Source: Solirubrobacteraceae bacterium (lineage in GTDB: Bacteria; Actinomycetota; Thermoleophilia; Solirubrobacterales; Solirubrobacteraceae). Taken from it: a stretch of 64,000 bases of DNA. Positions 1 to 64,000 of the stretch are shown piece after piece; position 1 is the stretch's first letter; the number at the start of each line of letters is the position of its first letter. Below the pieces are notes generated by a model. The model was not told the DNA's origin, did not search any database, and saw only the letters and a program-made list of their open reading frames with translations. The translations under genes were made by a program, and so were the position numbers. The stretch spans positions 16,768 to 80,767 of the forward strand of contig DASZEJ010000129.1 in the NCBI GenBank assembly GCA_035940955.1, written 5' to 3'.

Positions 1-1
1 G

Positions 2-1573
2 TTCGACGTCGCCATCCCGGCGCACCTCGAGCGAGCGGTCGCCGAGGAGGTCGAGCGCGCGGCGCGCGAGAACGTCGCGTCGCGCCTGTGGGCGAAGGAC
101 CCGGCGCTGTGGGGCGGCGACGCGAGCACGCCGGAGCTGGCGGACCGCCTCGGCTGGCTGACGATCGCCGAGCGCATGAACGACGAGGTGGACGACCTGG
201 AGGCGTTCGCGCACGAGCTCAAGGAGGAGGGGTACACGGACGCGGTCGTCCTGGGGATGGGCGGGTCGAGCCTCGCGCCGGAGGTGTTCGCCCGCAGCTT
301 CGACGCGACGTGCCTGAACCTCCACGTGCTCGACTCGACCGACCACGACGCGATCGCCGCGGTCGAGCGCGCGACCTCGCCCGACACGACGCTCCACGTC
401 GTCTCGACCAAGTCCGGCGGCACGATCGAGACCCGCTCGCTGGCCGACCGCTTCTGGGAGCGGATCCCGGACGGCGCCCACTTCGTCGCGATCACCGACC
501 CCGGCTCGTCGCTGGAGCAGCTCGCGCGCGAGCGCGGGTTCCGCCGCACGTTCCTCGCCGACCCCGAGATCGGCGGGCGCTACAGCGCGCTGTCGCCGTT
601 CGGGCTCGTCCCCGCCGCGCTGATGGGCGCCCCGCTGCAGGCGCTGCTCGACGGCGCCGCGGTCGCCGAGGAGGCGTGCAGCGCCGCGGACCCGGGCGCC
701 GGCCAGAGCGGCCTGTGGCTCGGCGCCGCGGTCGGCGCGCTCGCGAAGGCGGGCCGCGACAAGCTGACGTTCGTCGTGACCGAGAGCGTCGCGTCGTTCG
801 GCCTGTGGGCCGAGCAGCTCGTCGCGGAGTCGACCGGCAAGCACGGCCGCGGGATTCTGCCGGTCGCCGGCGAGCCGCTCGGCGCGCCCGGCGAGTACGG
901 CGACGACCGCCTGTTCGTCCACCTGCGCGGCGAGCGCGACGAGCCGCTGACCGAGCTGATCGAGGCCGGCCACCCCGTGCTCACCCTGCCGGTCGCGGGC
1001 CCCGCCGACCTCGGGCGGATCTTCTTCTTCGCGGAGTTCGCCACGGCCGTCGCCGGCTGGTCGCTCGCGCTCAACCCGTTCGACCAGCCGAACGTGCAGG
1101 AGGCCAAGGACAACACGAGCCGCGCGCTCCAGGAGGGCGCCGACGAGCCGTACGCCGACCCGGCGGACGCGCTGAGCGCGCTGCTGGACGGCGCGGCGCC
1201 GCCGGACTACGTCGCGATCATGGCCTACACCGCGCCCGGCGACGACGTCGACGCCGCGGCCGCCGAGCTGCGCGCCGCGATCCGCGCGCGCACGCGCGCG
1301 ACGACGACGTTCGGCTACGGCCCGCGCTTCCTGCACTCGACCGGCCAGTTCCACAAGGGCGGCACGCCGACCGGCCGGTTCCTGCAGCTCGTCCACGACG
1401 CCGAGGACGACGCGCAGGTGCCGGGCAAGCCGTTCACGTTCGAGCAGCTCAAGCGGGCGCAGGCGGTCGGCGACTTCCGCACGCTGCGCGAGCACGGGCT
1501 GCCCGCGCAGCGCGTCCGGCTCGACGGCGACCCGGCCGCGGCGCTGCGCAGCCTCGCGCAGGAGGTGCGCTGA
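2..1573 (+). CDS. pgi: glucose-6-phosphate isomerase domain protein; the 5' end lies outside the window (possibly the PGI half of a transaldolase-PGI fusion)
   Basis: The frame is open from nt 2, upstream of the track's 176 start. SIS/PGI-like motifs 'VVLGMGGSSLAPEV' and 'VVSTKSGGTIET' are present. It heads the gnd-zwf-opcA-pgl cluster. Confidence 0.8.
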   Translation, partial: FDVAIPAHLERAVAEEVERAARENVASRLWAKDPALWGGDASTPELADRLGWLTIAERMNDEVDDLEAFAHELKEEGYTDAVVLGMGGSSLAPEVFARSFDATCLNLHVLDSTDHDAIAAVERATSPDTTLHVVSTKSGGTIETRSLADRFWERIPDGAHFVAITDPGSSLEQLARERGFRRTFLADPEIGGRYSALSPFGLVPAALMGAPLQALLDGAAVAEEACSAADPGAGQSGLWLGAAVGALAKAGRDKLTFVVTESVASFGLWAEQLVAESTGKHGRGILPVAGEPLGAPGEYGDDRLFVHLRGERDEPLTELIEAGHPVLTLPVAGPADLGRIFFFAEFATAVAGWSLALNPFDQPNVQEAKDNTSRALQEGADEPYADPADALSALLDGAAPPDYVAIMAYTAPGDDVDAAAAELRAAIRARTRATTTFGYGPRFLHSTGQFHKGGTPTGRFLQLVHDAEDDAQVPGKPFTFEQLKRAQAVGDFRTLREHGLPAQRVRLDGDPAAALRSLAQEVR

Positions 1574-1574
1574 C

Positions 1575-2495
1575 ATGCAGATCGGGTTCGTCGGCCTCGG
1601 CCGGATGGGCGGCAACATGGTGCACCGCATCCACCGCGACTCGGAGCACGAGGCGGTCGCCTTCGACTTCAGCGAGGAGGCCCGCGAGCGCGCGGAGTCC
1701 CACGGCGCGCGCGGCGCCGCGTCGCTCGAGGAGCTCGTCGCCAAGCTCGACCCGCCGCGCGTGGTGTGGGTGATGGTCCCCGCCGGCGACCCGACCGAGC
1801 AGACCGTCGACCGGCTCGCCGAGCTGCTCGACCGCGGCGACACGATCGTCGACGGCGGCAACACGAAGTGGACCGACGACAAGCGCCGCGCCGAGGCGCT
1901 CGCCCCGCGCGGCATCCACTACGTGGACGTCGGGACGAGCGGCGGCGTCTGGGGCCTCGACGTCGGCTACTGCATGATGGTCGGCGGCCCCGAGGAGGCC
2001 GTCGAGCGCCTCAGCCCGATCCTCGACGTGCTCGCCCCGCCGCCCGACGCCGAGCACGGCCCGGGGTGGGCCCACTTCGGCCCGACCGGCGCCGGCCACT
2101 ACGTCAAGATGGTCCACAACGGGATCGAGTACGGGCTGATGCAGGCGTACGCCGAGGGCTTCGACCTGTTCGACAAGAGCGAGTACGACCTCGACAAGGC
2201 GAAGATCGCCCACCTGTGGATGCAGGGGTCGGTCGTCCGGTCGTGGCTGTGCGAGCTGGCCGCCCGCGCGTTCGAGCAGGAGGGCAACGACCTCGCCGCG
2301 CTCGACGCCTACACGGCCGACTCCGGCGAGGGCCGCTGGACGATCGAGGACGCGATGGCCAGGGACGTCCCGACGCCGGTCATCACCGCGTCGCTGCACG
2401 CGCGCTTCTACAGCCGCGGCAACGGCGACTTCACGCACCGGATGCTCGCGGCGCTGCGGGCGCAGTTCGGCGGCCACGCGGTGACCAGGCGGTGA
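1575..2495 (+). CDS. gnd: 6-phosphogluconate dehydrogenase (decarboxylating), short ~300-aa form
   Basis: Rossmann motif 'IGFVGLGRMGGNM' and 6PGDH signature 'GAGHYVKMVHNGIEYGLMQAYAEG'. It starts 2 nt after the pgi stop. Confidence 0.85.
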   Translation: MQIGFVGLGRMGGNMVHRIHRDSEHEAVAFDFSEEARERAESHGARGAASLEELVAKLDPPRVVWVMVPAGDPTEQTVDRLAELLDRGDTIVDGGNTKWTDDKRRAEALAPRGIHYVDVGTSGGVWGLDVGYCMMVGGPEEAVERLSPILDVLAPPPDAEHGPGWAHFGPTGAGHYVKMVHNGIEYGLMQAYAEGFDLFDKSEYDLDKAKIAHLWMQGSVVRSWLCELAARAFEQEGNDLAALDAYTADSGEGRWTIEDAMARDVPTPVITASLHARFYSRGNGDFTHRMLAALRAQFGGHAVTRR

Positions 2496-2505
2496 CGCGC
2501 GCGCG

Positions 2506-4038
2506 ATGAGCGTCACGGCGGACCCCCGGGCCAACCCCCTCGCGACCGGCCTGGAGCGGCTGCCGGTCCACCCGACGACGCTCGTCATCTTCGGCGCCAC
2601 CGGCGACCTCGCCCGCCGCAAGCTGCTGCCGGCCGTCTACAACCTCGCCCACGAGGGCGCGCTGCCCGAGCGCTTCCAGCTCGTCGGCGCGTCGCGCGGC
2701 GACCAGAGCGACGAGGGCTACCGCCGTCTCGCGGTCGAGTCGATCGAGCGCTTCAGCCGCCGCCCGCCCGACCCGGACGTGCTCGCCCGGCTGGTCGCCG
2801 ACGTGCGCTACGTGCAGGCGCCGTTCGACGACCCGGCCGGCTACGAGCGGCTGGACGCCGCGCTCGCCGAGCTGGACGAGGCGGCCGGCGTGCCGCTCAA
2901 CCGCTGCTTCTACCTCTCCACGGCGCCGTCGTACTTCCCGGTCATCGTCGAGCACCTCGGCGCCCAGGGGCTCGACCGCCACGGCGACGCCGAGGTGCGG
3001 GTCGTGATCGAGAAGCCGATCGGGCGCGACCTCGAGTCCGCGCAGGAGCTCAACCGGCGCGTGCTGGCCGTGCTCGACGAGAAGCAGGTCTTCCGCATCG
3101 ACCACTACCTGGGCAAGGAGACCGTCCAGAACATGCTCGCGTTCCGCTTCGCGAACGGGCTGTTCGAGCCGGTCTGGAACCGCAACTACATCGACCACGT
3201 CCAGATCACCGCGGCGGAGGACATCGGGATCGGCACGCGCGCGGGCTACTACGACCAGTCGGGTGCGCTGCGCGACCTCGTGCAGAACCACATGCTCCAG
3301 CTGCTGACGCTGCTGGCGATGGAGCCCCCGGTCCGGTTCAGCGCCGACCAGGTCCGCGACGAGAAGGTCAAGGTGCTGCGCGCGATCCCGCCGCCCGACC
3401 CGGAGCGGATCCAGGACGTCGCGGTGCGGGCGCAGTACACGGCCGGGACGGTCGCCGGCGAGGACGTCCCCGGCTACCACGACGAGGCCGACGTGCCCGG
3501 CGACTCCGCGACCGAGACGTACGCGGCGCTGCGCCTGGAGGTCGACAACTGGCGCTGGGCGGGGGTGCCGTTCTACCTGCGCACCGGCAAGCGCCTGGCG
3601 CGCAAGGTCACCGAGATCGCCGTCACGCTCAAGCCCGTCCCGCACCTGGCCTTCGAGCAGGGCGGCTCGCTCGGCATCCGCCCGAACGTGCTGCTGTTCA
3701 CCGTGCAGCCGAACGAGGGCGTCTCGCTCTCGCTGGGGGCGAAGATCCCCGGAACCCGCATGTCGATCCGCCCGGTGAACATGGAGTTCATGTACGGCAC
3801 GAGCTTCCTCTCCCAGTCGCCCGAGGCGTACGAGCGCCTGCTGCTCGACGCGATGCGGGGCGAGGCCACGCTGTTCACCCGGGTCGACGAGGTCGAGGCG
3901 CAGTGGCGGATCATCGACCCGGTGCTGCGCGGCTGGGGCGCGCTCGACGGCGCGCTGCCGTGCTACGAGGCGGGCAGCCAGGGGCCGGAGGAGGCGCGCG
4001 CACTGCTGGTCGGGGAGGACCGCTGGCGGCGGATATGA
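2506..4038 (+). CDS. zwf: glucose-6-phosphate 1-dehydrogenase
   Basis: NADP-binding motif 'IFGATGDLARRKLLPA' and G6PD active-site signature 'RIDHYLGKE'. Length 510 aa. Confidence 0.95.
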   Translation: MSVTADPRANPLATGLERLPVHPTTLVIFGATGDLARRKLLPAVYNLAHEGALPERFQLVGASRGDQSDEGYRRLAVESIERFSRRPPDPDVLARLVADVRYVQAPFDDPAGYERLDAALAELDEAAGVPLNRCFYLSTAPSYFPVIVEHLGAQGLDRHGDAEVRVVIEKPIGRDLESAQELNRRVLAVLDEKQVFRIDHYLGKETVQNMLAFRFANGLFEPVWNRNYIDHVQITAAEDIGIGTRAGYYDQSGALRDLVQNHMLQLLTLLAMEPPVRFSADQVRDEKVKVLRAIPPPDPERIQDVAVRAQYTAGTVAGEDVPGYHDEADVPGDSATETYAALRLEVDNWRWAGVPFYLRTGKRLARKVTEIAVTLKPVPHLAFEQGGSLGIRPNVLLFTVQPNEGVSLSLGAKIPGTRMSIRPVNMEFMYGTSFLSQSPEAYERLLLDAMRGEATLFTRVDEVEAQWRIIDPVLRGWGALDGALPCYEAGSQGPEEARALLVGEDRWRRI

Positions 4039-5063
4039 GCGACGCCGTCTGGAGCGCCGACGACACCACCCCGGGCGCGGTCGAGGCGGCGCTGCGGGCG
4101 ATGGAGACCGAGCGCCACCAGGAGGACCGCGCGGTGCCCGCGCGCGTGCTGAACCTCGTCACGATCGTCGACGCCGCCTGGCGCGGCGAGATCGAGAACC
4201 GCCTGGCGCGGGTCGGGCGCTACCACGCCTCGCGCACCGTCCTGTGCGCGGTCGAGCCCGACCGCGACCGGCTGTCGGCGCGCGCGAGCGTCCACGTCGA
4301 GGGCGACGCGGTGCGCGAGCACGTGCTGCTCGAGATCGGCGAGCGCCACCTCCGGCGCCTGGACCGCGTCATCGACCCGGTCGTCGTCACCGACCTGGCG
4401 ACGGCGGTGTGGGCGCCGCACGGCCACGACGCCGCGGTCGACGCGGTGTGCGGGGTGGCGCAGGTCGTGCTGCGCGACTCGGTCGACGAGCCCGACGCGC
4501 GCGCGGCGCTCGACCGGGCGGCCGAGCTGGCCCGGCGCACGTACGTCGTCGACCTCGCGTGGCTGCGCACGACGCCGTGGCGCGAGCGGATCGCCGCGAC
4601 GTTCGACCCGCCGGCCTGGCGCGGGCACCTGCGCAAGCTGAGCGCGGTCACCGTGCGCCACCACCCGGACTCGGCCGTCGCGGCGCTGCTGCTCCTGGGC
4701 TGGCTCGCGAGCCGGCTGGGCTGGGAGCCGTCGGCGCTGGCCGGCCGCGAGGGCTCGCTGCAGGGCCGCGCCCGCGCCCGCCGCGGCGACGTCGTGCTGC
4801 GCACCGAGCCGACCGAGCAGGGCGTGCGCGGCCTGGCCGGCGTGACGCTCGAGACCGCCGACGGGATGGCGCTGTCGCTCGACCGCGCCAAGGGCGGCCT
4901 CGCCGCGCGGCGGCGCTTCCCCGACGGCCGCGAGGCGCGCTGGACGGTGCTCGGCGCCTCCCGCGGCGAGCCCGGGATCCTCGGCGAGGGCATCCGCCAG
5001 GCGCTGCTGCGCGAGCCGACGTACGAGCCCGCCCTGCGCGCCGCCCGCGCGCTCGCCGGGTGA
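4035..5063 (+). CDS. opcA: OpcA-type glucose-6-phosphate dehydrogenase assembly protein
   Basis: The ATG at 4035 overlaps the zwf stop (ATGA). Position between zwf and pgl matches actinobacterial and cyanobacterial opcA. The track ORF 3903..5063 has an implausible N-terminal extension that overlaps zwf. Confidence 0.7.
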   Translation: MSDAVWSADDTTPGAVEAALRAMETERHQEDRAVPARVLNLVTIVDAAWRGEIENRLARVGRYHASRTVLCAVEPDRDRLSARASVHVEGDAVREHVLLEIGERHLRRLDRVIDPVVVTDLATAVWAPHGHDAAVDAVCGVAQVVLRDSVDEPDARAALDRAAELARRTYVVDLAWLRTTPWRERIAATFDPPAWRGHLRKLSAVTVRHHPDSAVAALLLLGWLASRLGWEPSALAGREGSLQGRARARRGDVVLRTEPTEQGVRGLAGVTLETADGMALSLDRAKGGLAARRRFPDGREARWTVLGASRGEPGILGEGIRQALLREPTYEPALRAARALAG

Positions 5064-5716
5064 CCCGCGTCACCGTCTGCCCCTGCGCCGAGGCGGCGGC
5101 GCGGCACCTCGCCGCGAGCCTCCACGGCCACCTGCGCGCGGGCGCGCGGCACGTCGCCCTGTCGGGCGGCACGACCCCGCGCCGGGCGTACGAGCTGCTG
5201 GCCGAGCGCGGCTGGGCCGACGTGGAGTTCTGGCTCGCCGACGAGCGCTGCGTGCCGCCCGGCCACGAGGACGCGAACGCCCGCCTGCTGCACGAGGCGC
5301 TCGGCCCCGCGGCGCGCGTCCGCGAGGCGCGCGGCGAGCTGGGGCCGGAGGACGCCGCGTGGCTCTACGGCCGCGAGGTGGAGGAGGCGACGGGCGGCGT
5401 GTTCGACGTGGTCGTCCTCGGGCTGGGGGAGGACGGGCACACCGCGTCGCTCTTCCCCGGCCACCCCGGGGCCGGCGCGCGGCACGCGCCGGTGATCGGC
5501 GTGCGGGGCGCGCCGAAGCCGCCGCCGGAGCGCATCTCGCTCACGCTCCCGGTCCTGGAGCGCGCCCGCCACACCGTGCTGCTCGTCACCGGCGCCGCCA
5601 AGCGCGAGGCGCTCGCGCGCGTGCGCGCGGGCGACGGCACGCTCCCGCCGGCGCGGCTCGGCGCCGCGCTCGACGAGATCGTGTGCGACGAGGACGCGGC
5701 CGGCGCTAGCGCCTGA
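5060..5716 (+). CDS. pgl: 6-phosphogluconolactonase
   Basis: The GTG at 5060 overlaps the opcA stop (GTGA). Motifs 'SGGTTPR' and 'GLGEDGHTASLFPG' are present. Confidence 0.85.
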   Translation: MTRVTVCPCAEAAARHLAASLHGHLRAGARHVALSGGTTPRRAYELLAERGWADVEFWLADERCVPPGHEDANARLLHEALGPAARVREARGELGPEDAAWLYGREVEEATGGVFDVVVLGLGEDGHTASLFPGHPGAGARHAPVIGVRGAPKPPPERISLTLPVLERARHTVLLVTGAAKREALARVRAGDGTLPPARLGAALDEIVCDEDAAGASA

Positions 5717-6731
5717 ACGAGCGCATCGCCCGCTTCAGCGTGGCGTAGGCCGGCCGGCGCGAGCCGTCGCTGCGGAGCAGCCCGGCGTCGAAGCGGAGCC
5801 GCAGGTCGCAGTCGGTCCCGTAGAAGTTGTACGGGTAGAGCCGCTTGACGTGCCGCCGGTAGCGGCGCGCGATCCGGAACATCTTCGCCACCGCGCGCGC
5901 CTGGCGCCGCTCGGCGGTCCCCGGGCGCGCCGGGTTGCAGCCCAGCCCACGCGACACCCGCAGGCGGCCGGTCTTCGGGTCCGTGTTCTGCAGCAGCGCG
6001 ATGCCGCCGGTCTCCGTCAGCCAGAACTTCGCGCGGCGGTTGTAGCGGCGGACGGTGTCGATGATCGCGCCCGTGTTGTTCCTCGGCCGGTTGGTGTCGC
6101 CGTAGTTGTGGATGCCGACGATCGTGGCGAAGCGCTTGCGGCTGCCGAGCGCCCCGTAGAACGCGCGGATGTAGCCCTTGTAGTTGCGAGCGTCGAGCAG
6201 GTCGAGCGCGACGATCTGGCAGCCGCGGCACAGCGAGCGGAGCGCGAGGAAGTACTTGGCGGTGCGCCGGGCGCCGCTCAGCCGGTAGACCGGCTGGGTC
6301 TTCGAGTTGGCCTCGTTCCAGACGCCCCAGTCCGGCACCGAGGCGCGGCCGTCGGATCCGCGGCGGTAGCGCGCGACGAGCGCCTTGACCTTCGAGCGCC
6401 ACAGGCTGACGCTCGGCGGGCGCGTGTTGCGGTCGATGTCGAGCCCGTCGAGGTGCAGCAGCGGGCGGACGCCGGCGGTCTTCGCCGCGCGCAGCCACTC
6501 GTCGGCGCGGGCCAGCGCCGTCGGGTCGTCGATCGCGTCCCACCGCACGAAGTACCGCGCCTTCTTGACCTTCAGCGCCTTGAAGTGCGGGTTGGCGAAC
6601 ATCGCCGCGCTCTGGTCGCCGATCCCCACCGCGATGTTCACCTTCGCCGCGGGAGCGGCCGCGGGAAGGACGAGCAGCGCGACGAGCGCCGCCGCTGAGG
6701 CGAGCAGGGCTGGGATCGGCTTGAGCGGCAT
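5706..6731 (-). CDS. secreted glycoside-hydrolase-like protein (clan GH-A TIM-barrel suspected)
   Basis: The internal Met at 6731 gives a signal peptide 'MPLKPIPALLASAAALVALLVLPAAAPAAK'. 'WNEAN' and 'LTETG' look like acid/base and nucleophile motifs. The longer track start at 7013 gives a non-protein-like N-terminus. Confidence 0.55.
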   Translation of the reverse strand: MPLKPIPALLASAAALVALLVLPAAAPAAKVNIAVGIGDQSAAMFANPHFKALKVKKARYFVRWDAIDDPTALARADEWLRAAKTAGVRPLLHLDGLDIDRNTRPPSVSLWRSKVKALVARYRRGSDGRASVPDWGVWNEANSKTQPVYRLSGARRTAKYFLALRSLCRGCQIVALDLLDARNYKGYIRAFYGALGSRKRFATIVGIHNYGDTNRPRNNTGAIIDTVRRYNRRAKFWLTETGGIALLQNTDPKTGRLRVSRGLGCNPARPGTAERRQARAVAKMFRIARRYRRHVKRLYPYNFYGTDCDLRLRFDAGLLRSDGSRRPAYATLKRAMRSFRR

Positions 6732-6838
6732 GGCGCGGCTGGTCCTCCTCGGGGGCGTGGGCACGGAGAGAAGGAACCCGGGTCGTCCGAGGAAGTTTCG
6801 GATCAGCTCCGGCGCTCCAGCGAACGCGACGGTTCCCT

Positions 6839-6869
6839 TTTGACATTGTGTGACGGCGGTCACTACGGT
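6839..6869 (+). promoter_or_regulatory. putative sigma-70-type promoter upstream of the mce cluster
   Basis: A perfect TTGACA (6839-6844) is followed by a 19-nt spacer and TACGGT (6864-6869). The spacer contains the inverted repeat GTGAC-GGCG-GTCAC. Confidence 0.3.
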
Positions 6870-6948
6870 CCCCCACGCCTGAAAACGGGGCGCAGGGGCG
6901 CGCCCGAGGGGAGGCATCAACCTGCGGAACTCGAGGCAGATCGGTCGC

Positions 6949-8310
6949 GTGGTCGCGATCGCGGCGCTGATTGCGGCGATCGCGGTCGTCGGTGTCGTGC
7001 TCCTGCGCGGCAACGCCGACCCGTACCTGGTCTACGCCGAGTTCCAGAACGCGAGCCAGCTCGTGCGCGGGAACGAGGTCCGCGTCGCCGGCGCCCAGAT
7101 CGGCAGCGTCGAGGACATCGAGCTGACGAACAACGGCGGCGCGCGGGTCAAGCTGAAGATCGACGAGAAGGGCTACACGCCGCTGCGCGACGGCACGCGC
7201 GCGATCATCCGCCTCACCTCCCTCTCCGGCGTCGCCAACCGCTACATCGACCTCCAGCTCGCCGGCGCCAACGGGCCCGAGATCAAGGACGGCGGGCGGA
7301 TCGAGGCCACCGAGACCACCTCGGCCGTCGACCTCGACCAGCTCATCGGCGTCTTCAACCGCAAGGCGCGGTCGGACCTGCAGGGCCTGATCCGCGGCCT
7401 GGGCACGCAGTACAGCGGCCGGTCGGAGGAGGCGCGCCGCGGCTGGATGTACCTCAACCCGCAGCTCGCCGCGACGAGCCGGCTGTTCGAGGAGCTCAAC
7501 CACGACACGCCCGCGCTGGAGAAGTTCATCGTCTCCTCCGAGGACCTCGTCACGACGCTGGCCGAGCGCCGCGACGACCTCACCGGCGTCGTCAGCAACC
7601 TCGCCGACTTCACCGGCGACCTCGCGGCCAAGCGCCGCGAGCTGTCCGACGCGATCTCCCAGCTGCCGCCGTTCATGCGCCGGGCGAACTCCACGTTCGT
7701 CAACCTCCGCGCCGCCCTCGACGACCTGCGCCCGCTCGTGGAGGAGTCCAAGCCGGTCGCCAAGCGCCTGCGGCCGTTCTTCGCCGAGCTGCGGCCGCTC
7801 GCGCGCGACGCCCGCCCGACGATCCGCGACCTGTCGCGGCTCGTCCGCCAGGCCGGGGAGGACAACGACCTCATCGAGCTGACCGCTGGGCAGGTGCCGC
7901 TGCGCGACATCGCGATCGGCCCGGTGCAGGCCAACGGCGAGGAGCGGCGCGGCGCGTTCCCGGAGACCACCGACGCGCTGCGCACGTCGGTGCCCGAGCT
8001 GGCGTACGCCCGGCCCTACGCGGTCGACCTGACCGGCTGGTTCGACGACTTCGGGCGCTCCGGCGTGTACGACGCGCTGGGCGGCATCAGCCGCGTCGGC
8101 ACGTACATCAACGCGTTCGGGCAGATCGACGGCATCTTCCGGCCGATCCCGCCCGAGCTGCGCCCGCGGGTCGGCGACCTCTTCACGCGCTCGGACCAGC
8201 GCAACCGCTGCCCCGGCGCGGCCGAGCACCCGGCCGACGACGGCTCGAACCCGTGGAAGCCGACGCCGGACCACAACTGCGACCCGTCCCAGACGCTGCC
8301 CGGGAAGTAG
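6949..8310 (+). CDS. Mce/MlaD-family protein (1 of 6)
   Basis: N-terminal TM 'VVAIAALIAAIAVVGVVLL' followed by an MlaD-type segment 'YAEFQNASQLVRGNEVRVAGAQIGSVEDIEL'. The GTG start is uncertain; a GGGAGG sits at 6908-6913. Confidence 0.85.
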   Translation: MVAIAALIAAIAVVGVVLLRGNADPYLVYAEFQNASQLVRGNEVRVAGAQIGSVEDIELTNNGGARVKLKIDEKGYTPLRDGTRAIIRLTSLSGVANRYIDLQLAGANGPEIKDGGRIEATETTSAVDLDQLIGVFNRKARSDLQGLIRGLGTQYSGRSEEARRGWMYLNPQLAATSRLFEELNHDTPALEKFIVSSEDLVTTLAERRDDLTGVVSNLADFTGDLAAKRRELSDAISQLPPFMRRANSTFVNLRAALDDLRPLVEESKPVAKRLRPFFAELRPLARDARPTIRDLSRLVRQAGEDNDLIELTAGQVPLRDIAIGPVQANGEERRGAFPETTDALRTSVPELAYARPYAVDLTGWFDDFGRSGVYDALGGISRVGTYINAFGQIDGIFRPIPPELRPRVGDLFTRSDQRNRCPGAAEHPADDGSNPWKPTPDHNCDPSQTLPGK

Positions 8311-8312
8311 GC

Positions 8313-10016
8313 GTGCGGCGGATCCTCCTCATCGGCCTCCTGCTCGCCGCCGCCGCGGGGTTCGTCGCGCTGTCGACCGGCGCGAGCGAGGAGAAGGGCA
8401 CCGGCGAGTACAAGGTCGAGCTCGACAACGCGTTCGGCCTGGTCGAGGGCGGGGACTTCAAGGTCGCCGGCGTCAGCGCGGGCAGGATCACGACGCTGGA
8501 GGTCGACAAGCGGACCAAGCGCGCGCTGGTCGGCTTCGAGGTGACCGAGGACGGCTTCGGCTCGCTGCGCACGGACGCGAGCTGCGAGGTCATGCCGCAG
8601 TCGCTCGTCGGCGAGTACTTCGTCAACTGCGAGCCGGGCAAGGCTCGCGAGAAGCTCCAGCCGGGCGACACGATCCCGGTCGAGCGCACCGCCTCGACGG
8701 TGCCGCCCGACCTCGTCGCGAACATCATGCGCCGCCCGCGCCGCGAGCGCCTGCGGCTGATCGTCAACGAGCTGGGCGCCGCCGTCGCCGGCAACGCCGA
8801 CAACCTCAACGCGGCGCTGCGCCGCGCGAGCCCGGCGCTGCGCGAGACCAACCGCGTGCTGCGCATCCTCGCCGAGCAGAACCAGGTGCTGGCCGACCTC
8901 GCCCGCAACGCCGACGAGGTCGTGGGCGAGCTGTCGGACAACCGGCGCGAGATCAGCCGCTGGGTGGTCGAGGCGCGCGACACGGCGCGCGCGTCGGCCG
9001 AGCGCGACGAGGACATCCGCCGCGGCTTCCAGCGCCTGCCGACGTTCCTCGCCGAGCTGGAGCCGACGATGCGCGAGCTGGGGCTGACCGTCGAGCGCCA
9101 GGGCCCGGCGCTGCAGAACCTCGCCGCCAGCGCCGACCAGCTCGAGCGGCTGCTGGAGAACATCCCGCCGTTCGCCGAGGCGACGCGGCCGGCGCTGCGC
9201 TCGCTCGGCGAGGCGTCGGTCACCGGGCGCCAGGCCGTCGCGCCGGGCCGCGAGACCGTGCGCCAGCTGAGCCGCTACGCCGAGGGCGTGCCGGAGCTGG
9301 GCCGCAACCTGGCGATCATCCTCGAGCACCTCGACGACCGCGACAACGCGATCGAGGACGACGCGCGCAGCCCGGGCGGCCAGGGCTACACCGGCCTGGA
9401 GGCGCTGCTGCAGTACACGTTCGACCAGACGCTCGCCGTCAACCTGCACGACGGCAACGTCCACATCCTGCAGGTCTTCCCGTTCGAGGGCGCGTGCGCG
9501 CCGTACTCGGACCTGTCGGCGGTGCCCGAGCTGGGCGAGCAGTGCGGCCGCTTCCTCGGCCCGAACCCGCTCGGCATCAAGAGCGCCGATCCGACCGCCC
9601 CGGCCAACTGGGACCGCAACGACCGCGGACCCGAGGGCGAGGACCCGAACAACCGCCGACGCACCGCGCCCGCCGACCGCGACCTCGCGCGCGACCGCGG
9701 CGACGATCGCGGCCGGTCCGGCGGCTCCGGGGGCGGCGGCTCGGGCGGCTCGGCCGGCGGCGGCGGCACCGGCGGCGGCTCGGGCGGCGGCGGCGACGAC
9801 GGCGGTGGCGGCGGCGCGCGCCCGCCGGTGAGGCTGCCCGACCTCGACGACATCCTGCCCGGCGGAGGCGGTGGCGGTGGCGGCGGCGGCGCGCCGCAGG
9901 TGCCGCAGACCCCGCAGCCCCCGGCCGTCCGCGACCTGCCGAACCTCGGCACGGCCGCGGCGCGCGACGGCGGCGACAGCGACCGGCAGCTCATGGAGTT
10001 CCTCTTCGGCTCATGA
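8313..10016 (+). CDS. Mce/MlaD-family protein (2 of 6) with a Gly/Pro-rich C-terminal tail
   Basis: GTG at 8313, 2 nt after the previous stop. TM 'RRILLIGLLLAAAAGFVAL' and MlaD segment 'VELDNAFGLVEGGDFKVAGVSAGRITTLEV' are present. Confidence 0.85.
   Translation: MRRILLIGLLLAAAAGFVALSTGASEEKGTGEYKVELDNAFGLVEGGDFKVAGVSAGRITTLEVDKRTKRALVGFEVTEDGFGSLRTDASCEVMPQSLVGEYFVNCEPGKAREKLQPGDTIPVERTASTVPPDLVANIMRRPRRERLRLIVNELGAAVAGNADNLNAALRRASPALRETNRVLRILAEQNQVLADLARNADEVVGELSDNRREISRWVVEARDTARASAERDEDIRRGFQRLPTFLAELEPTMRELGLTVERQGPALQNLAASADQLERLLENIPPFAEATRPALRSLGEASVTGRQAVAPGRETVRQLSRYAEGVPELGRNLAIILEHLDDRDNAIEDDARSPGGQGYTGLEALLQYTFDQTLAVNLHDGNVHILQVFPFEGACAPYSDLSAVPELGEQCGRFLGPNPLGIKSADPTAPANWDRNDRGPEGEDPNNRRRTAPADRDLARDRGDDRGRSGGSGGGGSGGSAGGGGTGGGSGGGGDDGGGGGARPPVRLPDLDDILPGGGGGGGGGGAPQVPQTPQPPAVRDLPNLGTAAARDGGDSDRQLMEFLFGS
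9715..9890 (+). repeat. GGC-rich low-complexity coding tract (poly-Gly runs) in the tail of Mce protein 2
   Basis: Runs of ggc/ggcggc encode 'GGSGGGGSGGSAGGGGTGGGSGGGGDDGGGGG' and 'GGGGGGGGGG'. Confidence 0.8.
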
Positions 10017-11617
10017 GGCGGGGCAGCGCATCCATCGTCGCCAACCCCGTCCTCGTCGGGGCCGTCACCACGCTCGTCGTCGTGGTCGCCGTCTTCCTCG
10101 CCTACAACGCGAACAACGGCCTGCCGTTCGTGCCGTCGCGGACGCTCTACGTCGAGCTGCCCGACGGCGCCGAGGTCAACAAGGGCGTCGAGGTGCGCGA
10201 GGGCGGCTTCCGCATCGGCGTGGTCGAGGAGCTGAAGCCCGGGCGGCTGCGCGACGGCAACGTCGGCGCGATCCTGCGGCTCAAGCTCGACGAGTCGGCG
10301 GGCCCGTTCCCGAAGGACTCGCGCGTCGTGGTGCGCCCGCGCGCGCCGCTGGCGCTGAAGATCCTCGAGTTCGAGCGCGGGCGCAGCAGGCAGTCGCTCC
10401 AGGACGGGGCTCACATCCCCTCCGGGCAGACGAGGATCGCGACCGACCTCGACGAGCTGTACTCGCTGTACGACCGCCCGACGCGCGTCGGCACGGAGCG
10501 CAGCCTGACCGGCTTCGGCACCGCGTTCGCCGGCCGCGGCCAGGACCTCAACGAGACGATCCAGGCGCTGCCGCGCTTCCTGGCCTACCTGCAGCCGGTC
10601 ATGCGCAACCTGTCGGCCGAGGAGACGCGCCTGCCGCGCTTCTTCCGGGAGCTCAACGACTTCACGCGCGCGGTCGCGCCGGTGGCCGACCGGTGGGCGC
10701 ACTCGTTCACCGTCCAGGCCGACACGTTCGACGCGATCTCCCGCGACCCCGAGGCGCTCAAGGCGACGATCTCCAAGAGCCCGCCGACGATGGACGCGTC
10801 GATCCGCTCGTTCCGCGTCCAGCGCCCGTTCCTGCGCGACACCGCCGCCATGTCGGCCGACCTCGACGTCGCCGCCCGCGAGCTGCGCGCCGCGCTGCCC
10901 GACCTCAACCGCGCGCTGGAGGTCGGCACGCCGGTGACCCGCCGCTCGGTCGAGCTGAACGACGAGCTGCAGAAGACGATGGGCGCGCTGCGCGACCTCA
11001 CGACCGACCCGACGACGAACGGCGCGCTCCGCGGCCTGACGGCGACGGTCACGACGCTCCAGCCGCAGCTGCGCTACCTCGGCCCGTTCGTGACCGGCTG
11101 CAACTACTGGAACATCTTCTGGACCACGGTTGCCGAGCACTTCTCGGTCCTCACCCCGACCGGCCAGGCGCAGCGCGTGCTGCTCAACAGCGGCGACGAC
11201 CAGAACGACGCCGTCGACGCGTTCGGCGCCAACGAGCCCGCCAACGGCAAGGGCCTGATGGACCCGGAGGGCGTCCGCCAGTACGCGCACACGAACACCG
11301 CGGGCGCGAACGCGATCCAGCCCGACGGCAGCGTCGACTGCACCCCGGGCCAGCAGGGCTACCCGTACAGCGCCAACAAGGAGAACGGGCCCTTCTACAA
11401 GCGGACGGTCATCGACCAGCTCATCAACCTCTTCCCGGGCGAGGCCCCGGTGAAGGGCGCGACGTTCGACCGCTTCGACGCCGAGGGCCGCGGCATCGGC
11501 CAGGGCCCGCCGCGGCTGCCGGAGGGGCAGACGTTCTCGTTCGCGCCAGAGGGGCGCGCCGCCCAGACGCCGCACGACCTCGAGTCGCTGCGCCGGCACG
11601 GAGGGGGCGGCCGGTGA
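10013..11617 (+). CDS. Mce/MlaD-family protein (3 of 6)
   Basis: ATGA overlap with the upstream stop. TM 'ANPVLVGAVTTLVVVVAVFLAY' and MlaD segment 'YVELPDGAEVNKGVEVREGGFRIGVVEEL' are present. Confidence 0.85.
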   Translation: MRRGSASIVANPVLVGAVTTLVVVVAVFLAYNANNGLPFVPSRTLYVELPDGAEVNKGVEVREGGFRIGVVEELKPGRLRDGNVGAILRLKLDESAGPFPKDSRVVVRPRAPLALKILEFERGRSRQSLQDGAHIPSGQTRIATDLDELYSLYDRPTRVGTERSLTGFGTAFAGRGQDLNETIQALPRFLAYLQPVMRNLSAEETRLPRFFRELNDFTRAVAPVADRWAHSFTVQADTFDAISRDPEALKATISKSPPTMDASIRSFRVQRPFLRDTAAMSADLDVAARELRAALPDLNRALEVGTPVTRRSVELNDELQKTMGALRDLTTDPTTNGALRGLTATVTTLQPQLRYLGPFVTGCNYWNIFWTTVAEHFSVLTPTGQAQRVLLNSGDDQNDAVDAFGANEPANGKGLMDPEGVRQYAHTNTAGANAIQPDGSVDCTPGQQGYPYSANKENGPFYKRTVIDQLINLFPGEAPVKGATFDRFDAEGRGIGQGPPRLPEGQTFSFAPEGRAAQTPHDLESLRRHGGGGR

Positions 11618-13167
11618 GGCGCAACGTCAAGCGCGGGCTGAGCTACGAGGCGGTGGCGATCATCGCGATCGCCGTCACCGTCGTCGCGACGTACCTGGCG
11701 TTCACCAAGCAGCTGCCGTTCAAGGGCAGGTACGACGTGAACTTCGTCGTCACGAACGCCCAGAACCTCAAGCCCGGCGCGAAGGTGCGCATCGCCGGCG
11801 TCGACGCCGGCAAGGTCACGCGCGTCGAGGGCGTGGAGCCCGGCGAGGGGGAGACGGGCGCCGCGCGGGTGACGATGGAGATCGTCGACGCGGCGCGCCC
11901 GATCCACAAGGACGCGACGCTGAAGATCCGGCCGCGCATCTTCTTCGAGGGCAACTTCTTCGTCGACCTGCAGCCGGGATCGCCGCACGCGCCGGAGCTG
12001 GGCGACGGGGAGACGATCCCGATCAACCAGACCGCCAACGCCGTCCAGTTCGACCAGATCCTCTCCTCGCTGCAGAGCGACACCCGCAGCGACCTGCGCA
12101 ACGTCCTCGACGAGCTGAACAAGGCCTACGGCGGCGGCGGCGCCGAGGCGATCAACCGCACGACGCGCCACTGGGCGCCGGCCTACCGCAGCACCGCGAT
12201 CGTCAACGACGCGCTGCTCGGGCGCTTCGAGCACGACCTCTCCGGCTACGTCGACGGGGCCGGCACGGTCGCCGACGCGCTGACGCGCAACCGGCGCCAG
12301 CTCCAGGACCTGATCCGCGACCTGCGCATCACCGCCGGCGCGTTCGCCGCCGAGGGCGACGAGCTGCAGCGCGCGATCGGCGAGCTGCCGCGCACGCTGC
12401 GCGCCGGCCAGACCGCGCTCGCCGCGCTCAACGCCGCGTTCCCGCCGCTGCGCCGCTTCGTCGCCGACCTGCGGCCCGGCGTGCGGTCGAGCCTGCCGGC
12501 GATCGAGGCGCAGATCCCGTTCGTGCGCCAGCTGCGCGGCCTCGTCCAGCAGTCCGAGCTGCGCGGCCTCGCCGCCGACCTGCGGGCCGCGGTGCCCGCG
12601 CTGACGCGGCTCAACAAGGCGACGATCCCGCTGCTCGAGCAGGTGCGGCCGGCGTCGAGCTGCCAGAACGAGGTCATCCTGCCGTGGACCCTCGACAAGA
12701 TCGAGGACCCCGACTTCCCGGCGATCGGCCCGGTCTACCAGGAGCAGCCCAAGCCGCTGGTCGGCCTGTCCGGCGAGAGCCGCACGCACGACGCCAACGG
12801 CCAGTACTTCCGCGTGTCGCTCAACGCCGCGCAGTTCGCGACCGCCACGCTCGACGACCGCTTCCTGCTCACCGACCGCCCGCCGGTCGGCGCCAACCCG
12901 CCGCAGCCCAAGAGCCGCCCGCCGCTGCGGCCGGACGTGCCGTGCGAGACGCAGGAGCAGCCGGACCTGCACACCCGCCAGGACCGCATCGAGGGCACGT
13001 TCAGGGTGCGCGGCGCGCCCGCCGACCTGGAGCGCAAGTCGCGCGAGATCGCGGCGACGTGGCTGAAGGGCGAGCTGATGAGGACCGGCCGCTACGGCAA
13101 GGTCAAGGTCGACGACACGCCGATCGCCCCGTCCGAGGTCCCGCTGATCGGGAAGGGCGCGCGATGA
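11614..13167 (+). CDS. Mce/MlaD-family protein (4 of 6)
   Basis: GTGA overlap. TM 'AVAIIAIAVTVVATYLAF' and MlaD segment 'NFVVTNAQNLKPGAKVRIAGVDAGKVTRVEG' are present. Confidence 0.85.
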   Translation: MRRNVKRGLSYEAVAIIAIAVTVVATYLAFTKQLPFKGRYDVNFVVTNAQNLKPGAKVRIAGVDAGKVTRVEGVEPGEGETGAARVTMEIVDAARPIHKDATLKIRPRIFFEGNFFVDLQPGSPHAPELGDGETIPINQTANAVQFDQILSSLQSDTRSDLRNVLDELNKAYGGGGAEAINRTTRHWAPAYRSTAIVNDALLGRFEHDLSGYVDGAGTVADALTRNRRQLQDLIRDLRITAGAFAAEGDELQRAIGELPRTLRAGQTALAALNAAFPPLRRFVADLRPGVRSSLPAIEAQIPFVRQLRGLVQQSELRGLAADLRAAVPALTRLNKATIPLLEQVRPASSCQNEVILPWTLDKIEDPDFPAIGPVYQEQPKPLVGLSGESRTHDANGQYFRVSLNAAQFATATLDDRFLLTDRPPVGANPPQPKSRPPLRPDVPCETQEQPDLHTRQDRIEGTFRVRGAPADLERKSREIAATWLKGELMRTGRYGKVKVDDTPIAPSEVPLIGKGAR

Positions 13168-14579
13168 GGAAGGCGATCCGCGACCACGCCCGCGACTTCG
13201 CCGCGATCATCGTGCTGGCGGTCATCGCGGTCGGCGTCGGCGGCTACATCCTGACCCAGCAGCGGATGCGCTTCCCGATCGTCGACGAGAAGCCGATCCG
13301 GCTGAAGGCCGAGTTCTCCACCGCGCAGGCCGTCATCCCCGGCCAGGGCCAGACCGTGCGCGTGTCGGGCGTCAAGGTCGGCGACGTGGGCAAGGTCGAG
13401 CTGAAGGACGGCCGCGCGCTCGTCGAGCTGCAGGTGCTGCCCGAGTACCGGGACCTCATCCGCCAGGACGCGACGGTGCTGCTGCGCTCGAAGACGGCGC
13501 TGAAGGACATGTTCATCGAGGTCCAGCCGGGCGACGGACCGGTGGCGAAGGACGGGTTCACGATCCCCGTCGCCAACACCGCGCCGGACGTCAACCCGGA
13601 CGAGCTGTGGGCGATGCTCGACGACGACACGCGCGACTACCTGCGCCTGCTGATCGACGGCGCGTCAGGCGGCCTGGAGGGCCGCGGCGACGACCTGCGC
13701 GAGGTCTTCGAGCGCTTCGAGCCGACGCACCGCGACCTGGCCCGGATCAACACGAAGGTCGCCGAGCGGCGCGAGAACCTGCGCCGGCTGATCACCAACC
13801 TCAACCGCCTGAACGGCGAGCTGGCCCGCAAGGACGACGACCTGGCCCAGCTCGTCGACACCGCGTCGCGCGTCTTCCGCGCGTTCGCCGCCGAGGAGGG
13901 CAACATCACCACCGCCGTCGACCGGCTGCCCGAGGCGCTCGAGCAGACGACCGACACGCTGGTCAAGGTCGAGCGGTTCGCCAACATCCTGCGCCCCGCG
14001 ACCGAGCGGCTCGGGCCGGCGGTGCGCGGGCTGGACGAGGCCAACCGCTCGCTGATCCCGCTGGCCAACGAGGGCACCCCGATCCTCCGCGACCGCGTCC
14101 GCCCGTTCGTCCGCGAGGCGCAGCCGCTCGTCGAGGAGCTGGGGCCCGCGGCGGGGCGGCTCGCCAGGTCGACCCCCGACCTGACGCGCAGCTTCGTGGT
14201 CCTCAACCACCTGTTCAACATGGTCGGCTACAACAAGGACGGGCGCGAGGGCGCCGACGACCCGGACCGCGACGAGGGCTACCTGTTCTGGATCGCGTGG
14301 CTCGGCCACGTCGGCGGCGCGGTGTTCTCGACGTCGGACAACGGCGGCACGCTGCGCCCGGTCGCGCTGCAGGCCAACTGCCAGACGATCAAGAGCTCCC
14401 TGCAGGAGCAGCCGCAGCTCGGCTTCCTGCAGGCGCTGACCGACGCGCTGTTCGACCCGCGGATCTGCCCGGAGGGCGTCGACCCGTCGCTCCTGGACCA
14501 GCTGCAGGACCAGGTGCTCGGGAACCTGCCGGACCTGCCGCTGCCGCGCGAGCGCCGCCGCCGGGGAGGGGGGCGCTAG
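13164..14579 (+). CDS. Mce/MlaD-family protein (5 of 6)
   Basis: ATGA overlap. TM 'FAAIIVLAVIAVGVGGYIL' and MlaD segment 'KAEFSTAQAVIPGQGQTVRVSGVKVGDVGKVEL' are present. Confidence 0.85.
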   Translation: MRKAIRDHARDFAAIIVLAVIAVGVGGYILTQQRMRFPIVDEKPIRLKAEFSTAQAVIPGQGQTVRVSGVKVGDVGKVELKDGRALVELQVLPEYRDLIRQDATVLLRSKTALKDMFIEVQPGDGPVAKDGFTIPVANTAPDVNPDELWAMLDDDTRDYLRLLIDGASGGLEGRGDDLREVFERFEPTHRDLARINTKVAERRENLRRLITNLNRLNGELARKDDDLAQLVDTASRVFRAFAAEEGNITTAVDRLPEALEQTTDTLVKVERFANILRPATERLGPAVRGLDEANRSLIPLANEGTPILRDRVRPFVREAQPLVEELGPAAGRLARSTPDLTRSFVVLNHLFNMVGYNKDGREGADDPDRDEGYLFWIAWLGHVGGAVFSTSDNGGTLRPVALQANCQTIKSSLQEQPQLGFLQALTDALFDPRICPEGVDPSLLDQLQDQVLGNLPDLPLPRERRRRGGGR

Positions 14580-16036
14580 TGCAGAAGCAGGCCCCGACCA
14601 TCGGCCGGCTGCTGACGATGGTGCTCTTCGCGCTCTCCTGCTTCGGGCTGCTGCTGTTCCTCTGGCTGGCGTTCGGCGGCCCCGTGCCGCTCAAGCCCAA
14701 GGGCTACCGCTTCACGGTCGCCGTCCCGGAGGCCAACCAGCTCGCGATCGAGGCCGACGTGCGCAGCTCCGGCGTGCCGGTCGGCAAGGTCAAGGCGCTC
14801 GAGCAGGCGCCGCGCGGCAACAAGACGCTGGTGACCGTCGAGCTGGACCGCAGGTACGCGCCGCTCGACGCCGACGCGCGCGTCATCCAGCGCCAGAAGA
14901 CGATCCTCGGCGAGAAGTACCTGGAGATCACGCGCGGCACGCCGGGCGGCCCGTCGATCGCCGAGGACGGGCGCCTGCCGGACGCCCGCGTGGAGGACAC
15001 CGTCGAGCTGGACGAGGTGCTGAGCATCCTCGACACGCCGACCCAGCGCTTCTTCCGCCAGTGGCAGCAGGACACCGGCAGGGCCGTCCACGACCGCGGC
15101 ACGGACCTCAACGACGCGTTCGGCAACCTGCCGCGCTTCGTCGCCGGCGGCCAGGACGTGCTGCAGGTGCTGAACGCGCACGAGCGCGCCGTCAGCCGGC
15201 TCGTCCGCAACACCGGCGTCGTGTTCGGCGCGCTGACCGAGCGCGAGGACCAGCTCCGCGCGCTGATGGTCAACACCGACGAGGCGTTCTCGGCGACCGC
15301 CGAGCAGAAGGAGGCGCTCGCCGAGACGTTCCGCATCTTCCCGACGTTCCTCGACGAGTCGCGCCTGACGATGGTCGACCTCGAGTCGTTCTCCCGCCAG
15401 ACCCGCCCCCTGGTGCGCGACCTGCGCCCGGCGCTGCGTGACCTGGCGCCGACGCTGCGCGACGTCCGCGCGCTCGCGCCCGACCTGACGAACTTCTACC
15501 GCGACCTCGACCCGCTCATCACGGTCTCGCGCCGCGGCCTGCCCGCGCTGCGCGAGGTGCTCGTCGGCGCGCGCCCGCTGCTCGGCCAGCTGCAGCCGTT
15601 CCTCGAGCAGCTCAACCCGATCCTCGAGTGGCTCGAGTACCAGCAGCACTCGACGGCCGACTTCTTCTCGAACGGCGGCGGCGCGCTGATCGACACGGCG
15701 CCGGCGCTGAAGGGGCTCGACCCGCGCGAGATCGGCCACTACCTCGGCCAGTTCGGCGTGACCGGCGAGGAGACGTTCACGTCGCTGCAGCCCGAGCGGC
15801 CGGAGAACCAGCGCGGCAACGCGTACCCGGACGCGACGATGCTGTTCGACCCCGAGGCCGGCAAGCGGCTGATCTTCGCCAGCTGGGACTGCTCGAACAC
15901 CGGCCAGCCCGGCATCGGCGAGTACATGACGGAGAAGGGCGACACGTCCGACATGCCGTCGTGCTGGGAGAAGCGGCTGCCCGGCCCGACGCGCTTCCCG
16001 CACATCCAGGCGGCCGACTACTCCAAGGGGGGCTGA
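14579..16036 (+). CDS. Mce/MlaD-family protein (6 of 6)
   Basis: GTG at 14579 overlaps the previous TAG by 1 nt. TM 'LLTMVLFALSCFGLLLFLWLAF' and MlaD segment 'FTVAVPEANQLAIEADVRSSGVPVGKVKALE' are present. Confidence 0.85.
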   Translation: MQKQAPTIGRLLTMVLFALSCFGLLLFLWLAFGGPVPLKPKGYRFTVAVPEANQLAIEADVRSSGVPVGKVKALEQAPRGNKTLVTVELDRRYAPLDADARVIQRQKTILGEKYLEITRGTPGGPSIAEDGRLPDARVEDTVELDEVLSILDTPTQRFFRQWQQDTGRAVHDRGTDLNDAFGNLPRFVAGGQDVLQVLNAHERAVSRLVRNTGVVFGALTEREDQLRALMVNTDEAFSATAEQKEALAETFRIFPTFLDESRLTMVDLESFSRQTRPLVRDLRPALRDLAPTLRDVRALAPDLTNFYRDLDPLITVSRRGLPALREVLVGARPLLGQLQPFLEQLNPILEWLEYQQHSTADFFSNGGGALIDTAPALKGLDPREIGHYLGQFGVTGEETFTSLQPERPENQRGNAYPDATMLFDPEAGKRLIFASWDCSNTGQPGIGEYMTEKGDTSDMPSCWEKRLPGPTRFPHIQAADYSKGG

Positions 16037-16422
16037 TGAGCTCAGTGACGCTGCTTCGGGAGCGCACCCACGCGCTCGAGTTCGTGCTGGTGGTCGTGGT
16101 GCCGATCGTCTTCGGCGCGATCACCGGCGTCATGCTCGGCGTGAGCGAGGCGGCCTACACCGCGCTCGCGCTGCTCGGCATCCTCGGCGGCTTCGTCGCC
16201 GGCCTCGAGCACGAGGGCGCGCTCGAGGGCTTCTACCGCGGGCTGCTCGGCGGGCTGGAGTTCGGGCTGGCGATCCTCGTCGCGAACGGGCTGCTGGACG
16301 AGGAGCCGAAGGCGCACCTGCCCGACCCGGAGGTGCTGCTCGTCGTGATCACGGCGGCGTTCGGCGCCGCGCTGGGCGCGCTCGGCGGCTGGCTGCGCCT
16401 GCGCCGGACGCGCCGCGCGTAG
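16036..16422 (+). CDS. small Gly-rich integral membrane protein coupled to the mce cluster
   Basis: The ATG overlaps the Mce-6 stop by 1 nt (TGATG). The 128-aa product has several hydrophobic segments ('FVLVVVVPIVFGAITGVMLGV', 'LVVITAAFGAALGALGGWL'). Confidence 0.65.
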   Translation: MSSVTLLRERTHALEFVLVVVVPIVFGAITGVMLGVSEAAYTALALLGILGGFVAGLEHEGALEGFYRGLLGGLEFGLAILVANGLLDEEPKAHLPDPEVLLVVITAAFGAALGALGGWLRLRRTRRA

Positions 16423-16433
16423 CGGGTCTGGGC

Positions 16434-17123
16434 CTACGCGACCGCGGTCCGCGAGCTGCTGGCCGCGGCGCCGCCGCCGCAGAGGGCGAGCACGCTCTCG
16501 GCGAGCCGCTCGTCGCCCTCGAACGACAGGCCGCCGCGCCCGCCGCTGGGGCTGAACGCCTCGATCCAGGCGGTCTCCGAGCCGGTCACGCGCGCGTCGG
16601 CGTCGCCCGGCTCGCTGCGCTCGGAGATCGTCAGCCGGTCGCGCTCGAGGCGCATCGCGTACGTCGCGTGGTCGCGGCCGGTCACGACCAGCTCGACCGT
16701 GCCCGTCCCGGAGCGCGGCGGGACGGGCATGCCGGTCGCCGAGCGCAGGATCGCGCCGACGTCGATCGCCTCGCCGGGGCGCGGCGGGCTCCAGGCCCAC
16801 TCGTAGCCCCAGCGCGCGAGGGCGCTGACGACCGGCAGGACGTCGCGCGCCCGCTCGGTCAGCTCGTAGTCGACGCGCGGCGGGACCTCGCGGTACCGCT
16901 GGCGGGTCAGCAGCCCGTCGGCGACCATGCGGTTCAGCCGCGAGCGGAGCTGCTCGGTGGAGATCCCTGGAAGGACGCGCTGCAGCTCCACGAAGCGGCG
17001 CGGTCCGCCCGCGAGGTCGCGGATGATCAGCAGCGTCCACTTGTCCCCGACGAGGTCGAGAGCGCGGGCGTCGGGGGACCACTGGTGATAGGGATGCCGT
17101 TTGGGGGGCGGGGCGGCCGGCAT
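16434..17123 (-). CDS. HxlR-family winged-helix transcriptional regulator with a C-terminal extension
   Basis: 'LDLVGDKWTLLIIRDLAGGPRRFVELQRVLPGISTEQLRSRLNRMVADGLLTRQRY' is a typical HxlR domain. The start is the Met at 17123; the track's 17750 start gives a nonsense N-terminus. Confidence 0.8.
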   Translation of the reverse strand: MPAAPPPKRHPYHQWSPDARALDLVGDKWTLLIIRDLAGGPRRFVELQRVLPGISTEQLRSRLNRMVADGLLTRQRYREVPPRVDYELTERARDVLPVVSALARWGYEWAWSPPRPGEAIDVGAILRSATGMPVPPRSGTGTVELVVTGRDHATYAMRLERDRLTISERSEPGDADARVTGSETAWIEAFSPSGGRGGLSFEGDERLAESVLALCGGGAAASSSRTAVA

Positions 17124-17184
17124 ATGGAGCGACCATACACCGGGGCGCGGTGTTGCAGGCACTTTTGATGGACGCCTGGACGAC

Positions 17185-17198
17185 AACTTGCGCAAGTT
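17185..17198. promoter_or_regulatory. perfect 14-bp palindrome AACTTGCGCAAGTT; candidate HxlR operator
   Basis: It lies in the divergent intergenic region between the HxlR gene (start 17123) and the DsbA-like gene (start 17226 or 17319). Confidence 0.45.
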
Positions 17199-17225
17199 CT
17201 GCAGGGACTTGGCGTTCAAGCGGTC

Positions 17226-17864
17226 GTGGGGGACCTGGTTTCGCTGGCGGACGCGAGGGTGGCCCGGAAGGACGGGTCCGGTCCCGCGCGCGAGCGCGCG
17301 AGCGCGCGTGCGCCACGCGTGACGTTCTACTTCGACCTCAGCTCGCCGTTCACGTACCTGGCGGCCGAGCGCGTCGACCGCCTGTTCGGAAGCCTCGTCT
17401 GGCGGCCGGTGCTCGAGGAGGCGCTCCAGGGCGTGTCGCCCTCGCCCGCGCTGGCCGAGGAGCGCGCCCAGACGCTCGGCCTGCCGCTCGTGTGGCCCGA
17501 CCTCGGGCCGGCGTCGGTGCGCCCCGCGATGCGGGTCGCCTCGCTCGCCGCCGAGCAGGGCCGCGCCGCGCCGTTCGTGCTCGCGGCGACCCGGCTCGCG
17601 TTCTGCGGCGGGTTCGAGCTCGACCACCCCGAGGTGCTCGCCGAGGCGGCCGCCGCCGCGAACCTCGGGCTGGAGGAGTGCCTGCACGCCGCGGGCGACG
17701 TGAGCCGCGACGGCCCGATGGAGGAGGCCGCGCGCCGGCTGCTGGCGCACGGAGCCGACCGCCTGCCCGCCGTGCGGGTCGGGCGGCTGCTGTTCGCCGG
17801 CGAAGACCGCGTCGCGGAGGCCGCCGCCGCCGCGAGCGTGCCGGCGGCGCTGCGCGCGGTGTAG
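17226..17864 (+). CDS. DsbA-like thioredoxin-fold protein (2-hydroxychromene-2-carboxylate isomerase family)
   Basis: 'VTFYFDLSSPFTYLAAERV' is a typical N-terminus for this family, so the in-frame GTG at 17319 may be the true start. Confidence 0.7.
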   Translation: MGDLVSLADARVARKDGSGPARERASARAPRVTFYFDLSSPFTYLAAERVDRLFGSLVWRPVLEEALQGVSPSPALAEERAQTLGLPLVWPDLGPASVRPAMRVASLAAEQGRAAPFVLAATRLAFCGGFELDHPEVLAEAAAAANLGLEECLHAAGDVSRDGPMEEAARRLLAHGADRLPAVRVGRLLFAGEDRVAEAAAAASVPAALRAV

Positions 17865-17911
17865 GGCCCTCGCGGCGACGGCGTCCCCGGCGCGCTGGCA
17901 CCATCCCGGGG

Positions 17912-19447
17912 ATGCTGCAGCGAGCGCTGCGCGCCCTTCCCGTCCGGCTCGGCCCGCGGTACCCGCGGGCGCTGGTCGTCGCCGTCTTCATGTTCTCCTA
18001 CCTGGTGGGCGGCTCCGGCGTCGGGCTGCTGGCGCTCTACCAGGACATGTCGGCGGGCGACGTGCTGCGCATCCTGCTCGCCGTGCTGGTGCTCGTCGTG
18101 ATCGAGAACGCGGTCGCGACGACGTACGCGTTCAGGCTGCTGCGGCCGGCGGACCGGTGGCTGCAGGGCGACCGCAGCCCCGAGGCCGCGGCGCAGGCGT
18201 GGAAGGCGCTCGCCAACCTGCCGCTCGACTTCGTGGCGCGCGGCGGCTGGCCGGCGGTGGTCATGAACGTCATCCCGATCTCGGCGTTCGTGGCGTGGGA
18301 GCTCGACCTCGGCTTCGGCTCGTTCCTGATCGTCTGCGCGGGCGCCGCGGTGTGCCTGCTCTACGGCGTCCTCTTCCGCTTCTTCGCGCTCGAGCTGGCG
18401 ATGCGGCCGCTGCTCGACGCCGCGTCGTGCGACGTGCCCGACGGCGAGCAGCTCGCCGGCGCCCGCATCCCGCTGCGGTGGAAGCTGTTCTTCGCGCTGC
18501 CGGCGATCAACGTCGTGACCGGGGTGGCGGTGGCCGGGCTGTCGTCGGACCCGAGCAGCCTGGAGGACCTCGGGTGGCACGTCGCGGTCTCGGTGATCGT
18601 CGCGTTCTCGATCTCGCTCGAGCTGAGCCTGCTGCTGACCCGGTCGGTGCTCGACCAGATCGACGCGCTGCGGCACGGGACCGCGCGGGTCACCAAGGGC
18701 GACCTCGGCACCCGCGTGCCGGTGCTCGCGACCGACGAGACCGGCGACCTCGCCGCGTCGTTCAACACGATGCTCGCCGGGCTGGAGGAGCGCGACCGGA
18801 TGCGCGAGGCGTTCGGCGAGTTCGTCGACCCGCGCGTCGTCGACCGCGTGCTCGAGCAGGGCACGACCGACCTGGAGGGCGAGGAGGTCGAGGTGTCGGT
18901 GCTGTTCCTCGACATCCGCGGGTTCACGGCGCTGGCCGAGCGCCGGTCGGCGCGCGAGGTCGTGCAGCGGCTCAACGTGTTCTACCGCCGGGTGGTCCCG
19001 GTGCTCGAGCGCCACGGCGGGCACGCGAACAAGTTCGTCGGCGACGGGGTGCTCGGCGTGTTCGGCGCGCCGCAGCGCCTGCCCGACCACGCCGATCGCG
19101 CGGTGCTCGCCGCGCTGCACATCGTCGAGGTCGTGCGCGACGCGTACGGCGACGGGCTGCGGATCGGCGTCGGCGTTAACTCCGGCCCCGTGCTCGCGGG
19201 CACGGTCGGCGGCGGCGGCCGGGTCGAGTTCACGGTGATCGGCGACGCGGTGAACACCGCCGCGCGTGTCGAGGAGGTGACGCGGCTGACGGGCGACGAC
19301 GTGCTCATCACCGAGGCGACGCGCCGGCTGCTGACGCTGCCGTTCTGCGGCTTCGTCGAGCGGCCGACGATCGCGCTCAAGGGCAAGACCGAACGCGTGC
19401 GGCTGTACGCGCCGCTCGACGCGGCGGCCAGCGCGGTCAGCGCGTAG
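17912..19447 (+). CDS. membrane-bound adenylate/guanylate cyclase with a HAMP domain
   Basis: Contains TM segments, a HAMP-like '[31 protein letters not shown]', and class III cyclase motifs '[14 protein letters not shown]', '[14 protein letters not shown]' and '[13 protein letters not shown]'. The start is the ATG at 17912. Confidence 0.85.
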
Positions 19448-19458
19448 CCTCCGGCGCC

Positions 19459-21093
19459 ATGTCGACCGAGACCTCCGCCGCCACGCTGCACGGCGGCCGC
19501 CTGATCGCCCGGCGCCTGAAGGCTCACGGCGTGACGAAGCTGTTCACGCTGTCGGGCGGCCACCTGTTCTCGATCTACGACGGCTGCCGCGAGGAGGGCA
19601 TCGACATCGTCGACGTGCGCCACGAGCAGAGCGCGGCGTTCGCGGCGGAGGGGTGGGCGAAGGTCACGCGGCAGCCGGGCGTCGCGGCGCTGACCGCCGG
19701 CCCGGGCGTCACGAACGGCATGAGCGCGCTCGCGTCGGCGCAGCAGAACAACTCGCCGATGCTCGTGCTCGGGGGCCGGGCGCCGGCGATGCGCTGGGGC
19801 CAGGGCTCGCTGCAGGAGATCGACCACGTGCCGTTCGTGCGGCCGCTCGTCAAGCTCGCGGCGACGGCCGACTCCACGGCGGAGATCCCCGGGCTGGTGG
19901 ACGAGGCGCTGGCCGCGGCCGTGACGCCGTTCTCCGGCCCCGCGTTCCTCGACTTCCCGCTCGACCACGTCTTCATGGAGGCCCCCGAGCCGCCCGACGC
20001 CCCCGCGCTGCCGGAGCCGTGGACGGGACCGGCCGCCGAGGGCGTCGAGGCGGCCGCCGCGCTCCTGCGCGACGCCGAGCGCCCGGTGATCATGGCCGGG
20101 ACGAACCTGTACTGGGGGCGCGGCGAGGAGGCGCTGCTGCGGCTGGCCGAGCGGCTGCGGATCCCCGTCTTCCTCAACGGCCTGGCCCGCGGCTGCGTGC
20201 CCGCCGACCACGAGCTCTCCTTCTCGCGCGCGCGGTCGGCGGGGCTGAAGGAGGCGGACGTCGCCCTGGTCGTCGGCGTGCCGATGGACTTCCGGCTCGG
20301 GTTCGGGCAGGCGTTCGGGGAGGACACCGAGATCGTCGTCGTGCAGCCGGCCGAGCCGGCGCGCGACCACCCGCGGCGCGTGGCGGCCGAGCTGTACGGT
20401 GCGCTGCCCGCGACGCTGGAGGCGCTGGGGTCGGGCGCGTCCGTCGACCACGAGCCGTGGATCGCGCACCTGCGCGCGGTCGAGACGTCGAAGCGCGAGG
20501 CGGAGCGGGCCGAGCTGGACGACGACCGCTCCCCGCTCCATCCGATGCGGGTCTACCGCGAGCTGGCGGCGGTGCTCGACCGCGACGCGATCGTCATCGG
20601 CGACGGCGGCGACTTCGTGTCGTTCGCGGGGCGCGTGGTCGACACGTACCAGCCGGGGTGCTGGCTCGACCCGGGGCCGTTCGGCTGCCTGGGCAGCGGC
20701 CCGGGCTACGCGCTCGCCGCGAAGCTCGCGTTCCCCTCGCGGCAGGTGGTCCTCCTGCTGGGGGACGGAGCCTTCGGCTTCGCGGGGATGGAGTTCGACA
20801 CGCTCGCGCGCCACGGCGTCGGGGTGGTGGGCGTGATGGGCAACAACGGGATCTGGGCGCTGGAGAAGCACCCGATGGAGTTCCTGTACGGCTACAGCGT
20901 CGCCGCCGACCTCGTGCCCGAGCGCCGCTACGACCAGGCGGTCGAGGCGCTCGGCGGGCACGGCGAGCTCGTGCGCGCGCCGGCGGAGCTGCGTCCGGCG
21001 CTGGAGCGGGCGCTCGCGGCGGGGAGGCCGGCGCTCGTGAACGTGCTCACCGACCCGACCGTCGTGTATCCCCGCCGATCGAACCTGGCCTGA
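19459..21093 (+). CDS. thiamine-diphosphate-dependent enzyme (acetolactate synthase / oxalyl-CoA decarboxylase-like)
   Basis: ThDP N-terminal domain '[33 protein letters not shown]' and ThDP-binding '[17 protein letters not shown]...GNNG'. Confidence 0.8.
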
Positions 21094-21128
21094 GCCGGCG
21101 GGCGGGCGGGCGGGCGCCGAAATGGAAA

Positions 21129-21148
21129 CCGCCCCCCGAGGGGGGCGG
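21129..21148. terminator. GC-rich hairpin in a convergent intergenic region (probable terminator, better suited to minus-strand transcripts)
   Basis: CCGCCCCCC-ga-GGGGGGCGG. On the minus strand it is followed by TTTCCATTTC. Confidence 0.4.
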
Positions 21149-21365
21149 CTTCCGAAGTGGCCCCGTCAGGACGGGCAGGGGTACGTGCCTTGAAAGGGCC
21201 GATGGGTCGGTCGAGCGGCGGGAGGCGCCGTCTATGCGGCTTCGCTCGACCTATGCGGCCGGTTGGAGCAATGCTCTTCCCCAGCCGCGAACGAGTATCG
21301 ATCGATCCTGCCGCGGTTCCCATCGAACATTCGTCGAGTCGCGGTTGAGAAAGTCGGTACGTGCG

Positions 21366-23231
21366 CTATTGCGCAGCGCTCCGCCGCAGGGCGGCGCCGC
21401 GCAGGACGTCGTGCTCCGACACCTCGACCTCGTCCAGGCCGAACGCGCGCAGGACCTGGATGAGGATGGCGACCCCGGCGACGATCGTGGGGGCGCGGTC
21501 GGGGTGCAGGCCGGCGACGTTCCGGCGGTCGTCGTTCGGCATCTGGGCGAGCCGGGCCAGGAGTTCCTCCAGGCGGCCGAGGGGGATGCGGTGGCCGTGG
21601 ACCTGCTGCGGGTCGTGGTGGGCGCTTCGCTCCCCCGCCTCCCGCCCCGGATTGCACAGGTCGATCGCGCCCGCCGACGTCGCGGTGCCCGCGACGGCGA
21701 TCGCGGTGTGGACGGAGTCGCGGACGCTGTCCGGCACCTCGTTCTCGACGGTCTGCCGGACCTCGCTCGCGAGCGCGCCCAGCTCGTCCGGGTGCGGCGG
21801 GTCGGAGTGCAGGTGGCGCTCGGTCTGGCGCACGACCCCGACCTGCATCGAGACGTGGAAGGAGACGTCGTCCGCGTGCCCGACCACGACCTCGGTCGAG
21901 CCGCCGCCGATGTCCACGACCGCAAGCTCCGTGTCGCCCGGCCGCGTGGCGCGCTCGCTCGTGGCGCCCAGGAAGGTCAGGGCGGCCTCCTCGTCGCCGT
22001 CGATCGTGTGGGCGTCGAGGCCGTAGCGGTCGCGGACGGCCTGGGTGAACTCCGCGCCGTTCGCGGCGTCGCGGACGGCGCTGGTCAGCACCGCGGTCGT
22101 CGTGTCGGCGCGGTGCGCGTCGATCTGGGCGCGGTAGTCGTCGAGGACGGCGAAGACGCGGTCCATCGCCTCCCCGGCGAGCGCGCCGGTCGAGTCCACC
22201 CCCTGCCCGAGCCTCGTTACGCGAGACTCGCGGGCCAGCTCGTTCGCGATCCGGCCGTCGTGGACGTCGGCGATGAGCAGGCGGGTGGAGTTCGTTCCGA
22301 TGTCGACGACGGCGACGCGCATGGCCGGGCGCGGCGGAGGCGACCCAGCGGGGTGCGGCAGCGGTCGCCCCTCCAGGCCGGCCAGGAGGTTGTCCACGGC
22401 GAGGTCGGCCATGCGCTCGCGGGTGGTGTGGGTGGCCGAGCCGATGTGGGGGACGACGAGGGCGGTCGGGGTCTCGTAGAGGGGGTGGTCGGGCGGGAGC
22501 GGCTCGGGGTCCGTGACGTCGAGGGCGGCGCCGCCGATGGCGTTCGCCTGCAGCGCCCGCGTCAGCGCGTCCGTGTCGACCAGCCCCCCGCGCGCGGTGT
22601 TCACCAGGATCGCGGTCGGCTTCATGGCGGCGAGGGCGGCGGCGTCGACGAGGTGCTTCGTCTCGCTCGTGAGCGGGGCATGGAGCGAGACCACGTCCGC
22701 TTCCTTCAGGGCCTCGTGGAGAGGCGTCTCCCGCGTGACCGCGACGACGCGCATCCCGAACGCCTCCGCGCGCCGCGCGACCGCCCGCCCGATCCGCCCG
22801 AACCCGACGACGGCGAGCGTGGCGCCGCGAAGCTCCATCCCCAGCCACCCGGCGGGCTCCCACGTATGCCAGTTCCCGGCGCGGGCGTCCTGCGCCGCTT
22901 GGGGAAGGTTGCGGGCCGCGGCGAGGATCAGCGCGAAGGCGAGGTCGGCCGTCGCGTCGGTGAGCACCCCGGGCGTCGTCCCGACGACGATGCCCCGCTC
23001 GCGCGCCGCGTCGAGGTCGACGTTGTCCGCCCCGACGGCGTAGTTCGAGATCACCCTGAGCTTCGGCGCTCGTTCGAGGAGCCCGCCGTCGACCCGATCA
23101 GTCAGCAGGCACAGCAGCCCCTCCGCCCCGGCGATGTGCTCGTCGACGCCGCCGGTCACCACGTCGTGCACGGCCGCCAGCCGGTCCAGCGCGGGGAAGG
23201 GCAGAGGTCGAGTGACGAGGACGCGAGCCAT
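21366..23231 (-). CDS. fusion ORF: D-isomer-specific 2-hydroxyacid dehydrogenase (glyoxylate/hydroxypyruvate reductase-like) joined to a Ppx/GppA phosphatase domain
   Basis: Residues 1-~295 carry 'VVGFGRIGRAVARRA' and 'LVNTARGGLVD...PHIGSAT'. A Pro-rich linker 'PHPAGSPPPRPA' follows. From the Met at nt 22322 the sequence reads 'MRVAVVDIGTNSTRLLIAD...VVDIGGGSTE' (Ppx/GppA). No stop codon separates the two parts. Confidence 0.75.
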   Translation of the reverse strand: MARVLVTRPLPFPALDRLAAVHDVVTGGVDEHIAGAEGLLCLLTDRVDGGLLERAPKLRVISNYAVGADNVDLDAARERGIVVGTTPGVLTDATADLAFALILAAARNLPQAAQDARAGNWHTWEPAGWLGMELRGATLAVVGFGRIGRAVARRAEAFGMRVVAVTRETPLHEALKEADVVSLHAPLTSETKHLVDAAALAAMKPTAILVNTARGGLVDTDALTRALQANAIGGAALDVTDPEPLPPDHPLYETPTALVVPHIGSATHTTRERMADLAVDNLLAGLEGRPLPHPAGSPPPRPAMRVAVVDIGTNSTRLLIADVHDGRIANELARESRVTRLGQGVDSTGALAGEAMDRVFAVLDDYRAQIDAHRADTTTAVLTSAVRDAANGAEFTQAVRDRYGLDAHTIDGDEEAALTFLGATSERATRPGDTELAVVDIGGGSTEVVVGHADDVSFHVSMQVGVVRQTERHLHSDPPHPDELGALASEVRQTVENEVPDSVRDSVHTAIAVAGTATSAGAIDLCNPGREAGERSAHHDPQQVHGHRIPLGRLEELLARLAQMPNDDRRNVAGLHPDRAPTIVAGVAILIQVLRAFGLDEVEVSEHDVLRGAALRRSAAQ

Positions 23232-23247
23232 GGGTAGAGCCTGCCGT

Positions 23248-23388
23248 ATGGAGACGCAGGACAACCGAGACGAGCAACTCGAGAGCCAGCCCGACGAGAC
23301 CCCGGAGGAGTTCGCCGAGAAGGTGGAGAACGACCCCTCGACGGCAAGCTCCGGCGACGACGAGCTCGAGCAGGTCCGAGGCGGATAG
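23248..23388 (+). CDS. small acidic hypothetical protein (46 aa)
   Basis: ATG at 23248 and high GC3. The product is 'METQDNRDEQLESQPDETPEEFAEKVENDPSTASSGDDELEQVRGG'. Its stop lies 2 nt before the next ORF. Confidence 0.4.
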   Translation: METQDNRDEQLESQPDETPEEFAEKVENDPSTASSGDDELEQVRGG

Positions 23389-23390
23389 CG

Positions 23391-23615
23391 GTGCCATTGC
23401 TCGCCGACATCCTCATCCTCGCCCAGGAGCGCGGCACCCAGGAGCCACCCGACGAAGGCATCGGAATCGGCCTCATCATCGCCGGCTTCCTCATCTTCCT
23501 CCTCGTAGCGGCCCTGATCCTCATGGCGTTCCGCATGTACTCGAGGCGGACGGGAGAGACAGGCCCGGACCGCGAGCCGCACAAGCCGGGGCACGTGGGG
23601 AGGCTGGGGGACTGA
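23391..23615 (+). CDS. small single-pass membrane protein (74 aa)
   Basis: GTG start, one TM segment 'GIGLIIAGFLIFLLVAALILMAF', and high GC3. Confidence 0.45.
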   Translation: MPLLADILILAQERGTQEPPDEGIGIGLIIAGFLIFLLVAALILMAFRMYSRRTGETGPDREPHKPGHVGRLGD

Positions 23616-23661
23616 GCCGCGGCGCGCGGCGCGCGCGGGCGCGGAGCGACCCTCGGGCCCC

Positions 23662-23691
23662 TTGCCGCCGAACGCGACCCAGCGCTATACT
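23662..23691 (+). promoter_or_regulatory. putative promoter of tRNA-fMet
   Basis: TTGCCG (23662-23667), an 18-nt spacer, then TATACT (23686-23691). The -10 element ends 13 nt before the mature tRNA 5' end. Confidence 0.45.
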
Positions 23692-23704
23692 CCGCCGTCC
23701 ACGC

Positions 23705-23778
<74 letters not shown>

Positions 23779-23786
23779 CTCAACAG

Positions 23787-23812
23787 AAGGCCCGCAACCG
23801 CGGGCCTTTCTT
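23787..23812. terminator. bidirectional intrinsic terminator between the tRNA and the helicase-nuclease gene
   Basis: AAGGCCCGC-aacc-GCGGGCCTT is followed by TCTTG on the plus strand and by TTCTGTTG on the minus strand. Confidence 0.6.
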
Positions 23813-23874
23813 GTACTCGCAGCCCTCTTCCTGGATGGGCCCGTGGCCTCAATGCGGTCTTATTTCCGCGGCTC

Positions 23875-26800
23875 TCACGACGAGCCCAGGAACGCCTGCC
23901 GCGCGAGGTTCTCGATCTCATGCGAGTCGATTCCGCCCTCCTCCGTCGACCAGACGAGCGTCCCTGAGGCACCGCCGCCCTCCGTCCACGGGAGAATGTC
24001 GTGGTCGCGGTACCACCCGAGCTTCGCCTCCCAATCGGCGCGGTATCCGGCGAGGTCCAGCATGCCCAGATGCTCCCAGTAAGCGGGCGGTCCGCTGGAC
24101 CGGCGAATCGTGAAGTCCGGCTCCCGCACCGTGCCATCAGGCATCCGCAGGAGCTCCTCGTACGTGTACTCGACGCCGAGGTCGCGGAGCGTGTTCGCCA
24201 CGATCACCTCGGACTTCGAGCGCATAAGTTCCTCGTTTCGGGAGCGGTGGACATGAGAACCGTCGAGGATCCGCCCCTCCGGTGTCATGAACGGGTCGGG
24301 CGGCCGGAACAGGCAGGTCAGGCGCCGGGCGGTCTCGGATCGCGCGGGATCCGAGAGCTCGAGAAGCTCCATCGGCTCGCCCTGCACCAGCAGCACCGCG
24401 CGACCGCGGTGGCGCGTGGATGCGGTGTAAAGCAACTCGGGCGACAGCAACGCGGACGGCTTCGGCACGACGACAAACGTCGTCTCGAACTGCGATCCCT
24501 GAGCCTTGTGGACGGTGATCGCGTATGCGACGTCCAGGAGGTCTGCGCGATCGGACTCGCGGTTCAGCTCGTTTTCCCAGAACGTGAACCGCAAACCCGG
24601 CTGCGTGGAGAACTCGAGCCACAGTCCGATGGCAGCTCCGTTCTTCTTCGGCCAGCCGACCGCGATGCCGATCTCGCCGTTCGCGACGTCGCTGTCGACG
24701 TCTTCGCCGGTGGCGATGCGCCGCGCCCCGCGGGGGTGGTTCGCGACGCACATCACTTTGTCGTGAAAGAGGACCTCGCCTGGGCCCATTGGGTCCGGCA
24801 GCGCGACGGTCTGCCGGGCGCGTGCGGCATCACCGGACCGCCACGTCCGCCGAATCATCCGGTTGAGCCCGACGACGCCGCCCGGTCGCGATCGAACCGG
24901 GCTCAGGATCTGCCACAGCTCGGCGCCGCGGCCTGCGGTGCCGAACTCGAAGGAGACGCCGCGAGGGCCGTCCGTGGCCCCGAGCGAACGCTTCAACGCG
25001 TCGGCGTCGCCGTTCCCGAGCTGGAGGCTGCTGTCGTTGCGAAGGATGTCCGCGATCTTTTCGTGGAGATCATCCTCGTCGCTCCACGAGATCACACTGA
25101 CGGTGCCGTCACCGCCACCGGAGACCACCCGGGCCCAGGCCTGATCGGCGCCCGCGGGGGTGGCGTCCGCGGCGAAGCACGCCGCGACCGCGGCGTCGTC
25201 ACGGGCGCCGGCGGCGCCGTCGCGTGCCCGCTGACGACGGCCGATCGTGAGCTCGGCCACCCCGCCACCCGACTCGGGCGCCGCGGTCGCCCGAAGGTGC
25301 GCGACCAGATCGGCGAAAGGCCGGCCCGCGCCGATCGGCGGCAACTGCCGGTGGTCGCCGCACAAGATCAGCCGCTCGGGCGCGCGGAGCGACTCAATCA
25401 GCGCCGCGAGCATCTCCTCCGTGAGCATGGACGCTTCGTCGACGATCACCGTGCGAACGCCGCCGAACCGCATGCCGTCCCTGTTCAGGAAGTAGCCACG
25501 CTCCCAGGTCCACCGTTCAGCCTTCTTCAGGAACTGCGCCAGCGTCCGCGCCTGTGCCCCCGCCTTGTCCCCTAGTTGAACGCGCGCCTTGCCCGTCGGC
25601 GCTAGCAGGAGGACGTTGCCAGCGATGGTCGGATCGGAGCAGAGCGCGCGCAACATTGTGGTCTTGCCCGTGCCGGCCGGCCCGACCAGTGCGGCGATGC
25701 GCGACCGCGCGAGCGTCGCAAGCGCTGCGGCCTTCTCCTTCCGGGCTCGCACCTCGAGGTCCAGCTCTGGATCGCCAGACGGTGGCAACTCCTCGTCGAT
25801 GGCGCCGTCGATGAGCGCGTCCCAGGAGGCGCTCGCCGCCAGAGGACCATCGTCGATACGCCCTCGAACCTCTCCCGCTATGACGTCCGTGACCGCCGCC
25901 AGACGATCCAGTTGCCACGCACGGCCGCGACCTTCCGCTACGGCTCGCTCGAGGAGCACAGGCTCAAACTCCTCGGCGGCCAGCTCGAACTGGTCGGTCG
26001 TCGGGTCGCAGCGCGGGTCGAGGTCTACCTTCGCGAGGCGCTTGCGGAGGCCTGCCTCATCGAGCAGCGTATGGCCCTCGTCAGTGGCCTTCTCGAGGAC
26101 GGCTACGGACGCGGCACGGATGCGGCGGTCATCCACCGACTCCTCGACCGGCTCGGGAAGCGGGTCGTAGTCGAGCGCGGCTCGGGCTGCGGCGTCCCGC
26201 GGGAAGAGGCCGCGATCGATCGTGCGGAACCCGACCGCGTCCCTGGCGGCACGATCGAGCTCGTAGGCCAGGTACGGGTTCTCGAGGACCTCCCGCGGCG
26301 CGACCGGCCGCGTGTCGCGGTCGAAGAGCCGACGTGCCTGCGGCGACGAGAGCGCGAAGCGCGAGAGCAAGCGAACGAGGTCGTACTCGTCCGCGCTGCC
26401 ACGAAGGCGTTCCCATCGCTTGCGGCTCATGCGGCCGAGCAGGCCAGCGGCCGGGCCACGGCCGCGCGTCGCACCATCGACGGCCTGTTCGAGCGCCGGC
26501 CACGGATTCGCCGAAGGGTCTGTCATCGACTTGAGCACGCGGTAGGCGAGCACCGGCCCGCGCTCCAAGCCTGCAGCCGCCAAGACAGGGCCCATGCCGG
26601 GATAGGCGCCGCGTGCCTCCCATGCCTCCGCGACGCGGTCGCCGAGCCAGTCAGCGACCTGGTCCCACGGCCCGTCAACGACACCGGGGAGGAGGTCGAC
26701 AGCGCGAGCGAGTTCGGTGAGTGCGGCGATCGCAGCGTCGTGCTCGACCCGCTCCGTGACGTAGGAGAACTCGTCGAAGTGGTCGGCCGGCGCGACGGCC

Positions 26801-27621
26801 ACGAACGGGTCCAGGTCCGCGCCCTGCAGAGCCGGGCTCCGGAGTAGCTCGTGATACGGCAGGAGGAACCCGTCCTCGAACGTCGGCCGGATGGAGTGGC
26901 AAACGCCGCGCTCCCATATGACAGCGCGCAGCGGGCCCTTGCCGCGGTACGACCACTCGAGTGGTGGGAGAACCTCCTTGACGCGGCCGACGCCGAGGAG
27001 GATGCGGCCCCCTGGCGGCCGTTCCTCCAGGAGCGGGACGTCCTTCGCATAGATGAAGACGAGCGAGCGCTCAGGCACAACGCCCGAGAAGAACGAGTCG
27101 AGGAGCGCCAGCTGGTTCCGATGATCCTGGACCCAGTCCCTTGCCTTCGGGGTCCTGATGATCGCCGAGGCCGCCTCCTCGAGCTCCTCGTCGTAGTTGA
27201 TGCCCCAGAGGCGGAGCCGGTCGGAGATTTCACCGCGCATGACCCACCTAAATGGCGTCGCCTCGAGGCTGTACGCCGGCATGCGGTGGACCGTCTTGTC
27301 GAAGTGCGCGTGGGACTCGGTCCATCCACCCGAGTACGGGTGCTCGCGGACGATCGAGAACGCGTTCGGACGCATGAAGCCCGCCCGCTCGAAGACGCAC
27401 GGCGGTACCCGCTCGCGGGGCAGCTCGGTCCACGCCGTGCCACGATCGTCCTCCTCTGTGTCCGCGTCCTTGTTCTCGTAGACGTTCTTGAGGACGGTGC
27501 AGGAGTGGTTCGCCGCGGGCTCAGCGCACACGCGACCCGTCCAGTCAGTGTCGTGCCAGGCGACGCGGGCCGAGAGGTGAGCCGGTGGGAGCTCGACGGC
27601 GTCCGCGGAGAGCTGACTCAC
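23875..27621 (-). CDS. 1248-aa multidomain protein: unknown N-terminal domain, RecD-like SF1B helicase, and a C-terminal PD-(D/E)xK-like nuclease domain
   Basis: GTG start at 27621 and TGA stop at 23875. Helicase motifs: Walker A 'GPAGTGKT' (nt 25660-25683), 'VIVDEASM', 'CGDHRQLPPIG', an SH3-like insert 'NGEIGIAVG', 'ITVHKAQGSQF' and 'LYTASTRHRG'. The C-terminus reads 'SKSEVIVANTL...EPDFTI...YWEHLG'. Confidence 0.85.
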   Translation of the reverse strand: MSQLSADAVELPPAHLSARVAWHDTDWTGRVCAEPAANHSCTVLKNVYENKDADTEEDDRGTAWTELPRERVPPCVFERAGFMRPNAFSIVREHPYSGGWTESHAHFDKTVHRMPAYSLEATPFRWVMRGEISDRLRLWGINYDEELEEAASAIIRTPKARDWVQDHRNQLALLDSFFSGVVPERSLVFIYAKDVPLLEERPPGGRILLGVGRVKEVLPPLEWSYRGKGPLRAVIWERGVCHSIRPTFEDGFLLPYHELLRSPALQGADLDPFVAVAPADHFDEFSYVTERVEHDAAIAALTELARAVDLLPGVVDGPWDQVADWLGDRVAEAWEARGAYPGMGPVLAAAGLERGPVLAYRVLKSMTDPSANPWPALEQAVDGATRGRGPAAGLLGRMSRKRWERLRGSADEYDLVRLLSRFALSSPQARRLFDRDTRPVAPREVLENPYLAYELDRAARDAVGFRTIDRGLFPRDAAARAALDYDPLPEPVEESVDDRRIRAASVAVLEKATDEGHTLLDEAGLRKRLAKVDLDPRCDPTTDQFELAAEEFEPVLLERAVAEGRGRAWQLDRLAAVTDVIAGEVRGRIDDGPLAASASWDALIDGAIDEELPPSGDPELDLEVRARKEKAAALATLARSRIAALVGPAGTGKTTMLRALCSDPTIAGNVLLLAPTGKARVQLGDKAGAQARTLAQFLKKAERWTWERGYFLNRDGMRFGGVRTVIVDEASMLTEEMLAALIESLRAPERLILCGDHRQLPPIGAGRPFADLVAHLRATAAPESGGGVAELTIGRRQRARDGAAGARDDAAVAACFAADATPAGADQAWARVVSGGGDGTVSVISWSDEDDLHEKIADILRNDSSLQLGNGDADALKRSLGATDGPRGVSFEFGTAGRGAELWQILSPVRSRPGGVVGLNRMIRRTWRSGDAARARQTVALPDPMGPGEVLFHDKVMCVANHPRGARRIATGEDVDSDVANGEIGIAVGWPKKNGAAIGLWLEFSTQPGLRFTFWENELNRESDRADLLDVAYAITVHKAQGSQFETTFVVVPKPSALLSPELLYTASTRHRGRAVLLVQGEPMELLELSDPARSETARRLTCLFRPPDPFMTPEGRILDGSHVHRSRNEELMRSKSEVIVANTLRDLGVEYTYEELLRMPDGTVREPDFTIRRSSGPPAYWEHLGMLDLAGYRADWEAKLGWYRDHDILPWTEGGGASGTLVWSTEEGGIDSHEIENLARQAFLGSS

Positions 27622-27982
27622 GAGCTACGTCGGGATGAGCTGAGCATAGGAGCGCACTCCATCAGAGGATCGCCAGCTCGCGCAACGTGCGCTCGCTCGC
27701 GGATGCTGCGACCACATGAGCGTGGTTGTTGGCTGCCTAGGGCTGTGTCACGTCGCACTCGCTCCGCCGCTCCAGTGGCGAGCTGTCAACCACGCGCTCC
27801 GTTCGCCTCCGCCGCGTCGAAAGCGGCTCACCGCACAACTCCGCAATGTTATCCGGCCGAGCAGCGCGACGCCGGCGCAAGCGCCGCTGTCGCTGATGCG
27901 GGCGGCCGAAGACCGCAATCTCACCGCGAAGGGAGGCGGTGGGGCAGCGGGCGGCAGTGTGCGATGCGATAAACCTGAACGC

Positions 27983-28690
27983 ATGGAGCCAAATCAACTC
28001 CTCGTGGCGCTTCTCCAGGCCACCGAGCACTGGGAAAACGACCCGCGGCACGCACGGTGGGACGGAACCTTCATCTCGTTCGTCAACGCCCGCGGGCTCA
28101 AGCCGCCGCTCCTTGGAGCCGCTGCTGAGTCCACGATTCGCGAAGCGCTCGTTGACGACCTTGCGGACCGCGGGTTAGTGCGCATGTTCCCGCAGCAGCC
28201 ACAAGCGGGGATTGCACGCAAGTTCGCGCTCACGGAGGAGGGCCGGCGGCAAGCACGGGCGGCTGGGAGAACCGTTGCCACAAGCGACGCTGTAGACCTG
28301 TCGTGGCCGATCCTGGCGGCTCGACTTCGGGCCTTCGTCGAGCAGTACGAGCGCGCGGGCGCGCCCGAGCGCGGGCTGCCGTTGAGCGAGGACGATTCGT
28401 CCGCTGCGCACCTGCGTCACCTCCTCGCGACCGGCTATCTCGAGCGGACGGAGTTCAGCTACGACCAGCAGGATTTCCTCCGACCAACGGAGCGTGCCTT
28501 CTCGATTACGCGCGCCTGGCCGTCTGCTGAGGCAGCGGCTGCAGCGGCGTTGGATGATCTCGTGACAGCGCTCGGCAAGCGGGACGACCCGGCATCGCGC
28601 TCCGCAAGGGAGCACTTGACAACTGGGGGGCGCGATCTGTTCGTGGAGGTGGTCGCCGCCGCGATTGCCAAGCAGGCGGGCGTTGGGTGA
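27983..28690 (+). CDS. hypothetical protein (235 aa), possibly tandem winged-helix-like, divergent from the helicase-nuclease gene
   Basis: The ATG at 27983 gives a protein-like sequence; the track's 27716 start adds an implausible N-terminus. Segments 'LVDDLADRGLVRMFP...KFALTEEGRR' and 'HLRHLLATGYLERTEF' look wHTH-like, which is a weak inference. Confidence 0.55.
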   Translation: MEPNQLLVALLQATEHWENDPRHARWDGTFISFVNARGLKPPLLGAAAESTIREALVDDLADRGLVRMFPQQPQAGIARKFALTEEGRRQARAAGRTVATSDAVDLSWPILAARLRAFVEQYERAGAPERGLPLSEDDSSAAHLRHLLATGYLERTEFSYDQQDFLRPTERAFSITRAWPSAEAAAAAALDDLVTALGKRDDPASRSAREHLTTGGRDLFVEVVAAAIAKQAGVG

Positions 28691-28913
28691 TGCGCATTAG
28701 CACCATTGCCCGGTCGATGGAGATCCCAGGACAGATCGATGGACGAGCTCGACGCATGAACCGCTGGTTAGATCGGCGAGGCTCGGGGCTAGCGGCTGAA
28801 CCGCTCTGACTGGGCCCGGGCGGTCGGTCATTCGCCCGCGCTTGGTGTAGAGGCGGGCCGGGGCGAGAAGTACGCTCCCTCACCCGGTATTGCGAGCACC
28901 GACAGGAGCGACA

Positions 28914-30824
28914 GTGGCCGTACGTCTGGAGTGGGAGGACAAACCCGAGCACGTTGAGCGCGTGACGCTCCCGTTCCAAACCGTCGAGACGGTCAACGAG
29001 TCACGCGCGACACGCGAACGGGATCGGGGGACGCTCCAGTTCGGCGGCGATCGCCCCACCGAGCGGAACATGCTCGTTTGGGGCGACAACAAGCTGGTCA
29101 TGAGCAGCTTGCTCAAGGAGTACGCCGGCTCCATCCGGCTGATCTACATCGACCCGCCGTTCGACACAGGCACCGACTTCTCGTACCGCGTGAAGGTGGG
29201 CGACGCCGACTTCACCAAGACGCCGTCGATTCTCGAGGAGAGCGCGTACAGGGATACATGGGGCCGAGGGCGCTCTTCCTATCTCCACATGCTTTGGGAG
29301 CGTCTGGTCTTGATCCACGATCTCCTGTCCGACGGTGGCTACCTGTTCCTTCACCTAGGATCGAATGTGAGCCACTACGGCAAGGTCCTCTGCGACGAGA
29401 TCTTCGGTGCGGACGCCTACGTGAACGAGATCATCTGGAAGCGACAGACCGCCCACAGCGATATCGGGCAGGGCGCTCGGCATCTCGGTCGTCTACATGA
29501 CTCGATCCTCTTGTACCGGAAGGGCGACGAGGCCCCCTGGAACATGTCCTTCACCCCCTATAACGAGAGCTACGAGTCCTCGTTCTACAGACACGTCGAA
29601 GAGGGGACCGGACGCAGATACGGACTCGGCGACATTACCGGGCCCGGCGGAGAAACAAAGGGGAATCCGCGGTACGAGTTCCTCGGCGTCACGCGCTATT
29701 GGCGCTTCAGCCAGCGCCGCATGCATGAGCTGTACGAGGAGGGCCGGATTGTTCAGACCAGTCCGGGCGCTGTCCCGCGTCAGAAGCGGTATCTGGACGA
29801 ACTCCCCGGCATTCCTCTCCAGGACATCTGGACCGATGTGCCGCCCGTCCAAGCACAGTCTCGCGAGCGGCTCGGGTACGACACGCAGAAGCCAGAGGCG
29901 CTGCTTGAGCGGATCATTAGTCTGGCGAGCGATCCAGATGATCTCGTGGCGGACTTCTTCGTCGGGTCGGGGACGACCGCGGCCGTGGCCGAGAAGCTCG
30001 ACCGCCGCTGGATCGCGGTGGATCTCGGGCGCTTCGCCATCCACACGACGCGCAAGCGTCTCCTGAACATTCCGGACTGCCGGCCGTTCGACATCAAGAA
30101 CCTCGGCGCCTACGAACGCCAGCGCTGGCAGCAGGCCTCCGGGAACGGTGCCTTGCGCGCCTACCTCGACACGATCCTCGCCTTCTACCGCGCGGATCCT
30201 GTCGAGGGCTTCACACACTTGCACGGGCGCAAAGCCGGCCGCATGGTGCACGTCGGCGCGACCGACGCACCCGTGACGATCGACGAGACCGAGGACGTGA
30301 TGGACGAGATGGCCGACAACGGCATCGAGTCGTGCGACTTGCTCGGGTGGGAGTGGGAGATGGGTCTCCATGACACCATCACCGAGCGTGCGCGCCGGCG
30401 TGGACTGGATCTTCGGCCTCGGCAGATCCCGCGTGAGGTCATGGAGCGCCAGGTGACGGAGGCGGACGCGGTGCGCTTCTTCGAGCTCGCTCACGTCGAT
30501 CTCGACGTGCGTCGTCAGGGCAACGAAGCGTGCGTGGTGCTCAAGGACTTCGCCATCCCGAGCGAGAACCTCATCCCGCCGAAGGTGCGCGAGCGCATCA
30601 CGGCGTGGTCCGACCTCATCGACTACTGGGCCGTCGACTTCGACTACACGGACGACGTTTTCCACAACCAGTGGCAGGCGTATCGCACGCGCGAGGAGCC
30701 GAAGCTCGCCACGCAGAGCGACTGGCACGAGTACGCCGAGCCGGGACAGCACGCGATCGTCGTGAAGATCATCGACATCTTCGGCAACGACACGACGAAG
30801 CTCGCTGAGGTCCGCATAAGGTGA
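28914..30824 (+). CDS. mod: Type III R-M system DNA methyltransferase (Mod; N6-adenine/N4-cytosine beta-class)
   Basis: Motif IV 'IYIDPPFDTG' (DPPF at nt 29151) precedes motif I 'DFFVGSGTTAAVA' (about nt 29955). 'NEIIWKR' is present. AGGAG at 28904-28908 sits 5 nt before the GTG at 28914. The track's alternative start is 28890. Confidence 0.85.
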   Translation: MAVRLEWEDKPEHVERVTLPFQTVETVNESRATRERDRGTLQFGGDRPTERNMLVWGDNKLVMSSLLKEYAGSIRLIYIDPPFDTGTDFSYRVKVGDADFTKTPSILEESAYRDTWGRGRSSYLHMLWERLVLIHDLLSDGGYLFLHLGSNVSHYGKVLCDEIFGADAYVNEIIWKRQTAHSDIGQGARHLGRLHDSILLYRKGDEAPWNMSFTPYNESYESSFYRHVEEGTGRRYGLGDITGPGGETKGNPRYEFLGVTRYWRFSQRRMHELYEEGRIVQTSPGAVPRQKRYLDELPGIPLQDIWTDVPPVQAQSRERLGYDTQKPEALLERIISLASDPDDLVADFFVGSGTTAAVAEKLDRRWIAVDLGRFAIHTTRKRLLNIPDCRPFDIKNLGAYERQRWQQASGNGALRAYLDTILAFYRADPVEGFTHLHGRKAGRMVHVGATDAPVTIDETEDVMDEMADNGIESCDLLGWEWEMGLHDTITERARRRGLDLRPRQIPREVMERQVTEADAVRFFELAHVDLDVRRQGNEACVVLKDFAIPSENLIPPKVRERITAWSDLIDYWAVDFDYTDDVFHNQWQAYRTREEPKLATQSDWHEYAEPGQHAIVVKIIDIFGNDTTKLAEVRIR

Positions 30825-33415
30825 CCGCCAGCGACGTCTCGACGGTTGTTCCGAACGATCCGTACGCGGTCCCGGAGCGACGCAAGCCCAGCGAGAACAC
30901 GTACGCCGTCAACGGGGTTCGCGCGCGCGTCGATGCTTGGCGCACGCAGGCTTACCCGGGCGCGAGCGAGACGACCAAGCGCCTGCTCGGCTTCTGGTTT
31001 ACCGACGAGCACCGCACGGACGACGGCCGGCCGTTCCGCTTCTACTTCTGCCAGCGCGAGGCCGTCGAGGCGTTCATCTACCTAACAGAGATCGAGCCCG
31101 TCCGAAAGCTCGCCGACCTTCTCGAGTACGCGGAACACGGCATGCTCATCGAGCCGGGCGATCCGAAGCGGCAGCGGCTCGCGATGAAGATGGCGACCGG
31201 CTCCGGAAAGACGATGGCGATGAGCCTCGCGATCGTGTGGTCCTACTTCCACGCGCTCCGCGAGACGGACTCGCCGATGGCGACGTCATTCCTGGTTATC
31301 GCGCCGAACGTGATCGTCTTTGAGCGGTTGAAGACGGACTTCGGCGACGCCACGACGTTCCGCCGCGACCCGCTCGTCCCGCGGGAGTGGAGCGAGGACT
31401 TCGAGCTGACCGTGCTCCTGCAAGATGACCCGGCTCCGGTGACGACGCGCGGCGTGCTCTACCTCACGAACGTGCAGCGGCTGTACGAGGCGACCTCCCG
31501 AGGCAAGGCGAAGGCGCCGCCCAACCCCGTCGAGGCGATGCTCGGGCCGCGCGTGAACCGCGACATCGAGGCCTCGGCGTCTGAGGAGCTGCTCAGGCGG
31601 ATTGCGACGCGCGGTCGGGTGATGGTCGTCAACGACGAGGCGCACCACGTGCACGACCAGAAGCTCAAGTGGAACCAGTCGATCGAGCGGCTCCACGAGG
31701 AGCTGCGCCAGATGGGCGGCGACGATTCCGGCGCGGGAGTCGTCTCGCAGCTCGACTTCTCCGCGACGCCGAAGTACGAGAAGGGCGGGATCTTCAAGCA
31801 CGTGGTGGTCGACTATCCGCTTGCGCAGGCGGTCGCCGACGGCATCGTCAAGACGCCGGTGATCGGGGAGGTGAGCGGGGCGAAAGTCGAGCTGGGCGAC
31901 TCGGCGTTCCAGCGCAACCGTCAGTGGCTCGACGTCGCAGTGGGGCGCTGGCGGGCCTTCCACGAGCAGCTCAGCCCGTCCGGCAAGCGGCCGGTGCTGT
32001 TCGTCATGTGCGAGGACACGCTGGCGGCGGACGAGGCTGGTGACTACCTACGCCAGCTCCCTGACTTCTCTGGCGATCGGCTGCTCGTCATCCACACCAA
32101 TCGCTCGGGTGAGATCACCAAGGACGATCTCGACAAGGCCCGCCGAGCTGCTCGCGAGGTCGACGAGCCGGACAGCTCGATCCGCTGCATCGTCAGCGTG
32201 CTCATGCTCCGGGAAGGCTGGGACGTGCGCAACGTCTGCGTCATCGTCACGATGCGCGCGCTCACCGCGGCGAACAAGATCCTCCCCGAACAGGCGCTGG
32301 GCCGCGGTCTACGACGGATGACGCCGCCGGGCTCCGGCTTCGACGAGCGCGTGGTCGTTATTGAGCACGAGGCGTTCCGCAACCTCTGGACCGCGGAACT
32401 CGACGGAGGGCTCATTGTCGACAAGCAGGACGTCGACAAGATCCAGCCTGGCGCCGTCACGATCTTCCCGGACGAGGGGAAGCGCGGCTACGACATCGTC
32501 ATCCCGCAGCTCACGCGCGCGCTCGCGCGAGCAGACAGTCCACTGGCGCAGCTCCAGCCCCATGACGTGCCTGACCCGAAGACGCGGCTCGACGTCCCCG
32601 ACGTCGCGCCGGACGAGTACGTCAAATACCGCGGCGTGCACCTCATCGACAAGGGGGTTATCGAGGAGATGGAGTTCCTCATCCCATACGCCGAGGACCC
32701 CTCGGGCGTCATCACGTACTACACGCACAGCGTCGCGAAGGCGGGCGGCGTCGACCGGCTCGCTGGGACGTTCGCAACGCTCGCCCCGATGGTCCGCGAC
32801 TACCTGCGCCACCGCATCTTTGAGCGCCCAGTCGAGCTGGAGGACAAGGTCGTCCTCCGACGCCTCGCTGAAGCCGACGCCCAAGCACTCGTCGTGGGGG
32901 CCTTCCGCGACGCGATCCGCGCCCTGTCGATCACAGAGCGGGAGCCCACGATCGAGGAGAACGCGCTCCGAGTCTTGGACACCCCGCCGTTCCCATGGTC
33001 GCGCCAGACCGTCGAAGGCAGGAAGACCGTCTTCAACCTCACGCCGGTCGACAGTTCCCTCGAGGCGCGCTTCGCGGAGTTCCTCGACCGCGCCGCAGAC
33101 GTGACGGCATGGGCGAAGCTCACCATGAACAGCCGCTTCGCCGTCGAGTACATCTCGAAGGCGGGCGCGCTGCGCTACTACTACCCCGACTTCGTCCTGC
33201 GACTCGAAGATGACACCTGCCTGATCGTCGAGACGAAGGGGCAGGAGGATCTCGACGTTGCGCTGAAGGATCGGCGAGCTCGGCGATGGTGCCAGGACGC
33301 GACCCGGCTCGCAGGCCGCGAATGGGCTTACGAGAAGGTCCCGCAGAAGCTCTTCGACGGGTTCCACGGCGACACGATCGACGAACTGCGGCGACTCCTC
33401 GACGCCTCGGGGTAG
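30821..33415 (+). CDS. res: Type III restriction endonuclease Res subunit (SF2 helicase plus PD-(D/E)xK nuclease)
   Basis: GTGA overlap with mod. Walker A 'MATGSGKTMAM', DEAH box 'VNDEAHHV', 'MLREGWDVRNV', and a C-terminal nuclease motif 'YYPDFVLRL...LIVETKG'. Confidence 0.85.
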   Translation: MTASDVSTVVPNDPYAVPERRKPSENTYAVNGVRARVDAWRTQAYPGASETTKRLLGFWFTDEHRTDDGRPFRFYFCQREAVEAFIYLTEIEPVRKLADLLEYAEHGMLIEPGDPKRQRLAMKMATGSGKTMAMSLAIVWSYFHALRETDSPMATSFLVIAPNVIVFERLKTDFGDATTFRRDPLVPREWSEDFELTVLLQDDPAPVTTRGVLYLTNVQRLYEATSRGKAKAPPNPVEAMLGPRVNRDIEASASEELLRRIATRGRVMVVNDEAHHVHDQKLKWNQSIERLHEELRQMGGDDSGAGVVSQLDFSATPKYEKGGIFKHVVVDYPLAQAVADGIVKTPVIGEVSGAKVELGDSAFQRNRQWLDVAVGRWRAFHEQLSPSGKRPVLFVMCEDTLAADEAGDYLRQLPDFSGDRLLVIHTNRSGEITKDDLDKARRAAREVDEPDSSIRCIVSVLMLREGWDVRNVCVIVTMRALTAANKILPEQALGRGLRRMTPPGSGFDERVVVIEHEAFRNLWTAELDGGLIVDKQDVDKIQPGAVTIFPDEGKRGYDIVIPQLTRALARADSPLAQLQPHDVPDPKTRLDVPDVAPDEYVKYRGVHLIDKGVIEEMEFLIPYAEDPSGVITYYTHSVAKAGGVDRLAGTFATLAPMVRDYLRHRIFERPVELEDKVVLRRLAEADAQALVVGAFRDAIRALSITEREPTIEENALRVLDTPPFPWSRQTVEGRKTVFNLTPVDSSLEARFAEFLDRAADVTAWAKLTMNSRFAVEYISKAGALRYYYPDFVLRLEDDTCLIVETKGQEDLDVALKDRRARRWCQDATRLAGREWAYEKVPQKLFDGFHGDTIDELRRLLDASG

Positions 33416-33472
33416 GGCGGTGCCGGGGGCGAGATTCGGGTCGTCTGGCCCTATCGTCACTATGAGCAGCCG

Positions 33473-33790
33473 ATGGCACGCACCATGACCTCACCGCAGG
33501 GCGAGCAGATCGATCTCGTCGTCTGGGCGCAGGAACTCGAGGAGGAGCGCGAGCGCGTCCGCGAGACCAACGCTTCTCGCCTCGAGCGTCGCGGATACCT
33601 CGTCTTCGCCACCGACCCGCAGCGCGCGCCAGACGAGCCCGGCTACCGCGAGGTCTTCGCCACGGAGGCCAAGACGCCCGGCGAGGCGACCAAGAAAGTG
33701 CGTCCACTCGCGGATGGCCGGCGGCTACGCGCGTATCTCGCGACGGGTTCGCACCGCGATGAGCTCGCGGACGCGCGCTGGGTTGCCTGA
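33473..33790 (+). CDS. hypothetical protein (105 aa)
   Basis: ATG-initiated ORF 57 nt downstream of res on the same strand. I recognise no motif. Confidence 0.4.
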   Translation: MARTMTSPQGEQIDLVVWAQELEEERERVRETNASRLERRGYLVFATDPQRAPDEPGYREVFATEAKTPGEATKKVRPLADGRRLRAYLATGSHRDELADARWVA

Positions 33791-33811
33791 GTCGGCGTCG
33801 CGCCTGTTGCA

Positions 33812-34149
33812 TTAGATCACCGCATCGAGCGCCTCGACGATCTCCCGGCCGTTCTTGACGTGAAGTGCGACTTCCCTTGACTCGTAGCTGAGCCTTCCCG
33901 CGGCCGGGTGCGGTCGCCGGTGTGCGCTATGCGGTTGCGACGGTCGACCAGCTCTTCCAGTTGGCGACATGAAAGCGCCGCTTCGACGCCGCGGACGCTG
34001 TCGACCTTCCTCCAGAGGCTCTTGTCCTTCTTGCCCACGACCTCGAGGACGTCGCCGATCCGGTTCGGTTTGGCGCTCGCCATCTGCTCTGTCTGTTTCG
34101 TGAGCAGCTTCCGGTACGCCCAGCCCGGCCTCTTGTAGTCGCCCACCAT
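33812..34149 (-). pseudogene. frameshifted small ORF with a HEPN-type RNxxxH motif
   Basis: Frame A reads '...LEELVDRRNRIAHTGDRTRP'. From about nt 33905 the protein-like reading continues in another frame ('AAGRLSYESREVALHVKNGREIVEALDAVI*'). Confidence 0.4.
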
Positions 34150-34395
34150 CAGAACGTCTTGGGACGAGACGGGCGTCGCGTTCTCCAGGTCGCGTCACTC
34201 TCGGCCGCTCCGGCTTGCGCTCTGCAGCCGTGGCACAGTCGGCCCGCTCGATTCGCGCGGGCTGCGCCCCTGCCACCCCACGCGCCCAGCGTTCTCGGCA
34301 CCAGCCATTTCGTCGGCGCCCACCAGCACGCCCGGACGACGCACAGACGGGCATTTCGCCCGGGGGGCGAAAGGCGGCTCGCGCGACTTGATGGT

Positions 34396-35072
34396 GTGTT
34401 GTCGATCGGTCGGGTGCTGGCAGGGGACGAGCGCGAGCGGTACTACCTCGAGCAGGTGGGGCAAGGCCGGGACGACTACTACGCCGGTGAGGACGACGGC
34501 GGCGGTGAGTGGATCGGCACGGGCGCGGGCCTGCTCGGCGCCACCGCGTGCGCTCGAGGAGGACGGGCTGAAGGCGCTGCTTCGCGGCCGCGATCCGGTC
34601 GCGGGCGATCAGCTTCGACGGGTGATGCGTGAAGGCGGCGTCTCGGCGTTCGATCTCACGTTCAAACCGCCCAAGAGCGTGAGCCTGCTGTGGGCGCTAT
34701 CGGCCGAGCACGTTTCGGCGGCGACGCGCGCCGCGCACGACTCGGCGGTGCGGCAGGCACTCGACTACCTCGAGATTGAGGCGTGCCGCGGGCGCCGCGG
34801 CAAGGACGGCGTGCGCCAGGTCCGCGGGGAGGGGTTCGTCGCGGCGGCGTTCGCCCACCGCACGTCGCGCGCCGGCGATCCGCTCCTGCACACGCACGTC
34901 GTGATTGGCAACCTCGCGCTTGGTGAGGACGGCAAAATGGGGCGCCCTGGACAGTCGGCTGCTGTTCCGCCACGCCAAGACCGTGGGATTCCTCTACCAG
35001 GCCGCGCTGCGCGTGGAGCTCACCGAGCGGCTCAAGGTCGAGTGGGGTCCTGTTCGGCACGGTTGCGCCGAC
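34396..35072 (+). pseudogene. MobF/TrwC-family relaxase, N-terminal domain only, with at least 2 frameshifts and 3' truncation
   Basis: The homology is spread over three frames: 'VLSIGRVLAGDERERYYLEQVGQGRDDYYAGEDDGGGEWIGTGAGLLG', then 'GVSAFDLTFKPPKSVSLLWAL...FAHRTSRAGDPLLHTHVVIGNLA' (His-triad motif), then 'WGALDSRLLFRHAKTVGFLYQAALRVELTERLKVEWGPV'. Confidence 0.75.
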
Positions 35073-35260
35073 CTATATCACGGACGCGCCGTCAGCCTGC
35101 GCGGCGGCGAGCGCCTGCAGCACATCGCGGGGGGTGAACGTGCTCGCCTGCTCGGTCAGCTCGTCGGGCGCCGGGTGCTGCTCGCCGCGTGGCTCAAGAG
35201 CGCGGTTGATCAGCGCATCGACGGCGCGCCGATCGAGCCCGTGCTCCGCCGCGGGCGCGC
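35073..35260 (-). pseudogene. inverted relaxase-like fragment
   Basis: The minus-strand translation '...AVDALINRALEPRGEQHPAPDELTEQASTFTPRDVLQALAAAQADG' resembles the segment that follows the relaxase domain in TrwC/TraA proteins. It abuts the point where the plus-strand homology ends. Confidence 0.3.
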
Positions 35261-35525
35261 CGCTGCTCGCGCAGCCGCTCGACCGGCACCGCGCCGTGCG
35301 CGCGGTTGCGCATACCGTCGCGAGCAGCGCGCTCGCGAGGAGCGTCGTCAGCCCTAATGCGCCCCTCCGCGCTCCCATCACCCGTGCAGCGCCCCGCCGC
35401 TCCGCCGCGCCGGTACCCCCGGTTACATAACCCGTTTGCCGCCGCGGCCCTCTTGGTACCATCCAACTGTCGTTCAGCGGTCAACGCATTCGCAAGCGTT
35501 CACCGAGGGGGAAGCGAGGGAGATC

Positions 35526-36665
35526 ATGGCAGCAGTCGATGCGCCGGTCAGGGCGCAGGGGCTCGCTGGCGTCGTCGCGGGCCAGACCGCCGTGTGCTCG
35601 ATCGAGCTCGGCGGGGGGCATGAGCTTGCCTATCGCGGCTATGACGTGCACGAGCTCGCGGAGCGGGCGACGTTCGAGGAGGTCGCTCGTCTCCTGCTCT
35701 ATGGCGAGCTCCCGAACCGTGACGAGCTGGCGGCCTATGAGCGGGCGGTCGCCGGGCATCGGTTCCTCCCCGACGCCGCCAAGAGCATGCTGCGGCAGTT
35801 CCCCGTCAACGCCTCCGCGATGGACGTGCTGCGCAGCGTCGTCTCGCTGCTCGGGGTCCTCGACCGCGACGCCGGGCCGGAGGACGACACGGCCGCCATC
35901 GCGACTCGGCTCATCGGCGTCATGCCGACCGCGCTGCTCTTCTGGCACCAGCTGCGCGAAGGGCGCTACGAGCCGCGGGTGGAGGGCGGGAGCGGGTCGG
36001 TCGCCGCCGCGACGCTTCGCGCTCTTCTCGATCGGGAGCCGGACGAGCAGGCCGAGCGGATCCTCTCCGGCAGCTTCATCCTCTACGCCGAGCACGAGTT
36101 CAACGCGTCGGCGTTCTGTGCCCGGATCGTCTCGTCCACCGGCGCGGACACGTACTCGGCGATCGCCGCCGCGATCGGCGCCCTGAAGGGCTGGCGGCAC
36201 GGTGGCGCCAACGAGGCCGCGCTGCGGTTCATCGAGCCGCTGAGCGATCCCGACGAAGCTGAGCGGGAGGTCCTGAGCCGGCTCAAGCGGGGTGAGCGGA
36301 TCATGGGCTTCGGGCATCGCCTCTACCGCACCGGCGACCCGCGCGCGCGGCTCATGCGCGAGTGGTCGCGGGAGGTCGCTCGAACCACCTGCGACTCACG
36401 GCTGTTCGACGTCTCGGACCGGATCGAGCAGGTCATGGCGCGCGAGAAGAACCTGTTCGCGAACGTCGACTTCTGGTGCGCGTCGTGCTGGCACGGGCTC
36501 GGGATCCCGGTCGAGCTGTTCACGCCGCTCTTCGTCGTCGCCCGCACTTCTGGGTGGAGCGCGCACGTCGCCGAGCAGCGTGCCGAGCGCAAGCTCATCC
36601 GGCCCAAGTCGCACTACGTCGGGCCGGGCTACCGCGAGGTCGTCCCCCTCCACGCGCGAGGATGA
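35526..36665 (+). CDS. citrate synthase / 2-methylcitrate synthase family protein
   Basis: 'GLAGVVAGQTAVC', 'LAYRGYDVHELA', 'ILYAEHEFNAS' and 'GFGHRLYRTGDPRA' are present. The ATG at 35526 is preceded by GAGGGAG. Confidence 0.9.
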   Translation: MAAVDAPVRAQGLAGVVAGQTAVCSIELGGGHELAYRGYDVHELAERATFEEVARLLLYGELPNRDELAAYERAVAGHRFLPDAAKSMLRQFPVNASAMDVLRSVVSLLGVLDRDAGPEDDTAAIATRLIGVMPTALLFWHQLREGRYEPRVEGGSGSVAAATLRALLDREPDEQAERILSGSFILYAEHEFNASAFCARIVSSTGADTYSAIAAAIGALKGWRHGGANEAALRFIEPLSDPDEAEREVLSRLKRGERIMGFGHRLYRTGDPRARLMREWSREVARTTCDSRLFDVSDRIEQVMAREKNLFANVDFWCASCWHGLGIPVELFTPLFVVARTSGWSAHVAEQRAERKLIRPKSHYVGPGYREVVPLHARG

Positions 36666-39496
36666 CGGCGGGCGCGACCGCCAGCACCGCGCTCGGCGCG
36701 TGGTCGACGCTGCAGACCGCGAGCGGGCCGCTCGGCTACGTCCGGCTGGGCCGGCTCGCCGAGCTGGGGCTGTGCGAGGTCGAGCGGCTGCCGCTCACCA
36801 CTCGCATCCTGCTCGAGAGCGTCGTGCGGCAGGCGGCGCGGTTCGGGCTTCACGAGGACGAGCTGGCCGAGCTCGTGCGCGCGGTCGCGGGGGAGCGGCC
36901 TGAGGAGGACGGGTGCGAGCGGCGCTGGTCGCGCGCGGTCGCGGGGGAGCGGCCTGAGGGGGACGGGCGCGAGCGGGCGGTCGTCGGCGAGTGGTCGGAG
37001 CGCAGCGGGCGCGAGGACGCGGAGCGCACCGCGCCCGTGGAGCTCCCCTTCCTCCCCGCCCGCGTCCTGCTTCAGGACTTCACCGGCCTGCCCGCGCTCG
37101 TCGACCTCGCCGCGATGCGGGGCCGGCTGGCCGACCCGACGACACTCGACCTCGCCCTCCCGGCCGACCTCGTCATCGATCACTCGGTTCGCGTCGACCA
37201 CTACGGGACGCAGGACGCGCGGCGGCGGAACCTCGCCGCGGAGTACGGGCGCAACCGCGAGCGCTACGGCTTCCTGCGCTGGGCCGAGCAGGCGTTCGCG
37301 AACCTCCACGTCGTCCCGCCCGGCCGCGGCATCTGCCACCAGGTGAACTTCGAGCGCCTCGCCGAGGTGGTGACCGTGCGCCGGCACGACGGCGGGCCGG
37401 TCGCGCTGCCCGACACGGTCCTGGGATCGGACAGCCACACGCCGATGGTCAACGGGCTCGGCGTCCTCGGCTGGGGCGTCGGCGGGATCGAGGTGGAGGC
37501 CGCGCTGCTCGGGCGCCCGCTCGTCCTAACTTGCCCGCAGGTCGTCGGGCTGCGGCTGACGAACGCTCTTCCGCCCGGCGCTCTCGCCACCGATCTCGTC
37601 CTCGCTGTCACCGAGCTGCTGAGGCGCCACGGCGTCGTCGACCGGTTCGTGGAGGTCTTCGGGCCGGGCGTCGCGACGCTCAGCGTCCCGGACCGCGGCG
37701 TCGTCGCGAACATGGCGCCCGACTTCGGCGCGACCGCGTGCCTGTTCGGGATCGACGAGCGCACGCTCGACTTCCTGCGGCTCACCAACCGGTCGGAGGC
37801 GACGGTCGACCTCGTCGAGCGGTACGCGCGGGCGCAGGCGCTGTTCGGCGAGGAGGCCGGGGAGGCGGAGTTCGACGAGGTCGTGGAGCTGGACCTGGGG
37901 ACGGTGGAGCCGTCGCTGGCGGGGCCGGACCGGCCCGATCAGCGGCGCCCGCTCGCCGCCGTGCCGCGGAGCTTCGCGGAGCGGGCCGCGAAGGCGCGGG
38001 ACCGGAGCGCGGCGGAGGGTTCCGCTCGGGAGTCGAGCGGCGCGGCGGGGGACCGCGGCGTCGCGGAGGGACCGGTTGAGGAATCGAGCGGCGCGGCGGG
38101 GGACGGCGCAGGCGCCCCCATCCCCGACGGCTCCGTCGTCATCGCCGCGATCACCAGCTGCACGAACACCTCCAGCCCGGAGGGCATGCTCGCCGCCGGC
38201 CTGCTCGCCAAACACGCGGTCGATCGGGGACTCCAAGCCAAGCCGTGGGTCAAGACGTCGCTCGCGCCGGGCTCCCCGGTCGTCGCCGCCTACCTCGACA
38301 GGGCCGGCCTCATGCCGTACCTCGAGCGCCTCGGCTTCGACGTTGTCGGCTTCGGCTGCACGACGTGCTGCGGGAACTCCGGCCCGCTCCCGGACGCGGT
38401 GGAGCGCGCGCTCGACGAGCACGACGCCGACGTCGTCGCGGTCCTCTCCGGCAACCGCAACTACGCCGGCCGCATCCACCCGCGCGTGCGCGCGAACTAC
38501 CTGGCGTCGCCGCCGCTCGTCGTCGCCTACGCCCTCGCCGGGCGGATCGACGTGAACCTCGAAGACGAGCCGCTCGCCGACGGCGTCACGCTCGAAGACC
38601 TCTGGCCGACCCGCGACGAGCTCGCCGCCGCCCACCAGGCCATCAGGCGCGAGCTGTTCGAGGACGAGTACGCCGCCCTCTTCGAGGGCGACGACGCCTG
38701 GCGCGCGCTGCCCGCCCCGACCGGCCCGACCTACGCCTGGACCGAGGACTCGACCTACCTCCGCCCGCCGCCGTTCGTGCGAACAGCCAAGGCGAAGCAC
38801 CACACGCCGAGCGACATCCACGGCGCCCGCGCCCTCCTCGTCCTCGGCGACCACGTCACCACCGACCACATCTCCCCGGTCGGCCGCATCCTGCGCGACA
38901 GCCCCGCCGGCCGCTACCTCCAGGACCGCGGCGTCCACCCGCGCGACTTCGACTCGTTCGGCACCCGCCGCGGCAACTGGGAGGTCATGGTCCGCGGCAC
39001 GTTCGACTACGTCGCGCTGCGCAACGCGCTCGCCGCGCCGGAGGAGGGCGGCGTCACCGTCCACGTCCCGAGCGGGGAGCGGATGACCGTGTTCGACGCG
39101 GCGCAGGCCTACGGCGACACGCCGCTGGTGATCGTCGCGGGCGACGAGTACGGCGCGGGCAGCTCGCGCGACTGGGCAGCGAAGGGGACGGCGCTGCTCG
39201 GCATCAGGGCCGTGCTAGCCGTGGGATTCGAGCGCATCCACCGGGCAAACCTGGTCGGGATGGGCGTGGTGCCGCTGCAGATCGCGCGCGCCGACCGCGA
39301 CCGGCTGACCGGGACCGAGCGGTTCGACGTGCTCGGGCTCGACGCCGGGATCCGGCCCGGGGGAACGGCGACCGTCGTGGTGGACGGCACGACTTTCACC
39401 GCCCGCGTCCGCGTCGACACCGAGCAGGAGGCCCGCATCCTGCGCGCCGGCGGGATCCTGCCGCTCGTCCTCTCGGAGCTGGAGGAGCGCCGGTGA
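36662..39496 (+). CDS. acnA: aconitate hydratase (AcnA-type) with two low-complexity insertions
   Basis: ATGA overlap with the synthase gene. 'ARVLLQDFTGLPALVDLAAMR', 'GSDSHTPMVNGLG', 'AAITSCTNTSSP' and 'GCTTCCGNSGPL' (Fe-S ligand motifs) are present. Confidence 0.9.
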   Translation: MTAGATASTALGAWSTLQTASGPLGYVRLGRLAELGLCEVERLPLTTRILLESVVRQAARFGLHEDELAELVRAVAGERPEEDGCERRWSRAVAGERPEGDGRERAVVGEWSERSGREDAERTAPVELPFLPARVLLQDFTGLPALVDLAAMRGRLADPTTLDLALPADLVIDHSVRVDHYGTQDARRRNLAAEYGRNRERYGFLRWAEQAFANLHVVPPGRGICHQVNFERLAEVVTVRRHDGGPVALPDTVLGSDSHTPMVNGLGVLGWGVGGIEVEAALLGRPLVLTCPQVVGLRLTNALPPGALATDLVLAVTELLRRHGVVDRFVEVFGPGVATLSVPDRGVVANMAPDFGATACLFGIDERTLDFLRLTNRSEATVDLVERYARAQALFGEEAGEAEFDEVVELDLGTVEPSLAGPDRPDQRRPLAAVPRSFAERAAKARDRSAAEGSARESSGAAGDRGVAEGPVEESSGAAGDGAGAPIPDGSVVIAAITSCTNTSSPEGMLAAGLLAKHAVDRGLQAKPWVKTSLAPGSPVVAAYLDRAGLMPYLERLGFDVVGFGCTTCCGNSGPLPDAVERALDEHDADVVAVLSGNRNYAGRIHPRVRANYLASPPLVVAYALAGRIDVNLEDEPLADGVTLEDLWPTRDELAAAHQAIRRELFEDEYAALFEGDDAWRALPAPTGPTYAWTEDSTYLRPPPFVRTAKAKHHTPSDIHGARALLVLGDHVTTDHISPVGRILRDSPAGRYLQDRGVHPRDFDSFGTRRGNWEVMVRGTFDYVALRNALAAPEEGGVTVHVPSGERMTVFDAAQAYGDTPLVIVAGDEYGAGSSRDWAAKGTALLGIRAVLAVGFERIHRANLVGMGVVPLQIARADRDRLTGTERFDVLGLDAGIRPGGTATVVVDGTTFTARVRVDTEQEARILRAGGILPLVLSELEERR
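36877..36976 (+). repeat. in-frame tandem duplication (54-nt period) inside acnA
   Basis: Two ~46-nt copies of gcgcgcggtcgcgggggagcggcctgagg(a/g)ggacggg(t/c)gcgagcgg start at 36877 and 36931. They encode 'RAVAGERPEEDGCER' and 'RAVAGERPEGDGRER'. Confidence 0.85.
38033..38104 (+). repeat. in-frame direct repeat (51-nt period) inside acnA
   Basis: tcgagcggcgcggcgggggac occurs at 38033-38053 and again at 38084-38104, encoding 'SSGAAGD' twice just before the 'AAITSCTNTS' motif. Confidence 0.8.
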
Positions 39497-40914
39497 CCGG
39501 CCGCCCGCTCAGCGCCACGGTCGCCGCCTTCGCCCGCTCTGTCTTCACCGACGGGGCGCCGGAGCACGCCATGCGCATGACCCGCCGCGTCGCGCTCGAC
39601 CAGGTGGGCCTCCAGATCGGCTGCGCCCACCTGCCGTGGAGCCTCGTCGCCCGCGACTACGCCCGCGCGAGCGCCCGCGACGGCAGCGCCACCGTCCTCG
39701 TCCACGGCGACCGGCTCACGCCCGAGGGCGCCGCGTTCGCCAACGCCGCCTTCGGCCACGGCCAGGACTTCGACGACACCTGCCGCCCGGCCCAGACCCA
39801 CGCGGGCGCGGTCGTCGTCCCGACCGCCGTCGCGGTGGGGGAGGAGGTCGGCGCGACCGGCGAGCAGGTCGCCCGCGCGATCGCCGCGGGGCTGGAGGTC
39901 ATGCTCCGCGTCGCCCACATGGTCTCGCCCGAGTGCCTGAGGCGCGGCAACCACCCGATGCTCGTCGGCGGCCCGTTCGGCGCCGCCACCGCCGCCGGGC
40001 TGCTGCTCGGCCTCGACGAGGCGCGGCTCGTCCACGCGCTCGGCATCGCGGGCAGCTACCCCGGGGGGCTGGTCGAGTACAGCGAGTCCGGCGGATCGGT
40101 GAAGCGCCTGCACGGCGCGATCCCGACCACCGCGGGCATCCGCGCCGCGGCGATGGCGAAGCTCGGCCTGACCGGCCCGACCGCCGTCTTCGAGGGCGCC
40201 AAGGGCGTCGGCCGCGCGTTCGCCGGCGAGCCGGCGCTCGACCGCCTCACGCGCGGCCTCGGGACGACCTGGCTCCTGGACGACCTCGCCTTCAAGTTCT
40301 ACAACTGCTGCTACTTCATCCACCCGGCGATCGACGCGGTGCTCGAGCTGCAACAGCGTCACGGCCTGCAGGCGCACGACGTCGCCGAGCTGCGCGTCGG
40401 CACGAGCCGCCAGGGCCTCGTCCACGTCGGCCAGATCCCCGAGCCGGCCGACGAGGTCGGCGCGCAGTTCAGCATGCACTTCACGCTCGCGCTGACGCTG
40501 CTGGGCGAGGTCCCCGGCCTCGACACGTACTCGGCGGCCTGCCTCGGCGACCCCGGGATCCGCGCGCTCGCCAGGCGCGTGGTCGTGGAGGAGGACGCGA
40601 CCGCGACGAGCGAGTACCCGGCCAACTGGGGCTCGGTCGTGACCGCCCGCACCCATGACGGGCGCGACCTCGCGGCACGCGTCCGCGATCCCCGCGGCAC
40701 GCGCGAGAACCCGTGCACCGACTCCGACCTGCACGCGAAGTTCGACCGCAACGTCGAGCCGGTCCTCGGCGCCGCGACAGCCGCCGAGCTGCGCGAGCGG
40801 CTCGACCGGCTCGACGAGCTGCCGGCGATGGCGGAGCTGACCGCGGCGGCGGCGCGGACCACCGCCGCCGCCCATCCCGACGAACAGGAGGAACGCGTTG
40901 CCAGTCCGGCGTGA
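39493..40914 (+). CDS. MmgE/PrpD-family protein (2-methylcitrate dehydratase-like)
   Basis: GTGA overlap with acnA. 'AAFANAAFGHGQDFDDT' and the overall PrpD-like layout are present, in the context of the synthase and aconitase genes. Confidence 0.8.
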   Translation: MTGRPLSATVAAFARSVFTDGAPEHAMRMTRRVALDQVGLQIGCAHLPWSLVARDYARASARDGSATVLVHGDRLTPEGAAFANAAFGHGQDFDDTCRPAQTHAGAVVVPTAVAVGEEVGATGEQVARAIAAGLEVMLRVAHMVSPECLRRGNHPMLVGGPFGAATAAGLLLGLDEARLVHALGIAGSYPGGLVEYSESGGSVKRLHGAIPTTAGIRAAAMAKLGLTGPTAVFEGAKGVGRAFAGEPALDRLTRGLGTTWLLDDLAFKFYNCCYFIHPAIDAVLELQQRHGLQAHDVAELRVGTSRQGLVHVGQIPEPADEVGAQFSMHFTLALTLLGEVPGLDTYSAACLGDPGIRALARRVVVEEDATATSEYPANWGSVVTARTHDGRDLAARVRDPRGTRENPCTDSDLHAKFDRNVEPVLGAATAAELRERLDRLDELPAMAELTAAAARTTAAAHPDEQEERVASPA

Positions 40915-41614
40915 GACCCCGGAGGCCCTCGACGAGGCCGTCGCGATCCTGCGCGACGGCGGCCTCGTCATCACCCCGACGCGGGGCAACTACTGCCTCG
41001 TCTGCGACCCCGAGAACGAGGAGGCGATCGAGCGGTCGTTCGAGGTGAAGGGGCGCACGAAGTTCGGGCCGCTGACGCTCGCGCTGCATGAGATCGACGC
41101 GGCCGGCGAGTACGTCGACTTCCCGCCGGGCTTCGACCCGGGCGTCCTGCACCGCGTCTGGCCGTCGGAGGTCTCGTTCATCTTCGACAAGCGCCACCCG
41201 TTCCCCGACCGCCTCACCTGCGGTCACTCGACCATCGCGATCATGTTCCACGGCCCCTGCACGCTGCAGCGGCTGCTGACGCGGTACGGCGGGCCGCTCG
41301 GGCTGACGTCCGGCAACCGGTCGGGGCAGGGCGACATCCGGATCGAGCTGGACAAGGCGGTGGAGGACCTCGGCGACCGCGTCGACCTGGTCATCGAGGC
41401 GCCGACCCGCGACGAGATCACGGTCACCCGCACGTCGGCCGAGCACCCGAGCAACACGATCGTCGACTTCACGTTCGGGCGCCCGCTGCTCGTCCGCCCC
41501 GGCGTGCTGCCGACCGAGGACCTGCTCGAGCACTTCCCCGACCTCGAGACCGACCCCGAGGTGTTCAAGCGGCTGCTCGCCGAGCGGCTCGCCGCGACGA
41601 AGGCGGGGGCGTGA
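40898..41614 (+). CDS. YrdC/Sua5-domain protein (L-threonylcarbamoyladenylate synthase family)
   Basis: TTG start 6 nt after AGGAGG (40886-40891). 'GGLVITPTRGNYCLVCD' and 'SFEVKGR' are YrdC-like motifs. Confidence 0.65.
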   Translation: MPVRRETPEALDEAVAILRDGGLVITPTRGNYCLVCDPENEEAIERSFEVKGRTKFGPLTLALHEIDAAGEYVDFPPGFDPGVLHRVWPSEVSFIFDKRHPFPDRLTCGHSTIAIMFHGPCTLQRLLTRYGGPLGLTSGNRSGQGDIRIELDKAVEDLGDRVDLVIEAPTRDEITVTRTSAEHPSNTIVDFTFGRPLLVRPGVLPTEDLLEHFPDLETDPEVFKRLLAERLAATKAGA

Positions 41615-42195
41615 GGACCGCCGTGCTCAGCCCGCGGGACGCGCTGGCCGGCCGTCTCGACCCCGAGGGGCGCCACCGCCCCGAGCCGGGGCTGGCGCGC
41701 GCCGCGGTGCTCGTGCCGATCGTCGAGGAGCCCGAGCCGGCGCTGCTGCTCACCCGCCGGGCGGACACCCTGCGGCTGCACGCGGGGCACCTGTCATTCC
41801 CCGGCGGGCGCGAGGAGGAGGGCGACGCGGGGCCGGTGCAGGCCGCGCTGCGCGAGGCCGAGGAGGAGATCGGGCTCGACCGCGCGCACGTCGAGGTGCT
41901 GGGCGCGCTCGACGCCGTGCGGTCGCGGACGCAGGGCATCTCGGTCGTCCCGGTCGTCGGGCTGCTCGCGCGCCGCCCCGAGCTCGAGCCGCGCGCCGCC
42001 GAGGTCGCGGCGATCGTCGAGCTGCCGCTCGCCGAGGTGCTGGCGACCGAGCCGCGCGAGATCGACTGGACGGCCGGCGACACGACCGTGCGGACGTACG
42101 TCTACGACCGCGCGGATGGCGACGACGTGGTCGGGCTGACCGCGCGGATCGTCAAGCACCTCGCCGAGCGGCTGCGCGAGGGGGCGGCGCGATGA
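41611..42195 (+). CDS. Nudix hydrolase, CoA pyrophosphatase type
   Basis: CoA-Nudix signature 'LLLTRRADTLRLHAGHLSFPGG' and Nudix box 'REAEEEIGL'. GTGA overlap with the upstream gene. Confidence 0.8.
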   Translation: MRTAVLSPRDALAGRLDPEGRHRPEPGLARAAVLVPIVEEPEPALLLTRRADTLRLHAGHLSFPGGREEEGDAGPVQAALREAEEEIGLDRAHVEVLGALDAVRSRTQGISVVPVVGLLARRPELEPRAAEVAAIVELPLAEVLATEPREIDWTAGDTTVRTYVYDRADGDDVVGLTARIVKHLAERLREGAAR

Positions 42196-43343
42196 CCCGC
42201 GACCTGCGCCTCCTCTACGCCTACCGGATCGTCTCCCGGCTGTACTTCCACCTGCCGGTCCTGCTCGTCTTCTTCCTGCTCGAGGACTTCTCGATCTTCG
42301 CGGCCGAGGTGCTGCTCGCCGTCTACGGGCTCGCGGTCACCGTCGGGTCGGCGCTCGCCCCGCGCCTGCGCGGCGGGCTGCCGCGCAAGTGGCTCGTCGC
42401 CGGCGGGGAGGTGCTCAAGCTCGTGGGCCTGCTGCTCGTCGTCGCGACCGGCGAGGTGTGGGCCGCCGCCATCGGGCAGGCGGTCAACGGCCTCGGCTAC
42501 GCGATCACGCAGATGACCGACGCGTCGCTGCTCGCCGCGGTCGCCCCGAGCAAGGAGGCCAACGCGCGCGCGCAGTCGGGCACGCAGAGCTACATGTTCC
42601 TGGCCGTGCTCGTGGCGGGCGTCGTCGGCGCGGTGATGTTCGACGCCGACCGCGAGTCGGTGTTCTACGCCTCGATGGGCGCGGCGCTGCTGTCGGCGCT
42701 GATCGCCGCGGCGGTGCGCGAGCCGCGCGAGGAGCCGGCCGCCGCGGGCGGCGCAGCGGCGGCCCGGGGCGTGGGGGACCTGACCCCCGACGAGGCCTGG
42801 TGGGTGCGCTACTACGTGACGCTCCGCGCGGTCACGCTGGCCGTCTTCGTCGGCTTCCTGCCGTACCTCTTCTTCGTGATCATCGAGGTGAGCCTGGCGT
42901 GGTTCGGCGTCGTGCTCGGGATCTTCAGCCTCGCCGCGTTCCTCGGCGCGCGCTACGCGGTCGGGCTCATGGACCGCTTCGGCAAGCCGCCGCTGACGCT
43001 CGCGACGCTGCTGCTGTCGATCGGCTCGATGGCCGTGTTCGCGACCGAGCCGCCGCTCGGCGTCGCGCTGGTCGCGATGCTGCTGTTCGGCCTGTCGGCG
43101 GGCGGCGTGCGGCCGCTGACGATGAGCGGGCTCGGCGGGCGGCGCGGCGAGCTCGTGCCGGCGATGGAGCGGCGCTTCGGGCTCGTCAACGCGGCGATCC
43201 TCGTCGCGGGCGGCGCGCTGCTCGACGGGACCGACGACTTCCAGACGCTGATGATCGTGCTCACGGTCGCGTACGCGACCGCCCTGGCGGCGTTCCTCGT
43301 CAGGCCGTCGGGGGTGCCGGTGCTGCGGGAGGTGAGGAGATGA
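42192..43343 (+). CDS. MFS-type transporter
   Basis: About 10-12 hydrophobic segments in 383 aa. ATGA overlap upstream. Confidence 0.7.
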   Translation: MTRDLRLLYAYRIVSRLYFHLPVLLVFFLLEDFSIFAAEVLLAVYGLAVTVGSALAPRLRGGLPRKWLVAGGEVLKLVGLLLVVATGEVWAAAIGQAVNGLGYAITQMTDASLLAAVAPSKEANARAQSGTQSYMFLAVLVAGVVGAVMFDADRESVFYASMGAALLSALIAAAVREPREEPAAAGGAAAARGVGDLTPDEAWWVRYYVTLRAVTLAVFVGFLPYLFFVIIEVSLAWFGVVLGIFSLAAFLGARYAVGLMDRFGKPPLTLATLLLSIGSMAVFATEPPLGVALVAMLLFGLSAGGVRPLTMSGLGGRRGELVPAMERRFGLVNAAILVAGGALLDGTDDFQTLMIVLTVAYATALAAFLVRPSGVPVLREVRR

Positions 43344-44455
43344 GGAACGGCCTGGAGCGCGTCGACGCGGACGTCCACCCGCACTTCGACCGCGGCGTGG
43401 CGACGCTGGAGCCGTACCTCGACGCGGCCGGGAAGCGGCGCGTGCTGGGGTCGGCGTTCGGCCAGGCGTGGGCGGCGGAGGCGTACGCCTCGCAGTTCAC
43501 GCTCCCCAAGAACGACCTCTACATCAACCCGGGCGGCGTCATGCGCCGCGACACGTACACGCCGGACGGCTCGGTGCCGGGATCAGACCCCGACCTGCTC
43601 GTCGAGCAGCTCGTCGAGGGCTGCGACGTCGACCGGGCGGTGCTGACCTGCGGGAACACGATGGGGCTGGGCGCGCTGGCCGACCCCGACCTCGCCGCGC
43701 GCGTCGCCTCGGCGGTCAACGAGTGGATGCTGGAGCGCTGGCTGCAGCACGACAGGCGGCTGCGCGGCTCGCTGCTGGTCGCACCGCAGGACGCGACGCT
43801 CGCCGCGGCCGAGATCGACCGGATGGCCGGGCGCGACGGCTTCGTCCAGGTCCACATGCCGATGCGCGAGGGGCTGATCGGCGAGCGCCACTACTGGCCG
43901 ATCTACGCGGCGGCCGAGCGCCACGGGCTGCCGGTCGCCATCCACCCGAACTCCGTGGACACGATCTACCGCCACGCGCCGAACATCGCCGGCGGCACGC
44001 CCACGTACTACATCGAGTGGCACTCGACGCTGACCGAGATCTTCCAGGCGGCGGTGATCAGCCTCGTCTGCCAGGGCGTGTTCGAGCGGTTCCCGGGGCT
44101 GAAGGTCGTGGTCACCGAAGGCGGGTTCGCGTGGCTCGTGGACGTGCTGTGGCGGATGGACAAGAACTGGGAGTCGCTGCGCGAGGAGGTGCCCTGGCTC
44201 AAGCGGCGGCCGAGCGAGTACGTGTTCGACCACGTCCGCTTCACCACGCAGCCGTTCCCCGAGCCCGAGCGGCCCGAGCACCTCGCCGCGGTGTGCGAGA
44301 TCGTGCAGGCCGACCGGACGCTGCTGTTCAGCTCCGACTATCCGCACTGGGACTTCGACAACCCGCTGCGGGCGATCGCCAAGCTGCCCGAGCAGACGCG
44401 CCGGCGCGTGCAGGCCGACAACGCGGTCGAGCTGTACGGCGACCGCCTGCTCTGA
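43340..44455 (+). CDS. amidohydrolase-2 (ACMSD-like) family metal-dependent hydrolase/decarboxylase
   Basis: 'VDADVHPH' N-terminal metal motif, 'AIHPN' and 'SDYPHWDFD' C-terminal motif. ATGA overlap upstream. Confidence 0.75.
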   Translation: MRNGLERVDADVHPHFDRGVATLEPYLDAAGKRRVLGSAFGQAWAAEAYASQFTLPKNDLYINPGGVMRRDTYTPDGSVPGSDPDLLVEQLVEGCDVDRAVLTCGNTMGLGALADPDLAARVASAVNEWMLERWLQHDRRLRGSLLVAPQDATLAAAEIDRMAGRDGFVQVHMPMREGLIGERHYWPIYAAAERHGLPVAIHPNSVDTIYRHAPNIAGGTPTYYIEWHSTLTEIFQAAVISLVCQGVFERFPGLKVVVTEGGFAWLVDVLWRMDKNWESLREEVPWLKRRPSEYVFDHVRFTTQPFPEPERPEHLAAVCEIVQADRTLLFSSDYPHWDFDNPLRAIAKLPEQTRRRVQADNAVELYGDRLL

Positions 44456-44808
44456 TGGCCCGCCACGTCGTCTGCCGGGCGGACGAGCTTCCGCCGGGCG
44501 GCGTGCGCGAGGTCGAGGTCGGCGGGCGCAGCATCGGAGTGCTCAACGTGGACGGAACGCTCTACGCGCTGCGCAACGTCTGCCCGCACCAGGGCGCGCC
44601 GCTGTGCCGCGGGACCGTCGGCGGGACGATGCTGCCCTCGCGCCCGCAGGAGTGGGTCTACGGCCGCGACGGCCAGGTGCTCCGCTGCCCGTGGCACGGC
44701 TGGGAGTTCGACCTCACCACTGGACGGTCGCTGATCGATCCGGCGCGCGTGCGGGTGAAGGCGTACCCCGTAGCGGTCGAGGAGGGGAACGTCGTCGTGG
44801 AGGTGTAA
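44455..44808 (+). CDS. Rieske [2Fe-2S] domain protein
   Basis: 'CPHQGAPL' and 'CPWHGWEF' are the Rieske ligand motifs. The ATG overlaps the upstream TGA by 1 nt. Confidence 0.9.
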   Translation: MARHVVCRADELPPGGVREVEVGGRSIGVLNVDGTLYALRNVCPHQGAPLCRGTVGGTMLPSRPQEWVYGRDGQVLRCPWHGWEFDLTTGRSLIDPARVRVKAYPVAVEEGNVVVEV

Positions 44809-44836
44809 CCGGTCCTCGCCCGGGTAGCGCACCAAC

Positions 44837-45814
44837 ATGCGGATCGGTGCGTTCGTCGTCCACTACCGGTTCTGGCCGGACGTCCGCGGGACGCTCGACG
44901 CGCTGCTCGAGCAGACGCGACCGCCCGACGACGTCCTCGTGGTCGACGACCGGTCGGACGACGGCTCGGTCGACGCGATCCGCGCCGCCTACCCGGCCGT
45001 CGACGTCCTGGAGGCGCCGCGCAACCGCGGCGTGATCGCCAACTTCCAGGCCGGCATCGACGCGATGCTCGCCCGCGGGGCCGACGCGATCTTCATCCTC
45101 ACGCACGAGACGCTGCTCGAGCCGGACGCGCTCGAGGTGCTCGCGCGCCGGCTGGAGGAGGACCCGCGGGTCGGCGAGGTCGCGCCGCTGATCGGCTGGC
45201 TGAGCCGGCCGGACGTCGTCTTCTCGGCGGGCGGGGCGCTGCTCAGCAGGACGTGGGAGAACCCGCACAACGGGATGTACGAGCCGCTGGCGCGCTGGCG
45301 CGGGCGCGGGCCGCAGCGCCGGCCGTGGGTCGACGGCGCGTGCGTGCTGCTGCGGGCCGAGGCGGTGCGCCAGGCCGGGCCGCTCGAGGTCCGCTACCAC
45401 CACTACTACGACGACGTCCACCTCGGCGTGCGGCTCAACCAGCTCGGCTGGCGGGTCGAGTGCCACTGCGACGCCGTCGCCTACCAGCAGCCCGGCGAGC
45501 TGGCCGAGTACTACCGCGTCCGCAACCGGCTCGGCTGGCTGCGCGCCACCGCGCCGCGCCGCGTGTTCAACCGCGCGCTCGCCGGCTACGCGCGGCGCTT
45601 CGTCGCCGACCTGCGCGAGGAGCCCGCCCTGGCCGTCGCCATCGCGCGGGGCGTGCGCGACTTCGCCCTCGGCCGCTGGGGGCCCGCCCCGGAGCGCTAC
45701 GAGGCCGCGCGGCGGGTCCACGAGCCGAGCATCGGCGGCGCGATCGACCTCGTGCCCGATCCGCCGGCGGCCGAGCCGCCGGTGGCCGCGCTCGCCACGT
45801 CGGACGCCGAGTGA
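44837..45814 (+). CDS. family 2 glycosyltransferase
   Basis: 'VVHYRFWPD...VLVVDDRSDDGS' (GT-A DxD region) and 'DGACVLLR'. Confidence 0.8.
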   Translation: MRIGAFVVHYRFWPDVRGTLDALLEQTRPPDDVLVVDDRSDDGSVDAIRAAYPAVDVLEAPRNRGVIANFQAGIDAMLARGADAIFILTHETLLEPDALEVLARRLEEDPRVGEVAPLIGWLSRPDVVFSAGGALLSRTWENPHNGMYEPLARWRGRGPQRRPWVDGACVLLRAEAVRQAGPLEVRYHHYYDDVHLGVRLNQLGWRVECHCDAVAYQQPGELAEYYRVRNRLGWLRATAPRRVFNRALAGYARRFVADLREEPALAVAIARGVRDFALGRWGPAPERYEAARRVHEPSIGGAIDLVPDPPAAEPPVAALATSDAE

Positions 45815-46566
45815 GGGTCGCGTTGCAGAGCGTCGACCTGCACCTGCACCTCCTGCCGGGGATCGACGACGGCGCGCCCGACGTGCGCACGGCGGTCGCG
45901 CACGCGCGGCGGATGGCCGCCGCGGGCGTCGTCGAGGCGGCGTGCACGCCGCACGTCAAGCACTGCTTCCCGGACGTCGTGGTCGACGAGGTCCCGGACC
46001 GCACGGCGGCGCTGCAGGTGGCGCTGGACGACGCGGGGATCGCGCTGCGGCTGCACGCGGGCGCGGAGCTGGACTGGCGCCGCGCGACCGAGCTGACCGC
46101 CGGCGAGCTCGAGGGGATCGCGCTGGGGCCGCCCGAGCAGCGCTGGGTGCTGCTCGAGGCGCCGTTCGAGGGCGTGCACGAGGGGTTCTGCGCGGTCGCG
46201 GAGGAGCTGCTGGAGAGCGGCTACGGCGTGCTGCTCGCCCACCCGGAGCGCGCGCCCGGCGTGCTCGGCGGCGGCCGGCGGCGGCTGGCCCGGCTGCTCG
46301 ACGCCGGTTGCCGGCTGCAGGTCAACGCCGCCTCGCTGGTCGGCGAGCACGGCGCCGAGCCGCGCGCCGCCGCGGTCGCGCTGCTGCGGGCCGGCCGCGT
46401 GTTCGCGCTCGCCTCGGACGGGCATCCGGGCACCCGCGGCGAGGTGCTCCCGCACGTCGCGCGGCGGGCGCTGCGCGCCGCCGGCGCCCCCGCCGCGGAG
46501 CTCGAGCGGCTGATCGCGACCAACCCGCGCCGGCTGCTGCCGGCCGAGGTGGGCGCGATCCGGTGA
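45811..46566 (+). CDS. CpsB/YwqE-like PHP-family protein-tyrosine phosphatase
   Basis: 'VDLHLHLLPGIDDGAPD', 'TPHV' and 'LLAHPER'. GTGA overlap with the GT2 gene. Confidence 0.75.
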   Translation: MRVALQSVDLHLHLLPGIDDGAPDVRTAVAHARRMAAAGVVEAACTPHVKHCFPDVVVDEVPDRTAALQVALDDAGIALRLHAGAELDWRRATELTAGELEGIALGPPEQRWVLLEAPFEGVHEGFCAVAEELLESGYGVLLAHPERAPGVLGGGRRRLARLLDAGCRLQVNAASLVGEHGAEPRAAAVALLRAGRVFALASDGHPGTRGEVLPHVARRALRAAGAPAAELERLIATNPRRLLPAEVGAIR

Positions 46567-47228
46567 GCGCGCCCTACCCTGGAGGGATGAGCGGACCGGG
46601 GCCAGCCCGCAGTGTGAAGATCGGCGAGGACGAGCGCGGCGGGTGGTCGTCCGACCGGCCGCGCCGCGGGAAGGGCCCGGAGCGGCCCGCCGACATCTCG
46701 ACGCGCTGCCGCGTGCTGCAGCCGGCCGATCGCCTGCGCTACTCGCCCGGCAGCCTCGTCGTCGTCGTCTCGGGGTCCGAGGACGACGCCGACCGGCTCG
46801 CCCAGCGCGTGTTCGAGGAGCGCGGCGCGGTGCTGTCGACCGTCAAGGTGCGCGCGCTGCTGGCGGGCAAGGTCGCGGAGGAGGAGATCGACGCGAAGGC
46901 CGAGGCGCTGCTCGCGGCGGCCGCCGCCAAGCGCCTCCAGGCGGGCGACAGCACCGTGGTCGCCGGCAAGTTCCTCGACGCGGCCGAGCGCGAGCCGCTC
47001 GTGCGCCTGGCGGCCAGCCTGCGCCGGCCGCGGCACGTGATCCTCCTCGAGACCGGTCGCGAGCAGACGGGCGACGAGGACCGCCCGAAGCTCAACGAGC
47101 TGCGCCGCGCGCTCGACATCGGCGAGCTGGGGTCGGAGGGGTTCCAGACCGCGCTGCGCCTCGGCGGCGGCGCGGTGGCTGAGCTGAAGCGGATCGTGTT
47201 CCGCCCGCCGCCGCGCGACGACGACTGA
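46563..47228 (+). CDS. P-loop-kinase-like (AAA_33/PNK-like) protein with a degenerate Walker A
   Basis: The layout 'SLVVVVSGSEDDADRLAQRVF...VLSTV...STVVAGKFLDAAEREPLVRLA...HVILLE...EGFQ' mirrors small P-loop kinases, but GxxGxGK[ST] is replaced by 'SGSEDDAD'. The GTG at 46563 overlaps the upstream stop; an alternative ATG lies at 46587. Confidence 0.5.
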   Translation: MSAPYPGGMSGPGPARSVKIGEDERGGWSSDRPRRGKGPERPADISTRCRVLQPADRLRYSPGSLVVVVSGSEDDADRLAQRVFEERGAVLSTVKVRALLAGKVAEEEIDAKAEALLAAAAAKRLQAGDSTVVAGKFLDAAEREPLVRLAASLRRPRHVILLETGREQTGDEDRPKLNELRRALDIGELGSEGFQTALRLGGGAVAELKRIVFRPPPRDDD

Positions 47229-47348
47229 GGGGGAGGGCGCCGGGGGGCGCCGCGCGCACCGCACCGCGCTCTCCGCATCGGCGCCGCGCGCCCGCACCGC
47301 CCCGCCAACCGGCGCCCCGCCGCACCGCGCCGTGGGAGAATCGCCGCC

Positions 47349-49811
47349 GTGCGCCGCCTGCCGCTGCTCGCCCTCGCGCTGTCACTCGCGGTCGCGGCGC
47401 CCGCCGCGGCCCAGGACGACAGCGCGCGGTACGCGCTCGTCCACGGCTGCTACGCGCTCCAGGCGCCGTCGGGCAAGCTCGTCGCGAAGGACGCGACAGG
47501 CGCCTACCGCGCCACCGCGGGCGGCGTGGGCGAGGCCGAGCCGTTCCGCATGCAGGCCACCCGGCTCGGCCAGTACCTGCTCTACGGCAGGGCGCGCGAC
47601 TTCATGTCCGGCGGCGACGCGGGCGTCCGGAGCGCCTCGGCGCCGGACGGCACCGCGGACTGGCGGGTCGACGTGGCCGGCGACGGCTTCCGCCTGACGC
47701 TGCCCGACGCGGGCGGCCGGGCGCTCGGCCTCGACGGCGACCGGCTGCGGCTCGTCTCCGGCGCGGGCGAGCGGTGGAGGTTCGTCCAGGCGGAGGGCTG
47801 CCCGGCGTACCCGGAGGTCGAGCTCAACGCGACCGGCCAGACCCAGCGCCACCCGACCGCGCTCGGCGAGGTGCGCGGCACGGTCGACGCCCACATGCAT
47901 CAGATGGCGTTCGAGTTCATCGGCGGCAGCGTCCACTGCGGGCGCCCCTGGCACCCCTACGGCGTCGAGTACGCCCTCGTCGACTGCCCCGACCACGCCA
48001 CCGGCATCGCGCCGCTCGAGACCGCGCTGAAGGGCAAGGAGCGCCACGACCCGGTCGGCTGGCCGACGTTCCGCGACTGGCCCGACGACAGGTCGCTGAC
48101 CCACGAGTCGTCGTACTACAAGTGGGTTGAGCGGGCGTGGATGGGCGGCCTGCGGGTCTTCACCAACCTGCTCGTCGACAACGGCGTGCTGTGCGAGGTC
48201 TATCCCCTCAAGCGCAACAGCTGCGACGAGATGGCGACCGTCCGCCTCGAGGCGAAGCGGATGTTCGAGCTGCAGGACTACATCGACGCCCAGTGGGGCG
48301 GCCCGGGCAAGGGCTGGTACCGCATCGTCCGCGACCCGTTCGAGGCGCGGCGCGTCATCAGCGAGGGCAAGCTCGCGGTGATCATGGGGATCGAGGTCTC
48401 GCGGCTCTTCGACTGCACGATCCAGAACCGCCAGCCCGAGTGCACGCGGGAGGACATCGACCGGCAGCTCGGCGAGGTCTACGACATGGGCGTCCGCCAG
48501 ATGGAGCTCATCAACAAGTTCGACAACGCGTTCGGCGGCGTGGCGGGCGACTCGGGCGACACGGGCCTCGTGACCAACACCGGCAACCGGTACGAGACGG
48601 GCCAGTACTGGGACATGCGGACGTGCGACGGGCCGGCGCACGCCCACGACCGCGAGCAGCACAGCGCCCACAACGAGGACAACCTGATCGCGAACGGCAT
48701 CGCCGCGTTCGTCCCGCCGGGGACGGCGCCGGTCTATCCCGCCCCGCCGCACTGCAACGCGTACGGCCTGACCGAGCTGGGCGCGCACCTCGTGAACCGG
48801 ATGATCGACCGGGGCATGATCGTCGACCCCGACCACCTGAGCGTGCTCGCCCGCAACCAGCTGCTGGACGTGGTGGAGGCGCGCGACTACTCGGGCGTCG
48901 TCTCGAGCCACAGCTGGAGCACGCCGGACTCGTACCCGCGGATCTACCGCGTCGGCGGCGTCATCACGCCGTACGCCGGCGACTCGGAGTCGTTCGTGCA
49001 GCAGTGGCGCGAGACCAAGCCGATGCGCGGCGACAAGCGCTTCTACTTCGGGTTCGGCTACGGGGCGGACATGAACGGCTTCGGCTCGCAGGGCGGCCCG
49101 CGCGGCGCGAACGTCCCCAACCCGGTGACGTATCCGTTCAAGTCGTTCGTCGGCGACGTGACGTTCGACAAGCAGCGCAGCGGCGAGCGGGTCTACGACG
49201 TCAACGTCGAGGGCGTCGACCACTACGGCCTGTACCCCGACTGGATCGAGGACCTGCGCAAGCTGGCCGGCGACGAGATCGTCGAGGACATGGCGCGCGG
49301 CGCCGAGGCCTACCTGCAGATGTGGGAGCGCGCGGTCGGCGTGCCGGCGATGGAGTGCCGCGGGGCGCACCTGGGCTTCACCGCGCGCGGGCTCGGCGGC
49401 GTCGAGCTGGGCGCCGGCCCCGAGCGCGTCCTGCGCCGCGCGACCCAGCCGCGGCGCCGCGCCGCGCGGACGTGGGAGTGGTGCGTGGAGGGCGACGACA
49501 AGGGCACGAACCTGACGGCGCGCACGATGGCGGTGTTCACGCCGGAGGGCACGGTCGGCCTCGTCGCCAGCGACGCGCGCACGCACGTCGCCAAGGGCGT
49601 CCACCGCGGCACCCGAGCGCGTCGCGCCCGGCTGCGCACGCGCGCGTTCGGCAAGGGCGTCCGCGTCCGCCGCGCGGCGAGGGGCTCGGACGCCAAGCTC
49701 GTCTACGTGCTGCGAGGCGGCCGGGTGCGGTACGTGGCGGTGGCGACCGGCGAGGCCTCGCGCGACCGGGCGACGCTGCGGCGCTACCTGCGGCTGACCG
49801 GGCTGGGGTAG
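47349..49811 (+). CDS. secreted 820-aa protein, possible metal-dependent hydrolase (function uncertain)
   Basis: Signal peptide 'MRRLPLLALALSLAVAAPAAA'. His-rich motifs 'DAHMHQMAFEF' and 'DPDHLS...SSHSW' suggest a TIM-barrel metallohydrolase, but this is weak. Confidence 0.6.
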   Translation: MRRLPLLALALSLAVAAPAAAQDDSARYALVHGCYALQAPSGKLVAKDATGAYRATAGGVGEAEPFRMQATRLGQYLLYGRARDFMSGGDAGVRSASAPDGTADWRVDVAGDGFRLTLPDAGGRALGLDGDRLRLVSGAGERWRFVQAEGCPAYPEVELNATGQTQRHPTALGEVRGTVDAHMHQMAFEFIGGSVHCGRPWHPYGVEYALVDCPDHATGIAPLETALKGKERHDPVGWPTFRDWPDDRSLTHESSYYKWVERAWMGGLRVFTNLLVDNGVLCEVYPLKRNSCDEMATVRLEAKRMFELQDYIDAQWGGPGKGWYRIVRDPFEARRVISEGKLAVIMGIEVSRLFDCTIQNRQPECTREDIDRQLGEVYDMGVRQMELINKFDNAFGGVAGDSGDTGLVTNTGNRYETGQYWDMRTCDGPAHAHDREQHSAHNEDNLIANGIAAFVPPGTAPVYPAPPHCNAYGLTELGAHLVNRMIDRGMIVDPDHLSVLARNQLLDVVEARDYSGVVSSHSWSTPDSYPRIYRVGGVITPYAGDSESFVQQWRETKPMRGDKRFYFGFGYGADMNGFGSQGGPRGANVPNPVTYPFKSFVGDVTFDKQRSGERVYDVNVEGVDHYGLYPDWIEDLRKLAGDEIVEDMARGAEAYLQMWERAVGVPAMECRGAHLGFTARGLGGVELGAGPERVLRRATQPRRRAARTWEWCVEGDDKGTNLTARTMAVFTPEGTVGLVASDARTHVAKGVHRGTRARRARLRTRAFGKGVRVRRAARGSDAKLVYVLRGGRVRYVAVATGEASRDRATLRRYLRLTGLG

Positions 49812-49822
49812 CGGCCACGACG

Positions 49823-49852
49823 CTTGACGGCCGCATAGCGAACAAAATACGG
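49823..49852 (+). promoter_or_regulatory. putative promoter upstream of the S1 protease gene
   Basis: TTGACG (49823-49828), an 18-nt spacer, then TACGGT (49847-49852), all within a locally AT-rich patch. Confidence 0.3.
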
Positions 49853-49926
49853 TTTATCATCGGTCGCAGACCGAGACAAGGCCGCCGTAGGGACGCCGGT
49901 CGACATCCACCACGGAAGGAGGGGCT

Positions 49927-51306
49927 GTGCCCAAGCAGCCTCGAGCCGGACGCTCACCCCTGCGGATGCGGGCGGCCACGCCCGGCGGCCGGCCCCGCCC
50001 GCTGACCGCTCTCGCAGCCACGACCCTCGTTGCCGTCGCCGCGCTCGCGTCCGGCGGCCTCCCGTTCAGCGCGCGGGCCGCCGGCGGGGCCGGCGAGACG
50101 CCGCTCGAGTCCTCGCCAGCCACGCCGCTGACCCGGGTGCCGCCGGAGCACCGCGGGTTCGTCGTCCTGCGGTCGATCGCGGAGTCGCCGCAGTTCGCCG
50201 ACACGTACGCCGGCGACGTCGAGAACGAGCACGGCGGCACCACGATCTACGCCACGCGGCCCGGGATGGCGGGGCTCGCCCACGCGCTCGAGCGCGAGCT
50301 CGGGCCGCCCGCGGCGGACACGTACGAGCTGCGGCCCGCGACGATGAGCTACAAGGCGCTCGACGCCCTCACGCAGCGGATCGCCAAGGCCGCGCCCGCG
50401 CTGGCAGAAGACGGCGTCAAGCTCATGATGTGGGGACCCGATCCCGCCTCCAACAAGGTCAGGGCCGAGATCGCCGACTACACGCCGGCGCGTGCGGAGG
50501 TCCTCACCAACCGGTTCGGGGACGACGTCACGGTCGTCGCGGCGGCGTCCGACGAGCCCATGCACACGTACGCGCTGAACAGGTTCTACGACACCCCGTC
50601 CTTCTACAACGGCGTCTCCATCCGCACGTGGGACGGCGCCCCCTACCGCTGCACGCACTCCTTCGTCGTGCGCGGCCAGTGGTCCGGCGACAAGTTCGGT
50701 CTCACCGCGGGCCACTGCGGAGGGAACAACATCACCACGAACGAGTCGGTCATGTACTCGATGGGGCGGGTCTCGACGAACTACTTCTACGAGCAGCAGG
50801 TCGGAGGATGGGACCTGCTCTCGTTCAGGTGCTCCCCATGCTCGACCACCGGCTGGGTCTGGCACGAGAACTCGGCGAGTCGCGACGAGGTCGGCTCGAC
50901 GCACCGCGTGGCCGGCGTGTGCACCTGGTGTGACCGTGTGCTCGACAACCCGGAGAACGTCGCCGTCGACGGCGCGGTCAGGGGTGAGGTCAGGTACAAC
51001 GCCGTCGTCACTCGCGACATGTGCTTCATCTTCGACGCGTACGAGATCGACAGAGCCCTGTACATCTGCCACCTCAACAGGGTGGTCAACGACACCGCTC
51101 GTACCTACCACTTCAGGGTCTGCGGCAAGGGTGACAGCGGCGGACCCGTCTATCAGCGCGACGGGTCGTCCAGCGACCTGGTGTACGCGGCCGGCGTCCT
51201 GGTCGGGGGCGACCAGCCCGGGGCGATCTGCATCTACCACGACATGACCCGGGTCCTGAGGATGACGAACACCGATCTCATCACCCCGGTCGAGCCCACG
51301 CCGTAG
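49927..51306 (+). CDS. secreted S1-family (alpha-lytic/streptogrisin-like) serine protease with a pro-region
   Basis: GGAAGGAGGGG sits 3 nt upstream of the GTG. A signal-like segment 'LTALAATTLVAVAALASG' is present. Catalytic motifs are 'TAGHCG' and 'CGKGDSGGPVY'. Confidence 0.85.
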   Translation: MPKQPRAGRSPLRMRAATPGGRPRPLTALAATTLVAVAALASGGLPFSARAAGGAGETPLESSPATPLTRVPPEHRGFVVLRSIAESPQFADTYAGDVENEHGGTTIYATRPGMAGLAHALERELGPPAADTYELRPATMSYKALDALTQRIAKAAPALAEDGVKLMMWGPDPASNKVRAEIADYTPARAEVLTNRFGDDVTVVAAASDEPMHTYALNRFYDTPSFYNGVSIRTWDGAPYRCTHSFVVRGQWSGDKFGLTAGHCGGNNITTNESVMYSMGRVSTNYFYEQQVGGWDLLSFRCSPCSTTGWVWHENSASRDEVGSTHRVAGVCTWCDRVLDNPENVAVDGAVRGEVRYNAVVTRDMCFIFDAYEIDRALYICHLNRVVNDTARTYHFRVCGKGDSGGPVYQRDGSSSDLVYAAGVLVGGDQPGAICIYHDMTRVLRMTNTDLITPVEPTP

Positions 51307-51331
51307 CGACGGCAGGGAGACATCGCGTGGG

Positions 51332-51353
51332 GCTACCCGCTTCGGCGGGTAGC
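51332..51353 (+). terminator. stem-loop downstream of the protease gene
   Basis: GCTACCCGC-ttcg-GCGGGTAGC followed by TT. It sits only 8 nt before the next GTG start. Confidence 0.4.
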
Positions 51354-51361
51354 TTCGCGTC

Positions 51362-53341
51362 GTGGCCACCCTGCTGATCCTCCTCGGCGCGTTCCTGATC
51401 CTGCTCGCGATCACGGGCGGGATGGGGCGCGCGCGGCGGCGGCGGCTCGAGGCCGAGCGGGAGGCCGAGCGGCGGGCGCTGGAGCGCGCGATCCGCGACG
51501 ATCCCGGCGGCGCGGGCGGCGGCGGGGCGGCTGCGTCGCCGTTCTCCGGGCTGCCCTTCGGCGACCTCTTCGACCAGCTGATGTCGGGCCAGGGCGGGTT
51601 CGCGCGCTCGATGGTCTACGACCCGGCGACCGGGCGGTGGCTCGACGTGAGCGACCGCGAGCCGGAGGCGGCGCCCGAGGCCGAGCGCGAGCAGCGGCCG
51701 CAGGAGCGGCAGCGGCGCCGGCGGCGCAGCACGCAGGCGTCCGCCGGCCCGCTCGGCGGCCTGCTCGGCGGCATGGGCGGCGGCGGCAGCTTCGAGGTCG
51801 AGCCGCCCGGCGAGCTGACGCGCTTCGAGGACGTCGGCGGGATGGACGCGCTCAAGCGCGAGGTCCGCGACACCGTCGGCCTGATGCTCCAGCACCCCGA
51901 CGACGCCGAGCGCTACGGCATCGAGTGGAACGGGATCCTGCTCCACGGCCCGCCCGGCGTCGGCAAGACGTTCTTCGCGCGCGCGATCGCCGGCGAGTAC
52001 GGGCTCAACCTCATCCACGTCTCGACCGGCGACCTCGTCAGCTCGCTGCAGGGCGGCTCGGCGCAGAACATCGACAAGGCCTTCCAGACCGCGCTCGACA
52101 ACCTGCCGTGCCTGCTGTTCTTCGACGAGTTCGACTCGGTCGCGCAGCGCCGCGACGCGACGCCCGACCAGGAGTCGCGCCGCACGGTCAACCAGCTCCT
52201 GACCTCGCTCGAGGCGCACCGCGCCGAGCGGCGGCTGCTCGTCATGGCGGCGACGAACAACCTCGAGCAGCTCGACCCGGCGGTCGTCCGGCCGGGGCGC
52301 TTCGACCGCCACATCCGGATCGACCTGCCCGACGCCGGCGCGCGCCGCGCGATCTTCGCGGCGGAGCTGGACGACCGCCCGGCCGCAGCCGGCATCGACC
52401 TCGACGAGCTCGTCCGCCGCACCGAGGGGATGACGCCCGCCGCGATCTCCAAGGTCGTCGACGCCGCCGCTCTGGAGGTGTTCCGCGAGGCGGCGCGGAC
52501 CGGCGAGGAGCTGCACGTCGACACCGAGCACCTCGTCGGCGCGATCGAGCGCCTCGGCGGGCAGGACCGCCCGCTCGTCGAGCACTGGACGTGGGACTCG
52601 CTGATCCTCCCGCCGGCGATCAAGGCCCAGCTGCAGCAGCTCCAGGCGATCGTCGAGGACCCCGAGTCCGCGCGCCGGTTCGGCATCGACCCGCCGACGG
52701 GGCTGCTGCTCGCCGGTCCGCCCGGCACCGGGAAGACGACGGTCGCCAAGGTGCTCGCGGCGCAGGCGCGCGCGTCGTTCTATCCCATCTCCGGCGCCGA
52801 CGTGATGAGCAAGTGGGTCGGCGAGACCGAGGGCAACATCCGCCGGCTGTTCGAGCGGGCGCGCGCGAACCGGCCGTCGATCGTGTTCATCGACGAGATC
52901 GACGCGGTCGCGGGGCGGCGCGGCGCGACGCTCGGCCACGACGACAGCCACGTCAACCAGCTGCTGAGCGAGATCGACGGCGTGGCGGGCCAGCGGGGCG
53001 TGTTCGTGATCGGCGCGACGAACCGCCCCGACCAGATCGACCCGGCGCTGCTGCGCGGCGGGCGGCTCTCGCGGACGGTCATGCTCGGCCTGCCCGACGA
53101 GGCCGGCCGCCTCGCGCTGCTGCGGCTCCACACCGCGCGGATGCCGACGGTCGCCGTCCGGCTCGACGAGATCGCGCGCGCCACCGACGGCATGTCGCCC
53201 GCCGACCTCAAGGCGCTGTGCCAGGAGGCCGCGCTCGCCGCGATGACGCGCGGGTCGGAGGGCTCGGTGACGCACGACGACTTCACCGACGCCATCGACC
53301 TGATGCGCTCGGGCCGCGCGGCGCAGGCGAGCTCGTACTAG
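51362..53341 (+). CDS. membrane-anchored AAA+ ATPase with two AAA modules (CDC48/VCP-like)
   Basis: N-terminal TM 'ATLLILLGAFLILLAITGG'. Walker A motifs 'LHGPPGVGKT' and 'LAGPPGTGKT'. Walker B motifs 'LLFFDEFD' and 'IVFIDEID'. Confidence 0.85.
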   Translation: MATLLILLGAFLILLAITGGMGRARRRRLEAEREAERRALERAIRDDPGGAGGGGAAASPFSGLPFGDLFDQLMSGQGGFARSMVYDPATGRWLDVSDREPEAAPEAEREQRPQERQRRRRRSTQASAGPLGGLLGGMGGGGSFEVEPPGELTRFEDVGGMDALKREVRDTVGLMLQHPDDAERYGIEWNGILLHGPPGVGKTFFARAIAGEYGLNLIHVSTGDLVSSLQGGSAQNIDKAFQTALDNLPCLLFFDEFDSVAQRRDATPDQESRRTVNQLLTSLEAHRAERRLLVMAATNNLEQLDPAVVRPGRFDRHIRIDLPDAGARRAIFAAELDDRPAAAGIDLDELVRRTEGMTPAAISKVVDAAALEVFREAARTGEELHVDTEHLVGAIERLGGQDRPLVEHWTWDSLILPPAIKAQLQQLQAIVEDPESARRFGIDPPTGLLLAGPPGTGKTTVAKVLAAQARASFYPISGADVMSKWVGETEGNIRRLFERARANRPSIVFIDEIDAVAGRRGATLGHDDSHVNQLLSEIDGVAGQRGVFVIGATNRPDQIDPALLRGGRLSRTVMLGLPDEAGRLALLRLHTARMPTVAVRLDEIARATDGMSPADLKALCQEAALAAMTRGSEGSVTHDDFTDAIDLMRSGRAAQASSY

Positions 53342-54225
53342 CCGGCGCGCTGGACGCGGCGGCCGTCGGGCGAGGCGAGGAACGTGCCCGCGCCGGCGCG
53401 CAGGAACGCCGACCACCGCAGCTCCGGGACGTTCGTGAGCACGAGGTAGTCGAACTCCGACGGCCGCCGTCCCCGCGTCGCCGCGCGCACGATCCGCGCC
53501 GGCGCCGCCGGGTCGATCCGCGACCACGCGAACCCCTCTGCGCCGCCGCCGGGCGTGGTGGAGAGCACGCTCGCGTCGCCGCGCCACGTGGTCCGCGCGA
53601 ACTGCGTGGTGCCGTCCGGCGCCACCGACTGCACGAGCAGCGTGCCCGCGTCGAGCCGCACCAGGCGCACCCGTGGCGCCTTCGTGAGCCGGCGCAGCCG
53701 GCGCAGCGCCGGGGCGAGGTTCTCGTCGCGCAGGAGCGACGCGCGGCCCAGGCCGCGCGGCGGCTCGGCCGACGGCGGGGCGTCGTTCGGCGCCGGGAGC
53801 GTCGGCAGCGCGTCGTCGACCGTCTCGATGGCGTCGCCCACCAGCGCGGCGACGAACACCCCGACCGCGCCGATGAAGAGCAGGACGACGACGGCGAACG
53901 CGCACCCGAGGCCGCGGCGGCGCGGCCGGTCGCCGGGGATCCCGGTGATCGTCGGCGCGCGCCCGGCGAGGGAACCGGACGCCGGCACGCGGCCCGTCGC
54001 GCGCTCGGCCGTCCGCGTGCCGCCGAGCCGCTCCGCCGCGCGGTCGGCGCCCTCGCCGAGCAGGGCCGTGACGCGGTCCGCCCGCGCGCGCTGCCGCGCC
54101 GCGCGGTCGGGCCGCTCCGGCGCCGCCACCTCGGCCGCGCCGGTCTCCGCGTTCGAGCTCGTCCAGCCCATCTCGGCGAGCGGGTCCTCGCCCTTGTCCC
54201 GCCCGAAAGGATCGGTGTCCGCCAT
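53338..54225 (-). CDS. single-pass membrane protein, hypothetical
   Basis: The Met at 54225 begins an acidic N-terminus, followed by a TM 'FAVVVLLFIGAVGVFVAALVG' and an extracytoplasmic domain. Its stop overlaps the AAA gene stop (CTAG). Confidence 0.6.
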   Translation of the reverse strand: MADTDPFGRDKGEDPLAEMGWTSSNAETGAAEVAAPERPDRAARQRARADRVTALLGEGADRAAERLGGTRTAERATGRVPASGSLAGRAPTITGIPGDRPRRRGLGCAFAVVVLLFIGAVGVFVAALVGDAIETVDDALPTLPAPNDAPPSAEPPRGLGRASLLRDENLAPALRRLRRLTKAPRVRLVRLDAGTLLVQSVAPDGTTQFARTTWRGDASVLSTTPGGGAEGFAWSRIDPAAPARIVRAATRGRRPSEFDYLVLTNVPELRWSAFLRAGAGTFLASPDGRRVQRAG

Positions 54226-54289
54226 GTCAGGGCGAGCATCGCACGGAAAAGTGGCAGGCGCCACGTCTTTGCCACTACGCTGGCCCGCA

Positions 54290-56191
54290 GTGCGCCGCCT
54301 GAGCCTCGTCCTCGCGCTCGTCCTCGCGGCGCTCACCGCCGCCGCGCCGGCCGAGGCGGCGAAGCGCAGGCCCGTCAAGCGGCAGCTCACGGCGTTCCGC
54401 TCGTGCGACGGCCTCGTCGCGTTCGCCGAGCGCCGCGCGCGCCGCTTCGGGAGCGACGTGTACGCCACCCGCCGGCCGGTGTCCGGCGGCGGGCTCGTCG
54501 CGCCGCGGCCCGGCGTCGCCGAGCGCCAGGACGCCGCCGCCGGCCCGAGCGCCGACGGCGCGCAGCCCGCCGCGCCGGTCGAGGGCACCGACTACTCGGG
54601 CACCAACGTCCAGGAGGCGGGCGTCGACGAGCCCGACGCGGTCAAGACCGACGGCCGGCGGCTGTTCGTCGCGATGAACCAGCGGCTGTACGCGATCGAC
54701 CTGACGGGCGACCAGCCGCGGCTCGCCGCGTCCCTGCCGCTCGAGGGCGACGGCCACGAGCTGCTGCTGCGCGGCGGCAAGCTGCTCGTGCTGTCGAGCG
54801 GCGGCTTCGAGGGCCCGATGCCGATGCCGGTCGCGCGGCCGGAGGGCGACGGCGCGCCGCCGCCGTACGTGTACGCCCCGCGCGCGAGGCTGCTCGAGGT
54901 CGACGCGGGCACGCTGAAGGTGATCCGCACCCTGGAGCTGCCGGGCACCGTGGTCGGCGGGCGCCTGCGCGGCTCGACCGCCCGCGTGGCGATCGCGACG
55001 CCGACGGGCATCGCGCCCGAGGGCGCCCCCGAGCTGCGCCGCTGGCTGCCGGCGATGGCGGTCACCCCCGCGAGCACCGGCCGCCCGCTGCGCCGGTCGA
55101 TCGCCCGCTGCTCCGCCGTCAGGCGCCCCGCGATCTTCGCCGGGCTCGGCCTCCTCACCGTCCTGACCATCGACCTCGACCGCGGCGTCTCGCCGGTCGA
55201 CTCCGACGCGATCCTCGCCGACGCCTCCACCGTCTACGCCTCGAAGGACCGGATGTACCTGGCCACCGAGCGCTGGGTCGACTCGCAGGACGCGCAGGAG
55301 GACGGCGTGCCGGTGGGCCGCTCGACGGCGATCCACGGGTTCGACGTCGCCGACGCCGGCCGGACCGCCTACGCCGGCAGCGGCACCGTGCGCGGCTACC
55401 TGCTCAACCAGTTCTCCCTGTCCGAGTACCGCGGCGCCCTGCGGGTGGCGACCACCGAGGAGCCGTCGTGGCTCGGCGACGTCGGGGCCGACCGGCGCAG
55501 CGAGAGCTTCGTGACCGTGCTCGACGAGCGGCCGGCCGGCCTGGCGCAGGTCGGGCGCGTCGGCGGCCTGGGCCGCGGCGAGCGGATCTACGCGGTGCGC
55601 TTCGCCGGCGACGCCGGCTTCGTCGTCACGTTCCGCCAGACCGACCCGCTGTACACGCTCGACCTCTCGCGTCCGGCGAGCCCGCGCGTCGCCGGCGAGC
55701 TGAAGATCCCCGGCTACTCCTCCTACCTGCACCCGATCGGCGGCGGCCTGATGCTCGGCGTCGGGCAGGACGCCGACGCGGACGGCCGCGTTCGCGGCGC
55801 CCAGGTGTCGCTGTTCGACGTCGGCGACCTGAGCGACCCGCGGCGGCTGCACCAGCTCCGCTTCGGCCGCTACGCGAGCACGCTCGCCGAGCACGACCAC
55901 CACGCGTTCCTGTGGTGGCCGGCGGCGAAGCTGCTCGTCCTGCCGCTCGCCGAGTACGGCGACCGCTCGGAGGACGCGTTCCTCGGCGCGGTCGGGCTGC
56001 GCGTCGACCGCGCGGCGGGCTTCGCCGAGGCGGGGCGCACGGAGCACCCCGACGTCGACGGCTACCGGCCGCAGGTCGTGCGGGCGGCCGTCGTCGACGG
56101 CCGCCTCTACACGATCTCCTACGCCGGGGTCCAGGCCGGCCGGCTCGACACGCTCGCCGGCACGGCCTGGGTGGCGTTCCCGCAGCCCTAG
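54290..56191 (+). CDS. secreted beta-propeller-domain protein
   Basis: The GTG at 54290 gives a signal peptide 'VRRLSLVLALVLAALTAAAPAEA'. 'GTNVQEAGVDEPDAVKTDG' and 'FRQTDPLYTLDLS...PGYSSYLHP' are typical of the beta_propel family. An alternative ATG lies at 54224. Confidence 0.75.
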   Translation: MRRLSLVLALVLAALTAAAPAEAAKRRPVKRQLTAFRSCDGLVAFAERRARRFGSDVYATRRPVSGGGLVAPRPGVAERQDAAAGPSADGAQPAAPVEGTDYSGTNVQEAGVDEPDAVKTDGRRLFVAMNQRLYAIDLTGDQPRLAASLPLEGDGHELLLRGGKLLVLSSGGFEGPMPMPVARPEGDGAPPPYVYAPRARLLEVDAGTLKVIRTLELPGTVVGGRLRGSTARVAIATPTGIAPEGAPELRRWLPAMAVTPASTGRPLRRSIARCSAVRRPAIFAGLGLLTVLTIDLDRGVSPVDSDAILADASTVYASKDRMYLATERWVDSQDAQEDGVPVGRSTAIHGFDVADAGRTAYAGSGTVRGYLLNQFSLSEYRGALRVATTEEPSWLGDVGADRRSESFVTVLDERPAGLAQVGRVGGLGRGERIYAVRFAGDAGFVVTFRQTDPLYTLDLSRPASPRVAGELKIPGYSSYLHPIGGGLMLGVGQDADADGRVRGAQVSLFDVGDLSDPRRLHQLRFGRYASTLAEHDHHAFLWWPAAKLLVLPLAEYGDRSEDAFLGAVGLRVDRAAGFAEAGRTEHPDVDGYRPQVVRAAVVDGRLYTISYAGVQAGRLDTLAGTAWVAFPQP

Positions 56192-56198
56192 CGGCCGG

Positions 56199-57296
56199 CT
56201 AGGGGACGACCGGCGCGGGGGCCGGGACCGGCACGATCTGGCCGTTCGCCGGCGTGCCGACCGCGGTCACGCGCGTGCCGCCCATGATCCCGAGGCCCTG
56301 GCGCATGAGCGGGTCGACGTACAGGTGGGTGTTGATGCCCGCCGCCTCCATGTTCGCCCCGACCGTGTCGCCGAGCAGCGTGTTCGAGGCCGAGCCCGAG
56401 TCGCCCGGCGAGATCGCGCCGAAGAACATGAAGTGCGTCGCGCCCCAGTGCAGCGCGGTCGCCGACCGCGGCGTGCCGGCCGGGAAGCCGACGCCGGTGC
56501 CGTGCCCGTAGTGCACGAGCTGCTGGGCGAGGAACGGGTCCGGGTTCACCGTCACCGTGGGGATCAGGCCGTTCCGCGGGATCGTCACGCCCACCGGCGT
56601 GCCGGTCTTCGTGAAGACGCCGCGCGGGCCGCCCCAGAACGCCATCGTCGGCGTCACCAGCGACTGGTACGGGGCGTCGACCGAGATCAGCGCGTAGTCG
56701 TCGCCGAGGCCGTTGTCGTGCGAGACCTTGTACGTGCCGAAGTCGAGGACGATCGGGTTGAGCGTGCCGGCGCGGTTGCCGAACGCCGCGATCACCGTCC
56801 CCTTGTCGCCGACCTTGCCGCAGTGGCCGGCGGTGCTGATGCTGTAGCTGCCGGGCGACCCGTAGACGTGCGCGGTCGTGCACCAGCCGATCGCGTTGTC
56901 GGTGATCGTCAGGAGCAGCGCGCCGGGCCGGATGCCGAAGAAGCCGGCGCCCGCGTACGTCGCGACGGTCGGCAGCGCGACCGCCGTCCGGTTGCCCTGG
57001 CGGTCGATCATCGTCGGCGTCGAGAAGCGCTTGCCGAGCAGGAAGCGCTTGGGCGGCAGGCCGAGCAGCCTGAGGTCGCGGTTGGAGAGGTTGAACCGCA
57101 GCTCCTGCCAGCCGCTGCCGCGCGAGCGCAGCTGCGCGAGGTGGCGCTGCTTGAGCTCGGCGAGCGCCGAGGGCGCGATGCGGTACGGCTCGATCTTGAC
57201 CTTCTGGGCCGCACGCGCGTCGGCGGCGGCGGGGGATGCGAGCGCGAGGACGGCGACGAGGGCCGTGACGGTGCCCGCGAAACGGCGAACGGTCAT
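56199..57296 (-). CDS. secreted trypsin-fold serine-protease-like protein
   Basis: Signal peptide 'TVTALVAVLALASPAAADA'. 'STAGHCG', 'DDYALISV' and 'SPGDSGS' are candidate His/Asp/Ser triad motifs. Confidence 0.7.
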   Translation of the reverse strand: MTVRRFAGTVTALVAVLALASPAAADARAAQKVKIEPYRIAPSALAELKQRHLAQLRSRGSGWQELRFNLSNRDLRLLGLPPKRFLLGKRFSTPTMIDRQGNRTAVALPTVATYAGAGFFGIRPGALLLTITDNAIGWCTTAHVYGSPGSYSISTAGHCGKVGDKGTVIAAFGNRAGTLNPIVLDFGTYKVSHDNGLGDDYALISVDAPYQSLVTPTMAFWGGPRGVFTKTGTPVGVTIPRNGLIPTVTVNPDPFLAQQLVHYGHGTGVGFPAGTPRSATALHWGATHFMFFGAISPGDSGSASNTLLGDTVGANMEAAGINTHLYVDPLMRQGLGIMGGTRVTAVGTPANGQIVPVPAPAPVVP

Positions 57297-57396
57297 GGGG
57301 GGAACCTCCGGGTTTCCGTTGCGTTCAGGGTTCCCAACGTGATCGCGGGCGCAAACTGGCGGCCAACCTTCGGGTGCCTTGCGCGTTCAGAGGGGC

Positions 57397-57597
57397 ATGG
57401 GCATTGGAACCAGCATCTTCCTTCTCGCGGCCGGCGCGATCCTCGCGTTCGCCGTGACCGACGCGATCTCCGGCGTCGACCTCACCGTCGTCGGCTACAT
57501 CCTCATGGCCGCCGGGGCGCTCGGCCTCGTCGTCTCCATGCTGCTGATGAACCGCGCGCGCCGCGCGACCGTGGTGCGCGAGCGCGACGTGTACTGA
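57397..57597 (+). CDS. small two-TM membrane protein (resembles the actinobacterial DUF6458 type)
   Basis: 'MGIGTSIFLLAAGAILAFAV...VVGYILMAAGALGLVVSMLL'. The ATG at 57397 is preceded by AGAGGGG. Confidence 0.65.
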   Translation: MGIGTSIFLLAAGAILAFAVTDAISGVDLTVVGYILMAAGALGLVVSMLLMNRARRATVVRERDVY

Positions 57598-57616
57598 CCC
57601 CGCGCCGCGGGGGTAA

Positions 57617-57657
57617 GGCCCTCCCGAGGGGCAGTTTCTCCGAACTTCGGGAGGGCC
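57617..57657 (+). promoter_or_regulatory. 11-bp inverted repeat that encloses the WS/DGAT ribosome-binding site
   Basis: GGCCCTCCCGA (57617-57627) pairs with TCGGGAGGGCC (57647-57657) across a 19-nt loop. The right arm contains GGGAGGG, 4-5 nt before the ATG at 57660. Confidence 0.4.
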
Positions 57658-57659
57658 GG

Positions 57660-59183
57660 ATGCGGCAGCTGACGAGCCTGGATGCGCAGTTCCTGGCGAT
57701 GGAGTCGCCGAGCACGTACGGGCACGTGTCGGGCCTGGCGATCTACGACCCGTCGACCCGGCCGGGCGGCAAGCTCGAGCTCAAGGACGTCTGCCGCCTG
57801 GTGGGCGAGCGCATCCACATGCTGCCGCCGTTCCGGTGGAAGCTCGTCGAGGTGCCGTTCGGGCTCGACCTGCCGTACTGGGTGGAGGACCCCGACTTCG
57901 ACCTCGACTTCCACATCCGCGAGAGCGCTGTGCCGCCGCCGGGCAACAAGCGCCAGCTCGCCGAGACGGTGGCGCGGATCGTCGCGCGGCCGCTCGACCG
58001 CGCGCGCCCGCTGTGGGAGCTGTACGTCATCCACGGCATCGAGGGCGGCAGGTACGTCGGGCTGCTCACGAAGGTCCACCACGCGGCGGTCGACGGCGTG
58101 TCGGGCGCGGAGATCCTCGGCGCGCTGGTCGACCTGTCCCCGGAGGGGCGCGAGCTGCCGCCGCGGGGCGACGACGTGTTCGGCGAGCGGGAGCCGTCGC
58201 AGTGGGAGATGCTCGGCCGCGGGCTGCTCGGGGTGCCGCGCCAGCCGCTGCGCGCGGCGCGCGCGGTCCCGGCGACGGTGCCGAACCTGCCGGAGCTGCC
58301 GGGCGCGCAGCTGCTCCCCGGCATGGGGACGCTCGGGCGCGTGACGACCGCGGTCAAGCGCCGGCTCGACGGCGGCGGCGACGGCGAGGTGCTCGACCCG
58401 CAGTCGCTGAGCGTCCCGCGGACGTTCTTCAACCAGCGGATCTCGCCGCACCGCCGGTTCTCGTTCGACTCGCTGCCGCTCGAGCGGGTCAAGGCGGTCA
58501 AGAACGAGCTGGGGATCACGGTCAACGACGTCGTGGTCGCGGCGTGCGCGACGGGCGTGCGCGAGTGGCTGCTCGAGCTCGGCGAGCTGCCGGACGAGCC
58601 GCTGGTGGCGATGGTGCCGGTGTCGGTGCGCAAGCCGGAGGAGGCGGGGACGTTCGGCAACCGGGTGTCGGTGATGATCGTCCCGATCCCGACCGACGAG
58701 CCCGACCCGCGCCGGCGGCTGATGCGGGCGCACGAGACGCTGGCGGCGGCGAAGACCCGGCACCGGGCGCTGCCGGCGAGCATCCTGCAGGACGCGACGC
58801 AGTTCGTCCCGCCGGCGCTGTTCAGCCGCGCGGCGCGCGTGATCGCGCAGGTCTCGGCGGGGGTGCAGCCGCCGCTGAACCTCGTGATCTCGAACGTGCC
58901 GGGGCCGCCCGTGCCGCTGTTCCTCGCGGGCGCGAAGCTCGTCGCGCACTACCCGGTGTCGGTCATCACCGACGGCGTCGGGCTGAACATCACGTGCCTG
59001 AGCTACCTCGACCACGTCGACTTCGGGATCGTGGCCGACCGGGAGCTGATCGACGACGCCTGGCCGCTCATGAACGCGATCCGCTCCGGGCTGGCGGACC
59101 TCGACGCGGTCGTGTGCGGCGGGCGGACGGAGCCGGCGCGGCCTCGCGGGCGGGCCGAGCGCCAGAAGCTGCCGGCGACGTAG
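57660..59183 (+). CDS. wax ester synthase/diacylglycerol acyltransferase (WS/DGAT)
   Basis: 'LDAQFLAMES' N-terminus, catalytic 'HHAAVDGVSG', and 'NVPGP' near the C-terminus. The track ORF 56325..59183 includes an antisense artefact at its N-terminus. Confidence 0.9.
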   Translation: MRQLTSLDAQFLAMESPSTYGHVSGLAIYDPSTRPGGKLELKDVCRLVGERIHMLPPFRWKLVEVPFGLDLPYWVEDPDFDLDFHIRESAVPPPGNKRQLAETVARIVARPLDRARPLWELYVIHGIEGGRYVGLLTKVHHAAVDGVSGAEILGALVDLSPEGRELPPRGDDVFGEREPSQWEMLGRGLLGVPRQPLRAARAVPATVPNLPELPGAQLLPGMGTLGRVTTAVKRRLDGGGDGEVLDPQSLSVPRTFFNQRISPHRRFSFDSLPLERVKAVKNELGITVNDVVVAACATGVREWLLELGELPDEPLVAMVPVSVRKPEEAGTFGNRVSVMIVPIPTDEPDPRRRLMRAHETLAAAKTRHRALPASILQDATQFVPPALFSRAARVIAQVSAGVQPPLNLVISNVPGPPVPLFLAGAKLVAHYPVSVITDGVGLNITCLSYLDHVDFGIVADRELIDDAWPLMNAIRSGLADLDAVVCGGRTEPARPRGRAERQKLPAT

Positions 59184-59201
59184 GGGCGGTACGCTCAGAG
59201 G

Positions 59202-59855
59202 GTGTTCTTCACGCGCAAGAAGCTCGACCTGCCGAGCGCTGAGGAGGCGCTGCCCGGCCGCGACGCGGAGATGCCGGTCCCGGCCGCGCACGAGGTGCTC
59301 GGCACGCCTCTGAAGCCCCCGTTCCCCGAGGGGACGCAGACCGCGGTGTTCGCCCTCGGCTGCTTCTGGGGCGCCGAGCGCGTGTTCTGGCAGGCCCCCG
59401 GCGTGTTCACGACCGCCGTCGGCTACGCGGGCGGCCTGACGCCGAACCCGACGTACGAGGAGGTCTGCAGCGGCCGGACCGGCCACGCGGAGGTCGTCCT
59501 CGTCGTCTTCGACCCGAAGGCCACCTCGTACGACGCGATGCTCAAGCTGTTCTGGGAGAACCACGACCCGACGCAGGGCATGCGGCAGGCGAACGACGTC
59601 GGGACGCAGTACCGGTCGGCGATCTACGTGAGCTCGGACGAGCAGCGGCGCGCCGCGGAGGCGTCGCGCGACGCGTTCCAGCCCCGGCTGGCGGAGCGCG
59701 GCTACGGCGACATCACGACCGAGATTGTGGACGCCGGCCCGTTCTACTACGCCGAGGACTACCACCAGCAGTACCTCGCGAAGAACCCGAACGGGTACTG
59801 CGGGCTGGGCGGCACGGGCGTGAGCTGCCCGATCGGCGTCGCGTCGGCGGGCTGA
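59202..59855 (+). CDS. msrA: peptide-methionine (S)-S-oxide reductase
   Basis: '[11 protein letters not shown]' active-site motif and 'YHQQYL'. Confidence 0.92.
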
Positions 59856-59905
59856 GGACCGGCCGCAATGTGAAGGTGCCAGGCACCGTGGTGGGGCGCA
59901 AGCGA

Positions 59906-59925
59906 GATTTAGCCATGCCATAATC
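59906..59925. promoter_or_regulatory. imperfect 20-bp palindrome overlapping a CATAAT -10-like hexamer, 7 nt upstream of the MCO start
   Basis: GATTTAGCCA|TGCCATAATC has 7 of 10 positions symmetric. CATAAT at 59919-59924 ends 7 nt before the ATG at 59932, and no Shine-Dalgarno sequence is present, which suggests a leaderless mRNA. Confidence 0.3.
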
Positions 59926-59931
59926 GTCCGC

Positions 59932-60957
59932 ATGGCACGGCTGACTCGCCGGCGGCTCCTTGCTTCGCTCCCCGCCGCGGGAGTGGGGGCTGCGGCCCTG
60001 CACGCCGCCGTTCCGCATTCGCACGGCGGCGGCGGCGTCGCCGCGGCGGCGGAGAACGGGCATGCCGGGCATGGCGGGGGGCATGCCTCGTTCCGCGGCA
60101 CCGTCGACCACCGCCGCAACGGGTTCGATCCGCACCGCACGCTCCGCGACTTCGACTGGGGCCGCACGCGGCGGCTGGCGAGCGGGCGGGTGCTGCGCGA
60201 GTGGGAGCTGACGGCGACCGAGAAGGAGATCGAGGTCGCGCCCGGCGTCCGGTTCGCCGCGTGGGTCTACAACGACCGCCTCCCCGGCCCGACGCTGCGC
60301 GCCCGCGAGGGCGAGCGGCTGCGGATCACGCTGCGCAACGCCTCGGTGCACCCGCACACGATCCACTTCCACGGCCTGCACCCCGCGGCGATGGACGGCG
60401 TCGCCGGGGCCGGCGCGGGCGAGGTCGCCCCCGGCGGCACGACCGTCTACGAGTTCGACGCCGAGCCGTTCGGGCTGCACCTCTACCACTGCCACGTCCG
60501 CCCGCTCGCCGAGCACATCCAGAAGGGGCTGTACGGCGCGTTCGTCGTCGACCCGAAGCAGGGGCGCGAGGAGGCCGACGAGCTCGTGATGGTCATGCAC
60601 GGGCTCGACACGAACTTCGACCGCGAGAACGAGATCTACGCCGTCAACGGCATCGGCTTCGCGTACATGGACCCGCCGATCCAGGTCAGGCGCGGCGAGC
60701 TCGTCCGGATCTACCTCGCGAACCTCACCGAGTTCGACCCGGTCAACTCGTTCCACGTCCACGGGAACTTCTTTCACTACTTCCCCACCGGCACCTCGCT
60801 GCAGCCGGTCGAGCTGACCGACACCGTCATGCAGTGCCAGGGCCAGCGCGGCATCCTCGAGCTGCGCTTCCGGCGCGCCGGGAGGTTCATGTTCCACGCC
60901 CACCAGTCGGAGTTCACCGAGCTCGGCTGGCAGGGCTTCTTCGAGGTGGTCGACTAG
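59932..60957 (+). CDS. Tat-exported two-domain multicopper oxidase (NirK-like fold)
   Basis: Twin-arginine signal 'MARLTRRRLLASL'. Cu-ligand motifs are 'HPHTIHFHG', 'YHCHV' (HCH in the first cupredoxin domain), 'FHVHG' and 'FHAHQ'. Confidence 0.8.
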   Translation: MARLTRRRLLASLPAAGVGAAALHAAVPHSHGGGGVAAAAENGHAGHGGGHASFRGTVDHRRNGFDPHRTLRDFDWGRTRRLASGRVLREWELTATEKEIEVAPGVRFAAWVYNDRLPGPTLRAREGERLRITLRNASVHPHTIHFHGLHPAAMDGVAGAGAGEVAPGGTTVYEFDAEPFGLHLYHCHVRPLAEHIQKGLYGAFVVDPKQGREEADELVMVMHGLDTNFDRENEIYAVNGIGFAYMDPPIQVRRGELVRIYLANLTEFDPVNSFHVHGNFFHYFPTGTSLQPVELTDTVMQCQGQRGILELRFRRAGRFMFHAHQSEFTELGWQGFFEVVD

Positions 60958-62124
60958 ATGCAGCAGGCCGCCGTGCGGGCGCCCGCGTGGCTGCTCGGGC
61001 TGGTCCCGCTGCTGCTGCTCGTCGGGGTCATCGGCGCGTTCGCGCTGCTCGACGGCCCGGGGCTGGGCGACCGCAACGGCGTCCCGGTGGAGGAGGTCGC
61101 GGTCGAGCGCACCGTGCTCGAGCCCGGCTCGATCGAGCTGACCGTCCGCAACGACGGCCCGGACGCCGTGCGCATCGCCCAGGCGCAGGTCAACGACGCG
61201 TTCGTCCCCTTCACCGGCGCCGAGCAGGAGATCGGCAGGCTCGGCACCGCGACCGTGCGCATCGCGTACCCGTGGAACGAGGGCGAGGCCTACGACGTCA
61301 CGCTCGTGACCGCGACCGGCGGCACCGTCGGCCACGCCATCGACGTCGCCGCCGAGACGCCCGACAGCGACCTGTCGTTCTTCGGCCTCATGGCGCTGCT
61401 CGGCGTGTACGTCGGCGTCATCCCCGTCGCGCTGGGGATGCTGTGGCTGCCGTGGATCCGGCGCATCCCCGGCCGGTGGCTGCGCGCGGTGATGGCGCTG
61501 ACCGTCGGGCTGCTCGCGTTCCTGGCGATCGACGCGACGCTGGAGGGGGTGGAGCTGGCCGGCGAGGGCTCGCAGGCGTTCGGCGGCGCCGCGCTCGTCT
61601 TCCTCGGCGCTGCCGCGTCCTACCTCGGCCTGACCGGCGTGTCGGCGTGGCTGGAGAGCAGGCGCGCGGGCGCCGGCGGCGAGCGGCTCGCGCTCCTGAT
61701 CGCCGCGGGCATCGGCCTGCACAACCTCGGCGAGGGCGTCGCGATCGGCTCCTCGTACGCGGTCGGGGCGCTCGCGCTCGGCGCGTTCCTCGTCGTCGGC
61801 TTCGCGATCCACAACACGACCGAGGGGCTGGCGATCGTCGCCCCGCTCGCCGACGGCCGCGCCACGCCGGGAAGGCTCGCGGTGCTCGGCCTGCTCGCCG
61901 GCGCGCCCGCGATCGCCGGCGCGTGGATCGGCGCCGCCGCCTTCAACGCGAGCGTCGCCGCGTTCCTGTTCGGCTTCGGGGCCGGGGCGATCGCCCAGGT
62001 GATCGTGCAGCTCGCCCCGTCGCTGCGCGACGAGAGCGGCCGCGCGCTGCACCCGGCGGCGGTCGCGGGGCTCCTCGCCGGGATGGCGGTCATGTTCGCG
62101 ACGGGACTGCTGGTGGCGGTGTGA
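60958..62124 (+). CDS. ZIP-family metal transporter with an N-terminal extracytoplasmic domain
   Basis: The ATG follows the MCO stop directly. 'GIGLHNLGEGVAIG' and 'FAIHNTTEGLAI' are ZIP signature helices. Confidence 0.8.
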   Translation: MQQAAVRAPAWLLGLVPLLLLVGVIGAFALLDGPGLGDRNGVPVEEVAVERTVLEPGSIELTVRNDGPDAVRIAQAQVNDAFVPFTGAEQEIGRLGTATVRIAYPWNEGEAYDVTLVTATGGTVGHAIDVAAETPDSDLSFFGLMALLGVYVGVIPVALGMLWLPWIRRIPGRWLRAVMALTVGLLAFLAIDATLEGVELAGEGSQAFGGAALVFLGAAASYLGLTGVSAWLESRRAGAGGERLALLIAAGIGLHNLGEGVAIGSSYAVGALALGAFLVVGFAIHNTTEGLAIVAPLADGRATPGRLAVLGLLAGAPAIAGAWIGAAAFNASVAAFLFGFGAGAIAQVIVQLAPSLRDESGRALHPAAVAGLLAGMAVMFATGLLVAV

Positions 62125-62795
62125 GCGCGACCGAGGGCGTCAGCTCCGCCGTCCAGGACTACGCGAAGGCGATCTACGCGCTGCAGGCGCGCGGCGGCGG
62201 CGAGCCGGTCGCGACGAACGACCTGGCCGCGCGGCTCGGGGTCACGCCGGCGTCGGCGTCGAGCATGGTCCGCAAGCTCGCCGAGCAGGGCCTCGCGCAC
62301 CTCGAGCCCTACCACGGCGTCACGCTGACGCCGGCGGGCGAGCGCGTCGCGCTCGAGGTGCTGCGCCACCACCGGCTGCTCGAGCTGTACCTCGCCGAGC
62401 ACCTCGGCGTCCCGTGGGACCGCGTCCACGAGGAGGCCGAGGCGCTCGAGCACGTCATCTCCGAGGACCTCGAGGCGCGGATCGCCGCCAAGCTCGGCGA
62501 CCCGACGCACGACCCGCACGGCGACCCGATCCCGTCCGCCGACCTGGCCATCGACGAGACGCAGACCTCCAGCCTGGAGGCGCTCGACGTCGGCGCGCGC
62601 GGCCGGTTCGTGCGCGTCTCCGACTCCGACCCGGCCATGCTGCGCTACCTCGACGAGCGGGGGATCGCGATCGGCGACGAGCTCGAGGTCGTCGAGCGCC
62701 AGCCGTTCGGCGGGCCGGCGACGGTGCTGATCGGCGGCGAGCGGCAGGTGGTCGGCGGCGCGCTGGCGCGTGCGATGCGGGTGCAGGTCGGGTAG
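62121..62795 (+). CDS. DtxR/IdeR/MntR-family metal-dependent transcriptional regulator with a FeoA/SH3-like C-terminal domain
   Basis: GTGA overlap with the ZIP gene. 'DYAKAIYAL', 'LAARLGVTPASASSMVRKLAEQGL' (HTH) and 'LRHHRLLELYL' are present. Confidence 0.88.
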   Translation: MSATEGVSSAVQDYAKAIYALQARGGGEPVATNDLAARLGVTPASASSMVRKLAEQGLAHLEPYHGVTLTPAGERVALEVLRHHRLLELYLAEHLGVPWDRVHEEAEALEHVISEDLEARIAAKLGDPTHDPHGDPIPSADLAIDETQTSSLEALDVGARGRFVRVSDSDPAMLRYLDERGIAIGDELEVVERQPFGGPATVLIGGERQVVGGALARAMRVQVG

Positions 62796-62805
62796 CCCTG
62801 GGCGC

Positions 62806-64000
62806 CATGACCGCCCGCGCCACCGAGTCGCTCTGGCTCGACCAAGCCCCCTCGACCGCCTACCCGCCGCTCGCCCGCGACCTCGACGTGGACGTCGCGG
62901 TGATCGGCGGCGGCATCGCCGGCGTGACGACCGCGCTGCTGTGCAAGCACGACGGGCTGCGCGTCGCGGTGCTGGAGCGCGGGGCGATCTCCGCCGCGGC
63001 GACCGGGATGAGCACGGCCAAGTGCAGCGCGCTGCAGAAGACGCTGCTCTCCGAGGTCCGCCGGACGTGCGGCAGCGACGCCCTCGCCGCGTACGCGCAG
63101 GCGAACCTCGCGGCGGTCGAGCGCATGGAGGCGCTGGTGCGCGAGCTCGCGATCGACTGCGGCTGGGAGCGGGTGCCCGACTACACGTACGCGGCCGACG
63201 ACTCGCAGGTTTCGACCGTGGAGCAGGTCGTCGAGGCCGGGCGCGAGGCGGGGCTGGCGGTCGAGCTGACGACCGACGTGCCGCTGCCGTTCGACGTGCC
63301 GGCCGCCGCGCGACTGGACGCGCAGGCGCAGTTCCAGCCCGCGACGTACACGCGCGCGCTCGCCGCGGCGGTCGACGGCGACGGCTCGTCGGTCTTCGAG
63401 TCGACGACGGTCACCGGCGTCACCGAGGGCTCGCCGCACGAGGTCCACGTCGAGGGCGGCGCCACCGTGCGCGCGCGGCACGTCGTCGTCGCGACGCAGT
63501 ACCCGCTGCTCGACCGCGGCGTGTTCTTCGCGCGCCTGGAGGCGACGCGGTCCTACATCGTCGCCGGCCGGCCGGCGGTGGCGCCGCCGCGCGCGATGCT
63601 CATCACCGCCGGCCAGCCGACCCGCTCGGTGCGCGCGCACGGCGACTGGCTCCTGATCGGCGGCGAGGGCCACCAGACCGGCGCGTCGAAGGCCGACCCG
63701 GATCGCTACGAGCAGCTCATGGAGTTCGGCCGCCGCCACTTCGGGATCGCGGAGTTCCCCTACCGCTGGTCGACGCAGGACGGGATGCCGGTCGACCACA
63801 TGCCGTACGTCGGGCGCTACCACCCCCGCGCGGACGGGCTGTGGGTCGCCGGCGGGTTCCAGAAGTGGGGGATGACGAACGGCACGGTCGCGGCGACGAT
63901 CCTCAGCGACCTGATCGCCGGCCGCGAGAACCCGCACGCCGAGCACTTCGACCCGAACCGCGCCCGCGTGCGCAGCGCGCCGAAGCTCGCCCAGGTCAAC
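62806..64000 (+). CDS. FAD-dependent oxidoreductase (DAO family), 3' end outside the window
   Basis: This ORF is not in the track because no stop falls within the window. My hand translation from the ATG at 62806 reads 'MTARATESLWLDQ...DVAVIGGGIAGVTTALL...' (Rossmann GxGxxG), and the frame stays open to nt 64000. Confidence 0.8.

Follow-up and report, generated by a model that had tools for sequence, protein, structure and literature searches.

Nhi, Hna, Hhe and the type II Mokosh protein MkoC combine an NTP-driven helicase with a nuclease in a single polypeptide and are encoded in defence islands. In RecB and AddA (RecBCD, AddAB, AdnAB), an SF1 motor is followed by a C-terminal PD-(D/E)xK nuclease in one chain, and RecD2 and the RecD subunit of RecBCD are SF1B helicases with 5'→3' polarity. 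A set of 145 "phage defence candidates" (PDCs) has been compiled from genes lying inside BREX, DISARM or type I restriction-modification (R-M) systems; these genes are catalogued as candidates only, and it was argued that a gene embedded in this way is as a rule a system of its own (Payne et al., 2024, bioRxiv 10.1101/2024.01.29.577857).

Here we analyzed a stretch of 64,000 nucleotides from a Solirubrobacteraceae bacterium (the window), which contains an ORF for a 1248-aa protein. An earlier note on this DNA had described it as a candidate single-polypeptide defence gene, a reading that is supported by profiles, structure models and homologue neighbourhoods. The note had also held that the module order together with the N-terminal domain matches no catalogued system. 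This was wrong: the PADLOC-DB v2.0.0 model PDLC05065 (PDC-S68) matches end to end (1286 bits, E=0; protein 14-1244 versus profile 6-1219 of 1221), and the sister models PDLC05066 and PDLC05064 likewise aligned to the full length of the protein. PDC-S68 homologues have the same length and the same order of three modules, and we found no structural difference between them and the 1248-aa protein. Judged by its sequence, the window's protein is an ordinary member of this already catalogued candidate family. An already named defence family, which the note had set against its own claim, is thereby nearly at hand, although PDC-S68 is a numbered candidate and not a named, demonstrated system. The letter S denotes the single-gene class of PADLOC. 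Neither "PDC-S68" nor six homologue accession numbers were found to be mentioned in searchable papers.

The note was right in keeping the protein apart from Nhi, Hna, Hhe and Mokosh, with which it shares the single-chain pairing of helicase and nuclease. PADLOC profiles of Nhi (15.9 bits), MkoC (15.7 bits) and MkoA (25 bits) gave P-loop-level matches at most, and Hna and Hhe gave no PADLOC match at E≤1. Nhi, Hna, Hhe and MkoC belong to other helicase families than PDC-S68, with other nuclease types and another domain order, and to our knowledge none of them carries its N-terminal domain.

Gene model and modules of the PDC-S68 protein

The gene and its parts are as follows:

23875..27621, minus strand: complete PDC-S68 ORF, 1248 codons plus stop, GTG start (ORF list and translation)
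26602..27621, minus strand: N-terminal mixed alpha/beta domain, residues 1-340 (AF2 pLDDT 93, pTM 0.92)
26134..26601, minus strand: poorly conserved linker, residues 341-496 (low column conservation, no family match)
24382..26133, minus strand: RecD2-like region, residues 497-1080, with HhH-like lead-in, SF1B core and SH3-type insert (Pfam, NCBIfam, PDB)
25663-25665, minus strand: Walker A K653 (codon check)
25435-25440, minus strand: Walker B D728/E729 (codon check)
23878..24375, minus strand: PD-(D/E)xK-fold nuclease domain, residues 1083-1248 (AF2 pLDDT 85, Foldseek PDB)
24208-24210, minus strand: putative catalytic E1138 (codon check, invariance)
24115-24117, minus strand: putative catalytic D1169 (codon check, invariance)
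24073-24075, minus strand: putative catalytic E1183 (codon check, invariance)

The uninterrupted 3.7-kb ORF described before was confirmed by translation, codon-position GC and the full-length HMM match. Its frame is open throughout without breaks, and the GC content by codon position (0.72/0.51/0.85) follows a high-GC coding pattern, indicating a real gene; the full-length family match at E=0 places it far above chance. A JGI protein (P0001) is 100% identical to the window's protein, with the JGI gene call starting 30 codons further downstream (1218 aa). We prefer the 1248-aa start because residues 13-30, among them H15, W22, D24 and W27, are conserved across phyla.

The protein has all three modules in intact form, in line with the anatomy proposed in the note and backed by profile and structure results. 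For the first of them, the note had recognized no motif in about 330 residues, and our searches came to the same result: Pfam found no match in the N-terminal domain of the 1248-aa protein and no credible weak match among 20 members (best E 0.085), a PDB sequence search returned nothing at E≤10, and Foldseek with the domain model gave no match in the PDB (best E 0.63) or BFVD (best E 0.33). The match to the N-terminal reader of McrB from T. gammatolerans (6p0f) was insignificant (E=2.2, probability 0.06). The domain thus has no detectable relative outside the PDC-S68 family in Pfam, PDB and BFVD. Within the family, H15 and a cysteine triad (C32/C41/C75) are conserved, and E78, N169/Q170, Y191, W236 and H242 are invariant. 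H15 and the triad may form a metal site; in a Vibrio homologue all three cysteines are replaced together.

The complete SF1B RecD-type helicase predicted in the note is borne out by Pfam, NCBIfam, the PDB and motif invariance. Pfam AAA_30/AAA_19 covers residues 630-778 and UvrD_C_2/Viral_helicase1 residues 1027-1077, whereas NCBIfam RecD2 (TIGR01448) aligns to residues 497-774 with 167 bits against a curated cut-off of 500. D. radiodurans RecD2 (3e1s; query 497-772 versus chain 70-330) comes closest among the solved sequences, and further PDB sequence matches are 1w36_D and 3upu. Among 66 cluster representatives with 32-45% identity, K653, D728/E729, motif III, R796, H1038/Q1041 and Y1065-R1070 are invariant. 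The linker, placed at residues 330-630 and predicted to be alpha-helical in the note, has to be shortened: residues 341-496 are poorly conserved, but from residue 497 onwards the protein aligns to the N-terminal part of RecD2. The proposed SH3-like insert holds in part; SH3_13 is weak in the 1248-aa protein (Pfam E=0.18) and stronger in relatives (3.6e-5), yet still under Pfam's cut-off. With all SF1B motifs, the HhH-like lead-in and the SH3-type insert, PDC-S68 resembles RecD2 (D. radiodurans 3e1s/3gp8) and RecD. It differs from RecD2 by the additional 340-aa N-terminal domain, the ~150-aa linker and the C-terminal nuclease, by its score far below the equivalog cut-off and by lacking the synteny of a core repair gene.

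For the C-terminus, the AF2 model and Foldseek agree with the restriction-endonuclease-like fold suggested in the note, with moderate support. The name-recognizable PDB matches of the model of residues 1083-1248, the top ranks included, are PD-(D/E)xK nucleases (among them R2 RLE, Bax1, DrdV, Cas4 SSO0001, McrC, Can2, AbaSI and viral cap-snatching endonucleases), at moderate scores (probability up to 1.00, E 2e-3 to 1e-1, TM ~0.4). K1136, E1155, H1184 and K1200 complete the putative catalytic set. K653, D728/E729, E1138, D1169 and E1183 are unchanged down to 26% identity across Actinomycetota, Bacillota, Pseudomonadota, Bacteroidota, Myxococcota and Acidobacteriota. The position of the canonical (D/E)xK lysine is taken by Leu1185, and the invariant K1136 and K/R1200 may stand in for it.

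Genomic island and homologous loci

The gene lies in an island with the following features:

23705..23779, plus strand: tRNA-Met (CAT) (ARAGORN; Rfam RF00005, 65.7 bits)
28890-30824, plus strand: type III Mod (Pfam N6_N4_Mtase; PADLOC MTase_III 384 bits)
30821-33415, plus strand: type III Res (Pfam ResIII, RE_endonuc; PADLOC REase_III 80 bits)
33817..34149, minus strand: truncated HEPN ORF of RiboL-PSP type, 110 aa, with RRNRIAH motif (Pfam HEPN_RiboL-PSP E=1.2e-4, below cut-off)
34159..35137, plus strand: TrwC-type relaxase remnant in two reading frames (Pfam TrwC 4.1e-39 for 34388-35137, 2e-3 for 34159-34632)

ARAGORN, the GC profile and Pfam/PADLOC agree with the tRNA-linked low-GC island beside a type III R-M system that the note had described. 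The tRNA-Met, convergent with the PDC-S68 ORF, whose stop codon is 95 bp away, marks the left edge, and GC falls to 0.64-0.69 over ~23-35 kb of the window. The TrwC remnant, broken off just before the citrate synthase gene (35436-36665), marks the decayed right end of the once-mobile island. The HEPN remnant seen by the note has a Pfam match, albeit a weak one, and is 32% identical to the HEPN gene that adjoins the PDC-S68 homologue of Serinicoccus. Together, the bordering tRNA-Met, the lowered GC, the type III R-M and the HEPN and relaxase remnants count for a defence role; the R-M pair (28890..33415) is context and not a component of the gene's own system, and the HEPN remnant is context only. 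The "235-aa neighbour" of the note is a 264-324-aa ORF in which no family was detected. With no homologue next to 22 other PDC-S68 copies, it is not a conserved partner.

The note had proposed a survey of homologue neighbourhoods, and we covered about 28 homologous loci from at least six phyla, with heuristic gene calling in the MAG loci. By raw count, at least 17 adjoin DISARM, type I/III R-M, SNF2/methylase clusters, STAND NTPases, HEPN or PIN genes. DrmA/DrmB of DISARM lie beside homologues on B. cereus plasmids and in Nonomuraea; a DrmD, MTase and DEAD helicase cluster surrounds the Hymenobacter homologue; type I R-M is the neighbour on a 23-kb Bartonella plasmid and a NACHT protein in Rhizobium. 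SNF2, TmtA-like and UvrD-like clusters occur in Solirubrobacterales and mycobacteria. Other neighbours include PLD-SNF2, an MmeI-type MTase, an NB-ARC STAND protein, an nSTAND protein with an integrase fragment, and a PIN gene. The position in or beside DISARM and R-M corresponds to the embedding by which the PDCs were defined. Nocardia, a Vibrio IncC plasmid and several Solirubrobacterales MAG loci showed no recognizable defence neighbour. Apart from a recurring SNF2/TmtA-like block, the neighbours vary among loci. The gene is mobile (24 plasmid records), patchy in distribution with cross-phylum identities of 56-60%, and repeatedly linked to defence islands. Some homologues carry a Schlafen AlbA_2 domain after the nuclease, others a helical C-terminal extension with RNxxAH, a HEPN-type motif.

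Proposed mode of action and alternatives

We consider it somewhat probable (about 0.55) that the PDC-S68 protein is an autonomous single-chain defence enzyme, an ATP-driven DNA-degrading restriction factor with the N-terminal domain setting specificity. The N-terminal domain would read some property of incoming DNA or a signal of infection; alternatively, it would hold the enzyme off until such a signal arrives. The RecD2-type SF1B motor would then load on single-stranded or end-containing DNA and move with ATP, presumably 5'→3' as its homologues RecD2, RecD and Dda do. The nuclease, located behind the motor in the chain as in RecB and AddA, would cut the DNA fed by the motor and thereby destroy phage or plasmid DNA. 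By analogy to RecB/AddA, degradation would take place during translocation. In contrast to these enzymes, the motor is SF1B (RecD-like) instead of SF1A (UvrD-like), neither Pfam PDDEXK_1 nor UvrD-helicase matches, and PDC-S68 has neither partner subunits nor a sign of Chi-like control. Type IV restriction enzymes (the motor-driven SauUSI and McrBC, and embedded ones such as BrxU/GmrSD) likewise combine reader domain, NTPase motor and nuclease and are possible functional analogues, although no homology was detected beyond the insignificant match to 6p0f. BrxU/GmrSD-like genes, too, usually lie inside methylation-based systems (Payne et al., bioRxiv 10.1101/2024.01.29.577857). As PDC-S68 is often embedded in such systems, DNA escaping them, e.g. 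modified phage DNA or replication intermediates, is a plausible trigger; this is speculative, and as the N-terminal domain lacks an informative relative, any trigger named here is a guess.

Alternatively, though unlikely in our view, the protein would work only together with partner genes, as one component of a larger helicase/methylase system of the DISARM, Hma or type III kind or as an accessory to it; in the window, the adjacent type III R-M could be the partner. A co-directional block of PDC-S68, DrmD-like SNF2 and TmtA/sacsin-like (+Mrr) genes in three actinobacterial lineages (L009, L012, L028), with partner genes 50-85% and 36-70% identical, points in this direction, as do the Hymenobacter locus, where DrmD and a type III-like MTase of 1113 aa flank the gene, and the adjoining DrmA/DrmB of B. 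cereus and Nonomuraea. However, the partner set varies among loci, several of which (Nocardia, Vibrio) are without a nearby defence-type helicase or methylase, and in the window the gene and the R-M operon point away from each other with an unrelated ORF in between. The single-gene class of PADLOC and the independence of embedded genes held by Payne et al. (bioRxiv 10.1101/2024.01.29.577857) also argue for autonomy. A similarly small chance is given to an abortive-infection or toxic effector, in which the triggered motor-nuclease attacks all DNA including that of the host, so that the cell dies or arrests, with an added HEPN RNase contributing in some relatives. The Schlafen/AlbA_2 and RNxxAH extensions are consistent with this, and in Serinicoccus a HEPN_RiboL-PSP gene overlaps the stop codon of the homologue and is translationally coupled. 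Hna has a reported abortive-infection mode of action, and Hachiman is reported to degrade DNA indiscriminately upon activation. The window protein itself carries no extra effector domain, and the fused extensions are assigned to HEPN by motif, with no Pfam match at E≤1.

Far less probable is a function for mobile elements, either as remnant of a conjugative TraA-like relaxase-helicase or as a helicase for plasmid maintenance or competition. The helicase core has sub-threshold matches to TraA_Ti and TraI models, a TrwC remnant lies in the same island and the family is present on plasmids. Yet TraA_Ti reaches 87 bits against a cut-off of 590, RecD2 scores higher, and Pfam finds no TrwC/HUH relaxase domain in the protein. 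The TrwC fragments belong to a pseudogene of their own, 6.5 kb off on the opposite strand, 22 of the 24 plasmids are typed as non-mobilizable, and the plasmid loci with annotation examined have no relaxase or transfer gene beside PDC-S68. By the Pfam, PADLOC and NCBIfam profile results, the protein is not a TraA relaxase-helicase, an identity which the note had listed as a possible refutation. Equally improbable is a housekeeping DNA-repair enzyme for RecD2/AdnAB/Dna2-like end processing, for which the RecD2-like core, the order of helicase and nuclease shared with RecB and AddA, and one homologue that immediately follows recC-recB-recD on the same strand could be cited. Against this stand scores far under the RecD2 and RecD equivalog cut-offs and fragmented MAG copies, perhaps due to assembly error, together with the patchy distribution, the location in islands and on plasmids and a synteny that is not conserved over the ~28 loci.

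Family membership and domain architecture

The protein encoded by the window gene aligned over its whole length with PDC-S68, a candidate family of PADLOC-DB v2. Residues 14-1244 matched positions 6-1219 of 1221 in the profile PDLC05065 (E=0, 1286 bits), and the two sister models of the family, PDLC05066 (473 bits) and PDLC05064 (357 bits), likewise aligned full length. An earlier note, written from the sequence without database searches, had described three modules in an arrangement that matched none of the established fused helicase-nuclease defence proteins. The interpretation in the note is partly supported. The anatomy holds, with the helicase recovered by Pfam, NCBIfam and the PDB, the C-terminal fold by a structural model and Foldseek, and the N-terminal domain indeed unmatched, but the supposedly unmatched architecture is that of PDC-S68 from end to end. 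The window gene is an ordinary member of an already catalogued candidate defence family, and since this family is searchable in PADLOC, no new architecture was discovered. What keeps the family of interest is that it has candidate status only, that it is broad and that its N-terminal domain lacks structural precedent in PDB and BFVD.

According to Payne et al. (bioRxiv, 10.1101/2024.01.29.577857), the phage defence candidates (PDCs) were picked out by their embedding in BREX, DISARM and type I R-M and added to PADLOC, a location in or beside one of these systems being the selection criterion. Homologues of PDC-S68 are found in or beside DISARM, a DrmD/methyltransferase cluster and type I R-M; the window copy lies beside a type III R-M system and is not embedded in it. 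Two papers from other work, on Streptomyces and on DefensePredictor, do not cover the family: one manually dropped candidates resembling mobile elements by screening for integrases, recombinases and helicases, and the other left PDCs out of its PADLOC searches "because they are unvalidated". Among the searchable papers, none was found for the name PDC-S68 or for six RefSeq accessions of homologues, and a search on RecD-type helicase-nucleases in phage defence returned none on this family.

Identity with Nhi, Hna, Hhe or Mokosh type II was rejected, as no PADLOC profile of these systems matched over most of the length. The matches of Nhi (15.9 bits), MkoC (15.7 bits) and MkoA (25.3 bits) are short P-loop or motif III stretches, and Hna and Hhe are absent from the 19 PADLOC families matching at E<=1. 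A conjugative TraA/TrwC relaxase-helicase was excluded as well: Pfam detected no TrwC domain in the protein, and the scores were 87 bits vs. 590 for TraA_Ti and 66 vs. 1317 for PRK13826.

For the helicase module, Pfam placed AAA_30/AAA_19 at residues 630-778 (AAA_30: E=7e-31) and UvrD_C_2/Viral_helicase1 at 1027-1077 (UvrD_C_2: E=6e-10). The best NCBIfam match was RecD2 (TIGR01448), limited to residues 497-774 and the C-terminal core; at 167.3 bits against an equivalog cut-off of 500, membership in the RecD2 equivalog is excluded. The same applies to RecD of RecBCD, with 127.7 and 70.4 bits for TIGR01447 and PRK10875 compared to cut-offs of 310 and 671. The nearest solved sequences were D. radiodurans RecD2 (3e1s), E. 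coli RecD, Dda and Pif1. In 66 cluster representatives sharing only 32-45% identity with the query, no change was seen in Walker A (K653), Walker B (D728/E729) and motifs III-VI. Judged by these retained motifs and the UvrD_C_2 core, the protein belongs to the SF1B helicase superfamily.

Residues 1083-1248 were modelled with AlphaFold2 (pLDDT 85) and compared with the PDB using Foldseek. All matches recognisable by name, top ranks included, were PD-(D/E)xK nucleases (R2 element endonuclease, Bax1, DrdV, Cas4 SSO0001, McrC, Can2, AbaSI, TnsA and viral cap-snatching endonucleases), with probabilities up to 1.00, E-values from 2e-3 and TM-scores of about 0.4. With moderate confidence, the modelled domain has the PD-(D/E)xK core fold (alpha-beta-beta-beta-alpha-beta). 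The putative catalytic residues E1138, D1169 and E1183 do not vary, even in homologues of only 26% identity. The canonical lysine position of the (D/E)xK motif is occupied by Leu1185 in the window protein, and the invariant K1136 or K/R1200 may stand in for it.

The N-terminal domain (residues 1-340) was modelled with a pLDDT of 93 and a pTM of 0.92. Pfam returned no match for the query and nothing credible at E<=5 for 20 members (best E 0.085), and a profile of the domain found nothing among PDB sequences at E<=10. Foldseek searches with the model found no match either, the best E-values being 0.63 in PDB and 0.33 in BFVD; nothing significant was obtained for SRA, YTH, EVE or McrB-N folds in these two databases, and the match to the T. 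gammatolerans McrB N-terminal reader (6p0f) was insignificant. The conservation of the domain equals that of the catalytic modules in strength, with many invariant polar and aromatic residues in addition to H15 and the triad C32/C41/C75, while the linker (341-496) is poorly conserved. In a Vibrio homologue all three cysteines are replaced (D, A and W) with helicase and nuclease residues intact, and this joint loss would fit a shared structural metal site. Recognition or licensing is the most likely role of the domain.

Gene model and genomic island

The window gene (23875-27621, minus strand) is an uninterrupted ORF of 1248 codons with a GTG start, as seen in the ORF listing and the translation. 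Its codon-position GC of 0.72/0.51/0.85 is typical of a real gene in a high-GC genome, so that the gene is considered genuine and the intact ORF reported earlier is confirmed. The window belongs to the JGI contig Ga0334906_000093 (79 kb) of a soil-type metagenome. The JGI call is 30 codons shorter (1218 aa) and starts at the GTG of residue 31. Within 27529-27621 (minus strand), the 30 codons upstream of that GTG encode a strand and the motif HLSxRVxWHDTDWTG, which is kept across phyla. As residues 13-30 (with H15, W22, D24 and W27) are kept in homologues from other phyla and the model shows a confident strand at residues 14-19, the long start proposed from the sequence is preferable, and the deposited JGI protein is probably N-terminally truncated. 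For annotation purposes, we recommend a start 30 codons upstream of the one chosen by JGI and the label PDC-S68 candidate in place of "AAA family ATPase" or "hypothetical protein". The nearest N-terminal-domain relatives come from Solirubrobacteraceae MAGs (69% identity).

Several very long window ORFs overlapping real genes look like high-GC artefacts, because they were selected neither by the codon-position-GC criterion nor by the codon-model gene caller. They include a 1194-aa ORF without Pfam match (19653-23237, plus strand) and a 373-aa ORF (26851-27972) antisense to the N-terminal domain of the window gene.

Features of the island around the window gene
23705-23779, convergent with the window gene, 95 bp beyond its stop codon: tRNA-Met(CAT)
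23875-27621, minus strand: window gene
27716/27896-28690, divergent from the window gene: ORF without recognised family (no match in Pfam, PADLOC or PDB)
Following the divergent ORF: type III Mod/Res pair (MTase_III 384 bits, REase_III 80 bits)
33817-34149, minus strand: truncated HEPN ORF of 110 aa with RRNRIAH
34159-35137, plus strand: TrwC-type relaxase remnant in two reading frames (E=4e-39 and 2e-3)
35436-36665: citrate synthase

Over ~23-35 kb of the window, the GC content drops from ~0.74 to 0.64-0.69. The relaxase remnant is truncated just short of the citrate synthase gene; a leftover of a conjugative or mobilizable element, it sits at the right-hand end of this low-GC island. A search at the right edge for an att site, marked by a directly repeated tRNA 3' end, found none. 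Altogether, the region looks like a decayed, tRNA-linked mobile island. The divergent ORF was rejected as a partner of the window gene, as it has no family match and no homologue beside 22 other copies checked. The HEPN remnant shares 32% identity with a 250-aa HEPN_RiboL-PSP gene of Serinicoccus kebangsaanensis (L004:13765-14514, plus strand). In that locus, this gene and the PDC-S68 homologue overlap at the stop codon of the latter. Together, the two hint at a recurrent HEPN association.

Distribution, variants and neighbourhoods of the family

A word-indexed search retrieved 232 relatives. Most of the best 120 are 1200-1260 aa long; the name given to the relatives by NCBI is "AAA family ATPase", and no Pfam domain beyond the ATPase/helicase core was detected in these 120. 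Searching 1.84 billion cluster representatives with the N-terminal-domain profile yielded 1454 clusters at E<=1e-3, of which 298 passed E<=1e-30. In the top 150 clusters, all near-full-length proteins keep the ~1250-aa architecture; the others are shorter and probably fragments. Four longer variants (1406-1562 aa) keep the PD-(D/E)xK domain and append a C-terminal domain. This extension is a Schlafen AlbA_2 domain in P0172 (E=1.7e-20), and in P0192, P0234 and P0258 it is helical and ends in an RNxxAH (HEPN-type) motif. We call these three extensions HEPN-like on the basis of this motif; a Pfam scan covering those of P0192 and P0258 gave no HEPN match. In the 873-aa protein P0199, homology to the N-terminal domain is located at 537-827, after 536 residues without detectable family, which may be explained by a fusion, a gene call extended too far or truncation at a contig end.

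Named hosts include Solirubrobacterales, Serinicoccus, Nonomuraea, Nocardia, Microbispora and Mycolicibacterium/Mycobacterium, furthermore Paraliomyxa (Myxococcota), Longimicrobium, Thermoanaerobaculia and Dehalococcoidia. On plasmids, homologues occur in Bacillus cereus (15 megaplasmids), Rhizobium, Sphingomonas, Embleya, Vibrio (IncC), Bartonella, Paracoccus, Hymenobacter and Chondrinema. Horizontal transfer is indicated by the 56-60% identity seen across phyla. Phage collections contain practically no copies of the gene: a pattern scan of viral contigs for the N-terminal domain confirmed no relative, and the sole matches in GenBank phages were two short unannotated faecal contigs. In five MAG loci (L005, L013, L014, L015 and L016), some from long-read MAGs, the homologue is truncated or split into two or three ORFs, which may be due to assembly frameshifts and not to pseudogenes.

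Defence-type neighbours were seen at ~17 of ~28 surveyed loci, a count without background control that is supportive rather than statistical. Genes of MAG loci were called with a heuristic codon-model caller with gap filling and are approximate.

Neighbours of PDC-S68 homologues
B. cereus plasmids: integrase, PDC-S68, then DrmA, DUF1998 and helicase (DISARM)
Nonomuraea: DrmA and DrmB
Hymenobacter: DpdF-like helicase, DrmD, PDC-S68, type III-like methyltransferase
Bartonella, 23-kb plasmid: type I R-M
Rhizobium: NACHT protein
L026, 3.4-Mb contig: MmeI-type methyltransferase, PLD-SNF2, PDC-S68, NB-ARC STAND
L027:1-11681, 1.2-Mb contig: recCBD, PDC-S68, nSTAND, integrase fragment
L025:677-19341: PDC-S68, small ORF and PIN-domain gene between two paralogous PadR/ABC/ABC/FtsX/DUF2600 modules
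Serinicoccus: HEPN_RiboL-PSP gene overlapping the PDC-S68 stop codon
Solirubrobacterales, M. tusciae and Microbispora: co-directional PDC-S68, DrmD-like SNF2 and TmtA/sacsin-like(+Mrr) genes
L017 and L018, two Mycobacterium loci: SNF2 and UvrD-like helicases, with a short RecD-like gene in one

No defence-type neighbour was seen in Nocardia, Vibrio and several MAG loci, and a joint scan of 141 neighbour ORFs gave mostly metabolic genes with few SNF2, UvrD and integrase matches. The arrangement in L025 resembles a tandem duplication into which the genes were inserted. In L027, a recC-recB-recD operon directly precedes the homologue on the same strand, and the nSTAND NTPase and the integrase fragment follow.

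A cassette of PDC-S68, a DrmD-like SNF2 helicase and a TmtA/sacsin-like ATPase with an Mrr-like end recurs in a Solirubrobacterales MAG, Mycolicibacterium tusciae and Microbispora rosea (L009:10001-20209, L012:10215-20106 and L028:8001-18036). Between L009 and L012 the partner genes share 85% and 70% identity although their hosts belong to different orders, and the cassette may represent a multi-gene system not yet described or have been transferred as one block. Upstream of the Solirubrobacterales copy (L009:415-9930), three giant co-directional genes encode a DpdE-like SNF2 helicase (949 bits), a DrmMI/type IIG-like methyltransferase and a UvrD/GajB-like helicase; with the cassette they form a six-gene helicase/methylase cluster without DrmA and DrmB.

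Proposed mode of action and alternatives

The best-supported reading of PDC-S68 is that of a candidate autonomous helicase-nuclease restriction factor. Inferred from its solved relatives, the RecD2-type motor would translocate 5'->3' on single-stranded DNA. The PD-(D/E)xK domain, which follows the motor in the chain as it does in RecB and AddA, would cut the DNA being threaded, and the N-terminal domain would supply recognition or licensing. As PDC-S68 is repeatedly embedded in methylation-based systems, we favour, as a guess, a role complementing them, in which it would act on DNA escaping methylation-based discrimination or on replication intermediates. A bolder version, to which we give perhaps one chance in five, has the N-terminal domain as a new fold that senses foreign DNA and binds metal (H15/C32/C41/C75). 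In this case PDC-S68 would represent a new motor-driven restriction class that backs up the methylation-based systems around it (DISARM and type I/III R-M) by attacking phage DNA escaping them (for instance hypermodified DNA or replication intermediates), with interchangeable effectors (AlbA_2, HEPN) appended in some lineages.

Dependence of PDC-S68 on neighbouring helicase and methylase genes is suggested by the conserved triad with SNF2 and TmtA-like genes, but the triad does not apply to the window, and we rate this explanation as unlikely. Action by abortive infection, at which the AlbA_2 and HEPN additions hint, appears just as unlikely as dependence on neighbours. Less probable still are a conjugation or plasmid function, against which the lack of a relaxase domain in the protein argues, and, to the same degree, a housekeeping role in repair, which is at odds with the lack of synteny and the sub-threshold RecD2 scores.

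If functional, the autonomous restriction factor would add a widespread single-gene helicase-nuclease to the known immunity factors, present in at least six phyla on chromosomal islands and large plasmids. With its specificity domain lacking structural precedent in PDB and BFVD, what it senses could reveal a new way of discriminating foreign from self DNA. On the Vibrio fluvialis IncC plasmid NZ_AP028130.1, which carries the homologue with the replaced cysteines (L021), the gene (9962-13615) adjoins a Qnr quinolone-resistance gene and an IS3 transposase.
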